From Magnetococcales bacterium (GTDB lineage: Bacteria > Pseudomonadota > Magnetococcia > Magnetococcales > JADFYX01), in the NCBI GenBank assembly GCA_002753565.1, contig PEAM01000002.1, positions 138,783-202,782 on the forward strand: a stretch of DNA of 64,000 nucleotides. Reading direction: 5' to 3'. This document shows, piece after piece, positions 1 through 64,000 of this stretch. Each line of letters opens with the position of its first letter. Positions within the stretch are counted from its first letter, which is position 1. Below the pieces are notes generated by a model. The model had not been told where the DNA came from and searched no databases. It saw only the letters and a list, made by a program, of their open reading frames with translations. The translations under genes and the position numbers were made by a program.

Positions 1-19
1 TTGGTGTTCAGTGTATCCA

Positions 20-478
20 TCAACCCTTCAAGCCCAACTCCCGTTTGAAAATCGCCTTGTGGATATCCCCCAGACTGACAATGCCAACCAGCTTGTTACC
101 CGCTTCAACAACGGGAATACGACGAAATTTTTGGATGGCCATTTGCGAACCAGCCTTCATGATGGGATCGTCGGGTGAGACCGAAAAAACCCGTGGGGTC
201 ATCAATTCTCCCACTGTTTTAGACAGCACATCCTTATAGCTTTTCTCCATCCCTTCAAAATCCCGGCCTCGGATCGGGTCTCCCAAAAAATCGGAATAGC
301 TGGGTAGTAAAGCGTTAAGAATATCCTTCTCCGAAACTACACCCACCAAAGTATCTTCCCCTTCTACCACTGGCAAGCCACTGATTTTGTTGGTGCAAAT
401 GACCGCAGCAATGGTCCGGATGGAATCTTCCTTGCGTGCTACACGGACATTTTTGATCATAACGTCTTTAACGAGCAT
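20..478 (-). CDS. CBS-domain pair protein
   Basis: 152 aa ORF with an ATG start (cat 476-478). It has two CBS-like modules ('ISGLPVVEGEDTLVGVVSEKDIL' and 'FRRIPVVEAGNKLVGIVSLGDI'). Confidence 0.8.
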   Translation of the reverse strand: MLVKDVMIKNVRVARKEDSIRTIAAVICTNKISGLPVVEGEDTLVGVVSEKDILNALLPSYSDFLGDPIRGRDFEGMEKSYKDVLSKTVGELMTPRVFSVSPDDPIMKAGSQMAIQKFRRIPVVEAGNKLVGIVSLGDIHKAIFKRELGLKG

Positions 479-583
479 ATTCGGTATCCCTCCATTTTTC
501 AGGTTTTACATAATGTTTTGCATCATAATATTTAATCGAGAACTAGGCCATAAAAACAATTTTGTCAGCAAAAGTCCAGTGAA

Positions 584-1057
584 TTACAAAAATATTTTCC
601 TATCGTTCTCCTGAACCCGTCTGCTCATCACCACCGCATCCTCAGCCAGGGGAGGGGCCTTATAGTACCCCTCGCGAATATAGAGGGTTTCAAATCCCAT
701 CTTTTTATACAGAGTCAAGGCAGAGACATTGGAAGCTCGAACCTCCAGCAACACAGAGCGATTATAACCTAAAGCCGCTTTACGGATCACATCAGCCACC
801 AACTGAAACCCATACCCCTGCCGCTGGAACTCCCTGGCTACCCCAACCGTGAGAAGATGCCACTCATCCACCTGAAGCCGAGAGATGCCATAGCCGACAA
901 CCACACCATACTCATTCATCAGTAGACGGCAAAAAGAGCGAAGTCGCAGCTCCTCTTTGAACATTGACACAGACCAAGGCCGCTGAGCAAGCTTGAAATC
1001 CAACGCTGAGACCCGCTCCAGATGTTTTTCCTCCATATTCAGCAACGAAACGCGCAT
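584..1057 (-). CDS. rimI: Ribosomal-protein-alanine N-acetyltransferase (GNAT family)
   Basis: 157 aa with a GNAT acetyl-CoA motif ('VGVAREFQRQGYGFQLV'). It starts 3 nt after the tsaB stop, matching the conserved tsaB-rimI pairing. Confidence 0.75.
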   Translation of the reverse strand: MRVSLLNMEEKHLERVSALDFKLAQRPWSVSMFKEELRLRSFCRLLMNEYGVVVGYGISRLQVDEWHLLTVGVAREFQRQGYGFQLVADVIRKAALGYNRSVLLEVRASNVSALTLYKKMGFETLYIREGYYKAPPLAEDAVVMSRRVQENDRKIFL

Positions 1058-1060
1058 TTT

Positions 1061-1780
1061 CTACAGTCCTCTCTTTTTTGCTACGGCATCGGGTCGGCGC
1101 AAATAGAGAGGTTGCAACCCTTCAGCATGATCAGCCCCACGCTGTTTGAATCGGTGTTGAGCCAGCCGGCCGATCAAAACCGGATCGGGATGCCAAGCCG
1201 AATCCGGAGCTGGGCGGAAACGGTCTCCCAGCGCCTTTTGAAAGAGATCGCCATACACACCCAGCCCTGACCCGTTGAAAAAGAGTGGTGCCGAACCCAG
1301 GCTCTCATCCTCTGCCAGGGATCTGGCCAGGGTAGCCGGGTCGGCAATGTGAGAGGGGCGAACCGATTCGGGGAACCCTTGAGCAGAGAGACGAAACAGC
1401 TCAAAAAACAGCTCTTTTCTTCGTGCATCCAAAAGAGAGACAATCCAAGCCCCCTCTTTGACGCCGGCCCCGCTGCCCATGGCAACAACCTCCAAGGTGG
1501 AGAGACCGATAACCGCAACCTGCTGTCCCAAAGCCAACCCTTTGGCCACCCCCAAGGCGATGCGTAATCCGGTAAAAGAGCCTGGTCCCAAGGTGACCGC
1601 TACCAACCCCACCTCTTCCATACGCCATTTGGCCTCCCTGAGCAGGCGGGTAATCTCCTGGGGCAGGGAGACCACATGAGTGCCCGGCTCCAACAGTCGA
1701 GAACTCAAAACCGGTACTCCCTTGTCCAACAGAGCCACCGACCCCTGTTGACCTACCGTATCCATGGCTAAAATCCGCAT
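1061..1780 (-). CDS. tsaB: tRNA threonylcarbamoyladenosine (t6A) biosynthesis protein TsaB (YeaZ)
   Basis: 239 aa. 'MRILAMDTV..GSVALL' and 'GPGSFTGLRIALGVAKGLA' are typical of TsaB/YeaZ. Confidence 0.85.
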   Translation of the reverse strand: MRILAMDTVGQQGSVALLDKGVPVLSSRLLEPGTHVVSLPQEITRLLREAKWRMEEVGLVAVTLGPGSFTGLRIALGVAKGLALGQQVAVIGLSTLEVVAMGSGAGVKEGAWIVSLLDARRKELFFELFRLSAQGFPESVRPSHIADPATLARSLAEDESLGSAPLFFNGSGLGVYGDLFQKALGDRFRPAPDSAWHPDPVLIGRLAQHRFKQRGADHAEGLQPLYLRRPDAVAKKRGL

Positions 1781-1808
1781 TGTTTTATCATCAAACCTTT
1801 TTTATGAG

Positions 1809-3827
1809 CTAATATCCGTTTTTACTTTCTTCTGTTGGCTCATCCACCCGCTTCTGATCCCTGCCATCAGGAGGGGGATCTTCAGAAAAAAACTGCCGAA
1901 CCGCCTGTCGGTCATGGGTAAGCGGAATGGGGGGCAGTCCAGAGAAAAACCGTTTGCCATACCACTTGCTGACAATCCGCCCATCTAAAACCACCATCAC
2001 ACCTCGGTCGCTACCTCGGCGCAGCAGCCGCCCCAGACCCTGTTTTAGCGAAATGATGGCCCGAGGAACCGACATCACATTGAAAGGGTTGAGCTTTTGT
2101 GACGCGATCCACTGCCCCCGTGCCGCCACCAGTGGGTCCCCCGGAGAGGCAAAGGGGAGTCGGTCGACCACCACCATCGAGAGAGATTCACCCGGAATGT
2201 CCACCCCCTCCCAAAAACTGGCAACCCCCAACAGAACCGATGAGATATCAGCTTTAAACCGCTCAAGCAAGGCCCCTTTGGTCTGATCACCCTGAACCAG
2301 AAGGGTGTAGGGTAGCTGTTGCTGCAGGGCGGCCCGAACCGACTCCATCATTCGCAGACTGGTAAAAAGGCAGAGAGCCCGACCCCGACTGAGCTGTAGT
2401 AGATTGTTGATCTCCTGGGCCACAGCCGCCGGATAGGCGGGATGGTTGGGTTCTGGTAGATCATTGGGGACAAAAAGCAGCGCTTGGCGGCTGTAGTTGA
2501 AGGGGGGAGGAAGCTGCTCCTTGACCACCTTCTCCCCCGCCAACCCCAACTGCTCTTCAAAAAAGGCAAAGCCCTTTTTACCCGATCCGGTTACCAAGGT
2601 AGCCGACGTAAAAATAACGGATTTAAGCGTAGGATAGAGCAACGCCCGCAGAGTTGGTCCGGTCTCCAGGGGAGAGGCGTGGAGAAAAACACCCCGGCCC
2701 CGTGTTTCAAACCAGTGGACCCGGCTTACATCCCCCAGAGAGCGGATGCGACCAGAGATCTCCAACAGCTCCTCAGCCCGGCGAAAAAGAGCAGACAGGG
2801 TTACGCTGCGTATCCGGTGCGGCTCCAGCACCTGCCGATAGTGATAGAGGGCCTCCTCCACCGCCACCATGGCCCGCCCCGGCTCCCCCTCCACATCAGC
2901 AGCCAACAACCCATCCCGACAATCTTCAACCGGAAAGGCAGCCCGCAGCCGGTGGGCCGCCTCCTCCAACCCCGGCAGGGTATCGTAGAGCAGAGGATCG
3001 TCTGCTCCGATCTCTTCATACTCCCGTCGGCTATCCTGAATCAATTCGCGTATTTTATAGTTGCTGATCTCCCAGCCAAAAAAGGTGGTGACCACATCGG
3101 GGATCCGGTGGGCCTCATCAAACACCACCACCTCATGCCGGGGAAGAATCTCCCCAAATCCCCCCTCCTTAACGGCTAGATCCGCAAAAAAAAGGTGGTG
3201 ATTGACCACCACCAGATCCACCTTTTTGGCCTGATTTCTGGCCCGGTTCAAAAAACAAGCGTCATACTCTTCACATTGTCGACCCACACAGTGATCTCCC
3301 CCGGCACTGATCTCATACCAAAAAGAGAGCCGCTCCGGCATCTGGGTCAGCTCATCCCGATCCCCTGTACAGGTCTCCCCCACCCACCCTTTAACCCGCT
3401 CCAGCCAGATTTTCTCTTTGGGCTGCACCCCTCCACCCAGGCTGAAAGAGCGAAACCGTAACAGGCAGAGATAGTTGCCCCGCCCTTTTAAGGAGGCAAA
3501 GGTAAAGGGGGTTCGCATCACCCGCCGGACCATGGGAAGATCTTTGCCGATAATCTGGTCTTGGAGCGCCTTGGTGGCGGTAGCCACAATCACCTTCTGG
3601 CCCAGAGCCAGCAGAGGGAGCAGATAGGCCAGGGTCTTGCCGGTACCGGTTGCCGCCTCCACCATCAAGGCCCCTTCGGACAGGACGATATCCGCCACCT
3701 GCCGGGCCATGTGCACCTGAACCGCTCGTGACTCATAAAAAGGGATGGTTTGCGAGAGCAGACTCTCCGGGCCAAAAAGGGTCTCAATCAGGTGGTCTGT
3801 TTCACTCCGCGGCTCTCTCTGGCTCAT
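1809..3827 (-). CDS. dinG: DinG/XPD-family ATP-dependent DNA helicase (Fe-S type)
   Basis: 672 aa with Walker A 'ATGTGKTLAYLLP', DEAH box 'VVFDEAHRI' and a Cys cluster '..CTGD..DHCVGRQCEEYDAC..'. Its ATG overlaps the stop of the upstream gene (ATGA at 3824-3827). Confidence 0.85.
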   Translation of the reverse strand: MSQREPRSETDHLIETLFGPESLLSQTIPFYESRAVQVHMARQVADIVLSEGALMVEAATGTGKTLAYLLPLLALGQKVIVATATKALQDQIIGKDLPMVRRVMRTPFTFASLKGRGNYLCLLRFRSFSLGGGVQPKEKIWLERVKGWVGETCTGDRDELTQMPERLSFWYEISAGGDHCVGRQCEEYDACFLNRARNQAKKVDLVVVNHHLFFADLAVKEGGFGEILPRHEVVVFDEAHRIPDVVTTFFGWEISNYKIRELIQDSRREYEEIGADDPLLYDTLPGLEEAAHRLRAAFPVEDCRDGLLAADVEGEPGRAMVAVEEALYHYRQVLEPHRIRSVTLSALFRRAEELLEISGRIRSLGDVSRVHWFETRGRGVFLHASPLETGPTLRALLYPTLKSVIFTSATLVTGSGKKGFAFFEEQLGLAGEKVVKEQLPPPFNYSRQALLFVPNDLPEPNHPAYPAAVAQEINNLLQLSRGRALCLFTSLRMMESVRAALQQQLPYTLLVQGDQTKGALLERFKADISSVLLGVASFWEGVDIPGESLSMVVVDRLPFASPGDPLVAARGQWIASQKLNPFNVMSVPRAIISLKQGLGRLLRRGSDRGVMVVLDGRIVSKWYGKRFFSGLPPIPLTHDRQAVRQFFSEDPPPDGRDQKRVDEPTEESKNGY

Positions 3828-5449
3828 CCGAAAAGACCAACCTCTGTCATACCCTCTTTGCCATCCCCGTAGCAGGCCCGATTTTTGCCGGCTTTTTTGG
3901 CCTGATACATGCGTTGATCTGCCAGGGCGATAAATTGGGAGAGTCGACTGGGTCTGTCGGTCAAAAACTCGGCAACCCCCACACTGGCGGTGATGGGTTT
4001 GCCATCGGGTCGAAAGCCGAGATTATTGGGTTTGCAGACGCGGCGGATGAAGGTGGAGACATCCTCCACCTCGGCAAGGGGCATCAGGGCCAAAAACTCC
4101 TCCCCTCCCCAGCGGACGACCAGGTCTACCTTGCGGGTGGAGCGCTCCAGTGCCGCCGTCATGGTTTTCAGGGTCTCATCTCCTGCTTCGTGACCATACA
4201 GATCATTGACGGACTTGAAGTTATCCAGATCGAAAAAAAGGATCAGCAGCGGGGTGTCGCTGCGCCGGGCCAGAAAAAAATATTTATCCATCAACTCCTG
4301 TCCAGCCGCCCGGTTATAGGCACCTGTCAGGGGGTCCCTAGAGGTTTTGTTGACCAGTTCGCACCAAAAATGTAGCTGACTTACCGCCGCCAAAATGGCA
4401 ATGGCGACAATCAGCAGAAGCAGCCAGAAAATACCCAAACTCCCGTCGCTGCCGGTCAAGGGGGTTGTGCTCTGCATGGCATAGATCTGGGTCAGAAGAG
4501 CGGGCAGAGCCAGGAGCGCCCCCTCCAAGACGGTGAGAGGAAAAATGCTGATGCCGGCCGCCATGACAAAAGGCAAAAACAGATAGCCGGTCACCAGGCC
4601 GGCGGAAAAGCCATCGACCGGTAGGGTGTGGCTGGCGAAAAGAAGGTTGGTCATGGCAAAAAAGAGGGAGGGAATCAAAAAAAGCAGGCCCAAAGCAACA
4701 TAGGCCTGGGCCATTCGGTCGGACTTCTCCCAAAAAAGAGCCAACAGAAGAAAACCAACCGTGGCCACCATTCTTCCCCCCGCCAGTTTCATGGCCAGAT
4801 CCGTCGGCAGGAAGAGAAAGTCAAAAATAATCCAGACTGGCGTCATCACCGCAAACAGAGCCGCCAGAAGCCGAATGCGCGAGATGAGAAGCTGCGCCCG
4901 GTAGGATTTGAGCAGATTGCTGTGCTGCCAGGGAACCAGCAGATCGTGGAGAGTGGTGTCGGATTGACTGAAGACCCGTTCGACAAAGTGCAAAAATCGC
5001 CGCTTCAACTGCCGCCAAAAAGAGGGGCTGTCACCATCCCATTTTTTGTGCAGAAACCGACTCAGCTCCCGATCCGGCCCGACAACATGTTGAATCAGCC
5101 AGTTGGAGAGAAAGTGGTCGACCAGAGCCACCCGGCGCTGTGGCACTTTTTCTGATGTGAGGGTCTCCTCCAGGGCATGACTCTCTTTGATAAACTGTCT
5201 GTGTTCTTCTCGATGAGAGGCCACATCCGGGAACTGGTTGTCCCGCATCAGATGTTCTTCGGTTTGAAAATTTTTATTGGCCTGGCTGCGCAGTTCGGAG
5301 AGAAGTCCGGCGGTCGTTGCATCCAGACAGCCGTCCAAAAGAGCCTGGCGCAGGGTCTCCAACCCTTTGATCATAACCTGATGCTCTTGATCGATCTCTT
5401 CGATCCCCAACGATAAATCCTGCTTGGTTAATGGTGCGTCTTTTCCCAT
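3824..5449 (-). CDS. Hemerythrin-like domain / multi-TM / GGDEF diguanylate cyclase
   Basis: 541 aa. The N-terminus has hemerythrin motifs ('IDQEHQVM', 'FQTEEHLM', 'SHREEHRQF', 'IQHVVGPD'), followed by about 6 hydrophobic helices. The C-terminus is a GGDEF domain ('DPLTGAYNR', 'RWGGEEFLAL'). Confidence 0.85.
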   Translation of the reverse strand: MGKDAPLTKQDLSLGIEEIDQEHQVMIKGLETLRQALLDGCLDATTAGLLSELRSQANKNFQTEEHLMRDNQFPDVASHREEHRQFIKESHALEETLTSEKVPQRRVALVDHFLSNWLIQHVVGPDRELSRFLHKKWDGDSPSFWRQLKRRFLHFVERVFSQSDTTLHDLLVPWQHSNLLKSYRAQLLISRIRLLAALFAVMTPVWIIFDFLFLPTDLAMKLAGGRMVATVGFLLLALFWEKSDRMAQAYVALGLLFLIPSLFFAMTNLLFASHTLPVDGFSAGLVTGYLFLPFVMAAGISIFPLTVLEGALLALPALLTQIYAMQSTTPLTGSDGSLGIFWLLLLIVAIAILAAVSQLHFWCELVNKTSRDPLTGAYNRAAGQELMDKYFFLARRSDTPLLILFFDLDNFKSVNDLYGHEAGDETLKTMTAALERSTRKVDLVVRWGGEEFLALMPLAEVEDVSTFIRRVCKPNNLGFRPDGKPITASVGVAEFLTDRPSRLSQFIALADQRMYQAKKAGKNRACYGDGKEGMTEVGLFG

Positions 5450-5661
5450 GGTTATTCACTAGCAATAGATAGCAGAAAAAAATAAGGCATTTCCCAACCC
5501 CACAATCCCAACCCAGATGACCCGACAAGCCTCTGGAGTACACCATGAAAGATACAATAAAAACCGGTAGAAAGGATAGGATTCATACTTTGACAAGAGG
5601 AGAAACACCAAAAAAGAGGGCAACCAACAAACACAAGTGACGAAACAGCAGCCGCGATGCT

Positions 5662-6348
5662 ATGTTAAAGGCACCTTTCCACCCCCTATCAGGGCTGATC
5701 GATCCCATGGACTCGTCTACTCCGAAAGCCGCCACCCTTTTTCCCCTCTGCGACCTGTTTGTCTCCATTCAAGGGGAGGGTCGATGGAGTGGTCGACCTA
5801 TGATTTTTTTGCGTTTTTGGGGCTGCCCTCTGGCCTGTTCCTGGTGTGATGAACCACGGCACAAAGATCCCCAAACCCGACAGGATTTGAGTCTGGATGA
5901 ACTCCTGATTGCCCTGGATCAAATTGCCCCCTCCCTCCCCTCTGTTCTGCTAACCGGCGGCGAGCCTCTGGGGGTAGACCACCTGCCAGTGTTGATTGAC
6001 GCCCTGAAAAAGAGGGGAAAATGGCTGGCCATGGAGAGTAGCGGTATAGGGGGAGAGATTCCCGAGGGTCTGGACTGGTTGACCATCAGCCCCAAAAAAG
6101 CGCTGCCGGCCGAGATCATGGAGGCTTCTGACGAGCTGAAATTTATTGTCGGCCCCAACCCCTCAGCCAGCCAACAGCAGGAGATCGACCGGTGGGCCGC
6201 TCGCCATCCCAACGTCTGGTTACAGCCTCGGGCCGACGGCGATCAACCCAATGCCGCCGCCACCGCCACCGCCCTCCAGTGGGTGCTGGCATCGGAAGGG
6301 CGACTGCAGTTGTCGGTTCAACAGCACAAATACCTCAACATCCCATGA
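5662..6348 (+). CDS. queE: 7-carboxy-7-deazaguanine synthase (radical SAM)
   Basis: 228 aa with 'VSIQGEGRWSGRPMIFLRFWGCPLACSWCDE' (CX3CX2C radical-SAM cluster). An alternative ATG at 5707 ('MDSSTP..') would give a more typical N-terminus. Confidence 0.8.
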   Translation: MLKAPFHPLSGLIDPMDSSTPKAATLFPLCDLFVSIQGEGRWSGRPMIFLRFWGCPLACSWCDEPRHKDPQTRQDLSLDELLIALDQIAPSLPSVLLTGGEPLGVDHLPVLIDALKKRGKWLAMESSGIGGEIPEGLDWLTISPKKALPAEIMEASDELKFIVGPNPSASQQQEIDRWAARHPNVWLQPRADGDQPNAAATATALQWVLASEGRLQLSVQQHKYLNIP

Positions 6349-6977
6349 AACCCCCCCTGCCCAAACTGCTGCTCATCACCGACCGCACGGTCTGCCCTAA
6401 CCTGGAACAGGGGGTAGCTGGGGCCTTGCGAGGGGGGGTGAGACATCTGCTGTTAAGAGAGAAAAACCGCCTCTCCCCCAAAGAGCATAACCAGCGGCTG
6501 CACCAGTGGACCAAAAAGCTCCTGCCACTGACAGAGCTGTTCAAGGCCCACTTGTTAATCTCTGCATCCCTGGAGGTTGCCTTGGATTTTCCCGGAGTTG
6601 GCCTGCATCTGCCGGAGTCTGGCATTGCCACAGAGCTGGCCCGGCAAAAGCTGGGGCCGGACCGGCTGCTGGGGCGCTCCTGCCACAACCTGAGCGGGGC
6701 ACTGACCGCCCTGGAACAGGGGGCCGATTATCTGACGCTCTCGCCTCTGTTTGCCACCCAATCCCACCCCAAAGCCACCCCTCTGGGGCTGGAGAAGTTT
6801 ACCCGGATCCGAGCAGCCATTCCCGGCCCGGTTCTCGCCCTGGGTGGAATCGATGCCAAAAACCTCCCCTTGGCGTTGCAGACGGGGGCCCATGGGGTTG
6901 CTCTGATTCGGGCCGTTCTTTCCGCCCCCTCTCCTGAGAATGCGTCTTATTCTCTGTTAAAATTAATGAACCATTAA
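6345..6977 (+). CDS. thiE: Thiamine-phosphate synthase
   Basis: I placed the start at the internal ATG 6345 ('MKPPLPKLLLITDR'), which overlaps the queE stop (ATGA). Motifs 'GADYLTLSPLFAT' and 'PVLALGGI' fit ThiE. The longer ORF from 6192 runs inside queE. Confidence 0.8.
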   Translation: MKPPLPKLLLITDRTVCPNLEQGVAGALRGGVRHLLLREKNRLSPKEHNQRLHQWTKKLLPLTELFKAHLLISASLEVALDFPGVGLHLPESGIATELARQKLGPDRLLGRSCHNLSGALTALEQGADYLTLSPLFATQSHPKATPLGLEKFTRIRAAIPGPVLALGGIDAKNLPLALQTGAHGVALIRAVLSAPSPENASYSLLKLMNH

Positions 6978-7030
6978 TGGTTGTTACGGTAGGTTCTTTG
7001 GTAAAATTGCTACAAAAAGTTACTTTTCTG

Positions 7031-7058
7031 TTGATTACTACGAGACCTCCTATAGAAT
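7031..7058 (+). promoter_or_regulatory. Putative sigma70-type promoter of the che operon
   Basis: TTGATT (7031-7036), a 16-nt spacer, then TAGAAT (7053-7058), about 80 nt upstream of the STAS gene start. This is pattern matching only. Confidence 0.3.
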
Positions 7059-7139
7059 GGTGTGTCTTTTTACGATTGGTACTTTTCATTTTTGTGGTAC
7101 CCTTTACTCATGGTACACGACTTTTAATGGGGAAGATGG

Positions 7140-7478
7140 ATGATCGATTTTTCGATTGATGAATCCAGCTCCACGGGGACACTGACGCTTTCCGGTGATT
7201 TGAGCATCCAATTTGCAGCTACCCTCAAGGAGACGCTGCTGGATGGAATCAGTAACGCCGATAGCATGGTGATCAACATGGAACAGGTTGATCGAATTGA
7301 TCTTTCAACCGTACAGCTTCTTTGTGCAGCGCACCGGGCTTTAAAAAAAGCCAACAAAAAACTGGTGATAGCCGGAGGCATATCAAAAGCCGTCAAAGAG
7401 ACCATCGCAGAGGCCGGGTTTATCGGCTGCATGGGAGACGGCGACTCAAGTGGATTATGGACTGAGGAGAGAAATTAA
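7140..7478 (+). CDS. STAS-domain protein (anti-sigma-factor-antagonist-like), first gene of che operon
   Basis: 112 aa. 'LTLSGDLSIQFAATLKETL....MEQVDRIDLSTVQLLCAAHRAL' matches the STAS/SpoIIAA-like pattern. Its stop TAA is immediately followed by the cheY ATG. Confidence 0.7.
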   Translation: MIDFSIDESSSTGTLTLSGDLSIQFAATLKETLLDGISNADSMVINMEQVDRIDLSTVQLLCAAHRALKKANKKLVIAGGISKAVKETIAEAGFIGCMGDGDSSGLWTEERN

Positions 7479-7844
7479 ATGGCCAAGAAGATAATGACGG
7501 TAGACGATTCCTCTAGCGTCAGACAGATGGTGGGGCTCACCCTCAAAGGGGCGGGATATGAGGTTGTTGAAGGGGTGGATGGTCAAGATGCGTTGACCAA
7601 ACTCAAGGCCTCTCCGGTGGATATGGTGGTGACCGATCTCAACATGCCCAATATGGACGGCATCACCCTGATCAAAGAGTTACGCAAACTGCCTCAGTAC
7701 AAATTTACCCCCATCGTCATGTTGACGACCGAATCCCAGGGGAGCCGCAAACTGGAGGGGAAGCAGGCTGGTGCGACGGGTTGGATTGTCAAACCATTCA
7801 AGCCACCTCAGTTGCTGGGCGTTATTAAAAAAGTTCTGGGTTAA
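7479..7844 (+). CDS. cheY: Chemotaxis response regulator CheY
   Basis: 121 aa single receiver domain with 'IMTVDDSSSVR', 'VVTDLNMPNMDG' and 'GWIVKPF'. Confidence 0.9.
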   Translation: MAKKIMTVDDSSSVRQMVGLTLKGAGYEVVEGVDGQDALTKLKASPVDMVVTDLNMPNMDGITLIKELRKLPQYKFTPIVMLTTESQGSRKLEGKQAGATGWIVKPFKPPQLLGVIKKVLG

Positions 7845-7873
7845 TCTTTCAGCATGGATGAGGATCTCCCGAC

Positions 7874-9979
7874 ATGGCCATAGAAATTGATACCAGTGCC
7901 TTTACCGAAGAGGCGTATGAGCTCCTCAGTGAGTTGGAGGACTCCCTCCTGGAACTGGAGGAGAACCCAACCGATCAGGATCTTATCGGTCGGGTTTTCC
8001 GGGCCATGCATACCATCAAAGGTTCCGGAGCCATGTTTGGCTTCGATGAGGTGGCCGAGTTTACCCACGAGGTGGAGACCATCTTCGATCTGGCTCGCAA
8101 TGGGACCATTCCGGTCACCAAGGTACTGATCGACCTGACCCTGGCGGCCCGAGACCATATCCGTGCCTTGCTGGATGCTGCCGCCGGCGGTGACGAGGCC
8201 GATAAGGTGGAGGCCCAGCGTATTATCGATGGCCTGCGCGCCCTGGACCCCAGCAACAGCGACCAACCTGCGGCAGCCAAAGCGGCTCCGGCAGCCAAAA
8301 AAGGGGCAAAAGCCAAAGATGAGGATGGCCCCCAACTCTTTCGAATCCGCTTCAAACCCCACCCAGAAATTTTTGCCAACGGCACCAACCCCCTTCTGCT
8401 TTTGGGAGAGGTCACGGATCTGGGCGAAACCCGCGTGGTGACACACCATGAGGCGCTACCAGAGCTGGAAGCCCTGGACCCGGAGCAGTGCCATGTCTCC
8501 TGGGAGATTTTTCTTACCACTGAAGAGGGGGAGAATGCCATTGAGGATATCTTCATCTTTGTGGGTGAAGATTGTGAGGTCAATATTCGGGCTTTGGATC
8601 AGGAGGAGGAGCTGACCACTTCACCCCAAAAACTGGGGGATATCCTTGTCCAGCGGGGGGATATTGCGCCGGGCATCCTGGAGGATGCCTTAAAACCCAT
8701 TGGTGACCGACTGATTGCCTCGGGTGCCGTCTCCCAAAGCAAAGTCAAGGCGGCTTTGGAAGAGCAAAAAGCTGTTAAACAGAAACGGGACCAAAAAAAG
8801 AAACAGGAGTCGGCAACCAGTATTCGGGTGCCATCGGACAAGCTGGATAATCTGGTCGATCTGGTGGGAGAGCTGGTGACGGTTCAGGCCCGTCTCAACC
8901 AGATATCCAGCACACGGGATAATCACGATCTTCAGGTTATTGCCGAAGAGGTGGAGCGTCTGACCGGCGAGTTGCGCGACAACACCATGAGCATTCGCAT
9001 GTTGGCGATTGGCTCCACCTTCAATAAGTTCAAACGTCTGGTTCGCGACCTCTCCAAAGATTTGGGTAAAGAGATCGAGATGACCACCGAAGGGGCCGAC
9101 ACGGAACTGGACAAAAATGTCATCGACCAGCTCAACGATCCCCTTGTTCATATCATCCGTAACAGTATCGACCACGGGGTAGAGGGGCCGGAAGAGCGGG
9201 TTGCCAACGGTAAACCGGCTCAAGGGAAAATCCATCTGGCTGCCATCCACTCCGGCGCCAGTGTCTTGATTCGGGTTGACGATGACGGGGCCGGCCTCAA
9301 TGCCGACATGCTGCGTCAAAAGGCTGTCGAAAAAGGCACGGTTCCACCCGATGTCGAGTTGACTGACAAAGAGGCCTATCAGCTTATCTTCGGTGCCGGA
9401 TTCTCCATGGCCAAGGCCATTACCAATGTTTCCGGTCGTGGGGTGGGCATGGATGTGGTCCGTCGTTCCATCGATAATCTACGCGGCACCATCGATGTCT
9501 CCAGTACCCTGGGTAAGGGAACCTCCATCACCCTGAAGCTGCCTCTGACTCTGGCTATCATTGAAGGTCTGCTGATCAAGGTCGGTGACGAACTGTATGT
9601 CTTGCCCCTGGCAGCGGTGGAAGAGTGTGTCGAGCTTTCGGCCGGAGATGTGGCCAATGCCCACGGTCGCCATGTCATTAATGTTCGAGATGAGATTGTG
9701 CCCTACATTCGGCTGCGAGACCGCTTTGAAGTGGAGGGTACCCGGCCTGAGATTGAACAGATCGTTATCTCGGAGGTCAACGAAAAACGGGTCGGTTTTG
9801 TGGTGGATGATGTCATCGGTCAGCATCAGACGGTCATTAAAAGTCTGGGCAGTAATTTTGAACACTCCGAAGAGTTCTCCGGCGCCACCATTTTGGGTGA
9901 CGGTACGGTTGCCCTGATCATCGATTTGGGCAAAATGGTACGCTTCGTCGAGTCTGAAGAAGAAGAGAGCCCAGAGTAA
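7874..9979 (+). CDS. cheA: Chemotaxis histidine kinase CheA
   Basis: 701 aa with Hpt 'FRAMHTIKGSGAMFGF', N-box 'HIIRNSIDHGVE', G1 'DDGAGL', G2 'SGRGVGMDVV' and a C-terminal CheW-like P5. Confidence 0.95.
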   Translation: MAIEIDTSAFTEEAYELLSELEDSLLELEENPTDQDLIGRVFRAMHTIKGSGAMFGFDEVAEFTHEVETIFDLARNGTIPVTKVLIDLTLAARDHIRALLDAAAGGDEADKVEAQRIIDGLRALDPSNSDQPAAAKAAPAAKKGAKAKDEDGPQLFRIRFKPHPEIFANGTNPLLLLGEVTDLGETRVVTHHEALPELEALDPEQCHVSWEIFLTTEEGENAIEDIFIFVGEDCEVNIRALDQEEELTTSPQKLGDILVQRGDIAPGILEDALKPIGDRLIASGAVSQSKVKAALEEQKAVKQKRDQKKKQESATSIRVPSDKLDNLVDLVGELVTVQARLNQISSTRDNHDLQVIAEEVERLTGELRDNTMSIRMLAIGSTFNKFKRLVRDLSKDLGKEIEMTTEGADTELDKNVIDQLNDPLVHIIRNSIDHGVEGPEERVANGKPAQGKIHLAAIHSGASVLIRVDDDGAGLNADMLRQKAVEKGTVPPDVELTDKEAYQLIFGAGFSMAKAITNVSGRGVGMDVVRRSIDNLRGTIDVSSTLGKGTSITLKLPLTLAIIEGLLIKVGDELYVLPLAAVEECVELSAGDVANAHGRHVINVRDEIVPYIRLRDRFEVEGTRPEIEQIVISEVNEKRVGFVVDDVIGQHQTVIKSLGSNFEHSEEFSGATILGDGTVALIIDLGKMVRFVESEEEESPE

Positions 9980-9991
9980 AGACAGCCAATT

Positions 9992-12709
9992 ATGACCATG
10001 CGGAATAAAATCACGGTACTCATTTTACTGGCCGGGGTGCTCCCTTTGCTGGTCATTGCTGGCGTGGCCCACTATCTGGCGAAAGATTCCATCGTTGAAG
10101 TGACCCTGAGCCAACTTGAGTCCATCCGCAGCACCAAAAGAGCCGCAGTAGAGCACTATTTCAGCCAACGCAAGAAGGATATCGCCCTTCTGGTTCAGAG
10201 CGTCAAAAGCCTGAACAACCAGACCAACAACGCTTTGGAGCAACTTCGAGATACCAATCTTCAGCGGGTGTCAGAATTGATCCAGGCACGGAGCCAGGAT
10301 CTCTCCATTCTCTCCACCAACAAAAACCTGGGCCAGACCATGGCCACGATCGACTGGGTTTTTCGGGAAGCGGGGAAAAAGACCGATGGAAAAAAATGGC
10401 AGCAGATTGTCCAGAGCCACACCCCCTGGCTGGATGAGTTCCGGTCGGCCCGTGAACTGCACGATCTCTACCTGGTCTCCCGCCGAGGAGATCTCTACTT
10501 CTCCTCGGGGCGGGGAGATGAGTTGGGGATCAACCTGAAAAAAGCCAAGGATACCCCTCTCGGTCAGCTGTTCGAGCAGGTCCAGGAACAGAAGCGGGTT
10601 ATCCTGCAAGATCACTCTGTTGAAGATGCAGAGGGTAAAAGGGAGCCTCTGCTCTTTATCGGCACCCCGGTCACCTACAAGGGGAACGATATTGGCATGG
10701 TGGCTATCGCTCTCTCACCCAAAACCTTGCTCAGCCCCATTCTGACTCTGGGCGAGTTGGGGGAGAGTGGACGGAGCTATCTGGTCGGGCCGGACAAACA
10801 GTGGCGTACCGACCCCCTGAATCGGCAATCTCTCCCTCTCTCTTCATCGGTAGCCAAGCTCCCCATCAGCCTGGAAGCGGTAGACAGAGCTCTGGCAGGC
10901 GAAAGTGACTCCGGTATCATAACCAATGGCAAGAGCCTTCGCCTGGCCGCGTGGCGACCTCTGGAGGTAGCCGGTCAACGGTGGGCTGTGATTACCGAGA
11001 CCGATCCCAATGAAGCCTTTGGTCGTACAGCCAAGGGAGGATTGGGGAAAAAATATCTGGAGACCTCTGGCTACTACGATCTTTTTCTCATTAAACCCAA
11101 CGGCTTGGTTTTCCATACAGCGGCCCAACAGAGGGATTATGGCACCAACCTTCTAGAGGGTCCCTTTGCCGACTCCAACCTCTCTCACCTTTTTCAACAG
11201 GTGATGCAGAACAAAACCGTTGGCCTGACCGATGTCGCAGCCTACAAGCCCAGCAACGGTGAGCCGTCCGCTTTTATTGCCGCCCCGCTGCTTCGCCAGG
11301 GAGAGGTGGAGATGGTGGTGGCTCTGCAGCTTCCTCTGGAGGAGCTAACGCAGATTCTTCGCCCTGGGACCAGCCTGGGACCTCAAGGGGATATCTATCT
11401 GGTGGGCTCAGACAGACGAATGCGTTCCGATTCCAGCCTTCTCCCGGAGAGCCACTCTCTTTTGGCCTCTTTCAGTGGCTCTGTTGACGTCAACGGACGG
11501 GAGCTTCCGGCTGTCGATCTGGCCCTGGCTGGTGAGACGGGAACCTTGACCAACCCAAGCGATACCAAGCTCTACGCCTATGCTCCTGTCTTTATCGATA
11601 AACTCCGCTGGGCACTCATCCTCGAGACAGGACCAACCGGTGGGGGGAGTGCGCTCTCTCAACTTCTTACTACCCTGACCTTCATCTGCCTGGGCTTTAT
11701 TCCCCTGGTTGCACTCCTGGCCTGGGTGGGGGCCAACAACACCGTTGGCCCCCTGGCCCATTTTTCTGCACTGATGGCGCAACTCTCCCAAGGAAATTTT
11801 GCGGTACAGCTTAAGCAGGATAATCTGGGGGATCTGGGCAACCTGGGCAATCAGATGGTCGAAATGACCGACCGTCTTGGACAGATGGCGGCCCAAATTC
11901 GTCAGGCGGCAACCCGTTTGATTCAAAGCGGACTCTCTTTGTCGGAGGTCGCAGAAAACCAACAGAGCTGGGCTGGTGGGGCTTTTGAGGGTGGTGTCGA
12001 CAACCGAGACTACACCGCCATTACTCGGGCTATTCAAGATCTGGATGCCATTCTAAAATATGAGGGAGAGCGGGCGCTCTCCACCGAGCAGGCTGCCGAA
12101 CTGACCTCTCTGGATGTCGCCAAGACCAACCGCTCGGTCAACGAAGCGGTGGCTGCAAGCCGGGATGTATCGGAACGTATTTTTGTCATGGAGGAGACCT
12201 CTCGCCAAATTCGTCTTCTGGCGATGAATGCTGCTGTTGAGGCAGCCCGCTCTGGCAGCTCGGGTGAGCCTTTTATCGAGATGGCCAAAGAGATGCGCAC
12301 TCTGGCGGAGCAGAATCGGGTAGCGGCCAGCGAAATTCACCGCCTCTCCACCTCCAGCACCCAATTGACCAAGCAGGCCGGGCAGGCTTTGAGTACCCTC
12401 TCTCCGAGCATTCGAAAAAGTGTTGAGCTGATACATGAACAGTCCAACGACAGGACCAGCCAACGAGAAGCCTTGAAGGCGTTGTTGGAGCAGGTGAAAA
12501 AACTCTCTTCTACTCCAACGGCTTCTACCACCACACAACCGGCTGTTGCTCCGCTCAATCGTGGGATTTCCCAGAAAATTGCTTTGCTCAACAAGCGATC
12601 AGAGGAGCTTATGGAAGCTCTGGCCTCCTTTATTCCCCCTCGTGGCGAAGAGCCTGCTGCCGATACCCATAAAGAGGGTGGATCAGGTGGTAATTTATTC
12701 GACCATTAG
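9992..12709 (+). CDS. Methyl-accepting chemotaxis protein with large tandem Cache-like periplasmic region
   Basis: 905 aa. It has an N-terminal TM, about 540 aa between the two TM segments containing two similar modules, a HAMP-like segment, and a divergent signalling tip 'IRLLAMNAAVEAARSG'. Confidence 0.8.
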   Translation: MTMRNKITVLILLAGVLPLLVIAGVAHYLAKDSIVEVTLSQLESIRSTKRAAVEHYFSQRKKDIALLVQSVKSLNNQTNNALEQLRDTNLQRVSELIQARSQDLSILSTNKNLGQTMATIDWVFREAGKKTDGKKWQQIVQSHTPWLDEFRSARELHDLYLVSRRGDLYFSSGRGDELGINLKKAKDTPLGQLFEQVQEQKRVILQDHSVEDAEGKREPLLFIGTPVTYKGNDIGMVAIALSPKTLLSPILTLGELGESGRSYLVGPDKQWRTDPLNRQSLPLSSSVAKLPISLEAVDRALAGESDSGIITNGKSLRLAAWRPLEVAGQRWAVITETDPNEAFGRTAKGGLGKKYLETSGYYDLFLIKPNGLVFHTAAQQRDYGTNLLEGPFADSNLSHLFQQVMQNKTVGLTDVAAYKPSNGEPSAFIAAPLLRQGEVEMVVALQLPLEELTQILRPGTSLGPQGDIYLVGSDRRMRSDSSLLPESHSLLASFSGSVDVNGRELPAVDLALAGETGTLTNPSDTKLYAYAPVFIDKLRWALILETGPTGGGSALSQLLTTLTFICLGFIPLVALLAWVGANNTVGPLAHFSALMAQLSQGNFAVQLKQDNLGDLGNLGNQMVEMTDRLGQMAAQIRQAATRLIQSGLSLSEVAENQQSWAGGAFEGGVDNRDYTAITRAIQDLDAILKYEGERALSTEQAAELTSLDVAKTNRSVNEAVAASRDVSERIFVMEETSRQIRLLAMNAAVEAARSGSSGEPFIEMAKEMRTLAEQNRVAASEIHRLSTSSTQLTKQAGQALSTLSPSIRKSVELIHEQSNDRTSQREALKALLEQVKKLSSTPTASTTTQPAVAPLNRGISQKIALLNKRSEELMEALASFIPPRGEEPAADTHKEGGSGGNLFDH

Positions 12710-12797
12710 GGCTGATAGGGGTTAAGCTGTGATTCAGCCTTGATGGGAATGTTAGAGTGCTTCCATTTGTTAAACACTTTTTTTCAGGAGAAAATCC

Positions 12798-13280
12798 ATG
12801 GACGAACAGCTTTCAGCCCCTTCTACCCAATATTTGACTTTTCTGCTGGACGATGAAGTTTTTGCCGTCGATATCTCAAAAATCCGGGAAGTTCTCGAAT
12901 ACACCTCTGTTACCAAGGTACCGCGAACCCCTCGGTTTATGCGTGGTGTCATCAACCTTCGCGGCAGTGTGGTTCCGGTGGTTGACATGCGGGCCAAGTT
13001 CCAGATGCCCAGTACAGAAAAAACGGTCAACACCTGTATTATCATTCTAGAGGTGGCTACTGAAGAAGGCATGACCGTCATGGGCGCCCTGGCTGATTCG
13101 GTACAGGAGGTGATGGAGTTGGGTCCGGGCCAAATTGAACCTCCCCCCAAGATTGGCACACGTCTGCGCAGTGATTTTCTCATTGGCATGGGTAAACATG
13201 ATGGCCGGTTTATCATGATTCTGGATATTGACAAAATTTTCTCTGCGGATGAACTCTCTCAAGTGCAGAACGCCGCCTGA
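12798..13280 (+). CDS. cheW: Chemotaxis coupling protein CheW
   Basis: 160 aa with 'YLTFLLDDEVFAVDISKIREVLEY..VPRTPRFMRGVINLRGSVVPVVDM'. AGGAG lies upstream of the ATG. Confidence 0.9.
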   Translation: MDEQLSAPSTQYLTFLLDDEVFAVDISKIREVLEYTSVTKVPRTPRFMRGVINLRGSVVPVVDMRAKFQMPSTEKTVNTCIIILEVATEEGMTVMGALADSVQEVMELGPGQIEPPPKIGTRLRSDFLIGMGKHDGRFIMILDIDKIFSADELSQVQNAA

Positions 13281-13434
13281 TGCATTCAATCCAACAAGCA
13301 GCATGGTGTTGTACAATGGAGGACCATGGCAGTGTGGAGATTATGATCAACTGGTGTGGTCTGACTGTTTTTACCCTCTTGCCAACCGGGTAGGGAGGGT
13401 TTCAGGGTGTGGTATTAGCTGGTAGAAATGAGCT

Positions 13435-14538
13435 ATGGTTGAGCAAAAAAAAATACGGGTTCTCATTGTCGATGACTCTGCTGTTGTCCGACAGACCATG
13501 GATAAGATCCTAAAGTCCGACCCTTCCATCGAGGTGATCGGTCATGCACAAGATCCTTTTGTAGCAGCCTCCCAGATCAAAAAACTTGTTCCCGACGTCA
13601 TCACCCTCGATGTCGAGATGCCTCGGATGGACGGCATTACCTTCCTGCAAAAAATTATGACTCAGCACCCCATACCGGTGGTGATGTGCTCCACTCTAAC
13701 CACAGCCGGGTCGGAGACCGCTCTTAAAGCCTTGGAGTATGGAGCGGTTGAGATTATTACCAAGCCGAAAATGGGGACAAAAGCTTTTTTGGAGGAGTCT
13801 CGTATCCGCATCTGTGATGCGGTAAAAGCAGCCGCTCTTTCCAATGTAAAAAAGCTCTCTGGAAAGCGGGTGCAAACCATCGGCAGATCAAACAGGGTAG
13901 CCCCCAAGCTGACAGCGGATGCTGTTCTGGCTGCTCCAACCAAAGCAACCCGAGCCATGACCCAAACCACAGAAAAAGTGGTGATGGTTGGTGCCTCAAC
14001 AGGTGGAACAGAGGCGCTGCGGGTCTTTCTGGAGGCCCTGCCGGCTGATGCGCCGGGCATTGTCATTGTGCAACATATGCCTGAAGCCTTTACCAAGGCT
14101 TTTGCCGACCGTCTGAATACTCTGTGTCGCATGACCGTTAAAGAGGCAGAAAACAATGATTCGGTCGTTCCCGGTCGTGCCTTGATTGCCCCAGGAAGCA
14201 AACATGCTCTGCTCAAGCGTAGTGGCGCTCGATATTTTGTCGAGATTAAGGATGGCCCCCTGGTCAGTCGTCATCGCCCCTCTGTTGATGTTCTTTTTCG
14301 TTCGGCGGCTCGCTATGCGGGAAAAAACTGTGTCGGCGTGATCATGACCGGAATGGGTGATGATGGTGCCAGGGGTATGAAAGAGATGAAAGATGCCGGC
14401 GCCACCAATATTGCCCAAGACGAAAAAAGCTGCATTGTTTTTGGTATGCCCAAGGAGGCGATCAAACACGGCGGTGTCGATAGTATTCTACCACTGAACA
14501 AAATAGCTCAAGAAGTTCTCAAACAATGCGCCGGATGA
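13435..14538 (+). CDS. cheB: Chemotaxis methylesterase/glutaminase CheB (receiver + esterase)
   Basis: 367 aa with receiver motifs '[20 protein letters not shown]' and catalytic motifs '[10 protein letters not shown]', 'VQHMP' and 'TGMGDDGA'. Confidence 0.95.
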
Positions 14539-14636
14539 GCCTCTACCCTATGGTCATTCTGCCCCACCCCCTATCCATAAAGTTGGCAGAAACCGATCTG
14601 AGAGGGGTGTGTGTGGCTAAGGAAACCGTTAGATAG

Positions 14637-15518
14637 ATGAACGGTTATCAAAAAGAGCAGGTTGAGAGTGGCGGCAGACCTGCCCTCTCTGATCGTGATT
14701 TTCACAAACTAAGCCGGGCGTTTCAAAAACGGTTTGCCCTTTTGATCTCTCCTGACGAAAAACAGTTACTCACCGACTGTCTCACCAACCGGGCCAGACA
14801 ACTGGGCATGCGCTCTCAGCTAAAATATCTGGATCACCTCTTTGACCCGGCCTTTTCCAATGAGGAGTTTGTCTATCTTCTCGATACCCTGACCGGCAAT
14901 CGAACCAACTTTTTCCGCCATCCAGAACATTTCGAATTTCTCGCCCAGACAGCCCTGCCGGAGCTGATTAAACAGCACGGTGCGGGAGTCAGTCGTAATC
15001 TGGTTGTCTGGAGTGCCGGCTGTACCTCTGGAGAGGAGCCATACTCTCTGGCCATGGTGCTTAAACAGTTTTCTGAACACTATCCCGGCATCAACTTCAT
15101 GTTCCAGATTTTGGCTACCGATGTCTCTTTTCGTATTTTGGAGAAGGCTGGTCGGGCTATCTATGATATGGATCAGGTCAAACCCATTCCGGTCTCCATG
15201 AAGAAAAAATTTCTTCTTAAAAGCAAAGACCGTTTTAAACTGCAGGTACGGGTCATTTCCGAACTACGCAAACAGGTTGTTTTCAGGCAGCTGGATTTTT
15301 TGGACCCTCGTTTTGGACTAAGGGAGAAGATGGATATCATCTTTTGCCGTCATGTCATCTGTTATTTTGATCGTCAGAATAAAGAGCGTTTGATTGGTAA
15401 GCTGTGTCAGTATCTTACACCGGGTGGCTATATCTTTTTAGGAGAGACAGAGTCTCTTCGACAGCTTAGTGTCCCCTTGGTTCAGGTGGCCCCTGCCGTC
15501 TACCGCCTCCCCTCCTAA
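14637..15518 (+). CDS. cheR: Chemotaxis methyltransferase CheR
   Basis: 293 aa with 'TNFFRHPEHFEFL' and the SAM-binding motif 'VWSAGCTSGEEPYSLAM'. Confidence 0.9.
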   Translation: MNGYQKEQVESGGRPALSDRDFHKLSRAFQKRFALLISPDEKQLLTDCLTNRARQLGMRSQLKYLDHLFDPAFSNEEFVYLLDTLTGNRTNFFRHPEHFEFLAQTALPELIKQHGAGVSRNLVVWSAGCTSGEEPYSLAMVLKQFSEHYPGINFMFQILATDVSFRILEKAGRAIYDMDQVKPIPVSMKKKFLLKSKDRFKLQVRVISELRKQVVFRQLDFLDPRFGLREKMDIIFCRHVICYFDRQNKERLIGKLCQYLTPGGYIFLGETESLRQLSVPLVQVAPAVYRLPS

Positions 15519-15526
15519 GCGGGAGG

Positions 15527-15733
15527 AGATTCCAACCCAATTGAAAACTATTGTGGATGGGGCTGGGAAGGCATTCATGCCTTCCCAGCGGGTTTGGGCA
15601 GCGCCCAAGGTTTAAGCCTTTGTTTTTAAATTTAAAAGCGTGGGGGTTTATTTAGGGCCTGCAAGGCCTCCCAAGGTGTTGACTTGGCCTTTAGCCGTTG
15701 TCCAAATTTGGTTTTGACTGACACTAACCAAAG
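15527..15733 (+). repeat. MITE-like intergenic repeat, copy A (full length)
   Basis: Shares long near-identical blocks with 31821-32035 (inverted) and 51606-51743. Terminal inverted repeats are 'tccaacccaatt..' and '..caaatttggttttga'. The internal hairpin is ctgggaaggcat-tc-atgccttcccag. Ends are approximate to about 15 bp. Confidence 0.8.
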
Positions 15734-15735
15734 AG

Positions 15736-16404
15736 CTACCAGAGTTCCGGCTCAACCTCTTCTTCGTTTCTTGGATCCGCCAGATTGCCCGGTGGAGCAG
15801 GAATACGACGTTTTCCCAGGCGTGTTTCTAAAAAAGGATAGCGGCTATAGAGGTTCTCCAAGGCTTCAATGACATGATCTTCTGGCACAAAAATGCGTCT
15901 GGCCCAGGCAAATTCCCAAAGTTCCCAATAATGGCTCCGACAGGCATCCCGCTCATTTTGCTCTTTAAAAGCCACATCACAACTCAACTCAAGGGTCAGT
16001 ATCTCTTGAAGCAGAGCCGCGCTGCCTTCCGGGTCTTGAACATACATCTCGGCTTGTTGGGCTTTTGGTTCGCGTTTTTCCAGGTCGATAATGGTCAATC
16101 CGATGGCTTGTACCAGAGGGTTAGCATACAGGCTGTTGGATATACCGACACCTTCCATGGCTTGTGAGAGGCGGTCCTTGGAGTTGGCAAACAGTTCCAG
16201 ACCAATATTGCCCAGTGGTTCTCGCAAGGGATGAAAAACCCCCTGGGTAGTGAGGGTCTTCATGGTCTCCATACCGGTATCATTCCAGATTTCCGTGGGA
16301 AGGAGATCTTCCAGATTATCTTTTCGCATCCGATCATAGCGTACCGAACCATCACGGCGGAGGATGATGGCAAGCATTTCGTCGACCAGGCTATCGTCTG
16401 ACAT
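15736..16404 (-). CDS. Hypothetical protein (acidic, Trp-rich C-terminal part), co-oriented 19 nt downstream of gap
   Basis: 222 aa ORF with an ATG start and GAGGAG about 8 nt upstream. I recognise no motif in it. Confidence 0.6.
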   Translation of the reverse strand: MSDDSLVDEMLAIILRRDGSVRYDRMRKDNLEDLLPTEIWNDTGMETMKTLTTQGVFHPLREPLGNIGLELFANSKDRLSQAMEGVGISNSLYANPLVQAIGLTIIDLEKREPKAQQAEMYVQDPEGSAALLQEILTLELSCDVAFKEQNERDACRSHYWELWEFAWARRIFVPEDHVIEALENLYSRYPFLETRLGKRRIPAPPGNLADPRNEEEVEPELW

Positions 16405-16423
16405 GGTGTACTACTCCTCAGAA

Positions 16424-17659
16424 TTAAAGCAGTTGATCGGATACATGTATCGTCAACTCACTCAACATGTTGGTATAGCTGGCTAACTCATTGTCATACC
16501 AACCATAGATCACAGTTTGGGTAACAGGAACCTCCAAGGTATGGCTATGGAGTATTTTGGTTACCTCGGGTGGAAGTCCTGGAATTTTATCAAGATTAAC
16601 CCGAGTATAGGCGGTCCGGGTGTGTGTCTCTTTAGCCTCGATGACAGCCGCCGCTTTGGGAAAGCCGATAATATCCGAAGAGACATTTTGCCCTTCGGTA
16701 TAAACCAGAAAATCTTGGTAGGGGCCTTGAGCGGCATCCCGGTAAATCTGGTTGATATGACTGCGATTGATCGGATTATCCCGCTCCTCTGACTGTAAAT
16801 TGACCGTCAGAATGATGAGAGACCCTGCCGAGGTGGGTATCCGTACCGACTCCGCCATGAAGCCAATCTCTCCCATCTCTGGGAGGACCAGCCTGAGAGC
16901 CTTGGCGGCTCCTGTGGTGGTCAGGATGATATTGTTTTGAATACTACGGCTTTTGCGAATGTCCGCAGCACCGGTTTTGGGCACGCTATCCAACACCTTT
17001 TGACTGCCGGTTGCCGCATGGACGGTCACCATGGAGGCCGATAAGATCTGGTCGGCCCCAAAATGCTCCAACATGGGTTTCATCATGTAGGAGAGGCAGG
17101 TGGTGGTACAGGAGGCCGCTGAGATAACCGAATGACGGCTGGGATCATACATTTCGTCATTGATACCCATCACGGCTGTCAGGCTGTCATCTGGGGTGGA
17201 AAGGCCTTTGTTTTTAATCTTGAACGGAGCGGAAATCATCACCTTCTCCGCACCAGCCTCCAGATGGCCTCGCAGAGAACCTCCCGGAGCATCCGCCGGT
17301 TTGGTTGGGTCTAGAAAGGCACCGGTACAATCAACCACAACCCGAACACCCGCCTCTTTCCAGCCAATATCTTGAGGGTTGCGGGCCGTCATCAAAAAAC
17401 GGACGGGAATACCATCAATGGTGAGGGTTTTTGCCTTCTCATCCACATTGGCAATCACCTCTTTTCCGTTAAAACCATGGAGAAAGCTGGAGAGGCGTCC
17501 ATAGGAGCTATCTTTCTCGATATGTTGGATTAAATCTCCAAATCCTGTGCCCACTTCACGTCCGACATTAACAACAATCTCAGAAAAGTGTCTCAGGGCG
17601 ATGTGGTTCCAGAGGGTGAGCTTTCCAATTCGACCCAATCCGTTAATGCCCAATTTCAT
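16424..17659 (-). CDS. gap: Glyceraldehyde-3-phosphate dehydrogenase, long form (~411 aa)
   Basis: I placed the start at the internal ATG 17659 ('MKLGINGLGRIGK', the NAD-binding motif), preceded by AGGAG. The catalytic motif is 'SAASCTTTCL'. The 19-aa extension in the ORF track is unlikely to be real. Confidence 0.85.
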   Translation of the reverse strand: MKLGINGLGRIGKLTLWNHIALRHFSEIVVNVGREVGTGFGDLIQHIEKDSSYGRLSSFLHGFNGKEVIANVDEKAKTLTIDGIPVRFLMTARNPQDIGWKEAGVRVVVDCTGAFLDPTKPADAPGGSLRGHLEAGAEKVMISAPFKIKNKGLSTPDDSLTAVMGINDEMYDPSRHSVISAASCTTTCLSYMMKPMLEHFGADQILSASMVTVHAATGSQKVLDSVPKTGAADIRKSRSIQNNIILTTTGAAKALRLVLPEMGEIGFMAESVRIPTSAGSLIILTVNLQSEERDNPINRSHINQIYRDAAQGPYQDFLVYTEGQNVSSDIIGFPKAAAVIEAKETHTRTAYTRVNLDKIPGLPPEVTKILHSHTLEVPVTQTVIYGWYDNELASYTNMLSELTIHVSDQLL

Positions 17660-17788
17660 GAAAAAAAATCTCCTAGCGTCTTGACCGGTTTTATCGGGAA
17701 AAAAATCACCGCACAAGATGGCCCTCTCAAGCGGTAACCCTATTTTGATCTACTATCGGTCGCAAAGCAATGGATGGGTCCATCAAGC

Positions 17789-18454
17789 TTACTCTGTGGG
17801 GGGAACCACTGTCAGGCTGAAGCTTTGCCAAGATTGCATTCCCCCTCGATAATAAAAGATTTTTTCTGCCGGGTAGTTCAGCTCTAAAAGACCCCGAATA
17901 GCCGTCGGTGACTGACCGCACCAGGGGCCGTTACACCAGAGGACCAGTTTTTTGGCATCACTGAAATCCCATGTATTGTTGACCCGCTTGGCCCCCAGCC
18001 GTACCAGAGCATCTTCAATGCTGATCTCATCCGCCCCCAACGAGGGGCTGACTTCAATATAGGGAATGTTGATGGAACCAGGGATGGTCCCTCGGGCATG
18101 CCAGTCTGGGGTGCGTGCATCGATGAGCAGACCGGTACCGGCTTTTAAATCGGTCATCATGAAGTGAATCAACTCCACTTCACCCATATTGTTCACACCT
18201 GGGGCGACATGAAGCGGTTGAATGCAGAAAGGGGGGCATTTGCGCGAGGTGAGGGCAAAAGTGGGGGTAATGACGGCACGGGTGTTCTGGTTACGCATGA
18301 CGGTCACCATTTTATCCCCATGCTTGACCTCGAATTTATCAATGGAGCGGGTAATTTTAACCGCTATATTGCTTGCTGAGAGGTTAGTGCTAAACAGCCC
18401 AACAGCCCATAAAGTCGATAGCAGAGTGGTTACGAACAATAACCTGGGTTTCAT
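17789..18454 (-). CDS. Secreted rhodanese-domain protein
   Basis: Start at ATG 18454 ('MKPRLLFVTTLLSTLWAVGLFS', signal-peptide-like), preceded by GGGGGAAGG. The rhodanese active-site loop is 'LVLWCNGPWCGQS'. Confidence 0.75.
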   Translation of the reverse strand: MKPRLLFVTTLLSTLWAVGLFSTNLSASNIAVKITRSIDKFEVKHGDKMVTVMRNQNTRAVITPTFALTSRKCPPFCIQPLHVAPGVNNMGEVELIHFMMTDLKAGTGLLIDARTPDWHARGTIPGSINIPYIEVSPSLGADEISIEDALVRLGAKRVNNTWDFSDAKKLVLWCNGPWCGQSPTAIRGLLELNYPAEKIFYYRGGMQSWQSFSLTVVPPTE

Positions 18455-18736
18455 GATCAGCCTTCCCCCTTTAAACCTAGAAACAGCCATTTCTAGGTTA
18501 AACGATTAATGGATAAGATGTTTTTGAAATGTTAGCATATTTTAATATTACTGATCCCTTATTCATCTATCCAATTTACAGCAGTTTTTTATAATGTATA
18601 GATAAATTACATTTTGTTACGGAAAACCACCGGTCCATCCTATCGCAATGCTCTTGTTTGTAAAAACAAAAAAAGGGCCGTTTACAGATTTAGAGAGTGG
18701 GCGGGGAGGGGGGGATCAGGAGAGGGCGAAGAAGAG

Positions 18737-18780
18737 AACAGGCTCTGAAAAAAGGTACCTCCCTTTTTTCAGAGCCTGTT
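18737..18780 (-). terminator. 19-bp perfect hairpin downstream of tkt (putative intrinsic terminator)
   Basis: aacaggctctgaaaaaagg (18737-18755), loop tacctc, then ccttttttcagagcctgtt (18762-18780), 13 nt after the tkt stop. The arms contain A/T runs and the trailing tract is only pyrimidine-rich. Confidence 0.5.
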
Positions 18781-18793
18781 TGAGACCATTCAT

Positions 18794-20788
18794 CTATTTG
18801 TTCAACAAAGCCTTGGCTTTAGAAACCACATTTTCCACGTTGAATCCCAAGGCTTTCATGGCGACATCACCAGGTGCCGATGCGCCAAAACGGTCCAGGG
18901 TAATAAGATCTCCATGATCACCGATCCAGCGATGCCAGCCCATGGATGATCCGGCTTCAATGGCCAATCGTGCCCGAACCGAAGGGGGGAGGACCGACTG
19001 CTGGTAGGTTTGGGATTGGCTCTCAAACAGCTCCCAAGAGGGCATGGAGACAACCCGAACCTTGCGCCCCTCTTGGCTGAGTTGGGCCTGGGCCTCCAAG
19101 GCAAGAGAGACTTCGGAGCCGGTTGCCAGGAGAAGAATTTCCGCTTCACCCGCACAGTCAGAGAGTACATAAGCCCCCTTGGCGACCTGATCACGGATGG
19201 TGGGGTCTAAAACCGGGAGATTTTGTCGGGATAGTACCAGGGCGGTGGGTTTTTTCAAGGTGAGAGCCAGAGACCAGGCGGCGGCGGTCTCTTGAGCATC
19301 GGCCGGGCGCAGGGTGATGAGATCAGGGATGGTTCGCATGGCGGCCATGTGTTCCACCGGTTGATGGGTGGGACCATCTTCGCCCACAGCGATGCTGTCG
19401 TGGGTGAGGACATAGGTGACATGGGTGCCCATCAGGGCAGAGAGGCGCATGGCGCCACGCATATAGTCGGAGAAGACCAAAAAGGTGCCGCAAAAGGGAA
19501 TGACACCAGCATGCAGGGCCATACCGTTACAGATGGCGCCCATGGCATGTTCCCGAATACCAAAGTGGATGTTTCTCTCCCCTTGGCCCTCCATCCAGGT
19601 GTTGTTGGAGGGGGCCAGATCTGCCGATCCACCGATTAAGGCCGGAACCCGTACAGCCAGAGCGTTCAACGCTTTGCCCGAGGCGGATCGGGTAGCCAGT
19701 GGCTTGGGATCAAAGCTCAGTGCGTTAAGATCCTGGTTCCAATCGGCAGGAAGCTCTCCCAGCATCTGGGCCTTAAAACGGGCAGCCTCTTCGGGGAACT
19801 GGGTAGAAAAAGCTTCCAGGCGGGCTTCCCACTCGGCCTGTTGCTCTTTCCCCCGAGTCGCAACCCGGCGGCAGTGGTTCAGAGCCTCTTTTGGAATATG
19901 AAAGCGCTCTTTCGGCCATTGATAGAACGTCCGGGTCGCCTCCATGGCCTCACCCTTGAGGGGGGAGCCGTGAACGCCAGAGGTGTCAGCTTTGGGGCTG
20001 CCATAGCCGATATGGGTGCGAACAATGATAAGGGTGGGCCGCTCCTCTTCTTGTTGACCCAGACGGATGGCGCGTTCGATGGCGTCCAGATCTTCACCGT
20101 CATCCACCTGGAGGACCTGCCATTGATAGGATTCGAAACGGGTTGCGACCCCTTCACTGAAGGTCAGATCGGTCTCTCCTTCAATGGTGATCCGATTGTC
20201 GTCGTAGAGATAGATCAGTTTACCCAGACAGAGGTGCCCTGCCAGAGAGGCCGCTTCAGAGGCGATCCCTTCCATCAGATCACCATCGGAGACCAGCGCG
20301 TAGGTAAAGTGGTCGACGATAGGGAGATACTCCTGGCGATTAAAATTTTGCGCCAGATGCCGCTCAGCCATGGCCATGCCGACACCCATGGCAAACCCCT
20401 GTCCCAACGGGCCGGTGGTGGCCTCGACGCCGGGGGTGTGTCCATACTCCGGGTGGCCGGGGGTTTGACTCCCCCATTGGCGAAACTGTTTGACCTCTTG
20501 AAGAGAGAGATCGTAGCCGGTCAGATGGAGCAGACCATAGAGCAGGGCGGAGCCGTGACCGGCGGAGAGAATAAAACGGTCCCGATCCATCCAGCGGGTA
20601 TCTGCCGGGTTATGGCGCATGATACGGGTCCACAGGGTATAGGCCATGGGGGCCGCCCCAAGGGGAAGACCCGGATGGCCGGAATTGGCCTGTTCGATGG
20701 CATCGATAGCCAACATCCTCAAGGTGGTGACGGCCTGTTTTTCCAAAACGGGATTTGGCGCCTGTTTGGGGGTGGGATCTTGTGTCAT
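18794..20788 (-). CDS. tkt: Transketolase
   Basis: Start at ATG 20788 ('MTQDPTPKQ...[14 protein letters not shown]'). Motifs include 'SDGDLMEGI' (TPP binding) and '[15 protein letters not shown]'. The annotated CDS is 664 aa. Confidence 0.9.
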
Positions 20789-21008
20789 AATAGGGGTTTC
20801 CAGTTGGTAGCCAGTAGATTCTTGATTTGCCGGGTTCTCTCCTTCTTGTTTGAGAGTGGGGACTATGTAACATATTTTGCCAGAAACCAAAATGCCCAAT
20901 CATAAAATTGACGGCGGCATGCTGGGTCAACCAGCAGCCGGAGGTGGATGGATGGGGAGCGAAGAGGGGTAGAATACTGGACAAATTAGCGCAAAAAAGG
21001 CTATACCA

Positions 21009-22589
21009 ATGGTCGGAGACCAGGGTAGAAAATATTCATCGATCGAGGGGGGAGAGAAAATCTTGAGTGACAATAAAATCCAGACATTGAAGGAGATCAG
21101 GGAGACCGCCGCGCGGCTTCGTGCCGCAGGGGACCGGATCGCCCACTGTCATGGAACCTTCGATCTGCTCCATCCCGGCCATCTCCGCCACCTGAAGCGG
21201 GCCAGCGAGGAGGGCGATCGTCTGATCGTTACCCTGACGGCGGACCGGTTTGTCTCCAAAGGACCGGGACGCCCCGCCTTTCCCGAACAGCTTCGGGCGG
21301 AGAGTATCGCTGCCTTGGCGTGTGTCGATTATGTCTGCATCATTGCAGAGACCACCGGCATTCCCGCAATCGAAGCCATCCGCCCGGCGGTTTATGTCAA
21401 GGGGAGTGACTACAAACAGGCCAGCCAGGATGTGACCGGCAATATTCTTCGGGAAAAAAAAGCCGTCGAGTCCTTTGGTGGCAAGATCGCCTATACCGAC
21501 GAGATAACCTTTAGCTCCAGCAGTCTGCTCAATCAACATTTCGATCTTTTCTCCCCAACCGTCAAAGAGTATCTGCGCAAATTCAAATTGGTGCACACCC
21601 CGGAGGCGGTAACCGAGCAGATTCAGAACCTCAAAGATTTGCGGGTACTGGTGGTGGGTGAGGCGATTATCGATGAATATTGTTCTGTCAAGCCCATGGG
21701 GGTAACGGGAAAGAATATCGATGTTCTGTCGTCACAATATGACTCCCTGGAGCGGTTTGCCGGTGGCTCACTGGCGGTAGCCAACCATCTGGCCGGCTAT
21801 GTGGAGGAGGTCGCCCTGGTGACCGGGTTGGGGAAAAATGATCCGCACGAACCCTTTATCCGCGCCAAACTGGCTGACAACATCCAGCCGACCTTTTTCT
21901 ACTATGAAGATGCGCCGACCCTGGTCAAGCGTCGGTTTGTCGATGAGAGCATCAGCAAGCTTTTCGAGATCTATTTCTATGATCCCGCCCCACTGACGGC
22001 CGATCTGGAACAGGAGATCTGCCGGTGGATTGAGACCCATGCCGCCAACTATGATGCGGTGATCGTTCCCGACTACGGTAACGGTTTTATCTCGGAGCCC
22101 ATGGTGGAGCGGCTCTGTCGCCATGCGGGATTTTTGGCGGTCAATACTCAGATCAACAGCGGAAACCGGGGCTATCATGTCATTACCCGCTACGCTCGGG
22201 CTGACTATATCTCCCTGAATATTCCAGAAATCCGTCTGGCGGCCCACAACCGCCACGCCCCTCTGGAAGATCTGGTCATAGAGATTGGCAAACAGCTTGA
22301 TGCCTCCTCTTTTTCTGCCACGTTGGGGGCGGATGGGGCGATGATGATGGATGTGGAGAAGGGGCTTTCCCTCTCCATTCCCGCTCTTTCAACCACGGTG
22401 GTAGACCGTATCGGGGCTGGGGACAGCTATTTTGCCCTGACCAGTCTCTGCCTGGCCCAGGGGGGAGACCGGGAGATGGCGCTCTTTTTGGGGAGTGCGG
22501 CAGCGGCGTTGGATGTGCGTATTGTCTGCAACAGAGAGCCGGTTGATCCGGTTTCCCTGCATAAATTTACCTCCACCCTCTTAAAATGA
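21009..22589 (+). CDS. Bifunctional nucleotidyltransferase (N-terminal) / PfkB-family sugar kinase (C-terminal), HldE-like with reversed domain order
   Basis: 526 aa. The N-terminus has 'HCHGTFDLLHPGHLRHLKRA' (cytidylyltransferase-like HxGH). The C-terminus has 'VLVVGEAIIDEY' and 'DRIGAGDSYFA' (PfkB/ribokinase signatures). Confidence 0.8.
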   Translation: MVGDQGRKYSSIEGGEKILSDNKIQTLKEIRETAARLRAAGDRIAHCHGTFDLLHPGHLRHLKRASEEGDRLIVTLTADRFVSKGPGRPAFPEQLRAESIAALACVDYVCIIAETTGIPAIEAIRPAVYVKGSDYKQASQDVTGNILREKKAVESFGGKIAYTDEITFSSSSLLNQHFDLFSPTVKEYLRKFKLVHTPEAVTEQIQNLKDLRVLVVGEAIIDEYCSVKPMGVTGKNIDVLSSQYDSLERFAGGSLAVANHLAGYVEEVALVTGLGKNDPHEPFIRAKLADNIQPTFFYYEDAPTLVKRRFVDESISKLFEIYFYDPAPLTADLEQEICRWIETHAANYDAVIVPDYGNGFISEPMVERLCRHAGFLAVNTQINSGNRGYHVITRYARADYISLNIPEIRLAAHNRHAPLEDLVIEIGKQLDASSFSATLGADGAMMMDVEKGLSLSIPALSTTVVDRIGAGDSYFALTSLCLAQGGDREMALFLGSAAAALDVRIVCNREPVDPVSLHKFTSTLLK

Positions 22590-23452
22590 GCAGACTCGGG
22601 CAAGGAGCTGTTCTCTTCATGGGGCTGTTTTTTGCCCTGTTTGCAGGTGGCGTATTTCATCCTGCCCAGGGCGAAACTCTGGCAGATCTGACCGGTCTGG
22701 CCATCATGCAGAGTGTCTCTGATCGGCAGTTTCGTCCCTTCGAGTTTGAACAGTTGACCATTACCCGAACCCGTGGCGACGGAACCCAGGTTGTGCGAAA
22801 GGGGCGTCGCTACACCCGCTTGGAGAAGGGGGAGGGGGGGGTTAGTCGCTATTTGCTGGTCTTTGACCAGCCGGAAGCCATTAAAGGGGTTGCCTTTCTT
22901 ATTCGGCATCTGCCCGGTGGTATCCAGGGCCATTGGGTCTATCTGCCGGCTTTGGGGCAGCGGATGCACCGTGTCTTTGGTGATGGGGGTGGGGGAATAT
23001 TTGATACCGATTTTAGTGTGGAAGATTTAGCCAACGAGGATTATTCCCGCTTTGTCTATCAACGTCTGGCCGATGCCATGCACAAAAAGCGGCCTCATTT
23101 TGTCATTGAGGCCCGCTCGGCCAAAAGTAAGGGGCGGTGGCCTTCCCATTATGGTTCACGGCGGATCTTTATTGATCGGGAGCACTATCGAATCACCCGT
23201 ATCGACTATTATGATCGCAGTGGGGTGTTGTTGAAAAGGCGAACCAACCGCAGCGGAGGCACAAAGGATGCGGGTATTGGTTGGCGACCTGAGACCATTC
23301 GCATGGAGAATCTGCAAGACAAAACAAAAACCACCCTTCAAACCACCCGACGTCTCTATTCTGAGGAGTGGGTGCCAGAGCACTATTTTTCCCGAGATAA
23401 GATTGTCAAAGGGGTATTGATGGAAAAAAAGCAGGTCAAACACCCTCAGTAG
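22586..23452 (+). CDS. LolA-like outer-membrane lipoprotein-sorting family protein (periplasmic)
   Basis: 288 aa with a signal-like N-terminus 'AVLFMGLFFALFAGG'. 'YLLVFDQPEAIKGVAFL...WVYLPALGQ..RV' resembles the LolA-like family often found next to MMPL/RND exporters. Its ATG overlaps the upstream stop (ATGA 22586-22589). Confidence 0.65.
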   Translation: MSRLGQGAVLFMGLFFALFAGGVFHPAQGETLADLTGLAIMQSVSDRQFRPFEFEQLTITRTRGDGTQVVRKGRRYTRLEKGEGGVSRYLLVFDQPEAIKGVAFLIRHLPGGIQGHWVYLPALGQRMHRVFGDGGGGIFDTDFSVEDLANEDYSRFVYQRLADAMHKKRPHFVIEARSAKSKGRWPSHYGSRRIFIDREHYRITRIDYYDRSGVLLKRRTNRSGGTKDAGIGWRPETIRMENLQDKTKTTLQTTRRLYSEEWVPEHYFSRDKIVKGVLMEKKQVKHPQ

Positions 23453-23460
23453 AGGGGGGG

Positions 23461-26241
23461 CTAATGGCCCTTTTTGTGGGGCTTCTCCGGCTTGGACTCC
23501 ACGGTTTTTCTCGCCAGGACATCCGCGAGCCGATTACCCAGCACCCGGCTGATGTTCAGGTTGAGTTTAGCCGCAATCTGGGGAAAAAATTTCATCCCCT
23601 GTTGCAGTTGGTCAAAGTCGAAGACCAGAATTTCTACCGGTTCCAGTGCTTGAATGTTGGCGACCCGTCGGGTGGCACGGATAAAGCCGATTTCGCCGAA
23701 AATCTGACCGGGCGTCAGCACGGCCACCCGATGCATGCCCCCTTCTCCCTCTTTTTGGATCAGCACCTCTACCGAGCCGGATAGAATCAGGCCCAGACTT
23801 TTGCCCACCGCCCCCTGGCGCATGAGAATATCACCGGTATTAAATAGCTTCAGCTCGGAGATCAGAATGGTTTTTTTCACTTCGAACAGAGACATGCCAT
23901 GAAAAAGAGGACTCTTTTCCACCACATCTCCACGGACCTTCAACGCCAGAATCTGAGCAAAACCGATCAGACGAACCCGACGCATGATGATGGGGGTGAT
24001 GAGCAGGTCGGCAATCACCGCAAAAAAGAGGGTGGCGGCTGAGAGCTGGCCAAATTGGGCGATGATGGTAAAATTGGAGTAGCTGAGAACCAAAAACCCC
24101 AACATCAGAGAGAGGCTGGTGGAGATCACCGGAATGGCCTCATCCCGAATGGTTTGCCGTACGGCCTGCTCTCGATTGGAGGTGTTGCGGCACTCTTCCA
24201 TATAGCGGGAGAGCAGATGGATGGTGTCATCCACAGCGATGCCGATGGCGATGACCGCCACCATGGCTGTCCCTGGGTTGATGGGCAGATCCAGCAGCCC
24301 CATGATACCAAAAACCAGGATAATGGGAATGAGATTGGGAACCAGAGAGATGAATCCACCCTTCAAAGAGGTGAATAGCAGCGACATGAGAATAAAAATC
24401 ACCACCAACAGCAGCCCCAGAGACTGAATCTGGGCTGCGATCAGATCATCAGCCGCTGCATTGATCATCAGGTTTTCTCCCAGCACCGAGGCAGAGATAC
24501 CGGCACCTGCCATGAGCTGAGCCGCTTTTTTCAACGCACCAACCAGAAGATTGAGCTCGTGGGAGTCGTTGATATTGTGCCGGACGACAATATTAGCGGA
24601 AGAAAAGTCGGCACTTACCAGGGAGGAGATCTCTTTGCGGGAGAGGAACAGGAGGTATTGCTCAACCAGGTTTTGTGAATCCGGCACCTTGAACTGGCTG
24701 GCATGCCCCTTGTGAAACGCCTGATTCATCAAAGAGAGCAGGTCGGCCAGAGAGAGGCTGGAGTCGTGTTGATCCTGCTGGTCGAGCCATGCCTGGATTT
24801 TGGAGAGGCGAAGCAGATTCTCCGGGTTTTTGAAGGTATCGGCAGAGTCACTTTTCAGGTGGATGAAAAAGGTCTTTACCCCGGCAAAATCTTCATGAAT
24901 TTTTTCGGTGTGGATGATCAGGGGCTGATCTTCATGAAAATAGGAGAGGGGGTCGTTGGTGACGTGAAGAGTGGTGGCGTGGTGGAGAAAAAACAGCACC
25001 AGCCCGGCGGTGATGATCAGGGTGATCCGGCCATGACGGTGGATGATGCGGTCGAAAAGTCGGATGACCAACCCGGCCACCCCAAAAATCTGACCGTTTT
25101 TTCCCATCATCTTGGAGCGGGTCGGTCCAAAAACCGACAGTATCATGGGGGTCAGCAACAGAGTAACCACCCCATTGAAGGTGATGGCCAGGGCAGCCGC
25201 CAGGGCAAAATCACGGATCATTTCAATTTCGCTGAGCATATTACTGAAAAAACCCAACCCCGTGGTTGTCAGGGTCAGGAGAAGTGGTAGCCCGATGCGG
25301 CGGAGCATGCTGCGGACAGCCTGCAGACGGTTTTTCTTCTTCTGTTCGGTGACCTCTCCCAGGTAAGAGGAGAGCATGTGGGTATCCTCTGTCGCCCCGA
25401 TAACCAGCACCAAAGAGGGGATCATGGCGGTGAGAACATTGATGGGTATGCCAAACCAGCCCATGGTTCCAAAGGTCCATAACAGGCTGATCAGTGAGGT
25501 GAGAACCGGTAAAAGGGCGGCAAACAGCGAGCCCATGAGAAAGGTGATGGAGAGCGCCAGAACCAAGGCGCTGATCGGGGCCAACAGAAGGAGATCATCA
25601 ATGATATTCTGTTTTAACTCTTCACTCAGGCGGGGGGAGCCGACCTGGAAAATCTCTTGGAAGCTGGACTGATGCTCTTTGATGATCCCTTCTATGGCCT
25701 GATAGGCGTTGAAGTCAAAAATTTTATTCCACTTCTGCTCTTCATAGCTGACAATCAAAGCGGCGGCCAGACCATCGTCGGAGATAATCTGCCCGGCCAA
25801 CAGGGGGTTGCGCAGGGCATTTTCCCTGGCTCTGCTAATCTCAAAAGGGTCAGTGGGGTTTTCGGAGAGCAGAGAGCCAAAAGAGAGCGCCCCTTCAGAA
25901 AAACGGATGGAACGGGCGTTGATGATGCTATCGACCTTGGTGACAAAAGAGAGTTTTTCCAGGGTCTGGTGAATCTGGGTCAGAGCCGCCAGCTTGTCCG
26001 GGTGCCAAAGTTCTGCATCCCGGAGATAGAGAATAATTTTACTGTCGGAGCCAAATTTTTCCACCACCTCCTCATAGAGGGAACGGTCCGGAGCGCTGTC
26101 TCCAGCCAGACTAGCCAGGTTGGTCTCTATACGAATATAGACGAGTCCGTAGGCGGAAACAGCGGTAATGATGGTCAATAGAATCAGGGAGACCACACGG
26201 TGCCGTGTTCCGATCAGGAGCGTTTCAATGATTCTATCCAT
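23461..26241 (-). CDS. MMPL/RND-superfamily exporter fused to C-terminal cyclic-nucleotide-binding domain
   Basis: 926 aa with two 6-TM bundles separated by large loops (MMPL/RND topology). The C-terminal ~150 aa, 'GDILMRQGAVGKSLGLILSGSVEV...GQIFGEIGFIRATRRVANIQA', is CAP/cNMP-binding-like. Confidence 0.85.
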   Translation of the reverse strand: MDRIIETLLIGTRHRVVSLILLTIITAVSAYGLVYIRIETNLASLAGDSAPDRSLYEEVVEKFGSDSKIILYLRDAELWHPDKLAALTQIHQTLEKLSFVTKVDSIINARSIRFSEGALSFGSLLSENPTDPFEISRARENALRNPLLAGQIISDDGLAAALIVSYEEQKWNKIFDFNAYQAIEGIIKEHQSSFQEIFQVGSPRLSEELKQNIIDDLLLLAPISALVLALSITFLMGSLFAALLPVLTSLISLLWTFGTMGWFGIPINVLTAMIPSLVLVIGATEDTHMLSSYLGEVTEQKKKNRLQAVRSMLRRIGLPLLLTLTTTGLGFFSNMLSEIEMIRDFALAAALAITFNGVVTLLLTPMILSVFGPTRSKMMGKNGQIFGVAGLVIRLFDRIIHRHGRITLIITAGLVLFFLHHATTLHVTNDPLSYFHEDQPLIIHTEKIHEDFAGVKTFFIHLKSDSADTFKNPENLLRLSKIQAWLDQQDQHDSSLSLADLLSLMNQAFHKGHASQFKVPDSQNLVEQYLLFLSRKEISSLVSADFSSANIVVRHNINDSHELNLLVGALKKAAQLMAGAGISASVLGENLMINAAADDLIAAQIQSLGLLLVVIFILMSLLFTSLKGGFISLVPNLIPIILVFGIMGLLDLPINPGTAMVAVIAIGIAVDDTIHLLSRYMEECRNTSNREQAVRQTIRDEAIPVISTSLSLMLGFLVLSYSNFTIIAQFGQLSAATLFFAVIADLLITPIIMRRVRLIGFAQILALKVRGDVVEKSPLFHGMSLFEVKKTILISELKLFNTGDILMRQGAVGKSLGLILSGSVEVLIQKEGEGGMHRVAVLTPGQIFGEIGFIRATRRVANIQALEPVEILVFDFDQLQQGMKFFPQIAAKLNLNISRVLGNRLADVLARKTVESKPEKPHKKGH

Positions 26242-26466
26242 ACTGTCCCATCGGCTGAAATGGCTGGAAGAGACCCAAATAACCCATTGATTATTCTTAT
26301 GCCAAAGGGAACGGTATAGGACAACATCGGCAGAATCAATTTATTAAATGAACACGCCTCTCCAAAGTCTCGAAAGAGCCTTTACCGGCAGGCAGATGGC
26401 CGGTTCATTTCAAACTTTTGATCGTAAGGGGTTTTTGCCGGGGGAAGAGTGGCATACAATGGCAGG

Positions 26467-27108
26467 ATGAGTATGCATGAACCAGCCAACGCCGACAGGC
26501 TTCCCCTGATGGCCTGCCATGAGTGTGATCATCTCTACCGTCTCCCCAACCTGGCAGATCGGAGTCTGGCCCGTTGCCAGCGCTGTGGTACCATCTTGGC
26601 CAGGGGCATGAAGAACAGCCTGGATAAAACCCTGGCCTACACCCTGACGGCCCTGGTCCTTTTTATGATTGCCAACACCTATCCCATTTTGGGGTTGAAG
26701 GCGGCGGGGCAGGAGCAGCACTACACCCTTTTTTCCGGGGCGTTGGTTTTGGTCCAGTATAATCTGTGGGAGGTCTCTGTAACGGTTTTCCTGACCAGTA
26801 TTCTCTTTCCTCTTCTGCATATCCTGGGGTTGCTCTATACGCTGCTCCCCCTCAGAGGGGCACGGCTTCCCCGCTATTTTATTCCGGTGTTCAAGGTGGC
26901 TCTTTCTACCCTCCCTTGGAGCATGGTCGGCGTCTACATGTTGGGCGTGTTGGTCTCCATCGTCAAGCTGGCCGATCTGGCAACGGTAGTGCCCGGTTTG
27001 GGGCTGTATGCACTGGTTGGGCTGTTATTGGCTTCGGTGGCGGCAGCGGCCTCTCTCGATCCGCTCTCTATCTGGCAGCTGGCCGACCGGCTGCGGAGAG
27101 AGCGGTGA
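26467..27108 (+). CDS. pqiA: Paraquat-inducible protein A, half-size (N-terminal-repeat equivalent)
   Basis: Zinc-ribbon 'CHECDHLY...CQRCGT' followed by 4 TM helices. I placed the start at ATG 26467; the ORF track starts at GTG 26449. Confidence 0.75.
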   Translation: MSMHEPANADRLPLMACHECDHLYRLPNLADRSLARCQRCGTILARGMKNSLDKTLAYTLTALVLFMIANTYPILGLKAAGQEQHYTLFSGALVLVQYNLWEVSVTVFLTSILFPLLHILGLLYTLLPLRGARLPRYFIPVFKVALSTLPWSMVGVYMLGVLVSIVKLADLATVVPGLGLYALVGLLLASVAAAASLDPLSIWQLADRLRRER

Positions 27109-27737
27109 GCAGGCCCACCCTGACAGCTCGCCAGGCCGGCTTGGCCTCGTGCCATACCTGCCATCTGGTGGTAAAAAAACCCCAGGGGCACGACAAGGCA
27201 CACTGCCCGCGCTGCCACAGCCCCATCCACTCCCGCAAGGTGGATAGTCTCTCTCGGACCTGGGCCTTGGTTGTGGCGGCCGTCATCCTCTACATACCGG
27301 CCAACCTCTATCCGGTGATGACAGTCAGCAAGCTGGGGAGTGGTGATCCGAGTACAATTATCAGCGGTGTCATGCACCTGATTCACTCCGGTATGTGGCC
27401 GTTGGCTCTGATTGTCTTTGTGGCCAGTATTGTTGTTCCGGTGGGAAAGCTTGCTATACTGATCTACCTGCTGCTGTCGGTTCACTATCGATCTTTTCGC
27501 AAACCCAAAGATCGTACCGTGCTGTTCCGTCTTCTAGAGCTGTTTGGCCACTGGTCCATGGTCGATGTTTTTCTGGTCTCCATCCTGGTGGCCTTGGTGG
27601 ATCTGGGTTTTTTGGCCACCATTGAACCGGGTGTGGGTGTTTTATATTTTGGGGCGGTGGTGATTACCACCCTGTTTGCATCGCGGGCTTTTGATCCGCG
27701 CCTTATTTGGGATGTAATTGATGACGACCTTGGATGA
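27105..27737 (+). CDS. pqiA: Paraquat-inducible protein A, half-size (C-terminal-repeat equivalent)
   Basis: GTG 27105 overlaps the upstream TGA (GTGA). It has 'CHTCHLV...CPRCHS' plus 4 TM helices. The longer ORF from 26766 overlaps the first half-gene out of frame. Confidence 0.75.
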   Translation: MSRPTLTARQAGLASCHTCHLVVKKPQGHDKAHCPRCHSPIHSRKVDSLSRTWALVVAAVILYIPANLYPVMTVSKLGSGDPSTIISGVMHLIHSGMWPLALIVFVASIVVPVGKLAILIYLLLSVHYRSFRKPKDRTVLFRLLELFGHWSMVDVFLVSILVALVDLGFLATIEPGVGVLYFGAVVITTLFASRAFDPRLIWDVIDDDLG

Positions 27738-29454
27738 TACCGAGCAGCAACCGGATACCTTGGACCTGGACCATTTGCCGGTGTTACCCGGCACCCCCCC
27801 GATCGAAAGCGGTGGGGGGTTCTCCTTTATCTGGTTGGTACCCATCATCGCTCTGGTGATTGGGGGGTGGTTGGTGATTAAAACCTACAACGACAAAGGG
27901 CCAGAGATCGTTGTTACCTTTAAGTCGGCTGACGGAATCGAGGCGGGCAAGACCAAAATCAAACACAAAGATGTCACCATCGGTCTGGTGAACGAGGTCA
28001 CGTTGAGTGACGATTTCTCTTCGGTCTCCCTGCAGATCAGTCTGGTTAAGGGGGTGGGTAAATATTTAACACCATCAGCTAAATTCTGGGTCGTCCGCCC
28101 CCGCCTCTCCCTTCAGGGGGTTTCCGGTCTGGGTACGTTGGTTTCCGGTGCCTACATTGAACTGGAGCCGGGCAGAAAAGGGAAGGCAAAGAAGGTGTTC
28201 CAGGGGTTGGAGACCCCACCGCTGGTCCGGGCCGACTCCAAGGGGATTCGGATTCTTCTCACCACCCCCAGCCTGGGCTCCCTGGCCATTGGTTCGCCGG
28301 TCTATTATCGGGGTATTCCGGTGGGAGAGGTGTTGGGTTATGACCTGTCGGAGCAGAAACGCAGTGTCAAAATTCATGCATTCATTCGGGCGCCCTACCA
28401 CTGGATGGTTCGGGAGAACACCCATTTTTGGTCGGTGAGCGGTGTGGATGTCTCCTTTGGTGCCGATGGTGTTCGGGTACAAACCTCGACCCTGGCCTCT
28501 ATTTTACTGGGCGGCATCGCTTTTGAAAGCCCAGAGACCTTGGAGGAGAGCCCCAATGCGGTGGATGAGTCGGTCTTCTCCCTCTATCCAGACCGGCAGT
28601 CCATTACCGAGAACAATTACAGTCAAAAAATCCCCTTTCTTCTCTATTTTTCCGGTTCGGTTCGGGGTTTGAAGGTGGGGGCACCGGTTGAGTTTCGAGG
28701 CATCAAGATTGGTGCGGTTACCGATGTTAAAATGGAGTTTGAACGGGAAAATACCAGCTTCAGGGTGGCGGTTCTGGTACAAATTGAGCCGGAGCGGGTG
28801 GCAGAGATCAACAGCAAGGGGGAGTCGTCGGGCATGGGCTCCCCTTATGAGTTGTTGGAAACCCTGGTAGAGAGGGGGCTGCGGGCGCAGCTGGAGACCG
28901 GTAGCTATCTGACCGGACAGCTTTTTGTCAATTTGACCCTCAAACCGGATACACCGGTCAAGTTGGTCGGTGGCGATAAACGGTTTCCGGAGCTACCCAC
29001 GGTACCCACCAACCTGGAGGAGATCAGCACTTTTGCCTCTAACTTTCTGGCCAAGCTGCAAAAAATCCCTCTGGAGGAGATTGGCATCCAGTTGGTCGGA
29101 ACCCTGGAGGGGGCCAACCGAACCGTCAATGCCCCGGAGATTCTCAAAACGGTTCGATCTTTGGATCAGGCGTTGGTTGCCCTGAAAAAAACCACGCTTA
29201 ACATGAATGGGGTGATCACCCCCATGGGCAAGGAGATTGAGGAGGCGGCTCAAGCGGCTGCGTTGGCACTGAATCGTAGTGAAGAGTTGATGCGGCAGAT
29301 GGAGGATGTGGTGGGACCGGACGCCCCCCTCAACTATCGAGTTACGGAGCTCTCGCAAGAGTTGACCTTGACAGCCCGTTCCATCCGCTCGTTCATCGAC
29401 AGCATGAATCGCAAACCCGAATCCCTGGTCTTTGGCAAGGGGAAGGAGAGATAG
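27721..29454 (+). CDS. pqiB: Paraquat-inducible protein B (multi-MCE-domain intermembrane transport protein)
   Basis: About 577 aa with an N-terminal TM 'FSFIWLVPIIALVIGGWLV' and repeated MCE-like modules ('GSPVYYRGIPVGEV', 'GAPVEFRGIKIGAV'). The start is ATG 27721, or TTG 27718. Confidence 0.85.
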   Translation: MTTLDDTEQQPDTLDLDHLPVLPGTPPIESGGGFSFIWLVPIIALVIGGWLVIKTYNDKGPEIVVTFKSADGIEAGKTKIKHKDVTIGLVNEVTLSDDFSSVSLQISLVKGVGKYLTPSAKFWVVRPRLSLQGVSGLGTLVSGAYIELEPGRKGKAKKVFQGLETPPLVRADSKGIRILLTTPSLGSLAIGSPVYYRGIPVGEVLGYDLSEQKRSVKIHAFIRAPYHWMVRENTHFWSVSGVDVSFGADGVRVQTSTLASILLGGIAFESPETLEESPNAVDESVFSLYPDRQSITENNYSQKIPFLLYFSGSVRGLKVGAPVEFRGIKIGAVTDVKMEFERENTSFRVAVLVQIEPERVAEINSKGESSGMGSPYELLETLVERGLRAQLETGSYLTGQLFVNLTLKPDTPVKLVGGDKRFPELPTVPTNLEEISTFASNFLAKLQKIPLEEIGIQLVGTLEGANRTVNAPEILKTVRSLDQALVALKKTTLNMNGVITPMGKEIEEAAQAAALALNRSEELMRQMEDVVGPDAPLNYRVTELSQELTLTARSIRSFIDSMNRKPESLVFGKGKER

Positions 29455-29457
29455 ATC

Positions 29458-30084
29458 ATGAAATGGCACGGGATGGTGGTAGGTCTGATTGGGGCGTTGT
29501 TACTGTTAAGCGGCTGTGCGCGTATGATGGGGGAGGGGACACCGGCAACCCGATTTTATATCATCTCTCCTTTGACGATTCCAACCTCTTCCCCTGGGGT
29601 TCAGGTTCGGGAGCCTGAGCTTAGCCTGGCTCTGGAGCCGTTACTGATCCCCTCTTATCTCAATCGACCTCAAATTGTGATTCGAACCGGACAGAATGAG
29701 CTGAAAATTTCGGAGTTCAATCAGTGGGGAGAGAACCTGAGAGAGAATTTATCCCGCGTATTGATTGAAAACCTCTCTTTTCTGCTCGACTCGGACCGCA
29801 TCTACCTGATGCCAGGATTAAAACGGGAGTTGCCGGACTATCGAATTTTGGTTCGAATCATCGAGTTTGAACGGGGTGACGATGGCAAAATCCGTTTGGC
29901 TGCTCGTTGGAAACTCCAGAATAAAAGTGGCAAAGAGATTCTCTTTCGGGAAAACCTGCTGCTAACCGGTCAAAAGGTGAAGGGAGGGGACTATTCTGCC
30001 ATTGCTCAGGCGATGAGCCATCTGTTGGGGGAGCTGTCCCAACGGATTGCCGAGGTGGTCCAAAAACCGGAGGCTTTCTTATAA
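29458..30084 (+). CDS. pqiC: PqiC-like lipoprotein (ABC-type transport auxiliary component family)
   Basis: 208 aa with lipobox 'LLLSGCA', starting 3 nt after the pqiB stop with GGAGAG upstream. Confidence 0.75.
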   Translation: MKWHGMVVGLIGALLLLSGCARMMGEGTPATRFYIISPLTIPTSSPGVQVREPELSLALEPLLIPSYLNRPQIVIRTGQNELKISEFNQWGENLRENLSRVLIENLSFLLDSDRIYLMPGLKRELPDYRILVRIIEFERGDDGKIRLAARWKLQNKSGKEILFRENLLLTGQKVKGGDYSAIAQAMSHLLGELSQRIAEVVQKPEAFL

Positions 30085-30213
30085 AAAACCCAGAGTGGGG
30101 GAGGTTGCTTTTTCCCCCTTCTCCCAGCCTCTTCTTCAGACCCCAGACATCCTTTTCGGCTCGATTGTTGCTTCACCCTTTTTATTGGGCAACCAACCCA
30201 TGCCGCAACAATC

Positions 30214-31857
30214 GTGTTGCGGCACATGATGAATGGTGGAACGACAATGAACCAAGATCCCTTCTCTTTTGAAGATGAACCGTCTCAAAATCCTAAATTG
30301 GCTGATGATCCAATGGAAACGTTGGTGGCGGAGGTTGAAGAGGAGACTTTCTATCTTCCAACCAAGCCCACGGCAGACAGGTTGAGTGATCACAGGGGCG
30401 GATCGGTCGATGAGCGGCGCTCTGTATGGGGTCGACTTGTTCAGACACGGCGACCCATATGGGAGATGTTTGTCACCATTCCTGTGGCGGTCTTGGCCGG
30501 TTATCACCTGAAATCTCTTTCGATACCCTCCATGGAAGAGCTGTTTTCCACACCGACTGCGCCGACCATCCAGATTGAGACGGTACAACCGAGAATGGTG
30601 GTGGCCCCCGCTGTTCCCAGCCAGGAAAGAGCCATTGCAACAACGGCTTCTGCTCAAACCACCCTGTTGGAGGTCAAAGAGACTTCACCCCAAGGGGTCA
30701 CGGTTCCGACGCTGCCTGTAGAGAGTGTTACCTCTGCTGTTTCTGTTGCACCCGTTGTACCTGTTACACCTGTTGCGGCTCTTCCCGAGAAGAAACCGGC
30801 CAAACTCATTGCCGAGGAGATGGCTGAATTGGCTCGAGTGGCCATGGAAAAAAAGAGTCGTAACAGTGAACAGTTTGCAGAGAGCATGGTGGTTCCAGCT
30901 CCGCATAGAAAACTGGAGATTGGGGCCTATCTGGTCTCGGATCAGCAGGTGGCTTCCATTGTTATTCCTTTGCCGCGCAAAAGAGGTGAGATGGTTGTTC
31001 CAGCACCCCTTTCACGTTTGCTGGGCCGTTTGGCTGAGAAAGAGGCTCCTCTGCAGGGAGGTGAACATCAAGCTGTTGCGGCTCCGGCCCCCATTAAAAA
31101 GCGTGTGACCCATGCCATGGAGGCTCCTCCACGCAAGCGGGGAGAGATGGCGACTAACTTGGATCCAGTCAAAAAATTGTCCCAAAGCGGCGTTCAGTCA
31201 GATCACTCGCAATTAAGAGGGTTTGTGCTTTTTTTGGGGTCGTATCGGCAGGCTAAATCCAGCTATCTGAAGGCTATCAGCGAAAATCTGAAACAGGAGG
31301 CGGTCAATCTGATTCAGCAGACCATCCAGTTTGAAGATGAGTCGTATACTCGGCTCTACATCGGCCCCTTTGCCAGCCGGGAGGAGGCGATTGTAGCCAA
31401 AAAAGCGCTGTTTGACTCCCAAAAAATTAAAAGCTCTGTTACCTATCTGCAGCCAGGTACCAGCCAATTTTCTCAGGTTAAACCCATTGGATCTCCCATC
31501 CAGTTTGCTCAGGTATCAACACCCAGAAAGAGCCTGCATGCGCCACAGTCCCAAAAATATGTGGTCCATTTAGGCTCCTATCAAAATGTGGGGGTGGACT
31601 CCTCTGGCAACCTGCTGAAAAAAATTACTGAGCTGGGAGGTGTCGGGTTTCAAAAGGGGACACAAATCAAGGGCACCACTTACTGGCGGGTCTATAGCGG
31701 CCCATATTACACCATCACTCAGGCCACAGAGGCGAAGAACAACCTGAAGAGACGTTTGAATCTATCCAATGCCACCTTAATGACGGAAGGGGATAAAGAG
31801 GGCTGGATCAAGGTGGAAGGGTATAGCCAATTAAAACCAAATTTGGACAACGGTTAA
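30214..31857 (+). CDS. SPOR-domain (peptidoglycan-binding) protein with two C-terminal SPOR repeats
   Basis: 547 aa with two SPOR-like modules ('FVLFLGSYRQ...YTRLYIGPFASREEA' and 'YVVHLGSYQN...YWRVYSGPYYTITQA'). The start is uncertain; ATG 30247 has GGTGGA upstream. The last ~11 codons lie inside repeat copy B. Confidence 0.75.
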   Translation: MLRHMMNGGTTMNQDPFSFEDEPSQNPKLADDPMETLVAEVEEETFYLPTKPTADRLSDHRGGSVDERRSVWGRLVQTRRPIWEMFVTIPVAVLAGYHLKSLSIPSMEELFSTPTAPTIQIETVQPRMVVAPAVPSQERAIATTASAQTTLLEVKETSPQGVTVPTLPVESVTSAVSVAPVVPVTPVAALPEKKPAKLIAEEMAELARVAMEKKSRNSEQFAESMVVPAPHRKLEIGAYLVSDQQVASIVIPLPRKRGEMVVPAPLSRLLGRLAEKEAPLQGGEHQAVAAPAPIKKRVTHAMEAPPRKRGEMATNLDPVKKLSQSGVQSDHSQLRGFVLFLGSYRQAKSSYLKAISENLKQEAVNLIQQTIQFEDESYTRLYIGPFASREEAIVAKKALFDSQKIKSSVTYLQPGTSQFSQVKPIGSPIQFAQVSTPRKSLHAPQSQKYVVHLGSYQNVGVDSSGNLLKKITELGGVGFQKGTQIKGTTYWRVYSGPYYTITQATEAKNNLKRRLNLSNATLMTEGDKEGWIKVEGYSQLKPNLDNG

Positions 31858-32035
31858 AGGCAAAGTCAACACCTTGGGAGGCCTTGCGGGCCCCCAAACC
31901 CCCACGCTTTTAAAGATAAAAACAAAGGCACAGTCAAAGGCTGACACCTTGGGCGCTGCCCAAACCCGCTGGGAAGGCATTCATGCCTTCCCAGACCCAT
32001 CCGCTATTGTTTTGCACCCATTTGGTTTGGAATCT
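31821..32035 (-). repeat. MITE-like intergenic repeat, copy B (inverted, full length)
   Basis: Its reverse complement aligns with copy A along its whole length, and the core 'ctgggaagg...cccaaggt' is identical apart from the 2-nt hairpin loop. The terminal sequences are 'ttaaaaccaaatttgg' and 'catttggtttgga'. Confidence 0.8.
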
Positions 32036-32045
32036 TTATAACAGG

Positions 32046-33359
32046 CTAGGCCGATGACTCTACCGCTTGGAGCGCCGCCTCAATACCGTCCCAGGCTCGG
32101 TGAAGGTCCGCCTCGCTGATGCAGTATGGGGGGAGAAGATAGAGAACATTGCCCAGGGGGCGGATCAATAGCCCCCGTTCGATAAAAAAAGCTTTGAGAA
32201 AAGGGGCCATTTTCGAGCCATAGCCCGCATCGGCCGTGACAAAATCCAGAGCAGCAATCACCCCGGTAATCCGAGGTTTTTCCAGGGAGGTGCGTGGAAG
32301 AATAGCGGCCATCCGTTGCTGATGGATGGTTTCGATTTGGGCGACCTTCTCCAGACTTTTTTCCTGCTCAAATAGAGAGAGAGAGGCCAGAGCCGCCGCA
32401 CAGCTTAACGAGTTGGCGGTAAAGGAGTGACCATGGGCAAAGGCCCGGTCGAAGGATTCCCCCAAAAAAGCCTCATAGATCGACTCTCGACAGACGGTAA
32501 CCGATAGAGGCATAAAGCCGCCGGTCAACCCCTTGGACAAGCAAATAATATCGGGTGTCACACCGGCCTTTTCACTGGCAAACAGGGTGCCGACCCGACC
32601 AAAGCCGGTCATTACCTCATCAAAAATCAGCAGTACACCCGCCGCCTTGACCCGTTTGGCAACCGCTTGGATAAACTCAGGACGACACATCCGCATACCC
32701 GAGGCACCCTGAACCAGGGGTTCAAGAAGCAGGCCGGCACAGCGGTGCCCCTGGGTTTCAAGGTAGCTATCCAGTGCCGCCAGAGAGTCAGCCTCCCGAG
32801 CCTCAACCGTCTGGTCTCCCATCCAGGTTTGAGGGTAGGGGAGGGTATCCACAGCAAAAAGCAGCGGTTTGAATGGCTCAAAAAAACCGGTCGTTGCCCC
32901 CATGGACATGGCCCCAACGGTATCGCCATGATAGCCGCCGTCAAAAGCCAGAAACTGATCTCTCTGCTCCCCGCGGTTGAGATAATATTGACGTGCCATC
33001 TTCAGGGAAACCTCCACCGCTGTGGAGCCGTTATCCGAGAAAAATACCCGTGTCAAACCAGCCGGTAGTTTTTCTGCCAACGCTGTGGCCAGATGTACAG
33101 CGGGTTCATGGGTAAAACCGGCAAAAATCACCTGCTCCAACTTTTTGGCCTGCTGAGCGATGGCCTCGGCAATAACCGGATGGGCGTGTCCATGGGTGGT
33201 CAACCACCAGGAGGAGATCAGGTCCAGATAGCTCTTGCCGTCCGCCCCATGCAGGGTGGCCCCCGAGGCGGAGAGGATGGGAATGGGGTCGGGGGCTGTA
33301 GCCTCCTGAGTAAAGGGGTGCCAGACATGGCGGCGGTCTTGAAGAATCAGATTATTCAT
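32046..33359 (-). CDS. bioA: Adenosylmethionine-8-amino-7-oxononanoate aminotransferase
   Basis: 437 aa class-III aminotransferase with 'DEVMTGFGRVGTLFA' and the PLP Lys in 'CLSKGLTGG', located in the bio cluster. Confidence 0.9.
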   Translation of the reverse strand: MNNLILQDRRHVWHPFTQEATAPDPIPILSASGATLHGADGKSYLDLISSWWLTTHGHAHPVIAEAIAQQAKKLEQVIFAGFTHEPAVHLATALAEKLPAGLTRVFFSDNGSTAVEVSLKMARQYYLNRGEQRDQFLAFDGGYHGDTVGAMSMGATTGFFEPFKPLLFAVDTLPYPQTWMGDQTVEAREADSLAALDSYLETQGHRCAGLLLEPLVQGASGMRMCRPEFIQAVAKRVKAAGVLLIFDEVMTGFGRVGTLFASEKAGVTPDIICLSKGLTGGFMPLSVTVCRESIYEAFLGESFDRAFAHGHSFTANSLSCAAALASLSLFEQEKSLEKVAQIETIHQQRMAAILPRTSLEKPRITGVIAALDFVTADAGYGSKMAPFLKAFFIERGLLIRPLGNVLYLLPPYCISEADLHRAWDGIEAALQAVESSA

Positions 33360-33405
33360 GAATTTCTATCGTGTTATTTTAAAAGCTCAATCCATTAAAG
33401 TGGCT

Positions 33406-35784
33406 CTATCGGGTGGATTGAGTCATATAGAGTTCATCCAGCAATTTGAAAAGCTCCACACGGACAGATTCCAGAGCCAGGTAGAGTTTTTGTGCTTCGT
33501 CACGTTGTCCAACCTTGCTGGCATCCAACACCATGGCACCCTGGTCATGAACCTGAGAGTGAACCCGGCCTATCTCTTGGAAGAGTGGAAGATGGCCCAG
33601 CTGTTGAGTCCCTTCATTATCGTACCATTGACCAAATTTGCAGTCGTGACCGGTACGGATCTCGTCGATGGAGAGGGTGCTGCTACGTCCCAAGGCCATC
33701 TGACCCAGGTTGCCAAGCCAGACAAGGTGGTGATGCTTGACGGTATAGATATCCAGAGGAAGCTGACCAATATCCAGCTCCTTGACCGCATCTTGAAGAT
33801 CGTTGCTGGCCCCGTCTACGACGTTGTTCATGCGTACCGTATGGCTGATCATACCATCGACCAAGGTGTTGAGATCGTAAATTTTCAACGCATTTTTCTG
33901 GACATCGGCCGAAGAGCTGAAAATTCCCTCACCCAACCCCTTGATCTGCTGTGTCATGTCGCTGACCGCATTGACCTCCAGGGTAATGGTGTCCGACTCG
34001 GCTGCGGCCCGTTGAGAGGATTCGGCAATGGCAGCGGTGTTGGCGGCGGCCTGCTGAGCATTGCGAGAGACCTCCTGAGCCGCCATGCCCATGTCATGGA
34101 CATTTCGGGTCACGGCCTGGGCCGCCTGCTCGACATCATTCATGGAGTTGGCGATGCTCTCTACCGATTCGCTCTGTTCGGTCACAGCCAGGGTGATATT
34201 CTGGTTGGACTGGTCGATTTGGGTGAAGGCTTTGGTTACCCGCTGGGTTGTCTCATTGGCTGCTTTGGTGTTGTCTTGGATCATCTCCACCATTTTAGAG
34301 ATCTCCAGGGTGGCGCTGACCGTCTGTCGAGCCAGATCCTTGACCTCATCAGCCACCACCGCAAACCCTTTGCCAGCCTCCCCGGCCCCGGCAGCCTCAA
34401 TGGCAGCGTTCAAGGATAGCATGTTGGTCTGTTCGGCAATGTTGCTGATGATATCCACCACATGACCAATCTCCTGGGCCGACTGGGCCAGGGTTGCCAT
34501 AATGGATTGGTTCTCCTCGACCAGATTGCTGGCCTTGCTGGTGGTATGGCTGGCAGATTGACAGAGATCTCGAACCGAATTAAGCGAGTTGGTCACCCCC
34601 TGAATAGAGGCGGTGACCGTATTGACCGAGTTGCTGACCAGTCCCAGACTCTCATCCACCCCACCAATGTTGGCGGTCATCTCCTCGGCGGCTGAGGCCA
34701 TGGTCAAGACGTTCTGGCTGACACTTTCGGCTTCAGTGGCGATGGTCTGAATCTCTGCAGCAAGCTGTCCGACCCGACCGTTGACCACCAGAACATTATC
34801 GGCAGCATCATCGACGCTGTTTTTCAGGTTGGTTGTCTCTTGGTCGATTTGATCGTTATCTTTGACCATTTGAATGATCATGGCCCGAATTTCTGCCGCA
34901 TCGGCCTCCAGCACCGCACCAGAGGTGGTCATGGCTCGGACCACCGCCTGGGTGGTCTGGGCTTGCAGTTGAATGGCTCGGGTACTGTTGGCCAGACTGT
35001 CGGCCATACGGTTGACCAGGGCGCTGATTTCGTTGATCTCGTCTCTTTTTTCAGGAATCTCGATCCGCTGGGTCAGATTGCCCTGGGTCATGCTGTTGAT
35101 CATGAGAGAAATCTCTTTGAGGGGGCTGATAATGGTTCGACCCAGAATGAAGAAGGCCCCCAGAGCGACAATAAGGGTCACAATGGCTGTCTCCACTCCC
35201 AGGCTTCTGGCTCCTTCCCAAAACAGTCGGTTGACATCATCCAGATAGATTCCCGAACCGATAACCCAACCCCATGGCTCAAACCCTTTAACAAAAGAGA
35301 TTTTGGCTACCGGTTTGTCGAAGCCGGGCTTGGGCCAGAGGTAGTCCACAAAGCCGGAGCCCTGCCGCTTGACAATTTGGGTAAAATCATAAAAGAGCCG
35401 TTTCCCCCCTTTATCCTTAAATTGGGAGAGATCTTTACCGTTGAGTTTGGGCTTGATGGGATGCATCACCATCACGGCATCCATGTCGTTGATCCAAAAA
35501 TAGTCGTTCTCTTCGTAGCGAAGAGATTGGATGATGGCTTTGGCCTGCTCTTGGGATTGGGCTCGGGAGAGGGTGCCGTTCTGCTCCAGAGTGTAGAAAT
35601 GGCTTAGAACGCTGTGGGCGGTCTCCACCACATTGCGGGTTTTGATTTTGCGGTCGCTGAGTAGCTCCCCCTCCCGGCTGCTGATGGTGATGATGCCGCT
35701 GATGACCATACCCAACAGTGCAAACAGGATGATCAGATGAATCCGGCCCCGAACACTCAAAAACGAACTTAAACCATTCACCAT
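33406..35784 (-). CDS. Methyl-accepting chemotaxis protein: sCache-type sensor, HAMP, MCP signalling domain, C-terminal CZB zinc-binding domain
   Basis: 792 aa. The sensor has '[15 protein letters not shown]...[11 protein letters not shown]' (single-Cache type). The signalling tip is '[40 protein letters not shown]'. The CZB pattern is 'HLVW...CKFGQW...HSQVH'. Confidence 0.9.
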
Positions 35785-35950
35785 GATAGTGGCCCTTATA
35801 CTGGGTCTGGCAATGGCTGGAATCGCCTTGACCCTTTGGGTGGGAGAGAGGGAGGTATCAGCTATTAGGGTTGCGTCTTGATTTAAATCTCCACAAATTT
35901 ATAGCATATTTCAATCAATTATGGACAAAAAAAAACAGGTGAATAGCACT

Positions 35951-36559
35951 TTATGGTATGGCTGATAAGGAACGGCTGTCGAGAGTGGGCAGGGTTGGAA
36001 TCTCAGCCAGGATCTCTACCTTGCCATAGCTCTCGATGGCCTGTCGGTTTTCGGGTCGGGGGGGGCCGTTGAGAATAACGCCGAGCAAGGGGATGTTTCG
36101 CTCTCTTAGCAGAGCCAGGCTCAACAAAGTGTGGTTGATGGTGCCCAAGGTAGAGCGAGCCACCAAAACCACCGGCAAGGCCAGGGTTTGGATCAGATCG
36201 ACCATATAGTCTTGGTGGTTCAGGGGAACCAACAGCCCCCCGGCCCCTTCGACAATCAGGGGGTTGGGTGTGAGCGGGAGATGAAAATCTTCCAGGCGAA
36301 TTTCCACCCCCTCCCGGCGGGCTGACTCATGGGGGGAGAGGGGGGCGTCAAGATTAAAGGTAGCCGGGTGAAAACGGCTGGCGGGGAGGCCACTCAAACG
36401 GCGGACCGCTTCGCTGTCGGTCTCACCCTGCAGGCCGGCTTGAATGGGTTTCCAATAGTCGGCAGCCATTTTTACCATCAACCAAGCGGCCACCACCGAT
36501 TTACCCACATCGGTATCGGTACCGGTTAAAAAAAGGGGTTGGCTGGGTAACCGGCTCAT
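35951..36559 (-). CDS. bioD: Dethiobiotin synthetase
   Basis: 202 aa with P-loop 'GTDTDVGKSVVAAWL'. Its ATG overlaps the stop of the upstream lipoprotein gene (ATGA 36556-36559). Confidence 0.85.
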   Translation of the reverse strand: MSRLPSQPLFLTGTDTDVGKSVVAAWLMVKMAADYWKPIQAGLQGETDSEAVRRLSGLPASRFHPATFNLDAPLSPHESARREGVEIRLEDFHLPLTPNPLIVEGAGGLLVPLNHQDYMVDLIQTLALPVVLVARSTLGTINHTLLSLALLRERNIPLLGVILNGPPRPENRQAIESYGKVEILAEIPTLPTLDSRSLSAIP

Positions 36560-37173
36560 CGGGAGGCGTCAACCGGCTCTTTCATCCGTTCCTGCCGTCG
36601 TTTGAGAATGTAGCGCAGCTCTTCCGACATATCGGACTGGTTAACCAACTGGGCAGGCTCTGCCCTGGTTGGTTTGGTAGAAGAGGAGGGGCGGGTGGCG
36701 GTTGGGTTGCTGTGGGCGGTCAGCCCTTTTTTTTCCGCTTGGCTGCGGGCCATGCTCTCCAGTTCGGCGACTCTCTCTTCGCTGATACCCAATTTGGTTG
36801 CCAGGGCACCCAAAAGGGATCTGTCGCTGGCAGAAAGCGGTTGATTGAGGGAGAGACCCGATGCCTCCGCCTTCTCTTGGAAGCTCTGCAGTTGCTCTTT
36901 CAGGTCGGCTTTGTCCAGAGACTGCCAATCCTCTTTGGAGCCTTGACCTTGAAGAATAGCCAAGGCACCTGGCTGCTTTTCAATCAGCTCTTGCGCGGAT
37001 TTCAGGGTTTCGGTACCCAATGAAAATTTATTTTGCAGGGTTTCGAAGAGGGTCGGTTTTTTTCCGTCCTGTTTTTCTGCCCGAGCCTGCCAGCCGTCCC
37101 CCCCATCGTCGGATGCGTTAGAGCATCCTGCCAGGGTGACTAACAACAATATGAACCCAACCCACCGTTCCAT
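36556..37173 (-). CDS. Hypothetical lipoprotein embedded in bio operon
   Basis: 205 aa with lipobox 'LLLVTLAGCS'. The remainder is low-complexity and charged with no recognisable domain. Confidence 0.6.
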   Translation of the reverse strand: MERWVGFILLLVTLAGCSNASDDGGDGWQARAEKQDGKKPTLFETLQNKFSLGTETLKSAQELIEKQPGALAILQGQGSKEDWQSLDKADLKEQLQSFQEKAEASGLSLNQPLSASDRSLLGALATKLGISEERVAELESMARSQAEKKGLTAHSNPTATRPSSSTKPTRAEPAQLVNQSDMSEELRYILKRRQERMKEPVDASR

Positions 37174-37194
37174 GATCCCTCCATCACCCTGTGC

Positions 37195-38208
37195 CTAGCC
37201 GGTTACCTCTTCGATTCGTTCCACAAAAAAGCCGGCATCTTTGATCATTTGTAACGTCTGGTCTGCCCCCTGACCGCCGACGTTGAGGTACCCTTCGCTA
37301 AAAAGGGAGTTGGCTGGATAGAGGGCCAGGCTCTCCAGCGTGCGTAAATTGATCTCTCGTCCCCCCGCTGCCCGAATCTCGGCATCGGGATTACTCAATC
37401 TAAACAGGGCGAGTGTCCTCAAACAGTAGGTTGGTGTCAACTGATTTATTTCCCCCAATTTGGCGCCGGGTACATGAACGTAAAAGTTGACGGGAATGGA
37501 GCGGGCGTTCAACTCGCGAAGTTTTTGCGAGACGGTCCAGATCTCTTCCGGGCTCTCACCCATGCCGATGATCAGCCCACTGCACACCTCCAGCCCAACC
37601 GACTTGGCGGCCTCCAGAGTAGCCAACCGCTGACTGTAGGAGTGGGTCGTACAGATCTCGCCGTAGTGGGATTCGGAGGTGTTGAGATTATGGTTATAGC
37701 GGTTCAGCCCCGCCTCTTTAAGTTGGGCTGCGGCCGATTCATCAATAAAACCGGCAGAGAGACAGACCTCAACCGGATATTCAGCCTTAATACGTCGAAC
37801 CAGGCTGGCCATCTGCTCCACCCGCTTTTGGTCTGGCTGCCGACCAGAGAGGACGATACAGTAGCGATAGGCGCCGGTCTCGTGGGCCACCTTGGCACCC
37901 GCCATGATCTCCTCATCGGGTTTGATCTTATATTTTTCGATGGCTGCTTCGCTATCCACCGCCTGAGCGCAATAGTTGCAGTCTTCGGGGCAGAGTCCGT
38001 TCTGGACATTGTTGAGGATGTGGACCCGAACCCCCAGGCCAAAGTACTGTTTGCGCACCTGAAAAGCCGCCTGCAGCAAAGGCAACAGTTCCACCGCAGG
38101 GTCGGTCAAGATTCTCAACCCCTCTTCCCGAGTGAGACTCTCCCCAGCCAGGGCTGTTTGGGTCAGGTGTTGATAAAAATCTTCTGTAAGGGTCGCGGTT
38201 TCATTCAT
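37195..38208 (-). CDS. bioB: Biotin synthase (radical SAM)
   Basis: 337 aa with 'GLCPEDCNYCAQ' (CX3CX2C) and typical BioB length and layout. Confidence 0.95.
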   Translation of the reverse strand: MNETATLTEDFYQHLTQTALAGESLTREEGLRILTDPAVELLPLLQAAFQVRKQYFGLGVRVHILNNVQNGLCPEDCNYCAQAVDSEAAIEKYKIKPDEEIMAGAKVAHETGAYRYCIVLSGRQPDQKRVEQMASLVRRIKAEYPVEVCLSAGFIDESAAAQLKEAGLNRYNHNLNTSESHYGEICTTHSYSQRLATLEAAKSVGLEVCSGLIIGMGESPEEIWTVSQKLRELNARSIPVNFYVHVPGAKLGEINQLTPTYCLRTLALFRLSNPDAEIRAAGGREINLRTLESLALYPANSLFSEGYLNVGGQGADQTLQMIKDAGFFVERIEEVTG

Positions 38209-38222
38209 GGGTAGGTATCCAA

Positions 38223-38993
38223 TTATTCCTTGGTAAAGCAGCCGTAAAGTAGATGGTAGGTTGCCAAAAAAAAGCGGTTGTTGCCGTTAACATGTCGCAG
38301 AGCACGACGCAGTGCCCCGCCAGAAGCCGGTAAATGATGGCTGGCAGGGAGAGCGGTGCCAATCTGTTTCAACCCCCGTAAAAAAGCCAGGGGAGAGGGG
38401 TGGGTCTCCTCCAGATAGGCCTCCACCATCTCTCCTTCTCCCCCCCGAGGCCAGTTGTTGGTCCACACTTGTTGGGTGGGATAGCTGTGCAGGCCACAGG
38501 GAATCTGCTGTTGATCACAGAGGCTGCGCCACTCATGGAAGGTCTGCTCTCCCAGGGTCATAAAGGCAATCCGCCCCCCCGGCGCCAGTTTTTGGCAGAG
38601 AGTTGCCAAATTACCGATGGGATCGTTAAACCACTGAAAGGCCAAGCTGGATACGATCAGATCGAAGGGGCCATCTTCTGAGAGATTTTCACCATCCAAG
38701 ACCTTAAACACCACCCGCTCCAATCCACACCCCTGCAACTGCTCTTGGCAGCGGGCAACCATAGCGGGAGAGATATCCGACAACAGAAGGTGACCATGGG
38801 GCCACAGAGTGAGCAGATGCTGACTTAAAAAGCCGGTGCCGCAGCCGATCTCCAGAATACGGGGGTGAGCCGGTAGCTTGAAAGGGGCGATGTGGGTCGC
38901 CAACCGTTGTGCCACCCGGCGTTGAAGAGTAGCCTGTTGATGGTAGTGGCTGGCCTGGCCAAACTGCTCGGCCACACGGGATCGGGATACCAT
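38223..38993 (-). CDS. bioC: Malonyl-[ACP] O-methyltransferase
   Basis: Start at ATG 38993 ('MVSRSRVAEQFGQASHYHQQATLQR', BioC-like N-terminus), sharing 1 nt with the bioH stop (TGATG). SAM motif 'ILEIGCGTGFLS'. The ORF track start at 39002 is a GTG. Confidence 0.8.
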   Translation of the reverse strand: MVSRSRVAEQFGQASHYHQQATLQRRVAQRLATHIAPFKLPAHPRILEIGCGTGFLSQHLLTLWPHGHLLLSDISPAMVARCQEQLQGCGLERVVFKVLDGENLSEDGPFDLIVSSLAFQWFNDPIGNLATLCQKLAPGGRIAFMTLGEQTFHEWRSLCDQQQIPCGLHSYPTQQVWTNNWPRGGEGEMVEAYLEETHPSPLAFLRGLKQIGTALPASHHLPASGGALRRALRHVNGNNRFFLATYHLLYGCFTKE

Positions 38994-39691
38994 CAGCCCC
39001 ACCTCGTGTAAAAGTGTTTGATCTCTGCCTCAATGGGGTCCATGTGGCTCAATAGTCCCAGGTGTCCGCCCCCGGTCAGCCAGTGGATTTGGTCCGTTTG
39101 GTTGCCAAACAGAGGCGCAAAAGAGGCTTCGGTTATCTGAGGGGTGACAATCTCATCATCCCGGTTGGCCAAAACCAGAATCGGTTTTTTCCAGTGACGG
39201 ATAACCTGCCGCCCATCCCACGCACCCAGCCACTCAAGCCCCTGGGCCAGAGCGTTGGGATCGAGGCGCTGTTTGGCGGCATCGCTGAGAAAGTTGTCAG
39301 ATGACAGACCCCCCAACGCCCGAAAATCGGCTAACACCCGGATGGGATCTCGGCGAAGGCCGCTCTTCATGCGTCGCAACAGATGCGGATGGACCCCCTG
39401 GCTAAAATCCTCCCCTTGGGCAAAACGGCAAAAACCGTTGACACTGATTAAGCCAGCAACCTGCTCACCCCACGGGGCATTTTGGCTCAACTGCCTGAGA
39501 ATCCAGAGAAAACCAAGGGAGTGACCCACGGCAATCAGGGGGCGGTCGGTGGGGATAGCCAGCTTTGGCTTGCCATAAAAGCCAAAATCCAGCGCAAGGT
39601 GAGGCGGATTGTCCAACCGTTTCAGGAGTTTTCGCCAGACACCACCCCCCAATCCCCAACCATGGACCAATAACAGGGTAGGCTGGCTCAT
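38993..39691 (-). CDS. bioH: Pimeloyl-[ACP] methyl ester esterase (alpha/beta hydrolase)
   Basis: Start at ATG 39691 ('MSQPTLLLVHGWGLGGGVW'), overlapping the bioF stop (ATGA). The nucleophile elbow is 'GHSLG'. The 60-aa upstream extension in the ORF track overlaps bioF. Confidence 0.75.
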   Translation of the reverse strand: MSQPTLLLVHGWGLGGGVWRKLLKRLDNPPHLALDFGFYGKPKLAIPTDRPLIAVGHSLGFLWILRQLSQNAPWGEQVAGLISVNGFCRFAQGEDFSQGVHPHLLRRMKSGLRRDPIRVLADFRALGGLSSDNFLSDAAKQRLDPNALAQGLEWLGAWDGRQVIRHWKKPILVLANRDDEIVTPQITEASFAPLFGNQTDQIHWLTGGGHLGLLSHMDPIEAEIKHFYTRWG

Positions 39692-40884
39692 GATCCATCC
39701 ACCTTTTGCACCGACTGAATCACCGAAGCAATCAGTCGATCCACCGCTTCTGGGCTGTGATGGGCGGTGAGGGAGAGCCGCAGACGGCTTTTTCCCACCG
39801 GTACCGCCGGTGGGCGAATGGCAATGCCGAGTATGCCGCTCTTCTCCAGAGAGCGACTGACCGCCAAACATCGTTCGTTATCACCCAGAATAACCGGAAT
39901 AATCTGGGTACTGGAGGCCCCCACATCCAGGTTGGCCTCTGTTAAGGCTTTGCGAACCCGCTCACTCTCTGCCAACAGCCGTTGGCGAACCTCGCCTAAA
40001 GAGGGGATTAGTGCCAGCGCCCCCTCCATTGCTCCCAGTACCGCCGGAGGTAGGGCGGTGGCAAAGATAAAGCTGCTACAGTGGTTGATTAAAAAATCCC
40101 GCAGAGTCTGGGAACAGGCCGCATAGGCCCCAAATCCCCCCAACCCTTTACTGAAGGTACCCATGACCAGATCGGCCTTGTGAGGGAAGGCCGTGGACAG
40201 GCCAAAACCCTCCGGCCCCAACACACCGGCTGCATGGGCCTCATCCAGATAGAGAAAAGCGTTGTAGCGCTCTTTAAGGGTAAAGAGGGCGGCAAGGTCC
40301 GCTCGGTCGCCATCCATGCTGAACACCGTCTCCGAGAGGATAAACCGGGGGCCGGGGGGGCTTTTTTTGAGCAGATCCTCCAGGTGGTTCATATCGTTGT
40401 GCCGATAGCGGGTCTGCTTGATGCCGGCAGCCCGGCAGCCGTGGTGCATGGAGGCGTGGTTGAGTCGGTCGGAAAAAACCTGGGGGGTGGCTTTTAAAAT
40501 GGTTCGGTCCAGAAGAGCGGCCAAGATACCGCTGTTGGCCTGAAAACCAGAGTTGAATACCAGGGCCGCTTCACACTTTTTCCCCGCCACCAACCGTTTC
40601 TCAACCTGTTCAAACAGGGCCAGATTCCCACACACCAACCGAGAAGCGGTGGCGCCGGTTCCCCATGTTTGGGTCCACGCCTGGGCTTGGGCTGTTAGGG
40701 CAGGATGGTTGGCCAGACCCATGTAGTCGTTGGAAGAGAAATTCAGCAACCATCGGCCATCCAGTTGAATACGGCCCGATTGATTGGCCCCGACGGGTCG
40801 CAAGGTTCGCCAGAGGCCGGTATTTTTTCGTTGCTGGCACTCATTTTGATAGGGGGAGAGGGGCATTGTTCCAGTTATTCCCAT
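39688..40884 (-). CDS. bioF: 8-amino-7-oxononanoate synthase
   Basis: 398 aa with 'FSSNDYMGLANHP' and the PLP Lys in 'GTFSKGLGGFGAY'. It is the first gene of the bio operon. Confidence 0.9.
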   Translation of the reverse strand: MGITGTMPLSPYQNECQQRKNTGLWRTLRPVGANQSGRIQLDGRWLLNFSSNDYMGLANHPALTAQAQAWTQTWGTGATASRLVCGNLALFEQVEKRLVAGKKCEAALVFNSGFQANSGILAALLDRTILKATPQVFSDRLNHASMHHGCRAAGIKQTRYRHNDMNHLEDLLKKSPPGPRFILSETVFSMDGDRADLAALFTLKERYNAFLYLDEAHAAGVLGPEGFGLSTAFPHKADLVMGTFSKGLGGFGAYAACSQTLRDFLINHCSSFIFATALPPAVLGAMEGALALIPSLGEVRQRLLAESERVRKALTEANLDVGASSTQIIPVILGDNERCLAVSRSLEKSGILGIAIRPPAVPVGKSRLRLSLTAHHSPEAVDRLIASVIQSVQKVDGS

Positions 40885-40937
40885 TCAAATCCATCCCCCA
40901 TTCCATACAGGGGGGGCTATTATCCAGTGAGCACCCT

Positions 40938-40971
40938 TAGTAAACCCTGGTTGCTCTCATCAGGTTTACTA
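40938..40971 (-). promoter_or_regulatory. BirA-type biotin operator (bioO-like inverted repeat)
   Basis: TAGTAAACC (40938-40946), a 16-nt spacer, then GGTTTACTA (40963-40971). This has the same architecture as E. coli bioO half-sites TTGTAAACC-N16-GGTTTACAA. It lies 54-87 nt upstream of the bioF start. Confidence 0.6.
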
Positions 40972-41242
40972 TGGTGCCAGTGGGTCAATCAAGTCAACCG
41001 GGATTGCGTGCCGGACTCCTTTTTCAAAGGGTGCAGCACCTGCCCATGAAAAGAGGAGATGAAATAATCGATAACGCTTCTGCCGGCGGGAAAAGGGGTG
41101 ACCAGCAAAACCAGAATCACAAACTCAAGTGTAGAAGCCGATAATCTCCAGAGCCTCCGTACCATCTGAAAAACATTGATGGCTCGTTCAATCCTCCATT
41201 GTGAAATAAGGGGTCGCATTTCTGCTCGCAGCCATCTAATCT

Positions 41243-42166
41243 ATGGCTCATCTCATTGAATCGATATTCCCCTCAACCCTTGGCGTCGATCAACAGCAAG
41301 TGGGTCCCATAACGGAGCGTAGAAAGCCGATGAACTCTGTTGTAAGCCGGATTAAGTCGATGTATTGGTCTGTGTGTGCCGGGATGGAAGATCCCCGTAA
41401 AAGCTATTATACCCTGTTGAAAAAGCAAAATAGATATTTTGCTCGTCTGGCAATCCAGGGGATGAAATGGCGAGGTTTTTCCCCCGAGCCCATCCACCCG
41501 AAACATCTGTTCAACTGTCCGGGCCACAGCTATCTCGCCCCTTTTTTAAAGCCGGGTATTCACTTTCTGGATGTCGGCTCCGGTTCGGGATCCGACTGCA
41601 TCAAAGCCCTTCAGGAGGGGGCATCTGTTGTGGTTGGCATAGAGTATGATTCCGAAAAAATTGCGCTCTCCCAGGCCCGTGCCAAAAAGTTAGGATTGGT
41701 GCTGACCATCCTTCCCCTGGATCTGGAAAAGGCCGACTACCCCTTTGCCGACAAGAGCTTTGATCTCATCAACCTCTCGGATGTGCTCGAGCATCTCAAC
41801 AACCGAAAGGGGTGTCTGACAGAGCTGGCCCGGATTAAAAAAAAGGCGGCTCCCATCCTTATCAGCATTCCCAATGCCGATACCCGCTGGAAAAAACAGC
41901 TTCGTCGTGCTGGTGTCGACTCTCGGGATGATGGCGACCATAAAATCGAATATAGCCAGGAGACCATCCAGGCAGAGATTCAACAAGCCGGCCTTCAGAT
42001 AAAGAGCGATCTAACCCCGATTATTCCCAGCTTTCCCTGGAATGGCGTGATCGCCCTGAGTGCGGTACTCTCTCCGGCGCTCTATCGGCGGTTGCAGCAG
42101 TGGAAATATGCGTATGCCAAACGCCATCCCGAGGAGTCCATAGGCTGGTCTTTTTGGGTTGTTTAA
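41243..42166 (+). CDS. Class I SAM-dependent methyltransferase
   Basis: 307 aa with motif I 'HFLDVGSGSGSD' and 'DLINLSDVLEHL'. The start is uncertain (alternative ATG at 41330). Confidence 0.7.
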   Translation: MAHLIESIFPSTLGVDQQQVGPITERRKPMNSVVSRIKSMYWSVCAGMEDPRKSYYTLLKKQNRYFARLAIQGMKWRGFSPEPIHPKHLFNCPGHSYLAPFLKPGIHFLDVGSGSGSDCIKALQEGASVVVGIEYDSEKIALSQARAKKLGLVLTILPLDLEKADYPFADKSFDLINLSDVLEHLNNRKGCLTELARIKKKAAPILISIPNADTRWKKQLRRAGVDSRDDGDHKIEYSQETIQAEIQQAGLQIKSDLTPIIPSFPWNGVIALSAVLSPALYRRLQQWKYAYAKRHPEESIGWSFWVV

Positions 42167-42196
42167 CGCCGGTTTTTATAAAAGGGATCAAAAGAC

Positions 42197-43555
42197 GTGG
42201 CAAAAGAGAAACAGCACTTTGTCTGTGGTGATTGTGGGGCCGATTTTGGTCGCTGGGAGGGAAAGTGTGCCGCCTGCGGGGGGTGGAATACCCTGAAATC
42301 CTTCAATCCTGGTCGTGGCAGCGGCCGGAAGGGTGGTGCCAATAGCACCATGCCAAGGTCCGAACCCATCCCTCTCTCCCAAATTGCCAACGGAGGAGGG
42401 GCGCGAATCCAGGTGGCAATCGGCGAGTTCAATCGTGTGCTGGGTGGCGGCCTGACCCCCGGCTCGGTCTCCCTGATTGCCGGAGACCCCGGAATCGGAA
42501 AATCGACCCTGCTCATGGAGGCCCTGGCATCCTTGGCAGAGGCCCTTCCGGTGCTTTATGTCTCCGGGGAGGAGTCTCCTCAACAGCTCAAACAGCGGGC
42601 GGATCGCTTGGGGGTTCAGGGGGATAACTTTCCGGTTTTAATGGAAAATCGCCTGGAGGAGGTGGTTCGGGTCGTGGAGGAGACCGGACCGGCCGTCTTG
42701 GTGGTGGATTCGGTCCAGACTTTGGCCAGTGATGATATTCCCGCTGCCGCTGGCGCCGTCACCCAGGTTAGAGAGTGTGCAGCCCGCCTGATCGCCCAGG
42801 CCAAACATCGAAATATGGCCATGTTTTTGGTTGGTCATGTCACCAAAGAGGGGCAGATTGCCGGGCCTCGGGTGTTGGAGCATATGGTGGATACGGTCCT
42901 CTATTTTGAGGGGGAGCGAGGCCACGACTACCGCATTCTTCGGGCGGTAAAAAACCGTTTTGGTCCCGCCAACGAGATTGGGGTGTTCGAAATGCGTGAG
43001 AATGGTCTGGTGGAGGTGACAAACCCCTCCCAACTGTTTCTCTCGGAGCGGGTGCAGGGCGCGGCCGGGTCGGTGGTTTTTGCCGGGATGGAGGGGACCC
43101 GCCCGGTGCTGCTGGAGATCCAGTCTCTGGTTGCGCCCAGCCCCTTGGCCCAGCCCCGCCGTACCACCTTGGGGTGGGACAGCAACCGGTTGGCCATGTT
43201 GACAGCGGTGTTGGAAAAACGGTTGGGATTGGGTCTCTTCAGCCATGATATTTTTTTGAACATTGCCGGCGGTTTTCGCATTACCGAAACTGCAGCCGAT
43301 CTGGCGGTAGCCGCCTCTCTTTTTGCCTCCCACCGTAACATCAGCGTGGATGCCGGTTTGGTGGTGATAGGAGAGGTGGGCTTGGCCGGAGAGGTTCGAG
43401 CCGTCTCTCACGCCATCACCCGAATCAAAGAGGCTGCCAAGCTTGGCTTCAACCGCTGTCTTCTACCCAAAAAAGTCTTTAACAACCTACCGGAAAACCT
43501 CCCCATCCGCACCGACCCTATCGCCTCCATCGAGGAGATGGCAGAGCTGTTATAG
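42197..43555 (+). CDS. radA: DNA repair protein RadA (Sms)
   Basis: 452 aa with a GTG start. It has zinc finger 'CGDCGADFGRWEGKCAACGGW', Walker A 'GDPGIGKSTL', the 'KNRFG' motif and a Lon-like C-terminus. Confidence 0.95.
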   Translation: MAKEKQHFVCGDCGADFGRWEGKCAACGGWNTLKSFNPGRGSGRKGGANSTMPRSEPIPLSQIANGGGARIQVAIGEFNRVLGGGLTPGSVSLIAGDPGIGKSTLLMEALASLAEALPVLYVSGEESPQQLKQRADRLGVQGDNFPVLMENRLEEVVRVVEETGPAVLVVDSVQTLASDDIPAAAGAVTQVRECAARLIAQAKHRNMAMFLVGHVTKEGQIAGPRVLEHMVDTVLYFEGERGHDYRILRAVKNRFGPANEIGVFEMRENGLVEVTNPSQLFLSERVQGAAGSVVFAGMEGTRPVLLEIQSLVAPSPLAQPRRTTLGWDSNRLAMLTAVLEKRLGLGLFSHDIFLNIAGGFRITETAADLAVAASLFASHRNISVDAGLVVIGEVGLAGEVRAVSHAITRIKEAAKLGFNRCLLPKKVFNNLPENLPIRTDPIASIEEMAELL

Positions 43556-43704
43556 CTTAAAAAAACAGTTGCCTGGGTCCAGGGAAGAGACTGCGAAGCG
43601 CCATCTTTCACTTCAGATTGATAGAGATTTGCCGAAATAGAATAAAGATGAGATTTACACCTGTGATGGATCTCATGGTAGATAAAGGGAAAGCATCTTT
43701 AAAA

Positions 43705-44277
43705 ATGAAGAAAATCTTGACCATGTTACCATCTCGACCCGGCTTAGGCCTTTTTTTCGGACAGCTTTTTCTGGTCAGCCTGCTTTTTTCTCCCCTGGTG
43801 GCTCACAGTGGCTCGACTGGAACAAACAGCTATCGCCAACCAGCCTATATCAGCAACGGATACTTTTCCGACAAGATGATGGCCGAAGGGGATTCGGTAC
43901 AATCACTTTCGATTGTCAAGGCACTGCAATCACAGCAATCTGGTGTGATCGGTTATTTTATTCTGGATCTGATTTTAACCCGGTCGGGTCAACATGAGTT
44001 CAAGGTGAACATACTCAATGAGGCCGGAGTCAAAAAAACCGAGCTGGTCTACCCTCAGGTAAAAGCCAGCAAAGCGTCCCCTTTTCCCCTCTATACGGCC
44101 GTGGGAAGCCTCTCAGGTGAGATCGATCCCGGCATTTGGTTTTTTAAGGTTTATGATCGGGTTGATCAGGCAATGTGGCAACAGTTGGGGACTTTTTCCA
44201 TCATGGTTTTACCCTCAGAAGAGAAAAAAGTATTTATTTCACCTGAAAGCGGAAAAAATCTTGCCCAACAGAACTGA
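43705..44277 (+). CDS. Hypothetical secreted protein
   Basis: I placed the start at the internal ATG 43705 ('MKKILTML...LFLVSLLFSPLVAHSG', signal-peptide-like). No recognisable domain. Confidence 0.5.
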   Translation: MKKILTMLPSRPGLGLFFGQLFLVSLLFSPLVAHSGSTGTNSYRQPAYISNGYFSDKMMAEGDSVQSLSIVKALQSQQSGVIGYFILDLILTRSGQHEFKVNILNEAGVKKTELVYPQVKASKASPFPLYTAVGSLSGEIDPGIWFFKVYDRVDQAMWQQLGTFSIMVLPSEEKKVFISPESGKNLAQQN

Positions 44278-44337
44278 CTGGGGTAGTGTGAGCGCCGTTC
44301 GACATCTACTCAAACCAGAGTGGACGTAAGGAAGAGT

Positions 44338-44416
<79 letters not shown>

Positions 44417-44452
44417 TTTCCAACATCGCCGAATGGCTGATGACTTCGGCTT

Positions 44453-44529
44453 GCGCTCGTAGCTCAACAGGATAGAGCAACGGCCTTCTAAGCCGTAGGT
44501 TACAGGTTCGATTCCTGTCGAGCGCACCA
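44453..44529 (+). tRNA. tRNA-Arg (anticodon TCT)
   Basis: Hand-folded cloverleaf: acceptor GCGCTCG/CGAGCGC, anticodon loop CTTCTAA, T-arm ACAGGTTCGATTCCTGT, an encoded CCA, then a T-run. Confidence 0.9.
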
Positions 44530-44584
44530 TTTTTTCAGTTGACTTTATTTGCCCTTTTTTCCTATCTTCAAAACCCCACCGTAT

Positions 44585-44661
44585 GGCGGTCGTAGCTCAG
44601 TTGGTAGAGTCCCGGATTGTGATTCCGGTTGTCGCGGGTTCAAACCCCGTCGATCGCCCCA
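44585..44661 (+). tRNA. tRNA-His (anticodon GTG) with encoded G-1
   Basis: Hand-folded cloverleaf: an extra 5' G opposite C73, acceptor GCGGTCG/CGATCGC, anticodon loop TTGTGAT, and an encoded CCA followed by T7. Confidence 0.9.
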
Positions 44662-44802
44662 TTTTTTTCTTGCGGCTACTTGGATTCATCACTTCTCACC
44701 CAGCTTTTTTTCCTATACTTCCGGCTCCAGTTGGGCAGCCGGCAGGCCGGGTTTTTGCATGAGTCAGGTGGTGGGCTTTTCGGACACCATGAGGCTGCCG
44801 CT

Positions 44803-46668
44803 CTACTCAAGGATCTCCCAGATTGGCTCCCCGCTACCCGGCAATCCATAGTCCGACCATCGCTTGCTGACCTTATGGATGGTCTCCTCATCCATACGCA
44901 GGGTCTCCCCCCAGTTTCGTCCGGTCTCTTCCAGGGTTCGTGCCGTGGCATCGACGGCAAATCGACCGCTTTCTCTGTCGATGACCACATCTCGGCTCGG
45001 GTCGGATCGGGTGGCCATGGACCAGAAAAGGTCAGCCGCCGACCGGGGGTTGCAGTCTGCATCCACTACCCAGAGTTGATCGGCACCGGTTCCCAGCGGG
45101 GCGTTGTATTGAATGGCCTCAATGGCCAATTTTCCTCGCTCTTTGGTGACACCATCCACCCTGGCCACAGCCACCAGCCCACCGGCCTGCAGACGAATAT
45201 CGACAATAAAATCGTATCGGGTCAACACCACCCGAATCCAGCGGATATCTGGGGTGGGTGCTGCACGTGCCGGAACAATATCCAGTTCTGCCCCCATTTT
45301 GGTGGTGGCATCAATGCCCATTTTTCCCCCGAGTCCCGCCACCGGAGAGGCAAAATCCAGATAGTCAATGGGGGTGTTGGTCAATACCTGGAGATCTCGC
45401 CCGCCATGAGTGTGCAGTCCAATGGCAGTTAAAACCTGCTCCATGTTTTCTACGTCCACCTCTTCATCGACAACAATAATATATTTGGTGTAGAGAAACT
45501 GACGCAAAAATCCCCAAACCCCAGCCATCACCCGGAAGGCGTGACCGGGATAGCCTTTTTTCAGGCCGATGATGGCCACCCGATAAGAGGCCGCCTCCAT
45601 GGAGAGGTGGAAAGTGGTGATTTCGGGAAACTGTTTTCTGAGCAGTGGAACAAAAACCCGGTTGAGAGCGAGAGCCAAAATGGCCGGTTCGTCTGGCGGG
45701 CGACCGGTAAAGGTGGAGAGATAGATGGGGTCTTGGCGCATGGTTACCCGTTTGACCGTGAAGACCGGAAACATCTCCACCTCGTTGTAGTAGCCGGTAT
45801 GATCACCAAACGGCCCTTCCGGGGCCATCTCCTCCAGGTCCACCTCCCCTTCTAAAATGATTTCCGCCCGAGCCGGGACTGGTAGATCTGGGTAGAGGCC
45901 GGGGGTTGTCTCGACCCGTTTTTCTCGAAGCAGACCGGCAAAACCATATTCGGACAGGGTCTCTGGGATGGGAGTTACCGCCGCCAGGATGGTGCCGGGA
46001 TCACAGCCAATAGCTACCGCAACCGGCATTTTTTTGGGAAATTTTTTCGCGTGCTGGGCGCCACCTCGATGTTTGAGCCAGCGCATGATCAGCCGGTTTT
46101 TGTCCAGCACCTGCATACGATAAATGCCCAGGTTGACCGGTCCGCCCTCTGCCCCCTGAGTAATGACAACAGGCCAGGTGATCAGGGGTCCGACATCGTT
46201 GGGCCAGCAGGTCTGGATGGGCAGCAGCCCCAAATCGATCTCTTCCCCCTCCATGACCACCTCTCGACAGGGGGCACGACGGGCTGTTTTGGTGGGCATA
46301 TGGCGTACTCGGGTTAGTTGGCGGGCAAAATCCATCATGCCCGACAACCCCTTGGGAGGCTCCGGCTGTTTAAGGTCGGAGAGCAGTTGCCCCAACTCTT
46401 CCAGCTCTTTGGGGGTTCTGCCCACCGCCAACCCGACCCGCTCCTGGGTGCCGAACAGGTTGGTCAACACCGGAAAACGGGAGCCGATAACCTGGGTAAA
46501 AAGTACCGCTGGCCCTCCTTCAGCCAGCAAGCGGGTACAGATCTCGGTGATCTCCAGATGGGGGTCCACTGGAACATCCACCTGGACCAGTTCTCCCTTT
46601 TGTTTGAGATAATCGATAAAGGTACGAAGATCAGAAAAGGCGGTTGGTCTGTTATTTAGATGGTTCAT
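44803..46668 (-). CDS. ubiD: UbiD-family (prenylated-FMN) decarboxylase, long form
   Basis: Start at ATG 46668 ('MNHLNNRPTAFSDLRTFIDYLKQKGELVQV', UbiD-like N-terminus); the ORF track start at 46686 is TTG. About 621 aa, roughly 120-130 aa longer at the C-terminus than the ~500-aa E. coli type. Confidence 0.85.
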   Translation of the reverse strand: MNHLNNRPTAFSDLRTFIDYLKQKGELVQVDVPVDPHLEITEICTRLLAEGGPAVLFTQVIGSRFPVLTNLFGTQERVGLAVGRTPKELEELGQLLSDLKQPEPPKGLSGMMDFARQLTRVRHMPTKTARRAPCREVVMEGEEIDLGLLPIQTCWPNDVGPLITWPVVITQGAEGGPVNLGIYRMQVLDKNRLIMRWLKHRGGAQHAKKFPKKMPVAVAIGCDPGTILAAVTPIPETLSEYGFAGLLREKRVETTPGLYPDLPVPARAEIILEGEVDLEEMAPEGPFGDHTGYYNEVEMFPVFTVKRVTMRQDPIYLSTFTGRPPDEPAILALALNRVFVPLLRKQFPEITTFHLSMEAASYRVAIIGLKKGYPGHAFRVMAGVWGFLRQFLYTKYIIVVDEEVDVENMEQVLTAIGLHTHGGRDLQVLTNTPIDYLDFASPVAGLGGKMGIDATTKMGAELDIVPARAAPTPDIRWIRVVLTRYDFIVDIRLQAGGLVAVARVDGVTKERGKLAIEAIQYNAPLGTGADQLWVVDADCNPRSAADLFWSMATRSDPSRDVVIDRESGRFAVDATARTLEETGRNWGETLRMDEETIHKVSKRWSDYGLPGSGEPIWEILE

Positions 46669-46836
46669 CAGCGCACCCGGTTGCAATTGAGGGAAAATTC
46701 ATCCATCATCTGGGGTTAATTAAAGTAGGTTAGCTTTTTTTATTATTCCACATTTATTTTGCTTGCCATGCCCTCTTCAGAGGATGGCTCTCAATAAATG
46801 CTCAAAAATTCTTCAGAGTCAACTGGAGCTATACTA

Positions 46837-47586
46837 ATGTCTGGGCCAACAACCACCCATTTTGGTTTTACCGACATCCCCTTTTCCGAGAAGGTAGGGC
46901 GGGTTCGTGAAGTGTTTGATTCTGTAGCGGACAAATATGACCTCATGAATGATCTGATGTCCCTGGGGGTCCATCGGGCTTGGAAACAGTTTGCGGTCAG
47001 ACGGCTTCGCATCAACCCCGGTGACCGCCTGCTGGATGTGGCGGGGGGCACCGGAGATATTGCTCGATTGATGCACAAACGGCTGGCTGGCCAGGGAGAG
47101 GTGACCATCTTCGACATCAATGGTAGCATGTTGAGGCGTGGTCGGGAAAAATTGACCAATCAGGGAATCGTCTCCGGCATTGAGTGGGTTCAGGGCAACG
47201 CCGAAGAGCTACCTTTTCCCGACAACACCTTCCATACGGTCACCATTGCGTTCGGTATCCGTAATGTAACTCAAATCGAGAACGCCATCAAAGAGATGGT
47301 GCGGGTTTTACGGCCGGGAGGACAGTTTCTCTGTCTGGAGTTCTCCAAGCTGGCTCTCCCCTATCTGCAACCGGCTTACGATACCTACTCTTTTAATATT
47401 TTGCCGGAGATTGGCCACTATGTAACCAAGGACCGGGACTCCTACCAATATCTGGTGGAGTCCATTCGTCGTTTTCCCAACCAGGAGAGCCTGAAAACCC
47501 TGTTGGAAGAGGGTGGTCTCCACGGTGTTCGCTATCATAATCTCTCCCTTGGCGTTGCTGCCATCCACTTTGGGCGAAAGGTTTAA
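46837..47586 (+). CDS. ubiE: Ubiquinone/menaquinone C-methyltransferase
   Basis: Start at ATG 46837 with GGAG 8 nt upstream. 'THFGF...VFDSVADKYDLMNDLMS' and 'LDVAGGTGD' fit UbiE. The ORF track start at 46798 has no RBS. Confidence 0.9.
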   Translation: MSGPTTTHFGFTDIPFSEKVGRVREVFDSVADKYDLMNDLMSLGVHRAWKQFAVRRLRINPGDRLLDVAGGTGDIARLMHKRLAGQGEVTIFDINGSMLRRGREKLTNQGIVSGIEWVQGNAEELPFPDNTFHTVTIAFGIRNVTQIENAIKEMVRVLRPGGQFLCLEFSKLALPYLQPAYDTYSFNILPEIGHYVTKDRDSYQYLVESIRRFPNQESLKTLLEEGGLHGVRYHNLSLGVAAIHFGRKV

Positions 47587-48284
47587 TGGCTATGTTGACC
47601 AAGCTGCTGCTCTCTCCTATCAAGCTGATTCCACAACCGGCCACTGCCGTCACCTTGAGTGTGGTTCTCAATCTTTTTTTTAAACGATACCCAGACCTTA
47701 AAGAACAGCTTTCGGGGCTTTCGGGAAAAATCTTTGAATTTGATGTCGTCGATATGGACGACTCCTACTACATGATGGTGGATGATCAGGGTAGTGTGAC
47801 CATTCACACCTATTGCGATAACATTCCCCATGTCACCATGAGAGGCTCCACCAACGCCTTCCTCTCCCTGCTGTTTCAGACCACCGACCCTGACTCCCTC
47901 TTTTTTTCCCGTGCCCTCGATTTAAGCGGGGAGACGGATACCGGCTTGCATTTTAAAAATATTCTCAACAATGTCGATATTAACTGGGAGCAAGAGTTGG
48001 CAACCCTGATGGGCAGTGGTGCGGCCCGGACGTTGATGGGTATGGCGCGACAGGTTAAGGGGGTTGGTGAGCAGGGTAGAGAGAAGGTTGAGTCGGAGAT
48101 CGAAAACTGGATGGAAGAGCAGAACCTGCCGTTGAAGGAGAAGTTTGAGTCCTTTCAATCCCAGGTTGAAGCGTTGCAGCGCCAAGTTGATCAGGTGGAA
48201 AAATCCCTTTCCCGAATAGGAAAGAAGCAGGCTCTGGCCCGCCCGAAACCCTCACAGAAACACTCTAAGAAGAGAGCCGACTAA
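47586..48284 (+). CDS. ubiJ: SCP2-domain ubiquinone biosynthesis accessory factor (UbiJ-like)
   Basis: 232 aa lying between ubiE and ubiB, as in E. coli ubiE-ubiJ-ubiB. It has an SCP2-like N-terminal part and a coiled-coil, basic C-terminus. The start overlaps the ubiE stop (TAATG). Confidence 0.6.
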   Translation: MAMLTKLLLSPIKLIPQPATAVTLSVVLNLFFKRYPDLKEQLSGLSGKIFEFDVVDMDDSYYMMVDDQGSVTIHTYCDNIPHVTMRGSTNAFLSLLFQTTDPDSLFFSRALDLSGETDTGLHFKNILNNVDINWEQELATLMGSGAARTLMGMARQVKGVGEQGREKVESEIENWMEEQNLPLKEKFESFQSQVEALQRQVDQVEKSLSRIGKKQALARPKPSQKHSKKRAD

Positions 48285-48290
48285 AGCCTG

Positions 48291-49928
48291 ATGTTGGGTC
48301 ATTACCGCACTTTTTTACGTTTGGTTGAGATCACCAACATTCTGGTTCGTTTTAAGATCGAGCCGTTTGCCAGCCGATTTCTTCTTTATCGTCTCATTGC
48401 CTGGTTTTATGGTTGGCGGCCTGCCACCCGGAAATTTCGTCGGGACCATGCGGCACCGGTACGGCTGCGCAAAGCTTTGGAGAGACTCGGCCCTACGTTT
48501 GTCAAGTTTGGTCAAGCCCTCTCTACCCGAGTAGATGCCCTGCCGGAAGAGGTGGGTATCGAGATGAAAAAGCTCCAGGACGAGGTGGCTCCCTTCCCCT
48601 TTGATAAGGTTCGGGAGATCATCGAAAAAGGTCTGGGCGCACCCCTGGAGAAACATTTCACCTTTTTTGATCCCATTCCCGTAGCTTCGGCCTCCATGGC
48701 CCAGGTTCACCGAGCGACCACTCAGGGTGGCCGTGATGTGGCGGTCAAGGTGCGGCGTCCCAATGTGGAGACCATCATCGAGATGGATATTGGCATGCTC
48801 TCCTCTCTGGCGGATCTTATCGAGAGTAATGTACCGGAGTGGCGACGACTGCGGGTTAAACGGGTGGTGGAGGAGTTTGCCACCTCCATTCGTAACGAGT
48901 TGGATTTTCAGGTGGAGGCCGCTCGTGCCCACCAGTTTCAGCAAAACTTTAAAAATGATCCCGAACTTCTCATTCCTGCCATTTTGTGGGAGTTGACCAC
49001 CCCACAAATTTTGACCATGGACTGGATCAACGGGGTGCCCATCGACGAGCTGACCGAAAATCCCAACCCCAACCTGGATGCCAAGCAGATCTCCATCAAT
49101 CTGATTACCGGTTTTTTTAAACAGGTTTTCCGCGATGGATTTTTTCATGCCGATCAGCACCCCGGTAATATTTTTATTCTCGAAAACGGCTCTGTCACCC
49201 TGCTGGATTTTGGTATCGTCGGTCGCATCAAGATTCAAGATCGGATCTGGCTTGCGGAGCTTCTGCAGGGTTTTATCACTCGAGACTATGCCAAGGTCGC
49301 CCAGGTTCACCTGGATGCCGGCTATGTACCCCGACACACCGATCTGCAAGAGTTTGAAGAGGCCTGCCGACAAATTGCCGAGCCTATTTTTGGGCAGCCG
49401 GTCAAAGATATCTCCATTGGTCGACTGCTCGCGCAGCTTTTCAAGGTGACCGAACGGTTCAATATGTCGGTACAGCCCCATCTGCTGCTGCTGCAAAAAA
49501 CCATGCTGACCCTGGAAGGGGTCGGGCGGGAGATCAACCCGGATTTGAACATGTGGTTTTTGGCGGAGCCGCTTATTCGGGATTGGATGATGGAGAACCT
49601 GGGGCCAAAAGGTCAGGTGAAGCTGGCGACTGAGCAGGTCAAGCGTATTGCCCACACCTCCATCAATATGCCGGAGTTGCTGTTTAGTGGTGTGGAAAAA
49701 CTGGCTAACGATCAGCTCCGTGTCAACATCCACTCCGACTCTCTGGTTCGGCTGGAGCAGCAGATAACGGTCGGTTTTCGCCGTCAGGCTTCGGCTGTGA
49801 CGGGGGCCGGGCTGTTTTTGGGCGGTGCGGTGATGGTTACCTCGGGTCTACCACCCATCTGGTACTGGCCGCCTCTTCTGCTTGCCGCCCTCTTTTTCAT
49901 CCGCTCCCTTTTTTTCCGGCGTGGCTGA
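48291..49928 (+). CDS. ubiB: Ubiquinone biosynthesis regulatory kinase-like protein UbiB (ABC1 family)
   Basis: 545 aa with 'GPTFVKFGQALSTR', 'ASASMAQVHRA', 'HADQHPGNIF' and C-terminal TM helices. Confidence 0.9.
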   Translation: MLGHYRTFLRLVEITNILVRFKIEPFASRFLLYRLIAWFYGWRPATRKFRRDHAAPVRLRKALERLGPTFVKFGQALSTRVDALPEEVGIEMKKLQDEVAPFPFDKVREIIEKGLGAPLEKHFTFFDPIPVASASMAQVHRATTQGGRDVAVKVRRPNVETIIEMDIGMLSSLADLIESNVPEWRRLRVKRVVEEFATSIRNELDFQVEAARAHQFQQNFKNDPELLIPAILWELTTPQILTMDWINGVPIDELTENPNPNLDAKQISINLITGFFKQVFRDGFFHADQHPGNIFILENGSVTLLDFGIVGRIKIQDRIWLAELLQGFITRDYAKVAQVHLDAGYVPRHTDLQEFEEACRQIAEPIFGQPVKDISIGRLLAQLFKVTERFNMSVQPHLLLLQKTMLTLEGVGREINPDLNMWFLAEPLIRDWMMENLGPKGQVKLATEQVKRIAHTSINMPELLFSGVEKLANDQLRVNIHSDSLVRLEQQITVGFRRQASAVTGAGLFLGGAVMVTSGLPPIWYWPPLLLAALFFIRSLFFRRG

Positions 49929-50058
49929 TCCTAGCCAGAGAGCCTGCCTGTGGGTTGGGAATGGTTTTTGCTATCCAAAATGAGATTCTTCTTTCCGGTC
50001 CGTTAGGCCATAGGCTCTTTTTTCGGATTTGGAACCAATCAAATGTGAGGTCGAAACA

Positions 50059-51489
50059 ATGGAACGCCCTTCCAAAAAGAGTGAGCTTGCTCAATTTTTT
50101 AATCAACTGGCCCCTGAGAGAGATCGCTGGCTCAACAAAAACCGCTTTTTCTATCAAGACGATCTCCGCTATTTTCACTACCTTGTTCCCAAGGGTAAAC
50201 GGGTTGCTGAGCTGGGGTGTGGTACGGGCGATCTTCTCTCGCAGCTGGAGCCTTCCTACGGTGTTGGGCTGGATATCAGTGAGGAGATGATCAAACTGGC
50301 CAGAGAGAAACATGACCATCTGACTTTTTTGGTGGGGGATGTTGAAGAGGGGGCGACTCTTGATCAACTGGAGGGGCCGTTTGATTATATCATCCTGCCG
50401 GATTTAATCGGCTATCTGGAGGATGTGGAGGAGACCTTTCTGGCCCTGCATCGGCTCTGCACTCCAGAGACCCGCATCATCATCACCCACTACAACCAGC
50501 TTTGGGGGCCGATTCTCAACCTGGGTGCTCAACTGGGTATGAAGATGCCCTCCAGAATCCAAAACTGGCTGACGGGGCAGCAGATCTGCTCCTTTCTTAA
50601 AATAGGCGATTTTGACCTTATTCAGCGTGAACGGCGCCAACTGATCCCGGTCTCCCTGATGGGTCTTGGCGCCCTGGTCAATCAGTATATCGCCCCCTTT
50701 CCGGTGATTCGTCGCCTCTGCTTGCGGAATTTTTTTGTTGCTCGCCCCCTGCCTGACCCCACCCCCCGAGAGCTATCCACCACCGTGGTTATTCCCTGTC
50801 GTAACGAACGGGGTAATGTTGAGGCGGCGATCAAACGGATTCCCCCCTTTTGCCAGGATATGGAGATTCTCTATGTGGAGGGTAACAGCCAGGATGGCAC
50901 CTTTGAAGAGATTCAACGGGTGATTGATGCCTACCCCAACCTGGATATCAAAGGGTTTCAGCAGACCGGCAAGGGGAAGGGGGATGCGGTGCGATTGGGC
51001 TTTGACAAGGCCCGTGGGGAGCTGCTGATGATCCTCGATGCCGATTTAACCATGCCACCCGAAGATCTGCCCAAGTTCTACCGGGCAATTTCCCAACGGA
51101 AAGGGGAGTTTATCAACGGTTCCCGTCTGGTCTATCCCATGGAGGATGAGGCGATGCGTACCCTCAACCTCTGGGCTAACAGCACCTTCTCCTATCTTTT
51201 TAGCTGGCTGCTCAACCAGCCCCTGACCGACACCCTCTGTGGTACCAAGGTGTTGCTGAAAAAAGATTATGAACAGATTGCCAAAAATCGCAGCTATTTT
51301 GGCACCTTCGACCCTTTCGGAGATTTTGACCTGCTGTTTGGTGCAGCCAAAGCCAATTTAAAAATCCGTGAGATTCCCATCCGTTACCGGGCCAGATCCT
51401 ATGGCGAGACCCAGATCTCCCGCTTTCGCCATGGGGTTCTGCTGCTTAAAATGGTTCTGTTTGCCTTCCGAAAGCTCAAGTCCTTCTGA
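50059..51489 (+). CDS. Fusion protein: class I SAM methyltransferase (N-terminal) + family 2 glycosyltransferase (C-terminal)
   Basis: Start at ATG 50059 with GAGG 8 nt upstream; the ORF track start at 50029 is TTG. MTase motif 'VAELGCGTGD'. GT2 motifs 'VVIPCRNE' and 'ILDADL'. Confidence 0.8.
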   Translation: MERPSKKSELAQFFNQLAPERDRWLNKNRFFYQDDLRYFHYLVPKGKRVAELGCGTGDLLSQLEPSYGVGLDISEEMIKLAREKHDHLTFLVGDVEEGATLDQLEGPFDYIILPDLIGYLEDVEETFLALHRLCTPETRIIITHYNQLWGPILNLGAQLGMKMPSRIQNWLTGQQICSFLKIGDFDLIQRERRQLIPVSLMGLGALVNQYIAPFPVIRRLCLRNFFVARPLPDPTPRELSTTVVIPCRNERGNVEAAIKRIPPFCQDMEILYVEGNSQDGTFEEIQRVIDAYPNLDIKGFQQTGKGKGDAVRLGFDKARGELLMILDADLTMPPEDLPKFYRAISQRKGEFINGSRLVYPMEDEAMRTLNLWANSTFSYLFSWLLNQPLTDTLCGTKVLLKKDYEQIAKNRSYFGTFDPFGDFDLLFGAAKANLKIREIPIRYRARSYGETQISRFRHGVLLLKMVLFAFRKLKSF

Positions 51490-51605
51490 TGCCATCTCCC
51501 GCTCCGTCGGGGGGGTATTGGGCTTATCGGCTTGGGGCTGATGGGGTCTAGCCCTCAACCTCTGCAGCCAGGGTCTCTCCCTGGCTGTTTTGCGCCAGAC
51601 TATAG

Positions 51606-51743
51606 AGATTTCAAACCAAATTTGTACAAAACGATTGCGGATGGGTCTGGGAAGGTATGCCTTCCCAGCGGATTTGGGCAGAGCCCAAGGTCCTAAGACT
51701 TTGCCTTTTACCGTTGTCCAAAGCTGGTTTTAATTAACCATAG
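51606..51743 (+). repeat. MITE-like intergenic repeat, copy C (internally deleted)
   Basis: Has the same termini ('ttcaaaccaaatttg' and 'caaagctggttttaa') and the hairpin ctgggaagg-tatg-ccttcccag. It lacks the central ~70 bp that lies between two 'cccaaggt' direct repeats in copy A. Confidence 0.75.
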
Positions 51744-51914
51744 TCACTCCCTTCTGCTGTAACATCTCGCCAGCCGGAAAAACCACTTTATGCCAGCTAC
51801 CCTCCTACAGAGCCAGTCGGACAGCTTTCAACCCCTGAAAAGCGGCTTGACCTTAACGATTGATGAGAGCTGCGAGGAGAATCTACACCAGATCATCACC
51901 TGGCTGGAGTCTCA

Positions 51915-53699
51915 CTACTGCTCCCAAGGGTAGGCCAGTCCAACCAGACGAAACCCCACATCCGCATCCCGCTCATCAGGTGCAAAGCTGTCTCGGTAGG
52001 CGGAGCGAGTACGAAGGGAAGGGGAGAGCCAGGAGCCGCCCCTCAGGACCCTTTCACCCTGTTTAGACCAGACACTGCGGGGGTTTTCGGTTGGCGAGGT
52101 GTGATAAAAATTGGGCTCATACCAATCTCGGGTCCACTCGAAAACATTGCCATGCATATCCAGTAGACCATAGGGGTTGGCGGCATGGGAAAAATGTTCT
52201 ACCGGGGTGGTTCCCGCTCTAAAGAGGCCGGGTTGACTGAAGGGGGAGGGTTTCAATCCGTTAAAGTTGGCTTGATCACTTAGGATCTGCTCTCCGAAAG
52301 AGAACGGTGTCTCGCTACCCCCCCGGCAAGCCCGCTCCCATTGGGCTTCGCTGGGGAGTTGAATGAAACGATGACAGCGCTGGGAGAGCCACTCGGCCAT
52401 GGCCAAGCAATCGGCATAGGTGACATTGACCACAGGGTGGTCCTCCTCCTGGTGGAAACCCGGCGCCATCCACCCCTCACCCTCTCTTCTCTCCAACCGC
52501 CCTTTTGCCGGGTTCCAAACCCGAAACCACCCCTCTCTCTGTGCCAGGGTCTGATAGCCTGTCTTCTGCTGAAACCGGCTGAACGATGCACGGGTTATGG
52601 GGGTACGGCAGATCCAGAAACCGTTGAGCTTAACCGGATGCCGAGGGGTTTCGCGCTGAAAGCTGGTGGTATAGTCCTCTTCACCAAAGGTTTGGATAAT
52701 GGTCTCCTGCTCTGCCGCACTCTGGCCCATAAGGAAGGTACCGCCAGGGACCCAGTTGAAGGTCAGCTCCACACCCGCCTCCGCAATGGTCCACCCCTTC
52801 CCGGCCGGCAGGCGACTGCGGAGCAGAAGCGTCGCCTTTCTCTTCTTCCCCTGGGGAAGCACCACCTCCTGCACCTGATCCAGAGTCCATCTTTTCTTGG
52901 GATTTTTAGCCAACATGCCTGCCAGGAGTGTTTTTAACGGTTTGGGGCAGCTATCGGGAATGTTGACCGGGTTGACATTTTTTTGGTGTTTACCAATGGT
53001 CTCCGATCCGCCCTCATAGGCCGGACGACCAAAGAGCATGAAATAGAGGGTCATCCCCAGGGAGTAGACATCAGAGACCAGATAACGTCTTTTACGCCAC
53101 ACCTCTGGGGCGGTATAGCTATGGGTGCCGGAAACAGCAGGCTCTCGTGCCCGGTGCCACTCACAGGCCAGACCCCAGTCGGCCAGATACCAGCTCATTC
53201 GGTCTGTTCCGGTTCTCTTGCCGATAATGTTTGAGGGCTTGATGTCTCGGTGGATGATGGGGGGAGTGCTGTGGTGGGCATGGGCAACCGCTTGGACCAT
53301 CTGGCCAAGCACCGAGAGCGCTTCGGACTCCTTCAGGCAGCCACGGTCGACAATGGCCTGTTTTAGGTTCCCCCCATCCAGATAGTCGGTGATGATAATC
53401 ATGGCGCCGTCTTCATCCAGCCAGCTTTCATGGAGAGGCAGAATATGGGGTCCATCTCGGAGGATGGTCAGCATTTTTACCTCCGACCGATAGAGGTAGG
53501 GCTTTCTGGCTACCGTCGCCTGTTTCATGGCAAAAAGACGACCCGATGCCAGCTCACGCACTTGATAGATCAGGGCAAAATTACCCTCTCCCACTTTTTT
53601 TACGATTTCGTACCGTCCCGATCCCAGGCGCTCTCCGGCAACATACTTTTTCGGAAAGTTATCGGGTTGGGCGGCGGGGAATGTTTGGGTGGTGTTCAA
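51915..53699 (-). CDS. Ser/Thr protein kinase fused to FGE-sulfatase (SUMF1-like) domain
   Basis: 594 aa. Kinase motifs are 'VGEGNFALIY', 'FAMKQ', 'HRDIKPSNII', 'DWGLA' and 'YTAPE'. The C-terminus has 'GNVFEWTRDWY' and 'RVLRGGSW' (FGE-sulfatase). The apparent start is TTG, with no in-frame ATG before the kinase domain. Confidence 0.85.
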   Translation of the reverse strand: MNTTQTFPAAQPDNFPKKYVAGERLGSGRYEIVKKVGEGNFALIYQVRELASGRLFAMKQATVARKPYLYRSEVKMLTILRDGPHILPLHESWLDEDGAMIIITDYLDGGNLKQAIVDRGCLKESEALSVLGQMVQAVAHAHHSTPPIIHRDIKPSNIIGKRTGTDRMSWYLADWGLACEWHRAREPAVSGTHSYTAPEVWRKRRYLVSDVYSLGMTLYFMLFGRPAYEGGSETIGKHQKNVNPVNIPDSCPKPLKTLLAGMLAKNPKKRWTLDQVQEVVLPQGKKRKATLLLRSRLPAGKGWTIAEAGVELTFNWVPGGTFLMGQSAAEQETIIQTFGEEDYTTSFQRETPRHPVKLNGFWICRTPITRASFSRFQQKTGYQTLAQREGWFRVWNPAKGRLERREGEGWMAPGFHQEEDHPVVNVTYADCLAMAEWLSQRCHRFIQLPSEAQWERACRGGSETPFSFGEQILSDQANFNGLKPSPFSQPGLFRAGTTPVEHFSHAANPYGLLDMHGNVFEWTRDWYEPNFYHTSPTENPRSVWSKQGERVLRGGSWLSPSLRTRSAYRDSFAPDERDADVGFRLVGLAYPWEQ

Positions 53700-53923
53700 G
53701 GGCGTGGCATTTTCTCGCAGGTTCTGGTTGGAAGGGAGCGGTCAAAGATCACACATAGTTTTACCAGCCTAACCGGTCGGTACAATCTGCCCACCATTCT
53801 ATAGTAGCCGAAGGGATAGATTCAAGGTAAGGGTACGGAAAGAGTCGCCCTTTGGGATTCTTCGGCTGACAGCAGGGTTAAAAGAGAGTATTCATAGGGA
53901 GGGACTACCTGGACAAGAGAGGG

Positions 53924-54436
53924 ATGGGTTTTATGGGTTTTGATGGTTGCAAAAAAACACACGGTGTCTGGCTCTGCCTGCTTCTTTTGTTGGTGGTTGG
54001 ATTGTCAGGGTGTACGGCTGGGCAGCGTGAGGAGGATATGGCGCAGTTTTTCCAGAAACACCGCTCAGAGCTGTCCCGGCTACAGGCCCAGTTTGAACAG
54101 CTTCGTAAGCACAGCCCCATTCAGGGTATCCACCGGGAGGAGGAGAGTGTCTATCTGGTGGGCGCCAAACGGATCTCTTTAGCTCAGGCCAAAGCGCAGT
54201 TTCCCGAGGTGGAGGAGGGGATTGGACGGGTACAGAAGATAGAGGAAAAGCTGGATTTGCGAACAGCCTATCTGCAGGATGATGGGTCGTTCTGGGTTAT
54301 CTTGAACGAGGCTGATCTGTTGGGGAGCGACTACGGTCTGCTGCGTCAGGGTAAGGGGCCGGTTACCGCCTATGGCACGCTAAATCAGATTCGCCCTGTC
54401 AAGGGGGCCAAGGGGTGGTACGCCATCCGCTTTTGA
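53924..54436 (+). CDS. Hypothetical lipoprotein
   Basis: 170 aa with lipobox 'LLVVGLSGCT'. No recognisable domain. Confidence 0.55.
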   Translation: MGFMGFDGCKKTHGVWLCLLLLLVVGLSGCTAGQREEDMAQFFQKHRSELSRLQAQFEQLRKHSPIQGIHREEESVYLVGAKRISLAQAKAQFPEVEEGIGRVQKIEEKLDLRTAYLQDDGSFWVILNEADLLGSDYGLLRQGKGPVTAYGTLNQIRPVKGAKGWYAIRF

Positions 54437-54440
54437 GTGG

Positions 54441-55505
54441 TTAATCCTCCAGGGCTTTTCCTCTGAAAAATGCCTTATATTTTGTATCGGTTCGGGAGGT
54501 GTGGCTGAAGAACCACTCCAGAAGATAGAACACCAGATCGACGGCATAAAAAATCTCCCGCTCTTCCAGCAGCTTGCTTTTAAATTCGGTAAATTTATCA
54601 ATAAAGCTCTGATGCTCCTGAACGTGTGCCTCCAGGCCTGGGTAGCTGTGGCGGCGCATGAGGCTCTCCTCGGCGCCAAAATGGCTTTTGGTATAGTTGG
54701 AGAGAAAGGTCAGGGTTTTATCAATACGTTGCCAGTCGTCGGCTGAGGGTTTGCGATTGCTCAGCGCTTCGGTCAGTTCATGAAACCCACTGATTTGGTT
54801 TAACAGCTCTCGATGTTCCAGGTTAAAGCGGGCTACCCCCACATCTTGCAGCCGTTGGAGCAGTTTTTCCCGGTAGCTCTTTTTACTGATGCCGGCGTGG
54901 CGCAGGGCGGGGATCTCTTTTGGGTTTTTTTTGGGCAGCGGGGCTTTGTCGAAACTGCGGGGTGGCAGCCCCTGGGAAAAACGGGAATATTGCATATCTT
55001 GGCTGTTGATGTGGTCAAACAGCCAACTGACCGTTTTGTGGAGTAGATCGATTACATAGACCGATGAGGTGCTGCGCATTTTATCTTCGATAGCCAGGAG
55101 TCCTGCCACAAATTGGCGGTGGGCCTCTTTATGTTTATTCAACCCTTCAAAGCCAATTTTTTCCATAAAGGCCTCTTCACGGCTGAAATGTTGGGTTGCG
55201 TAGCTTTTTAAATGGTTCAGGGTATCATCCAGCGCCTGCTCCTCCGTTGGGGTGGGTCGGCTGCGCTGCATTTTTTTAACACAGACATACAGGGTGACAA
55301 TAATCTCAATCAGCCCCTCATGTTCCCGCTGAAGTTGGGGGACATGGATGGTTCTGAGCCGGGCAAATAGCCGTGTTCTGAAATCTTGGATATCCGGGTC
55401 GTTAATGGTGATGGAGGAGGAGAGGGTCATAGCTGGTTTGGCTCCTGCAAAGGGCAGAAAAAATGAGGCACTTTTTTTAAAGCTACCATAACCGGCTACC
55501 GGCAT
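54441..55505 (-). CDS. Tandem (double) hemerythrin-domain protein
   Basis: 354 aa with two complete motif sets. The first is 'QREHEGL / HFSREEAFM / HKEAHRQF / DHINSQD' and the second is 'NLEHREL / HFGAEESLM / HVQEHQSF / SHTSRTD'. An alternative start is ATG 55430. Confidence 0.8.
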   Translation of the reverse strand: MPVAGYGSFKKSASFFLPFAGAKPAMTLSSSITINDPDIQDFRTRLFARLRTIHVPQLQREHEGLIEIIVTLYVCVKKMQRSRPTPTEEQALDDTLNHLKSYATQHFSREEAFMEKIGFEGLNKHKEAHRQFVAGLLAIEDKMRSTSSVYVIDLLHKTVSWLFDHINSQDMQYSRFSQGLPPRSFDKAPLPKKNPKEIPALRHAGISKKSYREKLLQRLQDVGVARFNLEHRELLNQISGFHELTEALSNRKPSADDWQRIDKTLTFLSNYTKSHFGAEESLMRRHSYPGLEAHVQEHQSFIDKFTEFKSKLLEEREIFYAVDLVFYLLEWFFSHTSRTDTKYKAFFRGKALED

Positions 55506-55650
55506 AAAGTGGTTTAAGAAATTGTAATATAGCCTCCATTGTTGTTAAGCCAAGGGTAGGAAACGGGGGCAGGTTTCTGCTGAAAAAGGGCGGAAAAGAT
55601 GCTAGAGTGCCCATTTTTGGTTAAAATTAATAGAAGCGCAGGTACGGTTG

Positions 55651-57861
55651 ATGATCCCCCCCTCCCAACACCCCTCCCAACTGGCTAAAAAAGCTTTTCA
55701 ACAGGGGTTGGCCTGCCATCGGGCCGGAGCGCTGGACCAAGCAATAGAGTGGTATGGCAAGGCGTTGGGGCATCTGCCCAACCATGTGGGTATTCTCAAC
55801 AATCTGGCTCTGGCCCAAAAGGGGGTGGGGGCGCTTCACCAAGCCCACCGTACTCTGCAGCGGGCTATTACCCTTAAGCCGGACTATCCCGAGAGCCACT
55901 ATCATCTGGGTACCGTTCAGCAGGCACAAGGGCGCTCCAAAGAGGCTGTTGCCGCTCTTCGTCAGGCTCTTCATCTGCAGCCAGACCATTTTCTGGCCCA
56001 TTATCATCTCGGTCTGATCTTGGCAGGATTGGGTCAGTTGGAGGCGGCGGCCAGCTCTCTGGAGCAATCCCTTGCCATCCGTCCCGACTCCCCGGAGGCC
56101 GCGAACAATCTCGGCCTGATTCGGCATGATCAGGAACGGTTGGAGGAGGCGGCCTCTTGGTTGGATAAGGCGTTACGCATCAAGCCCGACTACGGAGAGG
56201 CCCACAGCAATCGGGGGGTGGTCTGGGTCTCTCAGGGGGAGCCGATGGCCGCCCAAAAGAGCTATCGCCAGGCCATTACCTGCAATCCCCATCTGGCAGA
56301 GGCCTACAACAATCTGGGTAAGCTGTTGCTGGCATCGGGAAAAAGCAAAGAGGGGGTTGCTCTGCTGCAAAAAGCGCTCTCCCTGAAGCCGGACTATCTT
56401 CTGGTCCTCAACAATTTGGCAGTCGCCTGGATGGAGCAGGGGAGGCTGGCGGCGGCGGAGGAGCTGCTGCAAAAGGCCCATGACCTCCACCCCGAAAACC
56501 TGCAAACCCTGAATAATTTGGCCAATGTCTTTAAAGAGCAGGGGCGGCTGGATCAGGCCATCTCCTGCTTGAAAAAGGTCCTCACTCTGGACCCCGGCTA
56601 TACCAAGGCCCACAGCAACCTGCTCATGCTCCTCCACTATAGTCCCAACTATACGGTCGAAGCGATCGAGGCGGAGTATCGCCGATGGCGACGGCAACAC
56701 GAATTGGGGCGGGCTCAACAGCGGGTCTGTCACACCAACAACCGAGACCCCCAGCGTCGTATTCGGATCGGTTTTGTCTCGGGGGCTTTTTTTCGACATC
56801 CGGTCGGCTATCTCACGCTGGGCTTTATCGAAACCTTCAATCAAGAACTTTTTGAGCTGTACTGTTACAGCAGTAGTGACAGAGAGGATGATTTCAGCCA
56901 ACGAATACGCAGCAGAACTGCGCAATGGCGGGGGGTTTCCGGGTTGAGCCATCGGGCTCTGTCGGCGATGATCGAAAAGGATGCTGTCGATATCCTGGTG
57001 GACCTTTCCGGTCATGGGGCCAACAGCCGTCTGTTGGCTTTTGTCGAAAAACCGGCTCCGATACAGGTCAAATGGGTGGGGGGTCAGTTTAACACCTCCG
57101 GCTTGACCTGTATGGACTATTTTATCTCCGACTCGGTAGCCACCCCACCGGATCAGAGACGGTGGTATGCGGAGCAGGTTCTCTATCTGCCCGATGGCTA
57201 TGTCTGTTATGAGCCGCCCCACTATAGCCCACCGGTCAATGCCCTGCCGGCCCTGACCAACGGCTATGTCACCTTTGGCTGTTTTAACAATCTGGCTAAA
57301 ATTAATCTACAGGTGGTGGCATGGTGGGCGCAACTGTTGCGAGAGATACCCGATAGCCGACTGATACTGATCACCAAACAGCTCTCCGACCCCCAAACCC
57401 GCAAGCGGTTTGAGCGCTCTTTTTGCCAGGCGGGGGTGTTGCCCCAGCAGCTTCAGTTGTGCGGCTGGCTGCCCCACGCCCAACTGTTGGCCAGTTATAA
57501 CCAGATTGATATCGCTCTGGACCCTTTTCCCTACTCCGGGGGGTTGACCAGTTGTGAATCCCTCTGGATGGGGGTGCCGGTGGTTACCCTGCCCGGCCCC
57601 ACCTTTGCGGGCCGTCATGCTGCAACCCACCTGACCCAGGTGGGTATGGCCGATTGGGTGGTCGACTCTCCGCTTCGCTATCGACAGCTGGTCGCAGGGT
57701 GGTGCGAGAATTTGCCGGGGTTGAGCCAGTTACGCCGGGAACTCAGAGGACGGGTTGAACGCTCACCGCTGTGTGACAAGGTCCGTTTTACCCACCATCT
57801 GGAGGCCCTGTTTCGGCAGATCTGGCAGAGGTGGTGTGGGCAGAGCCTGGAAGGGTCTTGA
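55651..57861 (+). CDS. TPR-repeat protein with C-terminal O-GlcNAc-transferase-like (SPY/GT41-like) domain
   Basis: About 736 aa with roughly 9 TPR units in the N-terminal half. The C-terminal half has 'IRIGFVSGAFFRHPVGY', 'VTFGCFNNLAKI' and 'DPFPYSGGLTSCESLWMGVPVVTL'. Start at ATG 55651; TTG 55648 in the ORF track. Confidence 0.8.
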   Translation: MIPPSQHPSQLAKKAFQQGLACHRAGALDQAIEWYGKALGHLPNHVGILNNLALAQKGVGALHQAHRTLQRAITLKPDYPESHYHLGTVQQAQGRSKEAVAALRQALHLQPDHFLAHYHLGLILAGLGQLEAAASSLEQSLAIRPDSPEAANNLGLIRHDQERLEEAASWLDKALRIKPDYGEAHSNRGVVWVSQGEPMAAQKSYRQAITCNPHLAEAYNNLGKLLLASGKSKEGVALLQKALSLKPDYLLVLNNLAVAWMEQGRLAAAEELLQKAHDLHPENLQTLNNLANVFKEQGRLDQAISCLKKVLTLDPGYTKAHSNLLMLLHYSPNYTVEAIEAEYRRWRRQHELGRAQQRVCHTNNRDPQRRIRIGFVSGAFFRHPVGYLTLGFIETFNQELFELYCYSSSDREDDFSQRIRSRTAQWRGVSGLSHRALSAMIEKDAVDILVDLSGHGANSRLLAFVEKPAPIQVKWVGGQFNTSGLTCMDYFISDSVATPPDQRRWYAEQVLYLPDGYVCYEPPHYSPPVNALPALTNGYVTFGCFNNLAKINLQVVAWWAQLLREIPDSRLILITKQLSDPQTRKRFERSFCQAGVLPQQLQLCGWLPHAQLLASYNQIDIALDPFPYSGGLTSCESLWMGVPVVTLPGPTFAGRHAATHLTQVGMADWVVDSPLRYRQLVAGWCENLPGLSQLRRELRGRVERSPLCDKVRFTHHLEALFRQIWQRWCGQSLEGS

Positions 57862-58014
57862 AACCAGACTGTCGTGTATTGTGGTTGAGGGTGGTATTTG
57901 TATAGAATAGAGAGGGTTGGTGTGAGTAGGGAGGTTGGCTTGCATCGAGAATCTAAAAGGTTGTCCGCCAGGGGGCGGGATGGTGTGACTGCAAAGCGTA
58001 AAGGATAATGAATA

Positions 58015-58665
58015 ATGATGAAACCAGCTTTTAGCCGGACCGGAAGCTACGCCGCTTTTTTTGGGTGTATCGTGGTCCTGATGCTGTTTACTACCTCTGT
58101 TCAGGCAGAGGTGGTCAATATCAACCAAGCCGATGCGGCAACCCTGCAGAAAAATCTGAAGGGTGTTGGGCCGGTGAAGGCTCAGGCGATTATCGACTAC
58201 CGTAACCAGCATGGCCCCTTCCAGAGTGAAAAAGATCTGGAGAAGGTCCCTGGGATCGGCTCGAAGATCATGGAAAAGAACCAAAACGCGATATCAACCT
58301 CTCGTGGGGCGGCTCAGAGCCAGAGAAGCCAAAATCGTCGTGAAGATATCGACAAGAGGAGTGAGAGAAAAGAGAATATGAGTCAGCGTTCCCAGCGACT
58401 GGAAGAGCGCAAAGAGAGGCTCTCCAACGAGCAGGCCAGCGATACCGAAAACCCCACAAAAAATGCTGAAAAAATTGAGAAAATTACAAAAAAACAGCAG
58501 CGGATCAAAGAGCGATCAGAGAAAATGGGTAAAAAGAGCAAGAAAAGCCAAGAAGAGATAAAGAGAATAAAAGAGGAGCGAAAGAAACAGCGGAAAAAGG
58601 CCAAAAAGAAAAAGGCCAAAAAAAAGATGAAGAAGGAAGAGCAAACCACCTCTGACAGCCAGTAA
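58015..58665 (+). CDS. ComEA-like helix-hairpin-helix DNA-binding protein with long Lys/Glu/Arg-rich C-terminal tail
   Basis: 216 aa with a signal/anchor 'AAFFGCIVVLMLFTTSVQA' and HhH motifs 'VNINQADAATLQKNLKGVGPVKAQAII...LEKVPGIGSKIMEKN'. About 120 aa of charged low-complexity sequence follows, ending 'KKQRKKAKKKKAKKKMKKEE'. Confidence 0.75.
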   Translation: MMKPAFSRTGSYAAFFGCIVVLMLFTTSVQAEVVNINQADAATLQKNLKGVGPVKAQAIIDYRNQHGPFQSEKDLEKVPGIGSKIMEKNQNAISTSRGAAQSQRSQNRREDIDKRSERKENMSQRSQRLEERKERLSNEQASDTENPTKNAEKIEKITKKQQRIKERSEKMGKKSKKSQEEIKRIKEERKKQRKKAKKKKAKKKMKKEEQTTSDSQ

Positions 58666-58770
58666 GAGGAGGTGGTTTTATCCCTCACCGTTTCGGTCTG
58701 CCCGGAAAGAGGAGAGAGACCCCCCATGGCAGACCTCTCCCATTGTGAGCAAAAGAAAAGGAACCACACC

Positions 58771-58995
58771 ATGAAGGTCAACGAAAGTCTGACGGAAATT
58801 TTGGACAAAGCCTGGGAAGACAAAGCCTTGAGCGATATTGTCAAACAGTCTCCTGAGGTGCTGCAGGGTATCTCGGAAAAAAAGGCCCAGGCCCTCAAAG
58901 AGGCCCTCGGGGTTAAAACCATTGCCGAGTTGGCAACCAACAAATATGTTCTCTGGGCTCAAGCTTTGAACAATCTTTCCGGTTACGAAAAATAG
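58771..58995 (+). CDS. Small hypothetical protein (74 aa) with HhH-like segment
   Basis: I chose ATG 58771 because AAGGA lies ~8 nt upstream. 'LQGISEKKAQALKEALGVKTIAELA' resembles a helix-hairpin-helix. A strong terminator follows the stop. Confidence 0.45.
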   Translation: MKVNESLTEILDKAWEDKALSDIVKQSPEVLQGISEKKAQALKEALGVKTIAELATNKYVLWAQALNNLSGYEK

Positions 58996-59004
58996 CGTCA
59001 TCAA

Positions 59005-59047
59005 CCCTCCTCCGGCAACCAGACGTTGCCGGAGGAGGGCTCTTTTT
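59005..59047 (+). terminator. Rho-independent terminator
   Basis: Perfect 15-bp stem ccctcctccggcaac (59005-59019) / gttgccggaggaggg (59025-59039) with a 5-nt loop, followed by cTCTTTTTT. Confidence 0.85.
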
Positions 59048-59234
59048 TGATGGCTTGCCAACACCCCCTTGCACCCCTTCTCTCCCCCCCCCTCCCTCCG
59101 GAAGGTTGTTCGGATAAAACTCTTTGAAAATTGAATGCGATAGGTATACATTCAATCTGTTTATGTAAAAGATCAGGGGGCGGTTCATTCGGTACCCTTT
59201 GGATTCCAGATTCAGGTAGAGAAGGTCGAGACAG

Positions 59235-61445
59235 ATGAGTATCTTGGTGGTAGCTGTAGTCGTCGTGGTGGCAATGGGGCTCTCTTCTTTAGCGACCGTG
59301 TTGGTCCTTCGCAAGATCCATTCAGGTCAGAGCCAGACGCTAAAGACGGCTATGGATCAGGCTGCCATGGGCGATTTGATGGTCACCATCCCAGAGGCCT
59401 CTCCCCTTTCAGTAGAGGTAAAATCGGGTTGGCAGGAGATGTTGAGTCGGCTGGCGGGCAATTTGCGGCGGATTATTTTGCAGTCGGATACGGTGGCGGC
59501 TTCGGTTAATGAGCTGCTGATTATCAAGAAAAACCTCGGCGACTCCACCGTCGATACTCTCAAATCGGTTGAGTCCATGGACCATCAGCTCCAGGATTTG
59601 GGCGGGGCCATCAGCCGGGTAGAGGAGAATGTCACCAGCACCTCTGCTCTGGTGAACGACATTACCTCGGCCACCGACATGTTAACCGAGGATATCTCCA
59701 AGATTACCGAGTCGGCAGAGAGTGCCAATCAAAATGTCACCACCATGGCAGCCGCCGCTGAGGAGATGACGGCCAATTTGGCTGCTGTCAATCAAAGTTT
59801 GGCCGAGGTCAACGAGTCGGTCAATCAGGTCTCCACCTCCACCAGCAACCTTTCGGTCACCATCGACGGCATCCGTGATCTCTGCTCCTCTGCCAGCAAG
59901 CAATCTTCCCAGGCTGACCAATATGCCACCGACAGTGGCGTCAAGATGGAGCAGCTGGCCAGTTATACCGATGAGATCGGCAGTTTTGTCGAGATGATCA
60001 ACAATATTGCCGAACAGACCAACATGCTGGCCCTCAACGCCTCCATCGAGGCGGCTGGAGCGGGTGAGGCGGGTAAAGGGTTTTCGGTGGTTGCCAACGA
60101 GATCAAAGAGTTGGCCCGTCAAACCTCCGATACCACCTCGGCCATCTCCGAAAAGGTGACCAATATCCAGCTCCACACCAAGGAGGTGGTCTACGCCAAC
60201 CGGGAGGTGACGGTCATTATCCAGGGCATCAACCAGTCCAATCAGAACATCGCCCTGGCTGTTGATGAGCAGTCCCATGCCATTCGGGGTATCTCCGACT
60301 CCCTGACCACCGTAACCAACGCCACCCAAGAGGTGACCCGTAATGCCTCTGAACTTCAGGTAGCCGCGGATGAGGTGGCCCGCTCAGCCGGTATAGCCGC
60401 CTCGGGTTCCGAGGCCATTGTTCACGCCTCTGCCGAAGTGGCGGAAGCGGCAGATGGGGTCTCCAAGAACAGCCAGGAGATCAATCAATTGATGGTTGGC
60501 GTTCAAGAGCAGATTGCCAAGACCACCCAGGTCTCCGCTGAGGCCAATAAAAACATTCAAGAGGTTTTTGCCATCGCTCAGAAGATGCAGGGGGGGGTGC
60601 GTAACTTTGAGCTGTTGATCGATGTCATTCAGGGCAGTGTGGAGTCGTTGTGCGCCAGTCAAATCAACTACACCACCGGTATCCAATCCTTTGAGGTGAC
60701 AGCGGTCAAGGAGGGGCATCTGGCGTGGTTGCGTAAGTTGGATGGTGCCATTCAAGGGGTGCTCACCCTGGACCCCAAAGAGGCTGAAAATGGTCGGGCC
60801 TGCCATTTTGGCAACTGGTACTATGGCGCCGGCGAGAAGCTGTTTGGGGATGATCCTCTCTTTCAGGAGATCGGTACCGTTCACCAGGATGTCCACACCC
60901 TGGCCCGGGATGCCATTCTCAAGGTGAATGAAGGGGATAAGGCGGGAGCTGTCGAGTTGATGGAGAAGTTCAACCACCTCCGCCACGAACTCTTCGTCAA
61001 ACTGGATTTTCTCTACATGAAGGGGAGTGTCAGCGACGAGAAGATGTTCTATTGGGATGACTCCCTGGATGTGGGGGTCAAGCAGCTCAATGATGAACAT
61101 ATCGTGCTGATGGATATGATCAACGACCTCCATGCCGGTATGAAGAGCGGCTTGGATAAAGAGAAAATGGCGAAGATCCTGGATGGACTGGCCGACTTTA
61201 CCGGTACTCACTTCTCCCATGAAGAGGCGTTGTTGGCCAAGTACGATTATGAGCGGCTACCCCAGCAAAAAGCGCTGCATGTCAAGCTGATTGCCAAGCT
61301 TGGCGAACAGCGGGAGGCCTTCTTCTCCGGCTCGGCTACCGCCTCTTTGGATGTGCTCTCTTTCCTTAAAGATTGGCTGATTACCCATATCAAGGGGGAG
61401 GATATGCGCTATAAATCTTTCTTTGAGTCCAGAGGCGTTCACTAA
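59235..61445 (+). CDS. Methyl-accepting chemotaxis protein with C-terminal CZB and hemerythrin domains in tandem
   Basis: 736 aa with a single N-terminal TM and HAMP-like segment. The signalling tip is '[40 protein letters not shown]'. The CZB pattern is 'GHLAW...CHFGNW...HQDVH'. The hemerythrin motifs are 'NDEHIVL / HFSHEEALL / LHVKL / THIKGED'. Confidence 0.9.
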   Translation: MSILVVAVVVVVAMGLSSLATVLVLRKIHSGQSQTLKTAMDQAAMGDLMVTIPEASPLSVEVKSGWQEMLSRLAGNLRRIILQSDTVAASVNELLIIKKNLGDSTVDTLKSVESMDHQLQDLGGAISRVEENVTSTSALVNDITSATDMLTEDISKITESAESANQNVTTMAAAAEEMTANLAAVNQSLAEVNESVNQVSTSTSNLSVTIDGIRDLCSSASKQSSQADQYATDSGVKMEQLASYTDEIGSFVEMINNIAEQTNMLALNASIEAAGAGEAGKGFSVVANEIKELARQTSDTTSAISEKVTNIQLHTKEVVYANREVTVIIQGINQSNQNIALAVDEQSHAIRGISDSLTTVTNATQEVTRNASELQVAADEVARSAGIAASGSEAIVHASAEVAEAADGVSKNSQEINQLMVGVQEQIAKTTQVSAEANKNIQEVFAIAQKMQGGVRNFELLIDVIQGSVESLCASQINYTTGIQSFEVTAVKEGHLAWLRKLDGAIQGVLTLDPKEAENGRACHFGNWYYGAGEKLFGDDPLFQEIGTVHQDVHTLARDAILKVNEGDKAGAVELMEKFNHLRHELFVKLDFLYMKGSVSDEKMFYWDDSLDVGVKQLNDEHIVLMDMINDLHAGMKSGLDKEKMAKILDGLADFTGTHFSHEEALLAKYDYERLPQQKALHVKLIAKLGEQREAFFSGSATASLDVLSFLKDWLITHIKGEDMRYKSFFESRGVH

Positions 61446-61451
61446 TGCTCT

Positions 61452-61483
61452 CCCCCTCAGGAGGGTGGCCCCTCCTGAGGGGG
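61452..61483 (+). terminator. GC-rich hairpin after the MCP gene (possible terminator, no U-tract)
   Basis: ccccctcaggaggg (61452-61465), loop tggc, then ccctcctgaggggg (61470-61483). It is followed by TAAAAAA rather than a T-run. Confidence 0.35.
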
Positions 61484-61528
61484 TAAAAAAGCCTGCCCCC
61501 CTCTTTTTGCCCAATCTTCAACAGCCCT

Positions 61529-61558
61529 TTGCTAAAACCGCCTTACGCCGTGTAGAAT
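61529..61558 (+). promoter_or_regulatory. Putative sigma70-type promoter for the sensor kinase gene
   Basis: TTGCTA (61529-61534), an 18-nt spacer, then TAGAAT (61553-61558), about 50 nt upstream of ATG 61608. This is pattern matching only. Confidence 0.3.
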
Positions 61559-61607
61559 ATCCTTAATAATAGGATTGGGGTGGCTTTTTTGGAGGTTTGA
61601 CGAGCAG

Positions 61608-64000
61608 ATGGCTTTTTTTGTAGATTCTGGATTCGATAAAAGCCTGGCTTTTCCCGCAAGCTACGATCCTGTTTTTGTTGTCAGCTCCTTTTTGGCGATC
61701 TACCTTGGCGCCTACTCCGGTCTGGCGATAGTCCAACATATCAAGCAGGTGGATAGCCCGGCAAAGAGAAACCTCTGGTTGGCCTTTGGTAGTCTGGTGT
61801 TGGGGAACGGTATCTTCAGCATGCACTTTATCGGCATGCTGGCCCAAAAGCTGCCGGTGACCACCCAATATGATCTTGTCCTGACCATCCTTTCCGGCTT
61901 TCCAGCTATCCTGGCGGCGTGGTCTCTGCTCGCTTTTTCCGAAAAAGACCAAAAGGGCGGCTCCTTACCGTGGCTGGGAGGGATGATTACCGGCCTGCTG
62001 GTGGTGGTCATGCACACCAGCGGCATGCTCTCCATGCGCCTTGATGCCCTGATGCTTTTTGATCCTCTTGTTTTTACCTTATCGATTATTGTCGGCCTTT
62101 TTCTGGCGGTGGGGGCGGTGGGGGCCAGAAGGGTGGTTTACACGTTAAAACTGCCGGCGGACTCTCGGTTGGGCCGCCATCTGCATGCACTGATTATCGC
62201 TCTCTCCCTCTTCTCCATCCACTACTTTTCTCTGTTAGCCGTCTGGGTTCTTCCGGGAGACCCCCGCCATAGCTCCTCGGATCTGCTGGTAGAACCGGTG
62301 ATGATGGGGATCGGGCTGGTTATCATCTTTTTTATCCTTGCGGCCTCCTCCCTTCTCACCCTCCACCTCAGCCACGGCTACGCAGGGTTTGATACCCAGA
62401 ACTCTCTTTGGTCCACCCTTTTTGACCAGGAGAATGTGTCGGTTTTTCGTAACGTTCTGCTTTTTAACTTCGCGCTGTTTTTTTTCATCACCTGGGTGGC
62501 GCTGTTTATCCATGATGCCAAGGAGAAGAGTGACCGCAAGCAGGCGGCCCAGTTTGAGATCAAACGGGTGTTACAGGTTGCCGCCCATGATTTTGAGTCG
62601 ATTATTTCCGACCTCAACTTTCTGTTGTCCAGCGACCATCTGGCAGAGTATCTCATCCAAAAAGAGGCGCTGACCAAGGCTAAACTGGCCCGGCAATTCA
62701 TAGCCCTGGCCCGAGAGCGGCGGATGTATGATCAGATTCGGCTGATCAATCTGGAAGGGGTTGAGGAGGTGCGGGTCAACTCGGGTCTGGATGGACAATC
62801 GACCCTTGTTGAGCCGTCCCAGCTGCAGAACAAGTTGGGCCGGGACTATCTCCGGGATGCCATCGCCTTGCCTCGTGGGCAGTTTTATATCTCCCGCTTC
62901 AACCTGAACCAGGAGCAGGGCCAGGTCGAGGAGCCTTATAAACCCATGATCCGTTTTGCCGCACCGGTTTTCGACCAGGAGGGCAATAAGCAGGGGGTGA
63001 TGGTCTTAAACTATCTGGGCTCCCTGTTATTGGGCCATATTCAAGATATCTTCAGGATGTCCCAAAACGAGGTTTATCTGCTGGATAAGGAGGGCTACCT
63101 GCTGATGAGTCCCGATCCGGCGGATCAATGGGGTTTTATGTTTAACAGGGAGCCGGTTTTCAAGGATAGGTTCCCCCTTTTCACCCAGTTGATGTCCCGC
63201 CGTAGCCAGGGGGAGTTTGAGACCAGGAATGGTCAGTTTATCTTCAAGGCCATAACGGTCTCGTTGCGAGAGGATCTACGCCCCAGCTTTGGTAAGAGCG
63301 GTAAAGAGTGGAAGGTGGTTATTCGGGTTGGTGAGGTCGAGCGCTCCTGGCGGGATCTGGCTGACCACCCCATTGCGGTGGTTATTACTGTCTGTGGTAT
63401 TTTTCTGGCTTTTTTCATCTCCCTGTTTGCCTCGCTGTTGCTCATCTCCCGTAAAAACTACGAGAAGAAAGAGACTGAGGCTCTGCGAGAGTTGGAGTTT
63501 CAAAAACGGGCTTTGGATGAACATGCCATTGTCTCTGCGACGGATGTGACCGGTCGGATCAACTACGTCAACGACAAGTTTGTCGCCATCAGCGGCTACA
63601 CCCGTCAGGAGCTGTTGGGCAATACCCACCGCATGGTCAAGTCTGGGGAGCACTCATTATCTTTTTATCAGAACATGTGGCGCACCATCAGCGAGGGTAA
63701 AACCTGGCATGGTGAGGTGCGAAATTTGACCAAAGAGGGGGAGTCCTACTGGGTTCGGGCCACCATTGTCCCCTTTTTGAACAGGCGGGGCAGGCCGTTT
63801 AAGTATGTCTCCATCCGTACCGACGTCACCGAGATGAAAGTGCTGGAGGCGCGGCTGTTGGTTGCCAAGGAGGAGGCGGAAGCGGCGGGCCGGGCCAAAA
63901 GCGATTTCCTGGCCAACATGAGCCATGAAATCCGCACCCCCATGAATGCCATTATCGGTTTGAGCCATCTCTGTCTTCAAACCCGGTTGACTGCTCGGCA
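61608..64000 (+). CDS. Sensor histidine kinase, partial (runs off window): MHYT membrane domain, Cache-like periplasmic domain, PAS, HisKA
   Basis: This ORF is absent from the supplied track because it has no stop in the window, so I translated it by hand. The frame is open from ATG 61608, with GGAGG 12 nt upstream and an in-frame TAA at 61533-61535. Motifs seen: 'SMHFIGM', 'VMHTSGM', 'SIHYFSL' (MHYT), '[23 protein letters not shown]', the PAS segment '[24 protein letters not shown]...', and the H-box '[16 protein letters not shown]'. Confidence 0.85.

Follow-up and report, generated by a model that had tools for sequence, protein, structure and literature searches.

What are the three similar stretches of non-coding DNA that lie between genes in the window, that is, in the whole stretch of 64,000 nucleotides analysed here from an uncultured magnetotactic member of Magnetococcales? 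They could be copies of a mobile element, signals kept for the transcripts that end around them, or simply duplicated segments. The initial annotation had favoured the first of these, a MITE-like element with terminal inverted repeats, and had added that it might act as a bidirectional terminator or as an RNA-stability element.

Copies in the window

The three repeats do form one family, as proposed. Their MAFFT alignment stays in register over the whole length, and a 35-nt block (ATGCCTTCCCAGCGGGTTTGGGCAGCGCCCAAGGT) occurs three times in the window at no more than two mismatches, against no occurrence in 100 shuffles. The right-end block likewise occurs three times in the window and not at all in the shuffles. 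The copies and their parts are as follows (window coordinates, strand, feature).

15527-15726, +, copy A, with a degenerate left end
15562-15589, +, hairpin 1 of copy A, with a 12-bp stem and the loop TTCA
15590-15611, +, conserved core of copy A, GGGTTTGGGCAGCGCCCAAGGT (hairpin 2)
15640-15682, +, second, diverged module of copy A (GGGGGTTT..GGGCCTGCAAGGCCTCCCAAGGTGTT)
31822-32040, -, copy B, full length and nearest to the family consensus, with TATA flanks at both ends
31822-31857, +, final 11 codons with the stop codon of the SPOR-domain gene (YSQLKPNLDNG*), supplied by the right inverted repeat of copy B
31868-31937, -, second, diverged module of copy B, a separate covariance-model match of 22.3 bits
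31946-31967, -, conserved core of copy B (hairpin 2)
31968-31994, -, hairpin 1 of copy B
32012-32040, -, left terminal inverted repeat of copy B, TATAAAGATTCCAAACCAAATGGGTGCAA, with the bioA stop next to it at 32046-32048
51601-51742, +, copy C, a short form that lacks 74 bp internally
51599-51628, -, outward-facing promoter-like match TGTACA-18-TATAGT (9/12) in the left inverted repeat and flank of copy C, a consensus match only
51601-51629, +, left terminal inverted repeat of copy C, TATAGAGATTTCAAACCAAATTTGTACAA
51647-51691, +, hairpin 1 of copy C (with a shorter loop) and its core (two mismatches)
51714-51742, +, right terminal inverted repeat of copy C

Copy A fills the 217-nt gap between the stop codon of cheR (15516-15518) and that of a gene for 222 amino acids (15736-15738). 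The 74 bp that are deleted from copy C, and present in both A and B, fall between two internal direct repeats (GACTTTGCCTTT). The claim that each copy sits exactly in the gap between two genes is right for A and B, which fill theirs, and has to be relaxed in two respects: copy C occupies only part of a 425-nt gap between convergent genes (50029-51489 on the + strand and 51915-53699 on the - strand), and the ORF of the SPOR-domain gene reads into copy B.

Both hairpins that had been noticed at the outset are present, the 12-bp one (CTGGGAAGGCAT/ATGCCTTCCCAG) and the small one (TTGGGC-NNN-GCCCAA). The elements measure 143-220 bp and are non-coding, in agreement with the first reading: stops and frameshifts in the six frames differ between the copies, no frame is conserved, and the six-frame translation of the element gave no match in a protein database. 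A small protein gene was considered and rejected, all six frames being broken differently across the copies. A fourth copy in the window, suggested by a 29-nt match of 76% at 35900-35928, was also rejected, the rest of the element being absent there. Segmental duplication was rejected as well, for the ends of the copies are defined and their flanks are unrelated.

Copies elsewhere in the genome

Contig JADFYR010000011.1 of a Magnetococcales MAG (assembly GCA_015232915.1) encodes the window's CheR protein and is 99.995% identical to the window over 20.9 kb. The nearest genomes of the species collection are four Magnetococcales MAGs with about 59-60% protein identity, and the closest genomes overall range from 41 to 60%. 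The names given to the window proteins accord with Magnetococcales.

Outside the window, another 33 kb of this genome yielded four further copies (D, E, F1 and F2). Copies D and E lie in the 10 kb to the left of it (locus L002). Copy D, whose left end is missing, is located between convergent metallophosphoesterase and aroC genes, and the metallophosphoesterase ORF terminates within it. Copy E is full length with a decayed hairpin 1; it follows the 3' end of a nuoN-like gene and precedes the 5' end of the next gene, which is encoded on the same strand. The nuoN-MT28 gap measures 307 nt here and 97 nt in a relative. MCP paralogues were used to sample more of the genome, one of five falling in the same MAG. 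In a 22.8-kb sample from another contig of this MAG (L166), F1 and F2 are neighbouring copies between convergent genes. The hairpin-1 sequence of F1 is a different one (CAGGGAC/GTCCCTG), while F2 carries a compensatory change from G-C to T-A in the stem and has its core deleted.

The family is dense: about 97 kb of this genome contain seven copies or fragments, distributed over six loci. Copy B is where two MAG contigs, JADFYR010000011.1 and JADFYR010000018.1, break off (at window positions 31965 and 31897, with a 69-nt overlap), as short-read contigs do at a multi-copy repeat. The 21-mer CCTTCCCAGCGGNTTTGGGCAG had no exact match in the genome and metagenome contig collections, outside which the source genome stands, and is contained in copy D.

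Ends and target site

The terminal inverted repeats are real and turned out to be longer than first described, at about 29 nt (TATAGAGATTTCAAACCAAATTTGTACAA versus TATAGCCAATTAAAACCAAATTTGGACAA). They start with TATAG and end with CTATA, and the pattern TATAG..AAACCAAATTTG.ACAA is found at both ends of copies B, C and E. The left ends read TATAGAGATTTCAAACCAAATTTGTACAA in C and F2, TATAAAGATTCC... in B and TAGAGAGATTTC... in E, and the right ends, taken as reverse complements, read TATAGCCAATTAAAACCAAATTTGGACAA in B and TATAACCTGTTAAAACCAGATTTGGACAA in E, the others being similar; the left end of copy A departs from the TATAG pattern. A contig from an unrelated metagenome (L050) has the same internal layout together with a near-perfect 29-nt pair (TATAGCCGTTCCAATTTAAAGTTGCTCAA / TATAGTCGTTCCATTTATAAATTGCACAA), which again starts with TATAG.

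TATA flanks every intact end. This fits what duplication of a TA target beside TAG...CTA termini would give, such a duplication being inseparable from a TATAG terminus because TATA is its own reverse complement. The consequence of a putative insertion can be followed at copy B. When the copy is removed with one TA kept, the SPOR gene reads ...GGG TAA, an in-frame stop that lies 4 nt away from the bioA one; at present, the ORF of the gene extends 11 codons into the copy. The SPOR protein has 13 residues after W-I-K-V, and seven homologues end 2-6 residues after W[VI][KR][VI]. No empty site was found among the closest genomes compared, which are only about 41-60% identical in protein. Nor was a transposase with matching ends seen in the roughly 97 kb of the genome that were read, and no transposase family is among the best 25 of the 100 Pfam families of the window proteins.

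The two-hairpin module

The interior of the element is built around a module that consists of GGT, a variable hairpin, one pyrimidine and then GGGTTTGGGC-NNN-GCCCAAGGT-YTT. Each full-length copy in the window holds the module twice in tandem, the second one being diverged, with a longer second hairpin. In addition, the fabI-aroC gap of four related MAGs contains an inverted pair of related sequence, in which a first hairpin CCAGGGGAA-TCA-TTTCCCTGG is followed by GTGGGTTTGGGC-NNN-GCCCAAGGTT.

With the core GGGTTTGGGCNNNGCCCAAGGT as the query, matches were obtained in at least 120 metagenome contigs from very different environments and in one viral contig. Nearly all of the contigs listed have a hairpin of 8-14 bp one base before the core, whose sequence varies from case to case. 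Conservation ends sharply on both sides, 3 nt upstream of hairpin 1 (GGT) and 3 nt downstream of the core (YTT), and in variants of hairpin 2 that carry two mismatches the changes are compensatory (TTCGGGC..GCCCGAA and TGTGGGC..GCCCACG). The selected loci gave 173 matches to a covariance model built on 11 sequences, and about 600 kb from unrelated genomes gave none. The module covaries strongly, its conservation being one of structure. In the aligned matches, 99.1% of the cells are paired and 14 of the 15 pairs have changes on both sides; compensatory cells number 509 against 153 ± 8 in shuffles, in an alignment that was fitted to the model and so favours structure. In slid controls the paired cells drop to 39-71%. 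Among 68 distinct first hairpins, ten G.T pairs stand against two A.C pairs on the motif strand (p = 0.039), a modest indication that one particular strand folds. The orientation of the module is unrelated to that of the neighbouring genes.

Rfam 15 has no family over the module: only three tRNAs were found in the window and nothing over the module in 20 other loci, and permissive scans stayed at chance level. The core sequence had no match in the open-access literature either. In other genomes, the modules form inverted pairs that lack the long TATAG repeats, and one contig of 13.5 kb has nine covariance-model matches. The high conservation of the sequence across phyla is unusual for the cargo of a MITE. 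Together, the exact cross-phylum core, the sharp limits and the clustering elsewhere suggest that the module has a mobility or function of its own, probably in single-stranded nucleic acid.

Then, could the module itself be the mobile unit? It would then resemble REP/REPIN sequences, and an HUH-type tyrosine transposase, either RAYT or one of its relatives, would move it in single-stranded form. The long TATAG repeats would be a shell particular to this lineage, or else a second layer with no relation to the module. Hairpins in single-stranded DNA are the substrate of HUH enzymes, and the sharp stop of conservation 3 nt outside hairpin 1 and the core, the clusters and inverted pairs resembling BIMEs and REPINs (including the contig with nine matches), the G.T excess on the motif strand, the independence from gene orientation and the occurrence of the module in plasmid regions that work as single strands all speak for such a unit. 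REP, BIME and REPIN sequences are likewise short G+C-rich hairpins dispersed between genes; they often form clusters or inverted pairs, with an enrichment at the 3' ends of genes, and the mild excess of G.T over A.C here suggests that single-strand folding may be shared with them. However, REPs are species-specific and have no long terminal inverted repeats, whereas the module core is nearly identical across very different communities. Their usual signature, a conserved GTAG-type tetranucleotide beside the stem, is not evident. A tblastn search with the RayT of Escherichia coli gave no match with E < 0.8 in about 1.4 Mb of fetched loci, a weak test given that a genome usually has RAYT in single copy. 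Moreover, the copies in this genome share long flanks and inverted repeats far past the module, and therefore the unit that multiplied here is the whole element. We regard mobility of the module alone as an unlikely account of the family.

Comparison with Correia elements and other TA-targeting MITEs

Since the whole element is the unit multiplied in this genome, the best explanation is a Correia-like, TA-targeting MITE. The family is probably a MITE of this kind, moved in trans, surviving mainly between convergent genes and carrying the two-hairpin module. The MITE reading of the initial annotation is well supported, by the common ends, the inverted repeats of about 29 nt, the lack of coding capacity and the seven copies or fragments at six loci, and further by the deletion and truncation variants, the nested or adjacent pair, the assembly break in copy B and the clean-ended relative L050.

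Correia elements (CREE or NEMIS) begin with TATAG, their 26-nt inverted repeat reading TATAG[TC]GGATTAA..., and move by cut-and-paste into TA dinucleotides; their ends can create promoters. We know of no transposase that has been found for them. Like the Correia elements of Neisseria, the present copies are small, non-coding and intergenic, have inverted repeats in the range of 26-29 nt that start with TATAG, are flanked by TA, and exist in long and short forms that differ by internal deletion. A possible outward promoter-like match at an end is a further likeness, seen here in copy C as a consensus match only. On the other hand, Correia elements measure 100-155 bp and contain a conserved Correia core, whereas the elements described here measure 143-220 bp and contain the two-hairpin module. 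In addition, Correia elements are known only from Neisseria, whereas the host here belongs to Magnetococcales, a different phylum-level lineage. Judged by its ends and layout, the family seems to behave like a Correia element but not to be one, the relation being one of similarity and not of identity.

The published variants of the Correia repeat include TATAGTGGATTAAATTTAAATCAGGACAA (PMC5039591), and the ends of the family agree with it at 16-21 of 29 positions in ungapped comparison, these being A+T-rich 29-mers for which the likeness was sought deliberately. An agreement of 21/29 was reached by only 8 of 20,000 composition-preserving shuffles in which TATAG was held fixed. No earlier description of the resemblance to Correia ends was found in the open-access literature. 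A second, distant family with ends of the Correia type provides a comparative handle for finding the Correia transposase.

Other TA-targeting MITEs, such as RUP of Streptococcus pneumoniae, which is derived from IS630, are also comparable: they have terminal inverted repeats and TA-flanked ends, measure 100-300 bp, are non-coding and multiply within one genome. They differ in that the interior here is a conserved structured module and not the remnant of a deleted transposase, and no matching IS was identified for the present family.

Placement between convergent genes

The copies had been said to lie, without exception, between convergent gene ends. This holds for A, B and C and for five of the six loci, but not for copy E, whose neighbours are co-directional; the preference for 3'-3' gaps is a real enrichment and not an absolute rule. 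In the window, three of about seven convergent junctions carry a copy, against none of about 41 others (hypergeometric p ~0.002, with the junctions counted by hand from the ORF list). The orientation of the copies relative to the upstream gene was left unused, as it is uninformative for convergent pairs.

The elements most likely depend on a transposase encoded elsewhere, which would insert them by cut-and-paste into TA dinucleotides, and the copies would build up in the short gaps between convergent genes, where a TA, often that of a TAA stop codon, could be hit without harm to a promoter or an ORF. Because such a hit would damage neither, the placement may be read as tolerance, perhaps with some target bias, and not as a required function. 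Most simply, the preference for convergent gaps reflects tolerance of insertions where no promoter stands.

Could the elements instead be kept for work in RNA, as 3'-UTR stabilisers or terminators common to both convergent transcripts, and not be primarily selfish DNA? The position of five of the six loci would suit such a role. So would the 12-bp G+C hairpin, which is palindromic and therefore forms in the transcripts of both strands, and the folding energies, which are below those of shuffles (z = -3.5 and -2.6). Effects on mRNA ends are also known for REP and Correia elements (PMC2649163). The bidirectional terminator proposed at the outset, however, finds no support in the sequence: no hairpin is followed by a T-run in any copy on either strand, and a terminator scan of copies A, B and C returned none. 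Beside copy E, whose hairpin 1 has decayed, stands a canonical bidirectional terminator that is separate from it; F2 has lost its core, and the orientation of the module is unrelated to that of the genes. An RNA function would also leave the inverted-repeat ends, the truncations and the exact cross-phylum core unexplained. We consider it improbable that the elements are kept chiefly for this purpose, and protection of RNA 3' ends would be one putative activity of the module within a MITE.

Plasmid single-strand origins

The genes beside the module belong mostly to unrelated housekeeping Pfam families, together with Mob_Pre (ten times), Rep_1 (three times) and RepL (twice). Because the ten relaxases are mutually homologous, they count as one or two lineages. 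At nine of the ten relaxase loci, the module and the relaxase gene share a strand, with the module 90-175 nt upstream. The module lies about 50 nt upstream of the pMV158-type nick sequence GTGTG/TT, again on the same strand and next to mobV. Matches to this region were obtained in 647 plasmids, mostly from Bacillus, and the majority of these matches stop where the module has its 3' end.

The single-strand origin of plasmid pTA1060 corresponds to positions 6349-6549 of NC_001766, and the homologous sso1 of ICEBs1 is functional and orientation-specific (Wright, Johnson and Grossman, PMC4595007). The 3' end of the pTA1060 origin reads CCAACGG-CCAT-CCGTTGG-T-GGGTTTGGGCAAAGCCCAAGG and scores 49 bits with the covariance model, and both of its hairpins form in a single-strand DNA fold. 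Among the ssoT-type origins of Bacillus rolling-circle plasmids (pTA1060, pBAA1) and the sso1 of ICEBs1, that of pTA1060 shares the architecture and 19 fixed core bases, over its last 50 nt or so, with the hairpin core of copies A and B. However, only this terminal part is common. The upstream stem-loops of the origin, which is about 200 nt long, are absent from the window, among them the 5' stem-loop that is the Rfam family RF01691, 'Bacillus-plasmid RNA' (L160:105-160). The window copies are, moreover, chromosomal, multi-copy and present in both orientations. By sequence, the module belongs to the pTA1060 origin region, which is a statement about position and not about a requirement for origin function; Seery and Devine reportedly mapped the functional stem-loops of the pBAA1 origin in 1993. 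Origins of the ssoA type were considered and rejected as a counterpart, their conserved RSB sequence (TTATGCCGAGAAAATTT) being unrelated to the module. MOBF conjugative plasmids of Comamonadaceae carry a variant of the second module two or three times, at a borderline E-value.

It is very improbable that the module in these copies is an active single-strand origin or priming signal and that the elements are remnants or vehicles of DNA with a single-stranded stage (rolling-circle or conjugative): the 3' end of the pTA1060 sso region, the block conserved in the plasmids, the strand and position relative to the nick sequence and the MOBF variant would favour it, but only the last 50 nt or so of the origin are shared, the stem-loops 5' of them being absent from the window, and the copies are chromosomal, in both orientations and with no replication or transfer genes nearby.

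For the MITE family, a wider and more tentative possibility concerns its cargo. From its structure and distribution, the module might be a previously undescribed, portable signal in single-stranded DNA that crosses phyla and is read by a conserved enzyme of the host or of the element, for priming or for HUH-type cleavage. It would be used by rolling-circle plasmids and ICEs as the end of ssoT, and carried by chromosomal MITE/REP-like repeats in Magnetococcales, termite-gut and other bacteria. We hold this to be conceivable but doubtful at present. In the open-access literature, we found neither a link between MITEs and single-strand origins nor an earlier description of a module shared by plasmid origins and chromosomal repeats.

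Implications

MITEs are common, and the family taken alone is a routine addition to them. Its practical effects in this organism are that it breaks the short-read assemblies of the MAG and that it gives false C-terminal tails to annotated proteins, namely the SPOR protein and the metallophosphoesterase. Of wider interest is its interior, a strongly covarying module, absent from Rfam, that stands at the end of a class of plasmid and ICE single-strand origins studied by experiment and recurs in dispersed repeats on the chromosomes of unrelated bacteria. Were the module active in single-stranded DNA, it would form a connection between REP-like repeats and lagging-strand origins; and if it is indeed a portable signal, the lagging-strand origins of plasmids and the dispersed repeats of bacterial chromosomes would be linked by common descent or by a common mechanism.

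Hairpins, repeats and genes of the window outside the element family

Several structures and genes in the window lie outside the Correia-like element family:

18737-18780, 19-bp palindrome (AACAGGCTCTGAAAAAAGG..CCTTTTTTCAGAGCCTGTT)
34265-34731 and 59715-60181, inverted repeats of 227 and 125 nt, 70% complementary
44338-44658, + strand, three clustered tRNA genes
51566-51590, hairpin cagccagggtctctccctggctg
58015-58665, clear ORF for a 216-aa ComEA-like protein
59235-61445, clear ORF for a 736-aa hemerythrin-type chemoreceptor

The long inverted repeats run between a pair of chemoreceptor genes of opposite strand and represent paralogous MCP signalling domains rather than a mobile element. The palindrome, situated between the rhodanese-like and transketolase genes, is unrelated to the element family and is likely a terminator. 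The hairpin at 51566-51590 is separate from copy C, which begins shortly after it, and follows the 486-aa gene, whose own terminator stem it possibly forms. Neither of the two ORFs has a called-gene record, and for the chemoreceptor the best database hit shares only 47% identity. Consequently, the window assembly may differ here from the deposited MAG, or the gene calling may have differed.

The module in other genomes

The covarying two-hairpin module of the element, or a variant of it, was also found in other Magnetococcales MAGs, as follows:

L005:9660-10090, inverted pair, fabI-aroC gap
L006:2130-2555, inverted pair, fabI-aroC gap
L030:12195-12615, inverted pair, fabI-aroC gap
L004:12330-12440, inverted pair, fabI-aroC gap
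L169:16497-16647, three-hairpin variant, tandem duplicate (Magnetococcales MAG GCA_015231175.1)

In the first four loci, each from a related Magnetococcales MAG, the gap between fabI and aroC that harbors the pair is about 540 nt long, whereas it is 33 nt in the window's genome. The central region between the paired modules carries its own terminator-like hairpin; together with this center the pair resembles a composite element, roughly 420 bp in length. The three-hairpin variant has a carbonic anhydrase gene and an FHA gene converging on it, and GGTC or GGGT precedes every hairpin.

Two JGI994J12354 contigs contain nine matches to the covariance model in 13.5 kb (L069) and eight in 11.3 kb (L098), frequently arranged as tandem or divergent pairs. 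This A+T-rich organism carries the module as a REP-like repeat at very high density.

Plasmid hairpins and the Rfam family RF01691

The following features were noted:

L162:1497-1535, hairpin GGGGTTTGGGGGCC-GGAACA-GGCCCCCAAGGTGTT (Acidovorax sp. JS42 plasmid pAOVO01)
L160:105-160, RF01691 (pTA1060, NC_001766 6354-6409)
L161:1100-1153, RF01691

The pAOVO01 hairpin, which resembles the diverged second module of the window element with a BLAST E-value of only 0.2, is also present in about ten other Comamonadaceae/Pseudomonas plasmids. Each MOBF conjugative plasmid has two to three copies, located in a long non-coding region.

RF01691 is listed in Rfam as "Bacillus-plasmid RNA", a candidate RNA of unknown role, and its stem includes a TTGACT motif. 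Since the region defined as the single-strand origin of pTA1060 encloses this family, RF01691 may be a single-strand DNA structure instead of an RNA.

Follow-up and report, generated by a model that had tools for sequence, protein, structure and literature searches.

The protein of 926 aa encoded at 23461..26241 of the window (the whole 64-kb stretch of DNA that was analysed) belongs to a large, widespread and uncharacterised family of RND transporters that carry a cyclic nucleotide-binding (CNB) domain at their C-terminus. We could identify this RND-CNB family in at least 197 species-level genomes, and clustering of its members at 50% identity gives about 120 groups. In several groups of bacteria, the gene nearly always closes a co-directional operon with the order pqiA-pqiB-pqiC-lolA-like-RND-CNB, which has been rearranged in the window. 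The explanation we favour, with moderate confidence, is a proton-driven lipid exporter that would be allosterically controlled by cAMP or cGMP and would pass its substrate to the LolA-like carrier as part of a Pqi-linked pathway.

The movement of lipids between the membranes of Gram-negative bacteria, its powering and its regulation are only partly understood. For PqiABC, we know of neither an energy source nor a regulator. A widespread family of lipid-type RND pumps with their own cyclic nucleotide sensor would represent direct post-translational control of envelope transport by a second messenger. If this is confirmed, gating by CNB domains, so far known from ion channels and from one eukaryotic solute carrier, would also apply to RND transporters of bacteria. 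Concrete targets for cloning are the five-gene operon and the CNB domain by itself.

Domain organization of the RND-CNB protein

The first-pass annotation of this DNA had assigned the protein the 12-TM layout of MMPL/RND exporters with two large loops, followed by a C-terminal CNB domain. Pfam and an AlphaFold2 model (pLDDT 85.1, pTM 0.82) bear this out, with the following parts:

23461..26241, minus strand: RND (MMPL/HAE3-like) transporter with C-terminal CNB domain, 926 aa, ATG start
Residues ~15-35: TM1
Residues ~36-201: periplasmic domain 1
Residues 202-371: TM2-6
Residues 404-422: TM7
Residues 423-588: periplasmic domain 2
Residues 589-753: TM8-12
Residues 754-784: conserved linker
Residues 785-915: CNB domain
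Residues 917-926: disordered tail
23494..23979, minus strand: region coding for the linker and CNB domain (residues ~755-916), with the PF00027 match, the SthK match and the invariant residues

In Pfam, both domains score above threshold: MMPL (PF03176) matches in two stretches (1.5e-31, 110 bits against a cutoff of 20.5), and cNMP_binding (PF00027) covers residues 800-882 (1.8e-16, 60.3 bits against a cutoff of 27.5). The Sterol-sensing and Patched SSD families also match the protein. The model contains 12 TM helices and two periplasmic domains of about 165 aa each, located between TM1 and TM2 and between TM7 and TM8. Its top Foldseek matches are all RND proteins that handle lipids, sterols or siderophores (MmpL4/5, NPC1L1, HpnN, MmpL3). 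The best-scoring NCBIfam subfamily is HAE3 (TIGR00921) with 209.4 bits, which is under the curated cutoff of 351.9; the subfamily placement is therefore loose, and the protein is HAE3-like rather than a certified member. The Pfam and PDB matches of this protein and of the LolA-like protein described below are far beyond chance.

We aligned 77 family sequences, which are 25–81% identical to the window protein. The TM4 relay motif, G-x-T-E-D-T-H, retains E285 in 71, D286 in 64 and H288 in 66 of the 77 sequences, and in the TM10 relay motif, G-I-A-x-D-x-T-I-H, D671 and H675 are each found in 74 sequences and T673 in 73. Conservation extends into the linker (R757, L758, G760 and I764).

The C-terminal part of the model displays the CNB fold, in which an alpha-A helix is followed by an 8-stranded beta-roll with the helix of the phosphate-binding cassette (PBC) and then by alpha-B and alpha-C. 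Its best match in the PDB is the CNBD of the cAMP-gated channel SthK (4d7s, 1.3e-14), and this match includes the preceding helix. Its nearest relatives of solved structure (SthK, PKA, PKG and CNG) genuinely bind cNMP. The peptide that had been quoted for this domain, GQIFGEIGFIRATRRVANIQA, is located at residues 845-865. In the window protein the PBC reads F848-G-E850-I-G852...R859-V860-A861...A865, so that the conserved Arg is indeed present in the 'RRVA' context that had been pointed out. Across the alignment, G822, G845, G849, E850 and A861 are invariant or nearly so, R859 is found in 76 of 77 sequences, and G813 of the beta-roll in 70. The motif [FYLIVMW]-G-[ED]...R-x-A is carried by 102 of 120 homologues. 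The family consensus of the PBC is the canonical 'RTA', with T in 86 of 102 members, and residue 860 is V in the window protein. The 'RVA' variant is mainly a Magnetococcales substitution, and the exchange of the family Thr for Val may have changed or weakened ligand binding in this group.

A conserved module of five genes

The groups in which the co-directional operon prevails are Gammaproteobacteria, Desulfobacterales, Nitrospinota and Ca. Anammoxibacter. The full pqiA-B-C-lolA-RND order was found in 52 of 58 loci from several phyla. A LolA-like gene lies directly upstream of the RND-CNB gene on the same strand in 68 of 74 loci (about 71 without three threshold artefacts). In 58 of 75 loci, the stop codon of the LolA-like gene either overlaps with the start of the RND gene or directly adjoins it. 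This synteny across phyla strongly supports the earlier suggestion that the LolA-like protein is the likely partner of the transporter. The first-pass annotation had missed the divergent upstream pqiABC genes, which, judging from gene order in other genomes, belong to the same conserved module. The fixed linkage of the RND and LolA-like genes to pqiABC across phyla points to an unrecognised combined pathway.

We found no other conserved neighbour: when the ORFs within 3 kb were clustered for 80 loci, no further gene family occurred in more than 6 of them, and none of the cyclases, outer-membrane proteins or biosynthetic genes that we searched for beside the module in this range was conserved. 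All 80 loci come from MAGs or SAGs. In some close relatives (L003/L006 and L020), the RND-CNB gene has no LolA-like or pqi gene nearby, and the distant CNB-RNDs P0115 and P0118 have neither, thus the partnership is not obligatorily encoded in cis. One entry that seemed to be a family member without CNB domain (P0070) was rejected upon inspection, as the gene is cut off by a contig end.

A second-messenger-gated exporter had been called an unusual regulatory design. We found no characterised precedent for it, as literature searches on RND/MMPL with CNB, on PqiA with MMPL and on LolA-like with HAE3 returned no description of the architecture or the module. However, with at least 197 genomes in a widespread family, the architecture is not rare.

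Rearrangement of the module in the window

All five functions of the module are adjacent in the window, between 22586 and 30084, together with an HldE-like gene:

21009..22589, plus strand: HldE-like bifunctional enzyme with swapped domains (N-terminal nucleotidyltransferase, C-terminal PfkB kinase)
22586..23452, plus strand: periplasmic LolA-like protein (PF17131, TP_0789-like), 288 aa, with signal peptide and no lipobox Cys
23453..23460, no strand: stop-to-stop spacer 'aggggggg' between the convergent LolA-like and RND genes
26467..27108, plus strand: N-terminal half-gene of pqiA (first PqiA repeat), divergent from the RND gene
27105..27737, plus strand: C-terminal half-gene of pqiA (second PqiA repeat), whose GTG start overlaps the upstream stop (GTGA)
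27718..29454, plus strand: pqiB with three MCE (MlaD) domains, Pfam MlaD in 3 stretches
29458..30084, plus strand: pqiC-like gene for an outer-membrane lipoprotein (ABC_trans_aux), lipobox LLSGC

Placed between pqiABC and the LolA-like gene, the RND gene has been inverted and runs on the opposite strand to both. The window therefore has neither the co-directional order nor the translational coupling of the LolA-like and RND genes. The same rearrangement has been kept in two further loci, L086 and L087. An Rfam scan for structured RNAs returned three tRNAs only.

The PqiABC genes can be recognized by their two PqiA repeats (split over two genes), a PqiB with three MCE domains and a PqiC lipoprotein. 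PqiB matches its NCBIfam model with 1.3e-138 and 463 bits, under the equivalog cutoff of 525. For the N-terminal half of pqiA, the mechanical ORF call starts with GTG at 26449, and the likely start is the ATG at 26467. A frameshift or pseudogene was considered for pqiA and rejected, since a GTGA overlap couples the two halves and gene calls in L087 show pqiA divided in the same way.

The LolA-like protein matches LolA_like (PF17131) in Pfam with 3.8e-28 (98.8 bits against a threshold of 30) and, in a profile search of the PDB, 3BK5 (1.3e-25) and 4Z48 (1.4e-13). Its AlphaFold2 model, built with 10 homologues, is poor (pLDDT 52.7), thus the assignment of the fold rests on sequence homology. Its median score is 147 bits with the LolA-like proteins of the module and 63 bits with other PF17131 proteins, and its gene is orthologous to the LolA-like genes that precede RND-CNB in other phyla. 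Of the five Magnetococcales loci with enough flanking sequence, three have this gene immediately beside the RND gene. In the window, the HldE-like gene is ATGA-coupled to the LolA-like gene downstream; this pairing also occurs in L007, L086 and L087, with a distance of about 7 kb to the RND gene in L007. The pairing is specific to Magnetococcales, and the HldE-like gene was probably not a member of the ancestral module.

The gap between the opposing stop codons had been given as 8 nt, and the sequence of the junction, tag(23450-52)-aggggggg-cta(23461-63), shows exactly this length. The corresponding gap is 2 nt in L086 and 69 nt in L087, and the junction sequences of the three genomes differ, without any conservation. 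A terminator scan called none in the gap, and short hairpin/U-tract motifs overlap the ends of both genes. Folding of both strands gave no more than a hairpin of 5 bp that spans the LolA stop, and a 4-bp GGGC/GCCC motif with U5; these RNA folds are no more stable than those of shuffled sequence (z = -0.4 and -1.2). As the overlapping or abutting co-directional arrangement is dominant elsewhere, the convergence is derived. The cluster was reshuffled in this genome so that the pump gene now converges tail to tail on its partner gene. We regard the 8-nt junction as a probable by-product of this lineage-specific rearrangement and not as an ancestral design.

Comparison with known systems

Among lipid transporters of the RND superfamily, HpnN, the HAE3-type hopanoid transporter of Burkholderia and Rhodopseudomonas, shares with the RND-CNB protein the 12 TM helices, the two small periplasmic domains and the TM4/TM10 relay, and is a Foldseek match of the model (5khn, E = 5.8e-19). 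It moves lipid from the inner towards the outer membrane, the role that we propose for RND-CNB. However, HpnN lacks a CNB domain, a LolA-like partner and a linkage to pqi genes, and the window protein stays far under the cutoffs of the NCBIfam HpnN models (59 vs 752 bits). The closest solved folds are the mycobacterial MmpL4/5 (E ~1e-22, target-normalised TM-score 0.76-0.79 in Foldseek). MmpL3/4/5 export lipids or siderophores and hand them to periplasmic acceptors, and the combination of an RND protein with a LolA-fold carrier has a precedent in MmpL7 and the lipoprotein LppX. Nevertheless, MmpL proteins are only ~15% identical to the window protein, their partners are MmpS or AcpM and not PF17131 proteins, and their cytoplasmic C-terminal domains are not CNB domains.

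Two other systems combine RND and LolA-superfamily proteins in one cluster. In Castellaniella defragrans, AmeABCD contains an HAE3 RND protein and a periplasmic LolA-superfamily protein (DUF1329) and confers monoterpene tolerance and Nile Red efflux (PMC6394551), and the ApeL/ApeM/ApeN set for aryl-polyene export pairs an HAE3/MMPL-type RND protein with a periplasmic LolA-superfamily protein (PMC8253772). They differ in that Ame also includes a DUF1302 outer-membrane protein and a BNR-like protein, while Ape adds a LolB-like protein and lies within a biosynthetic cluster. Neither of them has a CNB domain or pqiABC. Together with TOL_3187, in which MMPL and LolA-like parts are fused (PMC6304351), they set precedents for a partnership of RND proteins with the LolA superfamily.

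The MCE-type system PqiABC, which serves intermembrane lipid transport in E. coli, is represented in the window by PqiA (split), the three-MCE PqiB and a PqiC-like protein. To our knowledge, neither an RND pump nor a LolA-like gene has been reported for canonical pqiABC operons; unlike these, the pqiABC genes of the module have both as fixed downstream partners in at least 52 loci. In the position of its CNB domain after the last TM helix, where it would gate membrane transport, the RND-CNB protein resembles SthK, MloK1, the CNG/HCN channels and SLC9C1. SLC9C1 shows that a secondary transporter may bear a CNB domain (PMC10620091). The RND-CNB protein differs from the CNB channels in that its output is an RND pump, and it has a linker of ~30 residues and no C-linker tetramerisation domain. 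No CNB-regulated RND pump was described in the literature that we searched.

Proposed mechanism and alternative explanations

We propose that RND-CNB is a secondary transporter of the inner membrane, of the lipid-handling MMPL/HAE3/SSD type within the RND superfamily, with a cytoplasmic CNB domain tied to TM12 by the short, highly conserved linker. Proton flow via the TM4/TM10 relay would pull a hydrophobic envelope lipid out of the inner membrane. The lipid would enter the two small periplasmic domains, from where the soluble LolA-like carrier in the periplasm would take it over. When cAMP or cGMP occupies the CNB domain, the linker and helices alpha-A and alpha-C are predicted to shift against the cytoplasmic face of the TM bundle and so toggle transport on or off. 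Pump and carrier would share a pathway with PqiABC, an MCE-type lipid conduit across the periplasm. In this Magnetococcales genome, the RND gene has been inverted, leaving pqiABC divergent from it and the LolA-like gene convergent and recruited behind the HldE-like gene. It is also conceivable, though improbable, that all parts form a single composite lipid machine across the envelope, in which the proton-driven RND pump loads or energises the ATPase-less PqiABC through the LolA-like adaptor and a cytoplasmic cyclic nucleotide sets the flux. If true, an MCE tunnel would be connected directly to an RND motor and to second-messenger signalling, which would offer a possible answer to how Pqi-type systems obtain their energy and are controlled.

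Several alternatives need to be considered. The CNB domain might be degenerate or re-purposed, for dimerisation or for a ligand other than cAMP or cGMP as in the CRP/FNR-family members CooA, NtcA and Clp, so that cNMP would not gate the transporter. PF00027 domains that do not bind cNMP are common in bacteria, residue 860 of the window protein is Val and not the family Thr, and no class III nucleotide cyclase was found in the 64-kb window, where the search for cyclases returned only a hemerythrin-GGDEF protein. However, Val is an isosteric replacement for Thr, and PKA and Epac accept Ala in the corresponding position. Since the G-E pair, the Arg, the Ala and the beta-roll Gly are also (near-)invariant over sequences as divergent as those of our alignment, and the nearest solved relatives bind cNMP, we consider loss of cNMP gating unlikely. 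A pump for solvents or xenobiotics would be a similarly unlikely reading. Here, the LolA-like protein would be a periplasmic assembly adaptor. In favour of such a pump are the precedent of Castellaniella AmeD and the MMPL-LolA-like fusion TOL_3187, which is induced on n-C28 alkane (PMC6304351). The module lacks the additional partners of such a pump, though, as AmeABCD-type DUF1302 or BNR/Ycf48-like genes are absent from the window cluster and not conserved at the 80 loci. Its fixed partners are instead those of PqiABC, a phospholipid-transport system, and the flanking genes are neither catabolic nor conserved.

Two further possibilities concern the arrangement in the window, and we regard both as very unlikely. 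The convergent junction could be a regulatory device, with colliding or overlapping transcripts through which the RND and LolA-like genes would be expressed in a coupled or antagonistic way. Tight convergence does persist in the clade, and the gap holds no called terminator. However, the derived nature of the convergence, the divergent junction sequences and RNA folds that match those of shuffles all argue against such a device, and the hairpin and U motifs inside the gene ends could still end transcription. The LolA-like protein, for its part, could now serve a glycolipid or LPS-precursor pathway of the HldE-like enzyme, its position beside the RND gene being a relic. The ATGA coupling and the recurrent pairing of the two genes, which in L007 are well separated from the RND gene, fit this idea. 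Against it, the window protein is still the orthologue of the LolA-like proteins of the module, and its gene still adjoins the RND gene in most of the informative Magnetococcales loci.

Domain organisation, predicted fold and conserved residues

The genes around the convergent junction are:

21009-22589, +: HldE-like bifunctional enzyme with reversed domain order (heptose-1-P adenylyltransferase-like N-terminal, PfkB kinase C-terminal), ATGA-coupled to the next gene
22586-23452, +: LolA-like/TP_0789-like protein, 288 aa (PF17131 LolA_like in Pfam, 3.8e-28)
23461-26241, -: RND-CNB, 926 codons with an ATG start
26467-27108 and 27105-27737, +: two pqiA half-genes, one PqiA repeat each, with a GTGA stop/start overlap

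The first-pass annotation had described RND-CNB as an MMPL/RND exporter with a C-terminal cyclic-nucleotide-binding (CNB) domain that faces a LolA-like gene, and the reading frames, domains and stop codons are all present where it had placed them. Pfam recovers both predicted domains, MMPL (1.5e-31, two stretches) and cNMP_binding (1.8e-16, residues 800-882), along with Sterol-sensing/Patched SSD matches and weak AcrB and SecD/F signals. The existing entry for this exact protein reads only 'MMPL family transporter [Magnetococcales bacterium]'.

The AlphaFold2 model, built with 77 homologues, is confident (pLDDT 85.1, pTM 0.82). Its twelve TM helices are interrupted by two periplasmic domains, one of ~165 residues between TM1 and TM2-6 and the other between TM7 and TM8-12. 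Two short helices then lead into a classical CNB fold: alpha-A comes first, next a beta-roll of eight strands in which the phosphate-binding cassette (PBC) helix separates strands 6 and 7, and last alpha-B and a long alpha-C helix. All Foldseek matches in the PDB were RND/SSD proteins that handle lipids, sterols or siderophores: MmpL4/5 (E ~1e-22), NPC1L1, NPC1, Patched, HpnN and MmpL3. By sequence, the C-terminal 169 residues matched best the CNB domain of the cAMP-gated K+ channel SthK (1.3e-14), in an alignment that starts in the helix ahead of the CNB domain; PKA, PKG and CNG/HCN domains ranked next. Positive charges adjoin TM1 and TM12 at both termini, which together with the standard RND topology suggests that the CNB domain is cytoplasmic.

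Conservation was assessed across 77 aligned homologues (25–81% identity to RND-CNB). The TM4 motif G282-x-T-E285-D286-T287-H288 is kept in 64–74 of them, depending on the residue, and its pseudo-symmetric counterpart in TM10, G667-I-A-x-D671-x-T673-I-H675, is similarly conserved; this is the pattern expected from a working proton relay. Hallmark CNB residues vary little or not at all (G813 in 70/77, G822, G845, G849, E850, G852, R859 in 76/77, A861 and A865). Strong conservation extends to the linker that connects TM12 with the CNB domain (R757 in 74/77, plus L758, G760 and I764), which argues for mechanical coupling over a passive tether.

The 'RRVA' sequence in the PBC, which had been pointed out as a departure from the usual context, is present, but the cassette is otherwise canonical. 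The motif [FYLIVMW]-G-[ED]-x8-R-x-A-x3-A occurs in 102 of 120 homologues; 86 of these place Thr after the PBC Arg and 10 place Val. The Val is found in every one of the eight Magnetococcales sequences and in two others, and 'RRVA' is therefore an isosteric Thr-to-Val substitution confined largely to this clade. In CNG channels, removing the Thr hydroxyl reduces cGMP affinity, so a shift towards cAMP is possible.

A conserved five-gene module

When residues 700-926 (TM11-12 plus CNB) were searched against 1.84 billion 50%-identity representatives, 123 proteins matched at E <= 1e-30, nearly all of ~900–1060 aa and matching at their C-terminus. More than 100 clusters at 90% identity combine MMPL with PF00027, and a pattern scan limited to a single genome per species identified relatives in 197. 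Hosts include Gammaproteobacteria (OM182, Pseudomonadales, Ectothiorhodospiraceae, Thiotrichaceae), Burkholderiales, Desulfobacterales, Nitrospinota, Ca. Anammoxibacter and Magnetococcales. One homologue of 1081 aa (P0103) has an FHA domain inside the RND-CNB protein itself.

Gene calls on two complete gammaproteobacterial chromosomes give the co-directional order pqiA-pqiB-pqiC-(PF17131)-RND-CNB, the last two genes overlapping by 4 nt. We searched six-frame ORFs of 80 loci, all from MAGs or SAGs, with the window proteins. Of the 74 loci whose upstream sequence extends to 1 kb or more, 68 have a LolA-like gene immediately before RND-CNB on the same strand (three of the six exceptions are threshold artefacts). 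The stop codon of this gene overlaps or adjoins the start of the RND gene in 58/75 loci, and all five genes stand in the full order in 52 of the 58 loci that reach 5 kb or more upstream. When the remaining ORFs lying up to 3 kb from the module were clustered, no additional conserved neighbour emerged, the largest family covering 6 loci; the conserved unit is thus exactly five genes in unrelated surroundings. The object of interest is accordingly larger than the gene pair emphasised in the first-pass annotation, whose interpretation is supported in part. We regard the domain, family and module assignments, taken together, as nearly certain.

The window LolA-like protein has a signal peptide without a lipobox cysteine and shows homology to a protein of solved structure, 3BK5 (1.3e-25). 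With a profile of Magnetococcales LolA-likes, module LolA-likes score a median of 147 bits versus 63 for other retrieved PF17131 proteins, which by sequence makes the window protein an orthologue of the module's. Among distant RND-CNB members, one (P0117, 27% identity; L090 6128-9718) has a PF17131 gene directly upstream and no pqiABC, and two others have neither, so the LolA-like/RND-CNB pair looks older than the pqi linkage. In a Magnetovibrionaceae locus (L004 2937-9985), a 761-aa FHA + PG_binding + LolA-like fusion directly precedes a 994-aa RND-CNB, near a stand-alone CNB protein, a metallophosphoesterase, a second FHA protein and two secretins.

Rearrangement in Magnetococcales

The Magnetococcales loci are exceptions to the standard order. 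In the window, HldE-like(+)/LolA-like(+) face RND-CNB(-), which is divergent from pqiA1-pqiA2-pqiB-pqiC(+).

Arrangement at Magnetococcales loci (RND identity; arrangement; LolA-like/RND stop-to-stop gap)
Window; 100%; full rearranged cluster; 8 nt
L086; 81%; convergent pair kept, pqi lost; 2 nt
L003/L006; 75%; RND gene alone; none
L087; 74%; window-like, flanking tkt-rhodanese-gap genes also shared; 69 nt
L007; 72%; HldE-like/LolA-like pair ~7 kb off; not adjacent

These arrangements indicate that the tail-to-tail junction is derived and stable within the lineage. The junction that had been highlighted is thus real, its gap being exactly 'aggggggg', but it represents a lineage-specific rearrangement of uncertain significance, the standard order being co-directional. 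Junction sequences differ among the compared loci, and neither significant RNA structure nor a terminator was detected at the window junction. The HldE-like/LolA-like pairing recurs in L007, L086 and L087. The split pqiA is also called in L087; other phyla have a single pqiA of ~410 aa. At the far end of the rearranged module L087 carries a second, partial MMPL gene (1-1555, +) convergent with pqiC, where the window has a SPOR-domain gene (30214-31857).

Proposed mechanism and relation to known systems

The lipid-type RND fold with its intact relay, the canonical cytoplasmic CNB domain on a conserved linker, the tightly co-encoded periplasmic LolA-fold protein and the fixed PqiABC association form the basis of our proposal. 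From these we infer that RND-CNB would be driven by the proton gradient, extracting a hydrophobic envelope lipid that it hands to the LolA-like carrier, that binding of cAMP or cGMP at the CNB domain might act as an allosteric switch of the pump, as in SthK/CNG channels and in SLC9C1, a carrier that also bears a CNB domain, and that the pathway may be functionally tied to the PqiABC conduit. We lean slightly towards this overall picture, with putative substrate, direction and ligand. A bolder reading, in which a single cNMP-controlled composite machine has the RND motor feeding or powering the ATPase-less Pqi conduit, seems improbable to us.

For the favoured pump-and-carrier picture, MmpL7/LppX is an analogous case of an RND pump handing lipid to a LolA-fold carrier. 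Other analogues are ApeL/M/N (PMC8253772) and AmeABCD (PMC6394551), both RND + LolA-type systems, and the MMPL-LolA-like fusion TOL_3187 (PMC6304351). The individual components all belong to known types, namely an RND lipid exporter, a CNB sensor, a LolA-fold carrier and an MCE system. HAE3 (TIGR00921) is the top NCBIfam family (7.7e-62), but the protein falls below its curated cutoff (209 vs 352 bits), and the partners that define the Ame and Ape systems are missing from the window cluster; RND-CNB is therefore an uncharacterised variant of these types, not unique to this genome. In the searchable literature we found no CNB-regulated RND transporter described, and no operon that combines PqiABC with an RND pump and a LolA-like protein.

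Other genes in the window

3824-5449, -: hemerythrin-GGDEF protein
7874-15518, +: chemotaxis cluster, cheA (Hpt-HATPase-CheW), dCache MCP, cheB, cheR
32046-40884 and 44803-49928: biotin-synthesis set (bioA-, bioD-, bioB-, bioC-, bioH-like, bioF-type) and ubiquinone set
33406-35784, -: further sCache/HAMP/CZB MCP
44338-44661: tRNA Pro-Arg-His cluster, between the biotin and ubiquinone sets
51915-53699, -: Ser/Thr protein kinase fused to an FGE-sulfatase (formylglycine-generating-enzyme-like) domain
54441-55505, -: double-hemerythrin protein
59235-61445, +: MCP-CZB-hemerythrin chemoreceptor

The ubiquinone set comprises ubiD, ubiE, an SCP2/ubiJ-like gene and ubiB. The three hemerythrin-domain signalling proteins suggest O2/redox or iron sensing into c-di-GMP signalling and chemotaxis.

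What the first reader, a model, noticed from the sequence alone, without database searches (positions are those of the whole stretch)
59235..61445. Chemoreceptor carrying two different metal-centre sensor domains in series (CZB zinc-binding + hemerythrin) after the signalling domain
The architecture read from the sequence is as follows. A single N-terminal TM anchor has no periplasmic domain and is followed by a HAMP-like segment. Next is a canonical MCP signalling domain. Then comes a CZB motif set ('GHLAW' ... 'CHFGNW' ... 'HQDVH'). Finally there is a full hemerythrin domain ('NDEH', 'HFSHEE', 'LHVKL', 'THIKGED'). C-terminal CZB domains (TlpD-type, Zn/oxidant sensing) and C-terminal hemerythrin domains (DcrH-type, O2 sensing) are each known on chemoreceptors. 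I am not aware of a described receptor that stacks both. The hemerythrin here also has Gln where the other hemerythrins in this window have the first His of the HxxxH pair ('PQQKALHVKL' versus 'EAHVQEHQSF' and 'ASHREEHRQF'), suggesting a modified metal site. This is a candidate integrator of zinc/oxidant and O2/iron signals for aero- or redox-taxis, and the strongest candidate for a new sensory design in the window.
Basis: partly seen in the sequence, partly recalled or inferred. Interest (0 to 1): 0.7.

Follow-up and report, generated by a model that had tools for sequence, protein, structure and literature searches.

The report
Chemoreceptor with zinc and diiron sensors
This gene encodes a real chemotaxis receptor from a magnetotactic coccus that carries a zinc-binding CZB domain followed by an oxygen-binding hemerythrin domain; the papers I could search do not describe this combination, but public genomes of this bacterial order hold many copies of it, so it is an uncharacterised family rather than a one-off.

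Summary
ORF 59235-61445 (+, 736 aa) encodes an N-terminal TM anchor, a HAMP-like segment, MCPsignal (111 bits), CZB (50 bits; Zn ligands H495/C523/H550/H554) and bacteriohemerythrin (121 bits). The hemerythrin keeps six of seven diiron ligands, with Gln678 replacing the fourth His. Predicted folds match DcrH-Hr (TM 0.95) and DgcZ-CZB.

It is not unique. The exact protein is GenBank MBF0455354.1 from a Magnetococcales MAG, labelled only "bacteriohemerythrin". MCP-CZB-Hr is a large paralogous family in Magnetococcales (MC-1, MO-1, PR-3, IT-1, many MAGs) and also occurs in Spirochaetales MAGs. No searchable paper describes the tandem. The His→Gln change is the commonest known bacterial hemerythrin ligand variant, and all 12 members of the nearest clade have it.

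The window also holds an MCP-CZB paralogue (37% identical) that ends exactly where the hemerythrin linker begins. The receptor is therefore a TlpD-like chassis with a DcrH-like hemerythrin appended.

Among hemerythrin-bearing homologues, 57% have lost Zn ligands while the diiron ligands never vary. This suggests hemerythrin is the primary sensor and CZB the relay, acting as a second oxidant input where its site is intact, as it is here.

Verdict: new variant of known kinds. Interest is moderate.

The parts
59124..59152 (+). Sigma-70-like promoter match (TTGAAA-17-TACATT) 83 nt upstream of the start codon
   Evidence: This is a consensus match only: 4 matches were found in the region against 2.0 expected.
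59005..59039 (+). Terminator-like hairpin (15-bp stem, 11 GC pairs, T-run) that ends the upstream gene and isolates the receptor as its own transcription unit
59235..61445 (+). Complete receptor gene, 736 codons plus TAA. Identical to GenBank MBF0455354.1.
59241..59309 (+). Single N-terminal transmembrane anchor (res 3-25, ILVVAVVVVVAMGLSSLATVLVL); no periplasmic domain
   Evidence: Read directly from the sequence. AF2 models a helix over res 2-44. The same short N-terminus is found in P0002, P0004 and P0006.
59313..59489 (+). HAMP-like segment (res 27-85, with GDL at 46-48)
   Evidence: It aligns to the Pfam-HAMP-positive region of P0001/P0003/P0005. There is no Pfam HAMP hit in this protein itself. 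AF2 gives helix-loop-helix: H2-44, loop 45-59, helix from 60.
59490..60674 (+). MCP cytoplasmic coiled-coil hairpin (res 86-480). The Pfam MCPsignal core is res 215-384 (59877-60386). The tip is [35 protein letters not shown].
   Evidence: 110.9 bits. Invariant tip residues.
59748..59777 (+). Consensus methylation-site motif [10 protein letters not shown] (res 172-181)
   Evidence: Regex match. A172, A174, A175, E176 and M178 are invariant or near-invariant.
60687..61019 (+). CZB helical bundle (res 485-595). Pfam CZB covers res 495-561. Zn ligands are H495 (60717), C523 (60801), H550 (60882) and H554 (60894). It ends in the conserved LFxxLDxLYM helix.
   Evidence: AF2 pLDDT is 91-97. Foldseek hit to DgcZ CZB 3T9O_B: prob 1.00, TMt 0.63.
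61020..61052 (+). 11-residue CZB-Hr linker (res 596-606, KGSVSDEKMFY)
   Evidence: Low sequence conservation (23% in the nearest clade) but constrained length of 10-17 residues. pLDDT dips to 61.
61053..61430 (+). Bacteriohemerythrin four-helix bundle (res 607-732). Ligands are H622, H659, E663, Q678 (61266-61268, in place of His), H682, H718 and D723.
   Evidence: Foldseek hit to DcrH-Hr 2AVK: TMt 0.95, rmsd 1.3 A.
61479..61500 (+). Terminator-like hairpin 34 nt after the stop codon
33406..35784 (-). Paralogous sCache_2-HAMP-MCPsignal-CZB receptor without hemerythrin. It represents the 'chassis': 37% identical to the finding over 563 aa, and it terminates at LDELYMTQS* exactly where the finding continues into linker and Hr.

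Best explanation
This is a functional, membrane-anchored chemoreceptor that senses only from the cytoplasm, from a Magnetococcales (magnetotactic coccus) genome. It is built on a TlpD-like MCP-CZB chassis, with a DcrH-like bacteriohemerythrin appended through a short linker.

The proposed signal path is serial. O2 binding or oxidation at the diiron site changes the hemerythrin bundle and its N-terminal segment. That site is tuned in this clade by a conserved His->Gln ligand. The change acts through the 11-residue linker on the last CZB helix. The CZB bundle, presumably dimeric as in DgcZ, passes the change to the C-terminal arm of the MCP hairpin and so to CheA.

In this clade the CZB Zn(His3Cys) site is intact and conserved. 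The CZB therefore probably also contributes a second input, oxidant or thiol state, as shown for TlpD and DgcZ. The receptor would then report O2 and cellular redox state together for (magneto-)aerotaxis.

Shown here: the architecture, the ligand sets, the folds, the family distribution and the modular origin. Inferred: metal occupancy, the identity of the signals, the direction of coupling and the behavioural role.
For: All three domains pass curated thresholds, and both C-terminal folds match solved structures. The Zn ligands H495/C523/H550/H554 and the Hr ligands are conserved in all 12 members of the nearest clade at 36-48% overall identity. In that clade CZB (42%) and Hr (54%) are as conserved as, or more conserved than, the MCP arms (38-46%). 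The linker length is constrained to 10-17 residues. The window's own MCP-CZB paralogue ends exactly at the junction, which shows a modular Hr addition. The gene is intact, with its own promoter-like and terminator-like signals. A methylation consensus motif is present, and the window holds a CheA and further MCPs. From established knowledge: the DcrH-Hr domain binds O2 at a diiron site and its N-terminus is proposed as the signal path (Xiong 2000 and Isaza 2006, cited in PMC9388753 and PMC13401364). The CZB Zn-Cys site senses HOCl and Zn in TlpD and DgcZ (PMC8262984).
Against: 57 of 100 Hr-bearing homologues have lost at least one Zn ligand, and 35 keep only one, while the other six diiron ligands are invariant in 100 of 100. 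Hr signalling therefore does not require a Zn site, and the CZB could be only a relay. AlphaFold gives no confident relative placement of CZB and Hr (pTM 0.52 despite pLDDT 86). No che genes are adjacent, and the PR-3 relative P0004 does not share this neighbourhood. There are no experimental data for any member. The effect of Gln678 on iron binding is unknown.
Confidence: 0.5

Rival explanations
1. Single-input receptor. Hemerythrin is the only sensor (O2 or redox), and the CZB is a structural dimerisation and relay module whose zinc, where retained, is purely structural. The 'two sensors in series' reading would then be an over-interpretation of domain names.
For: Zn ligands are dispensable in 57% of Hr-bearing homologues, while the CZB-like bundle itself is always retained (W528 in 119 of 120) and the other six Hr ligands never vary. 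All 20 Hr-less MCP-CZB homologues keep 4 of 4 Zn ligands (Fisher p=5e-7). This fits a sensor role that becomes redundant once Hr is present.
Against: In the finding's own clade all four Zn ligands are conserved in 12 of 12 members despite 36-48% overall identity, which argues for selection on the site. The 20/20 figure comes from a sample ranked by similarity to a query with an intact CZB, so it is biased.
Confidence: 0.3
2. The hemerythrin domain senses iron availability (Fe2+ loading), or NO or H2O2, rather than O2. This would link taxis to the iron economy of a magnetosome-forming cell. The His->Gln ligand would make one iron labile.
For: Gln678 replaces a ligand of the tri-His iron and is conserved in the clade. 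The organism belongs to a magnetotactic order. From general knowledge, iron-sensing hemerythrin-like domains exist (FBXL5).
Against: The domain is closest in both sequence and fold to O2-binding DcrH-Hr and M. capsulatus bacteriohemerythrin. The Gln variant is widespread in non-magnetotactic bacteria and in single-domain hemerythrins.
Confidence: 0.1
3. Chemical relay. O2 binds the diiron site as hydroperoxide, autoxidation releases H2O2 next to the CZB, and this oxidises the Zn-bound Cys523. An O2 signal would be converted into the TlpD/DgcZ-type Cys-oxidation switch.
For: The two sites are tethered by only 11 residues and are co-conserved in the clade. From established knowledge, DcrH-Hr autoxidises rapidly and the CZB Cys is oxidant-reactive (PMC8262984).
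Against: Most Hr-bearing paralogues lack the Cys or His ligands yet keep Hr. No predicted interface brings the two sites together. The idea is purely speculative.
Confidence: 0.07
4. The hemerythrin is a decaying, non-metal-binding appendage because of the lost His, and the protein works simply as a TlpD-like CZB receptor.
For: One of the seven canonical ligands is missing.
Against: The other six ligands are invariant. Gln is conserved in 12 of 12 clade members rather than drifting. Hr is the best-conserved region outside the MCP core (54%). pLDDT is 84-97 and TM is 0.95 to DcrH-Hr.
Confidence: 0.03

Closest known systems
Helicobacter pylori TlpD and the 'membrane-bound chemoreceptor CZB' subgroup of Perkins et al. 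2021 (PMC8262984)
   Same: An MCP signalling domain is followed by a C-terminal cytoplasmic CZB with the 3His/1Cys site and the Cx[LF]GxW motif. The window's own paralogue at 33406-35784 has exactly this type.
   Different: In TlpD the CZB is the last domain and the protein is soluble. Here the receptor has a TM anchor and a HAMP-like segment, and a hemerythrin follows the CZB. The published CZB census lists no hemerythrin partner.
Desulfovibrio vulgaris DcrH (MCP with a C-terminal hemerythrin domain; structures 2AVK/2AWC)
   Same: Hemerythrin is the C-terminal domain of an MCP. DcrH-Hr is the closest solved homologue by sequence (E 9e-16) and by fold (TM 0.95, rmsd 1.3 A).
   Different: DcrH has a periplasmic domain and all seven canonical ligands, and its published domain description shows no domain between MCP and Hr; I did not scan DcrH itself for a CZB. 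In the genome scan, matches from Desulfovibrio-type genomes cover only the hemerythrin part of the query. Here a CZB intervenes and the fourth His is Gln.
Uncharacterised Magnetococcales MCP-CZB-Hr paralogues (e.g. P0007, P0030, P0068 and P0100 in M. marinus MC-1; P0006 in MO-1; P0004 in PR-3; P0016 and P0046 in Magnetofaba IT-1)
   Same: They have the same three-domain C-terminal stack. P0002, P0004 and P0006 also share the short TM-only N-terminus and the Gln variant.
   Different: They are only 33-48% identical to the finding. Many add periplasmic Cache, PilJ, NIT or 4HB ligand-binding domains, and about half have degenerate Zn sites. None has been studied experimentally as far as the searchable literature shows.
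Escherichia coli DgcZ (CZB-GGDEF; 3T9O)
   Same: It has the same CZB fold and ligand set (Foldseek prob 1.0).
   Different: Its CZB is N-terminal and regulates a diguanylate cyclase rather than a chemoreceptor. Sequence identity is 17%.

Membership tests
Methyl-accepting chemotaxis protein (PF00015) | Conserved signalling hairpin with the kinase-control tip | tested here: met
   MCPsignal scores 110.9 bits against a cut-off of 34.6. The tip residues Q261-A294 are invariant across homologues.
Methyl-accepting chemotaxis protein (PF00015) | Methylation-site consensus [ASTG][ASTG]xx[EQ][EQ]xx[ASTG][ASTGN] | tested here: met
   One match, [10 protein letters not shown] at res 172-181, which is conserved. 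Actual methylation cannot be tested here.
Methyl-accepting chemotaxis protein (PF00015) | Couples to CheA/CheW | not testable with these tools
   A CheA gene is present in the window (7874-9979) but is not adjacent, and no interaction data exist.
CZB domain (PF13682; TlpD/DgcZ type) | Profile match above the curated threshold | tested here: met
   49.9 bits against 29.4, covering the full model 1-64.
CZB domain (PF13682; TlpD/DgcZ type) | 3His/1Cys zinc ligands and the Cx[LF]GxW alpha-3 motif | tested here: met
   H495, C523 (CHFGNW), H550 and H554 are present, and all are invariant in the nearest clade.
CZB domain (PF13682; TlpD/DgcZ type) | Antiparallel helical-bundle fold like DgcZ CZB | tested here: met
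   AF2 pLDDT is 91-97. Foldseek hit to 3T9O_B: prob 1.00, TMt 0.63, 108 columns.
CZB domain (PF13682; TlpD/DgcZ type) | Binds Zn2+ and reacts with oxidants at the Cys | not testable with these tools
   This needs ICP-MS and Cys-oxidation assays.
TlpD-like architecture | CZB is the C-terminal-most domain of the receptor | tested here: not met
   A 126-residue hemerythrin follows the CZB.
Bacteriohemerythrin (NF033749 / PF01814) | Profile match above the curated threshold | tested here: met
   NF033749 scores 121.4 bits against 84. PF01814 scores 41.7 against 25.3.
Bacteriohemerythrin (NF033749 / PF01814) | All seven canonical diiron ligands H-HxxxE-HxxxH-HxxxxD | tested here: not met
   Six of seven are present. 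The first His of HxxxH is Gln678. This is a known recurrent variant (PMC2556348).
Bacteriohemerythrin (NF033749 / PF01814) | Four-helix-bundle hemerythrin fold | tested here: met
   Foldseek hit to 2AVK: TMt 0.95, rmsd 1.3 A over 135 columns.
Bacteriohemerythrin (NF033749 / PF01814) | Binds two Fe and O2 | not testable with these tools
   This needs metal analysis and spectroscopy, especially given Gln678.
DcrH-type architecture | Hemerythrin directly follows the MCP signalling domain | tested here: not met
   A roughly 110-residue CZB bundle lies between them.

The most novel reading that the evidence does not exclude
The CZB-Hr tandem is a dedicated two-metal logic module rather than two independent sensors. 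One version is a chemical relay, in which H2O2 released by hemerythrin autoxidation oxidises the neighbouring Zn-Cys switch. The other is a biphasic set-point device, in which the diiron site reports 'too oxic' and the Zn-thiolate reports 'too reduced'. Either would give a single receptor the band-forming, two-sided O2 preference that magneto-aerotaxis requires. The Gln678 ligand would tune the diiron potential for this role.
Probability: 0.12. Interest if true: 0.75.

Novelty: new variant of a known kind. Interest (0 to 1): 0.45.

Why it matters
Recent reviews state that how a C-terminal hemerythrin passes its signal to an MCP is unresolved even for DcrH (PMC9388753, PMC13401364). How magnetotactic cocci set their O2 preference is also poorly understood.

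This family offers a natural comparative series, all on one homologous chassis and sometimes within one genome. It includes MCP-CZB, MCP-CZB(intact)-Hr and MCP-CZB(degenerate)-Hr, each with or without periplasmic ligand-binding domains.

If both metal sites are active, this would be a receptor class that integrates O2 and oxidant or thiol state in the cytoplasm. It would add hemerythrin to the known CZB partner domains.

The practical significance is limited for now. Nothing has been tested experimentally, and the architecture has been sitting in public genomes, mislabelled simply as 'bacteriohemerythrin'.

Tried and rejected
(1) Gene-fusion or assembly artefact (an MCP-CZB gene run into a downstream hemerythrin gene). 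Rejected: the fusion is conserved in 58 of the best 150 clusters and in complete genomes such as MC-1.

(2) Degenerate hemerythrin. Rejected: see rival 4.

(3) A fixed CZB-Hr interface. The two-domain AF2 model has pLDDT 86 but pTM 0.52, and the linker pLDDT is 61, so packing is not supported. The tool returns no PAE or coordinates, and no dimer could be modelled.

(4) Full-length AF2. The MCP hairpin was modelled as one 417-residue helix, a monomer artefact. It gave no information on how the C-terminal domains sit relative to the hairpin.

(5) Operon or che-gene linkage. None was found. The gene looks monocistronic, and the neighbourhood of the PR-3 relative P0004 differs, consisting of hybrid kinases and response regulators.

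(6) A free-standing CZB-Hr cassette without an MCP (P0123, P0140, P0202). These lie on 2.4-5.7 kb contigs, and a cluster-mate of P0202 is 948 aa, so they are probably truncated genes.

(7) Genome-collection scan for taxonomic spread. It returned mostly Hr-only loci from Desulfobacterota and Spirochaetota and only two tandem loci, L006 and L057. It cannot be used as a census.

(8) The look-up of encoding contigs for P0007 and for the window protein. Nothing was on record.

(9) The first homology search suggested that no close relative existed (best 48% identity). This was a clustering artefact. The exact protein is in the collection, but its 90% cluster is represented by a 50-aa fragment.
Full report
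OBSERVATION

Profile searches confirm all three claimed domains above curated thresholds.
- MCPsignal covers res 215-384 (110.9 bits against 34.6).
- CZB covers res 495-561 (49.9 bits against 29.4, full model length).
- Hemerythrin covers res 614-727 (41.7 bits against 25.3).
- NCBIfam bacteriohemerythrin NF033749 scores 121.4 bits against 84 over res 605-730.

Every quoted motif is present, and each maps to a metal ligand.
- CZB ligands are H495, C523, H550 and H554, with W498, G526 and W528.
- Hemerythrin ligands are H622, H659, E663, H682, H718 and D723.
- Gln678 (CAA, 61266-61268) occupies the seventh position.

A HMMER alignment to the solved DcrH hemerythrin domain (2AVK, E 9e-16) places Gln678 opposite the fourth ligand His.

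The N-terminus is one hydrophobic helix (res 3-25) with no periplasmic domain. The following segment is HAMP-like only by alignment to homologues that carry a Pfam HAMP hit. Pfam HAMP itself does not score in this protein.

AlphaFold models are confident for both C-terminal domains, with pLDDT 91-97 for CZB and 84-97 for Hr. Foldseek matches DcrH-Hr (TM 0.95, rmsd 1.3 A) and the DgcZ CZB domain 3T9O (prob 1.00, TM 0.63).

WHERE IT COMES FROM

A housekeeping protein in the window, the transketolase at 18794-20899, is 100% identical to MBF0454707.1 from a 'Magnetococcales bacterium' MAG, on a contig of 235,842 bp. An exact-sequence look-up shows the receptor itself is GenBank MBF0455354.1, 736 aa, from the same contig. 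It is annotated only as 'bacteriohemerythrin'.

It was invisible in the first homology search, where the best hit was 48% identical. The reason is that its 90% cluster is represented by a 50-aa fragment.

HOW COMMON THE ARCHITECTURE IS

The first search returned 4044 homologues at E<=1e-10, and every named protein among the best 120 is from Magnetococcales. I aligned the C-terminal 290 residues of those 120.
- 100 carry a hemerythrin, and 20 are MCP-CZB proteins without one.
- All 120 have a CZB-like bundle (W528 in 119 of 120).
- Of the 100 with hemerythrin, 43 keep all four Zn ligands and 57 have lost at least one; 35 keep only one.
- The other six hemerythrin ligands are invariant in 100 of 100.
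- The seventh position is His in 80 and Gln in 20.
- All 20 Hr-less proteins keep 4 of 4 Zn ligands (Fisher p=5e-7). This sample is ranked by similarity to a query with an intact CZB, so the contrast is biased.

Cultured strains carry several copies each: M. marinus MC-1 (P0007, P0030, P0068, P0100), MO-1, PR-3 and Magnetofaba IT-1.

An exhaustive HMMER scan of 1.84 billion cluster representatives with res 470-736 found 60 proteins at E<=1e-30. Of the best 150 clusters, 58 match across both domains in one stretch.

Outside Magnetococcales, the full MCPsignal+CZB+Hemerythrin stack is confirmed in two Spirochaetales MAG proteins. P0219 (NNM67367.1) has Cys->Ser.

Many family members add periplasmic Cache, PilJ or NIT domains. 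The window protein is the minimal, cytoplasm-only version, as are P0002, P0004 and P0006.

MODULAR ORIGIN

The window itself encodes an sCache_2-HAMP-MCPsignal-CZB receptor at 33406-35784 on the - strand. It is 37% identical to the finding over 563 residues and stops at '...LDELYMTQS*'. That is precisely where the finding continues from 'LDFLYMKGS' into the linker and hemerythrin. The receptor is therefore a TlpD-like MCP-CZB chassis with a DcrH-like hemerythrin added at the C-terminus.

In the nearest clade (12 sequences, 36-48% identical overall), domain identities are as follows:

| Region | Mean pairwise identity |
|---|---|
| MCP core | 59% |
| Hr | 54% |
| MCP arms | 38-46% |
| CZB | 42% |
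| Linker | 23% |

The linker is constrained in length to 10-17 residues. All Zn ligands and Gln678 are conserved in 12 of 12.

THE GLN

The substitution is real and conserved in the clade, but it is not special to this receptor. Gln at that position also occurs in single-domain 135-aa bacteriohemerythrins (P0190, P0209, P0215) and in MCP-Hr proteins without CZB (P0171, P0175, P0185 and others).

Bailly et al. 2008 already reported that 18% of bacterial hemerythrins have altered ligands, 63% of them in helix C, and that His->Gln is the commonest change (PMC2556348).

By established hemerythrin chemistry, this His is one of three ligands on the six-coordinate iron, not the O2-binding iron. A tuning role is therefore plausible, but it is only inferred.

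LITERATURE

'Hemerythrin' and 'CZB' co-occur in only two papers of the searchable corpus, and neither concerns a tandem.
- The CZB census of 10,140 sequences lists 4HB, globin, PAS/Cache, HAMP, MCP, CheW, GGDEF and EAL as partners, but not hemerythrin (PMC8262984).
- The hemerythrin-sensor review and a 2026 aerotaxis review describe DcrH only and mention no CZB. Both state that Hr-to-MCP signal transmission is not understood (PMC9388753, PMC13401364).
- The chimeric hemerythrins of MC-1 were counted in 2008, and the hemerythrins of IT-1 in 2016 (PMC5088516). Neither paper notes the intervening domain.

MECHANISM

Best explanation (confidence 0.5): a serial design. The hemerythrin senses O2 or oxidation. 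The change passes through the short linker into the last CZB helix, then through the CZB bundle into the C-terminal arm of the MCP hairpin, and so to CheA. Because the Zn(His3Cys) site is intact and conserved in this clade, the CZB probably adds an oxidant or thiol input, as shown for TlpD and DgcZ.

Main rival (0.3): the CZB is only a relay. This is supported by the frequent loss of Zn ligands in Hr-bearing paralogues.

Minor rivals: iron or NO sensing by the Gln-modified site (0.1); a chemical relay from Hr-generated H2O2 to Cys523 (0.07); a dead hemerythrin (0.03).

AlphaFold does not support a fixed CZB-Hr interface in the monomer: pTM is 0.52 and the linker pLDDT is 61.

The gene appears monocistronic. 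A strong terminator-like hairpin lies at 59005-59039, a promoter-like site at 59124-59152, and a terminator-like hairpin at 61479-61500. No che genes are adjacent, although a CheA and a dCache MCP lie at 7.9-12.7 kb in the window.

VERDICT

The tandem is real, is under selection in this clade, and is undescribed in the searchable literature. It is nevertheless an abundant family, expanded in Magnetococcales, that is already present in public genomes, and the exact protein is already deposited. I classify it as a new variant of known kinds (TlpD-type plus DcrH-type). Interest is moderate (0.45), mainly because the family is a natural comparative series for the open question of how C-terminal metal-sensor domains control an MCP.

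Noticed in passing
window 61605-64000 (+), runs off the window end: the ORF listing shows nothing in the stretch immediately downstream of the receptor, because the ORF there is open at the window end. It is a large sensor kinase of at least 798 aa: MHYT membrane repeats, a bacterial HK sensor (Cache-like) domain, PAS and HisKA. MHYT is itself a proposed gas or metal sensor, so two putative O2/redox sensors sit side by side.
   Followed up: partly
window 33406-35784 (-): An sCache_2-HAMP-MCPsignal-CZB receptor without hemerythrin. It is 37% identical to the finding and ends exactly at the CZB/linker junction (LDELYMTQS*). It is the Hr-less chassis of the same family.
   Followed up: yes
window 54441-55505 (-): A 354-aa protein with two hemerythrin domains in tandem, both with the full HxxxH pair. 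A covalent di-hemerythrin was called unique to Rhodospirillum rubrum in the 2008 survey (PMC2556348).
   Followed up: partly
window 3824-5449 (-): N-terminal hemerythrin, then a multi-pass membrane segment, then GGDEF (541 aa). This is a Bhr-DGC-like diguanylate cyclase but with a membrane-embedded middle region.
   Followed up: partly
window 59883-59885 (Cys217 of the receptor): A Cys inside the MCP signalling coiled coil (RDLCSSAS) is conserved in 66 of 70 family members and in the window's MCP-CZB paralogue. The protein has only three Cys in total (217, 473, 523). It might be a further redox-sensitive position; this was not examined.
   Followed up: partly
window 7874-12709 (+): A chemotaxis cluster: CheA (Hpt, H-kinase_dim, HATPase_c, CheW domains) at 7874-9979, followed directly by a dCache_1 MCP at 9992-12709. 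Small ORFs upstream (7140-7844) were not scanned.
   Followed up: partly
window 58015-58665 (+): A ComEA-like helix-hairpin-helix protein whose C-terminal half is an extremely Lys/Glu/Arg-rich low-complexity tail (…KKQRKKAKKKKAKKKMKKEE…). A 107-aa ORF with a weak HhH match follows it.
   Followed up: no
window 51915-53699 (-): A Ser/Thr protein kinase domain fused to an FGE-sulfatase (formylglycine-generating-enzyme-like) domain, 594 aa.
   Followed up: no
window 23461-26241 (-): An MMPL/sterol-sensing-domain transporter (926 aa) with a C-terminal cyclic-nucleotide-binding domain, which is an unusual fusion.
   Followed up: no
window 44338-44661 (+): A cluster of three tRNA genes, tRNA-Pro(TGG), tRNA-Arg(TCT) and tRNA-His(GTG). 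These are the only Rfam hits in the window.
   Followed up: yes
database cluster of the receptor (P0364/P0365): The 736-aa receptor sits in a 90% cluster whose representative is a 50-aa JGI fragment. Homology searches therefore do not return the protein's own entry and wrongly suggest that no close sequence exists.
   Followed up: yes
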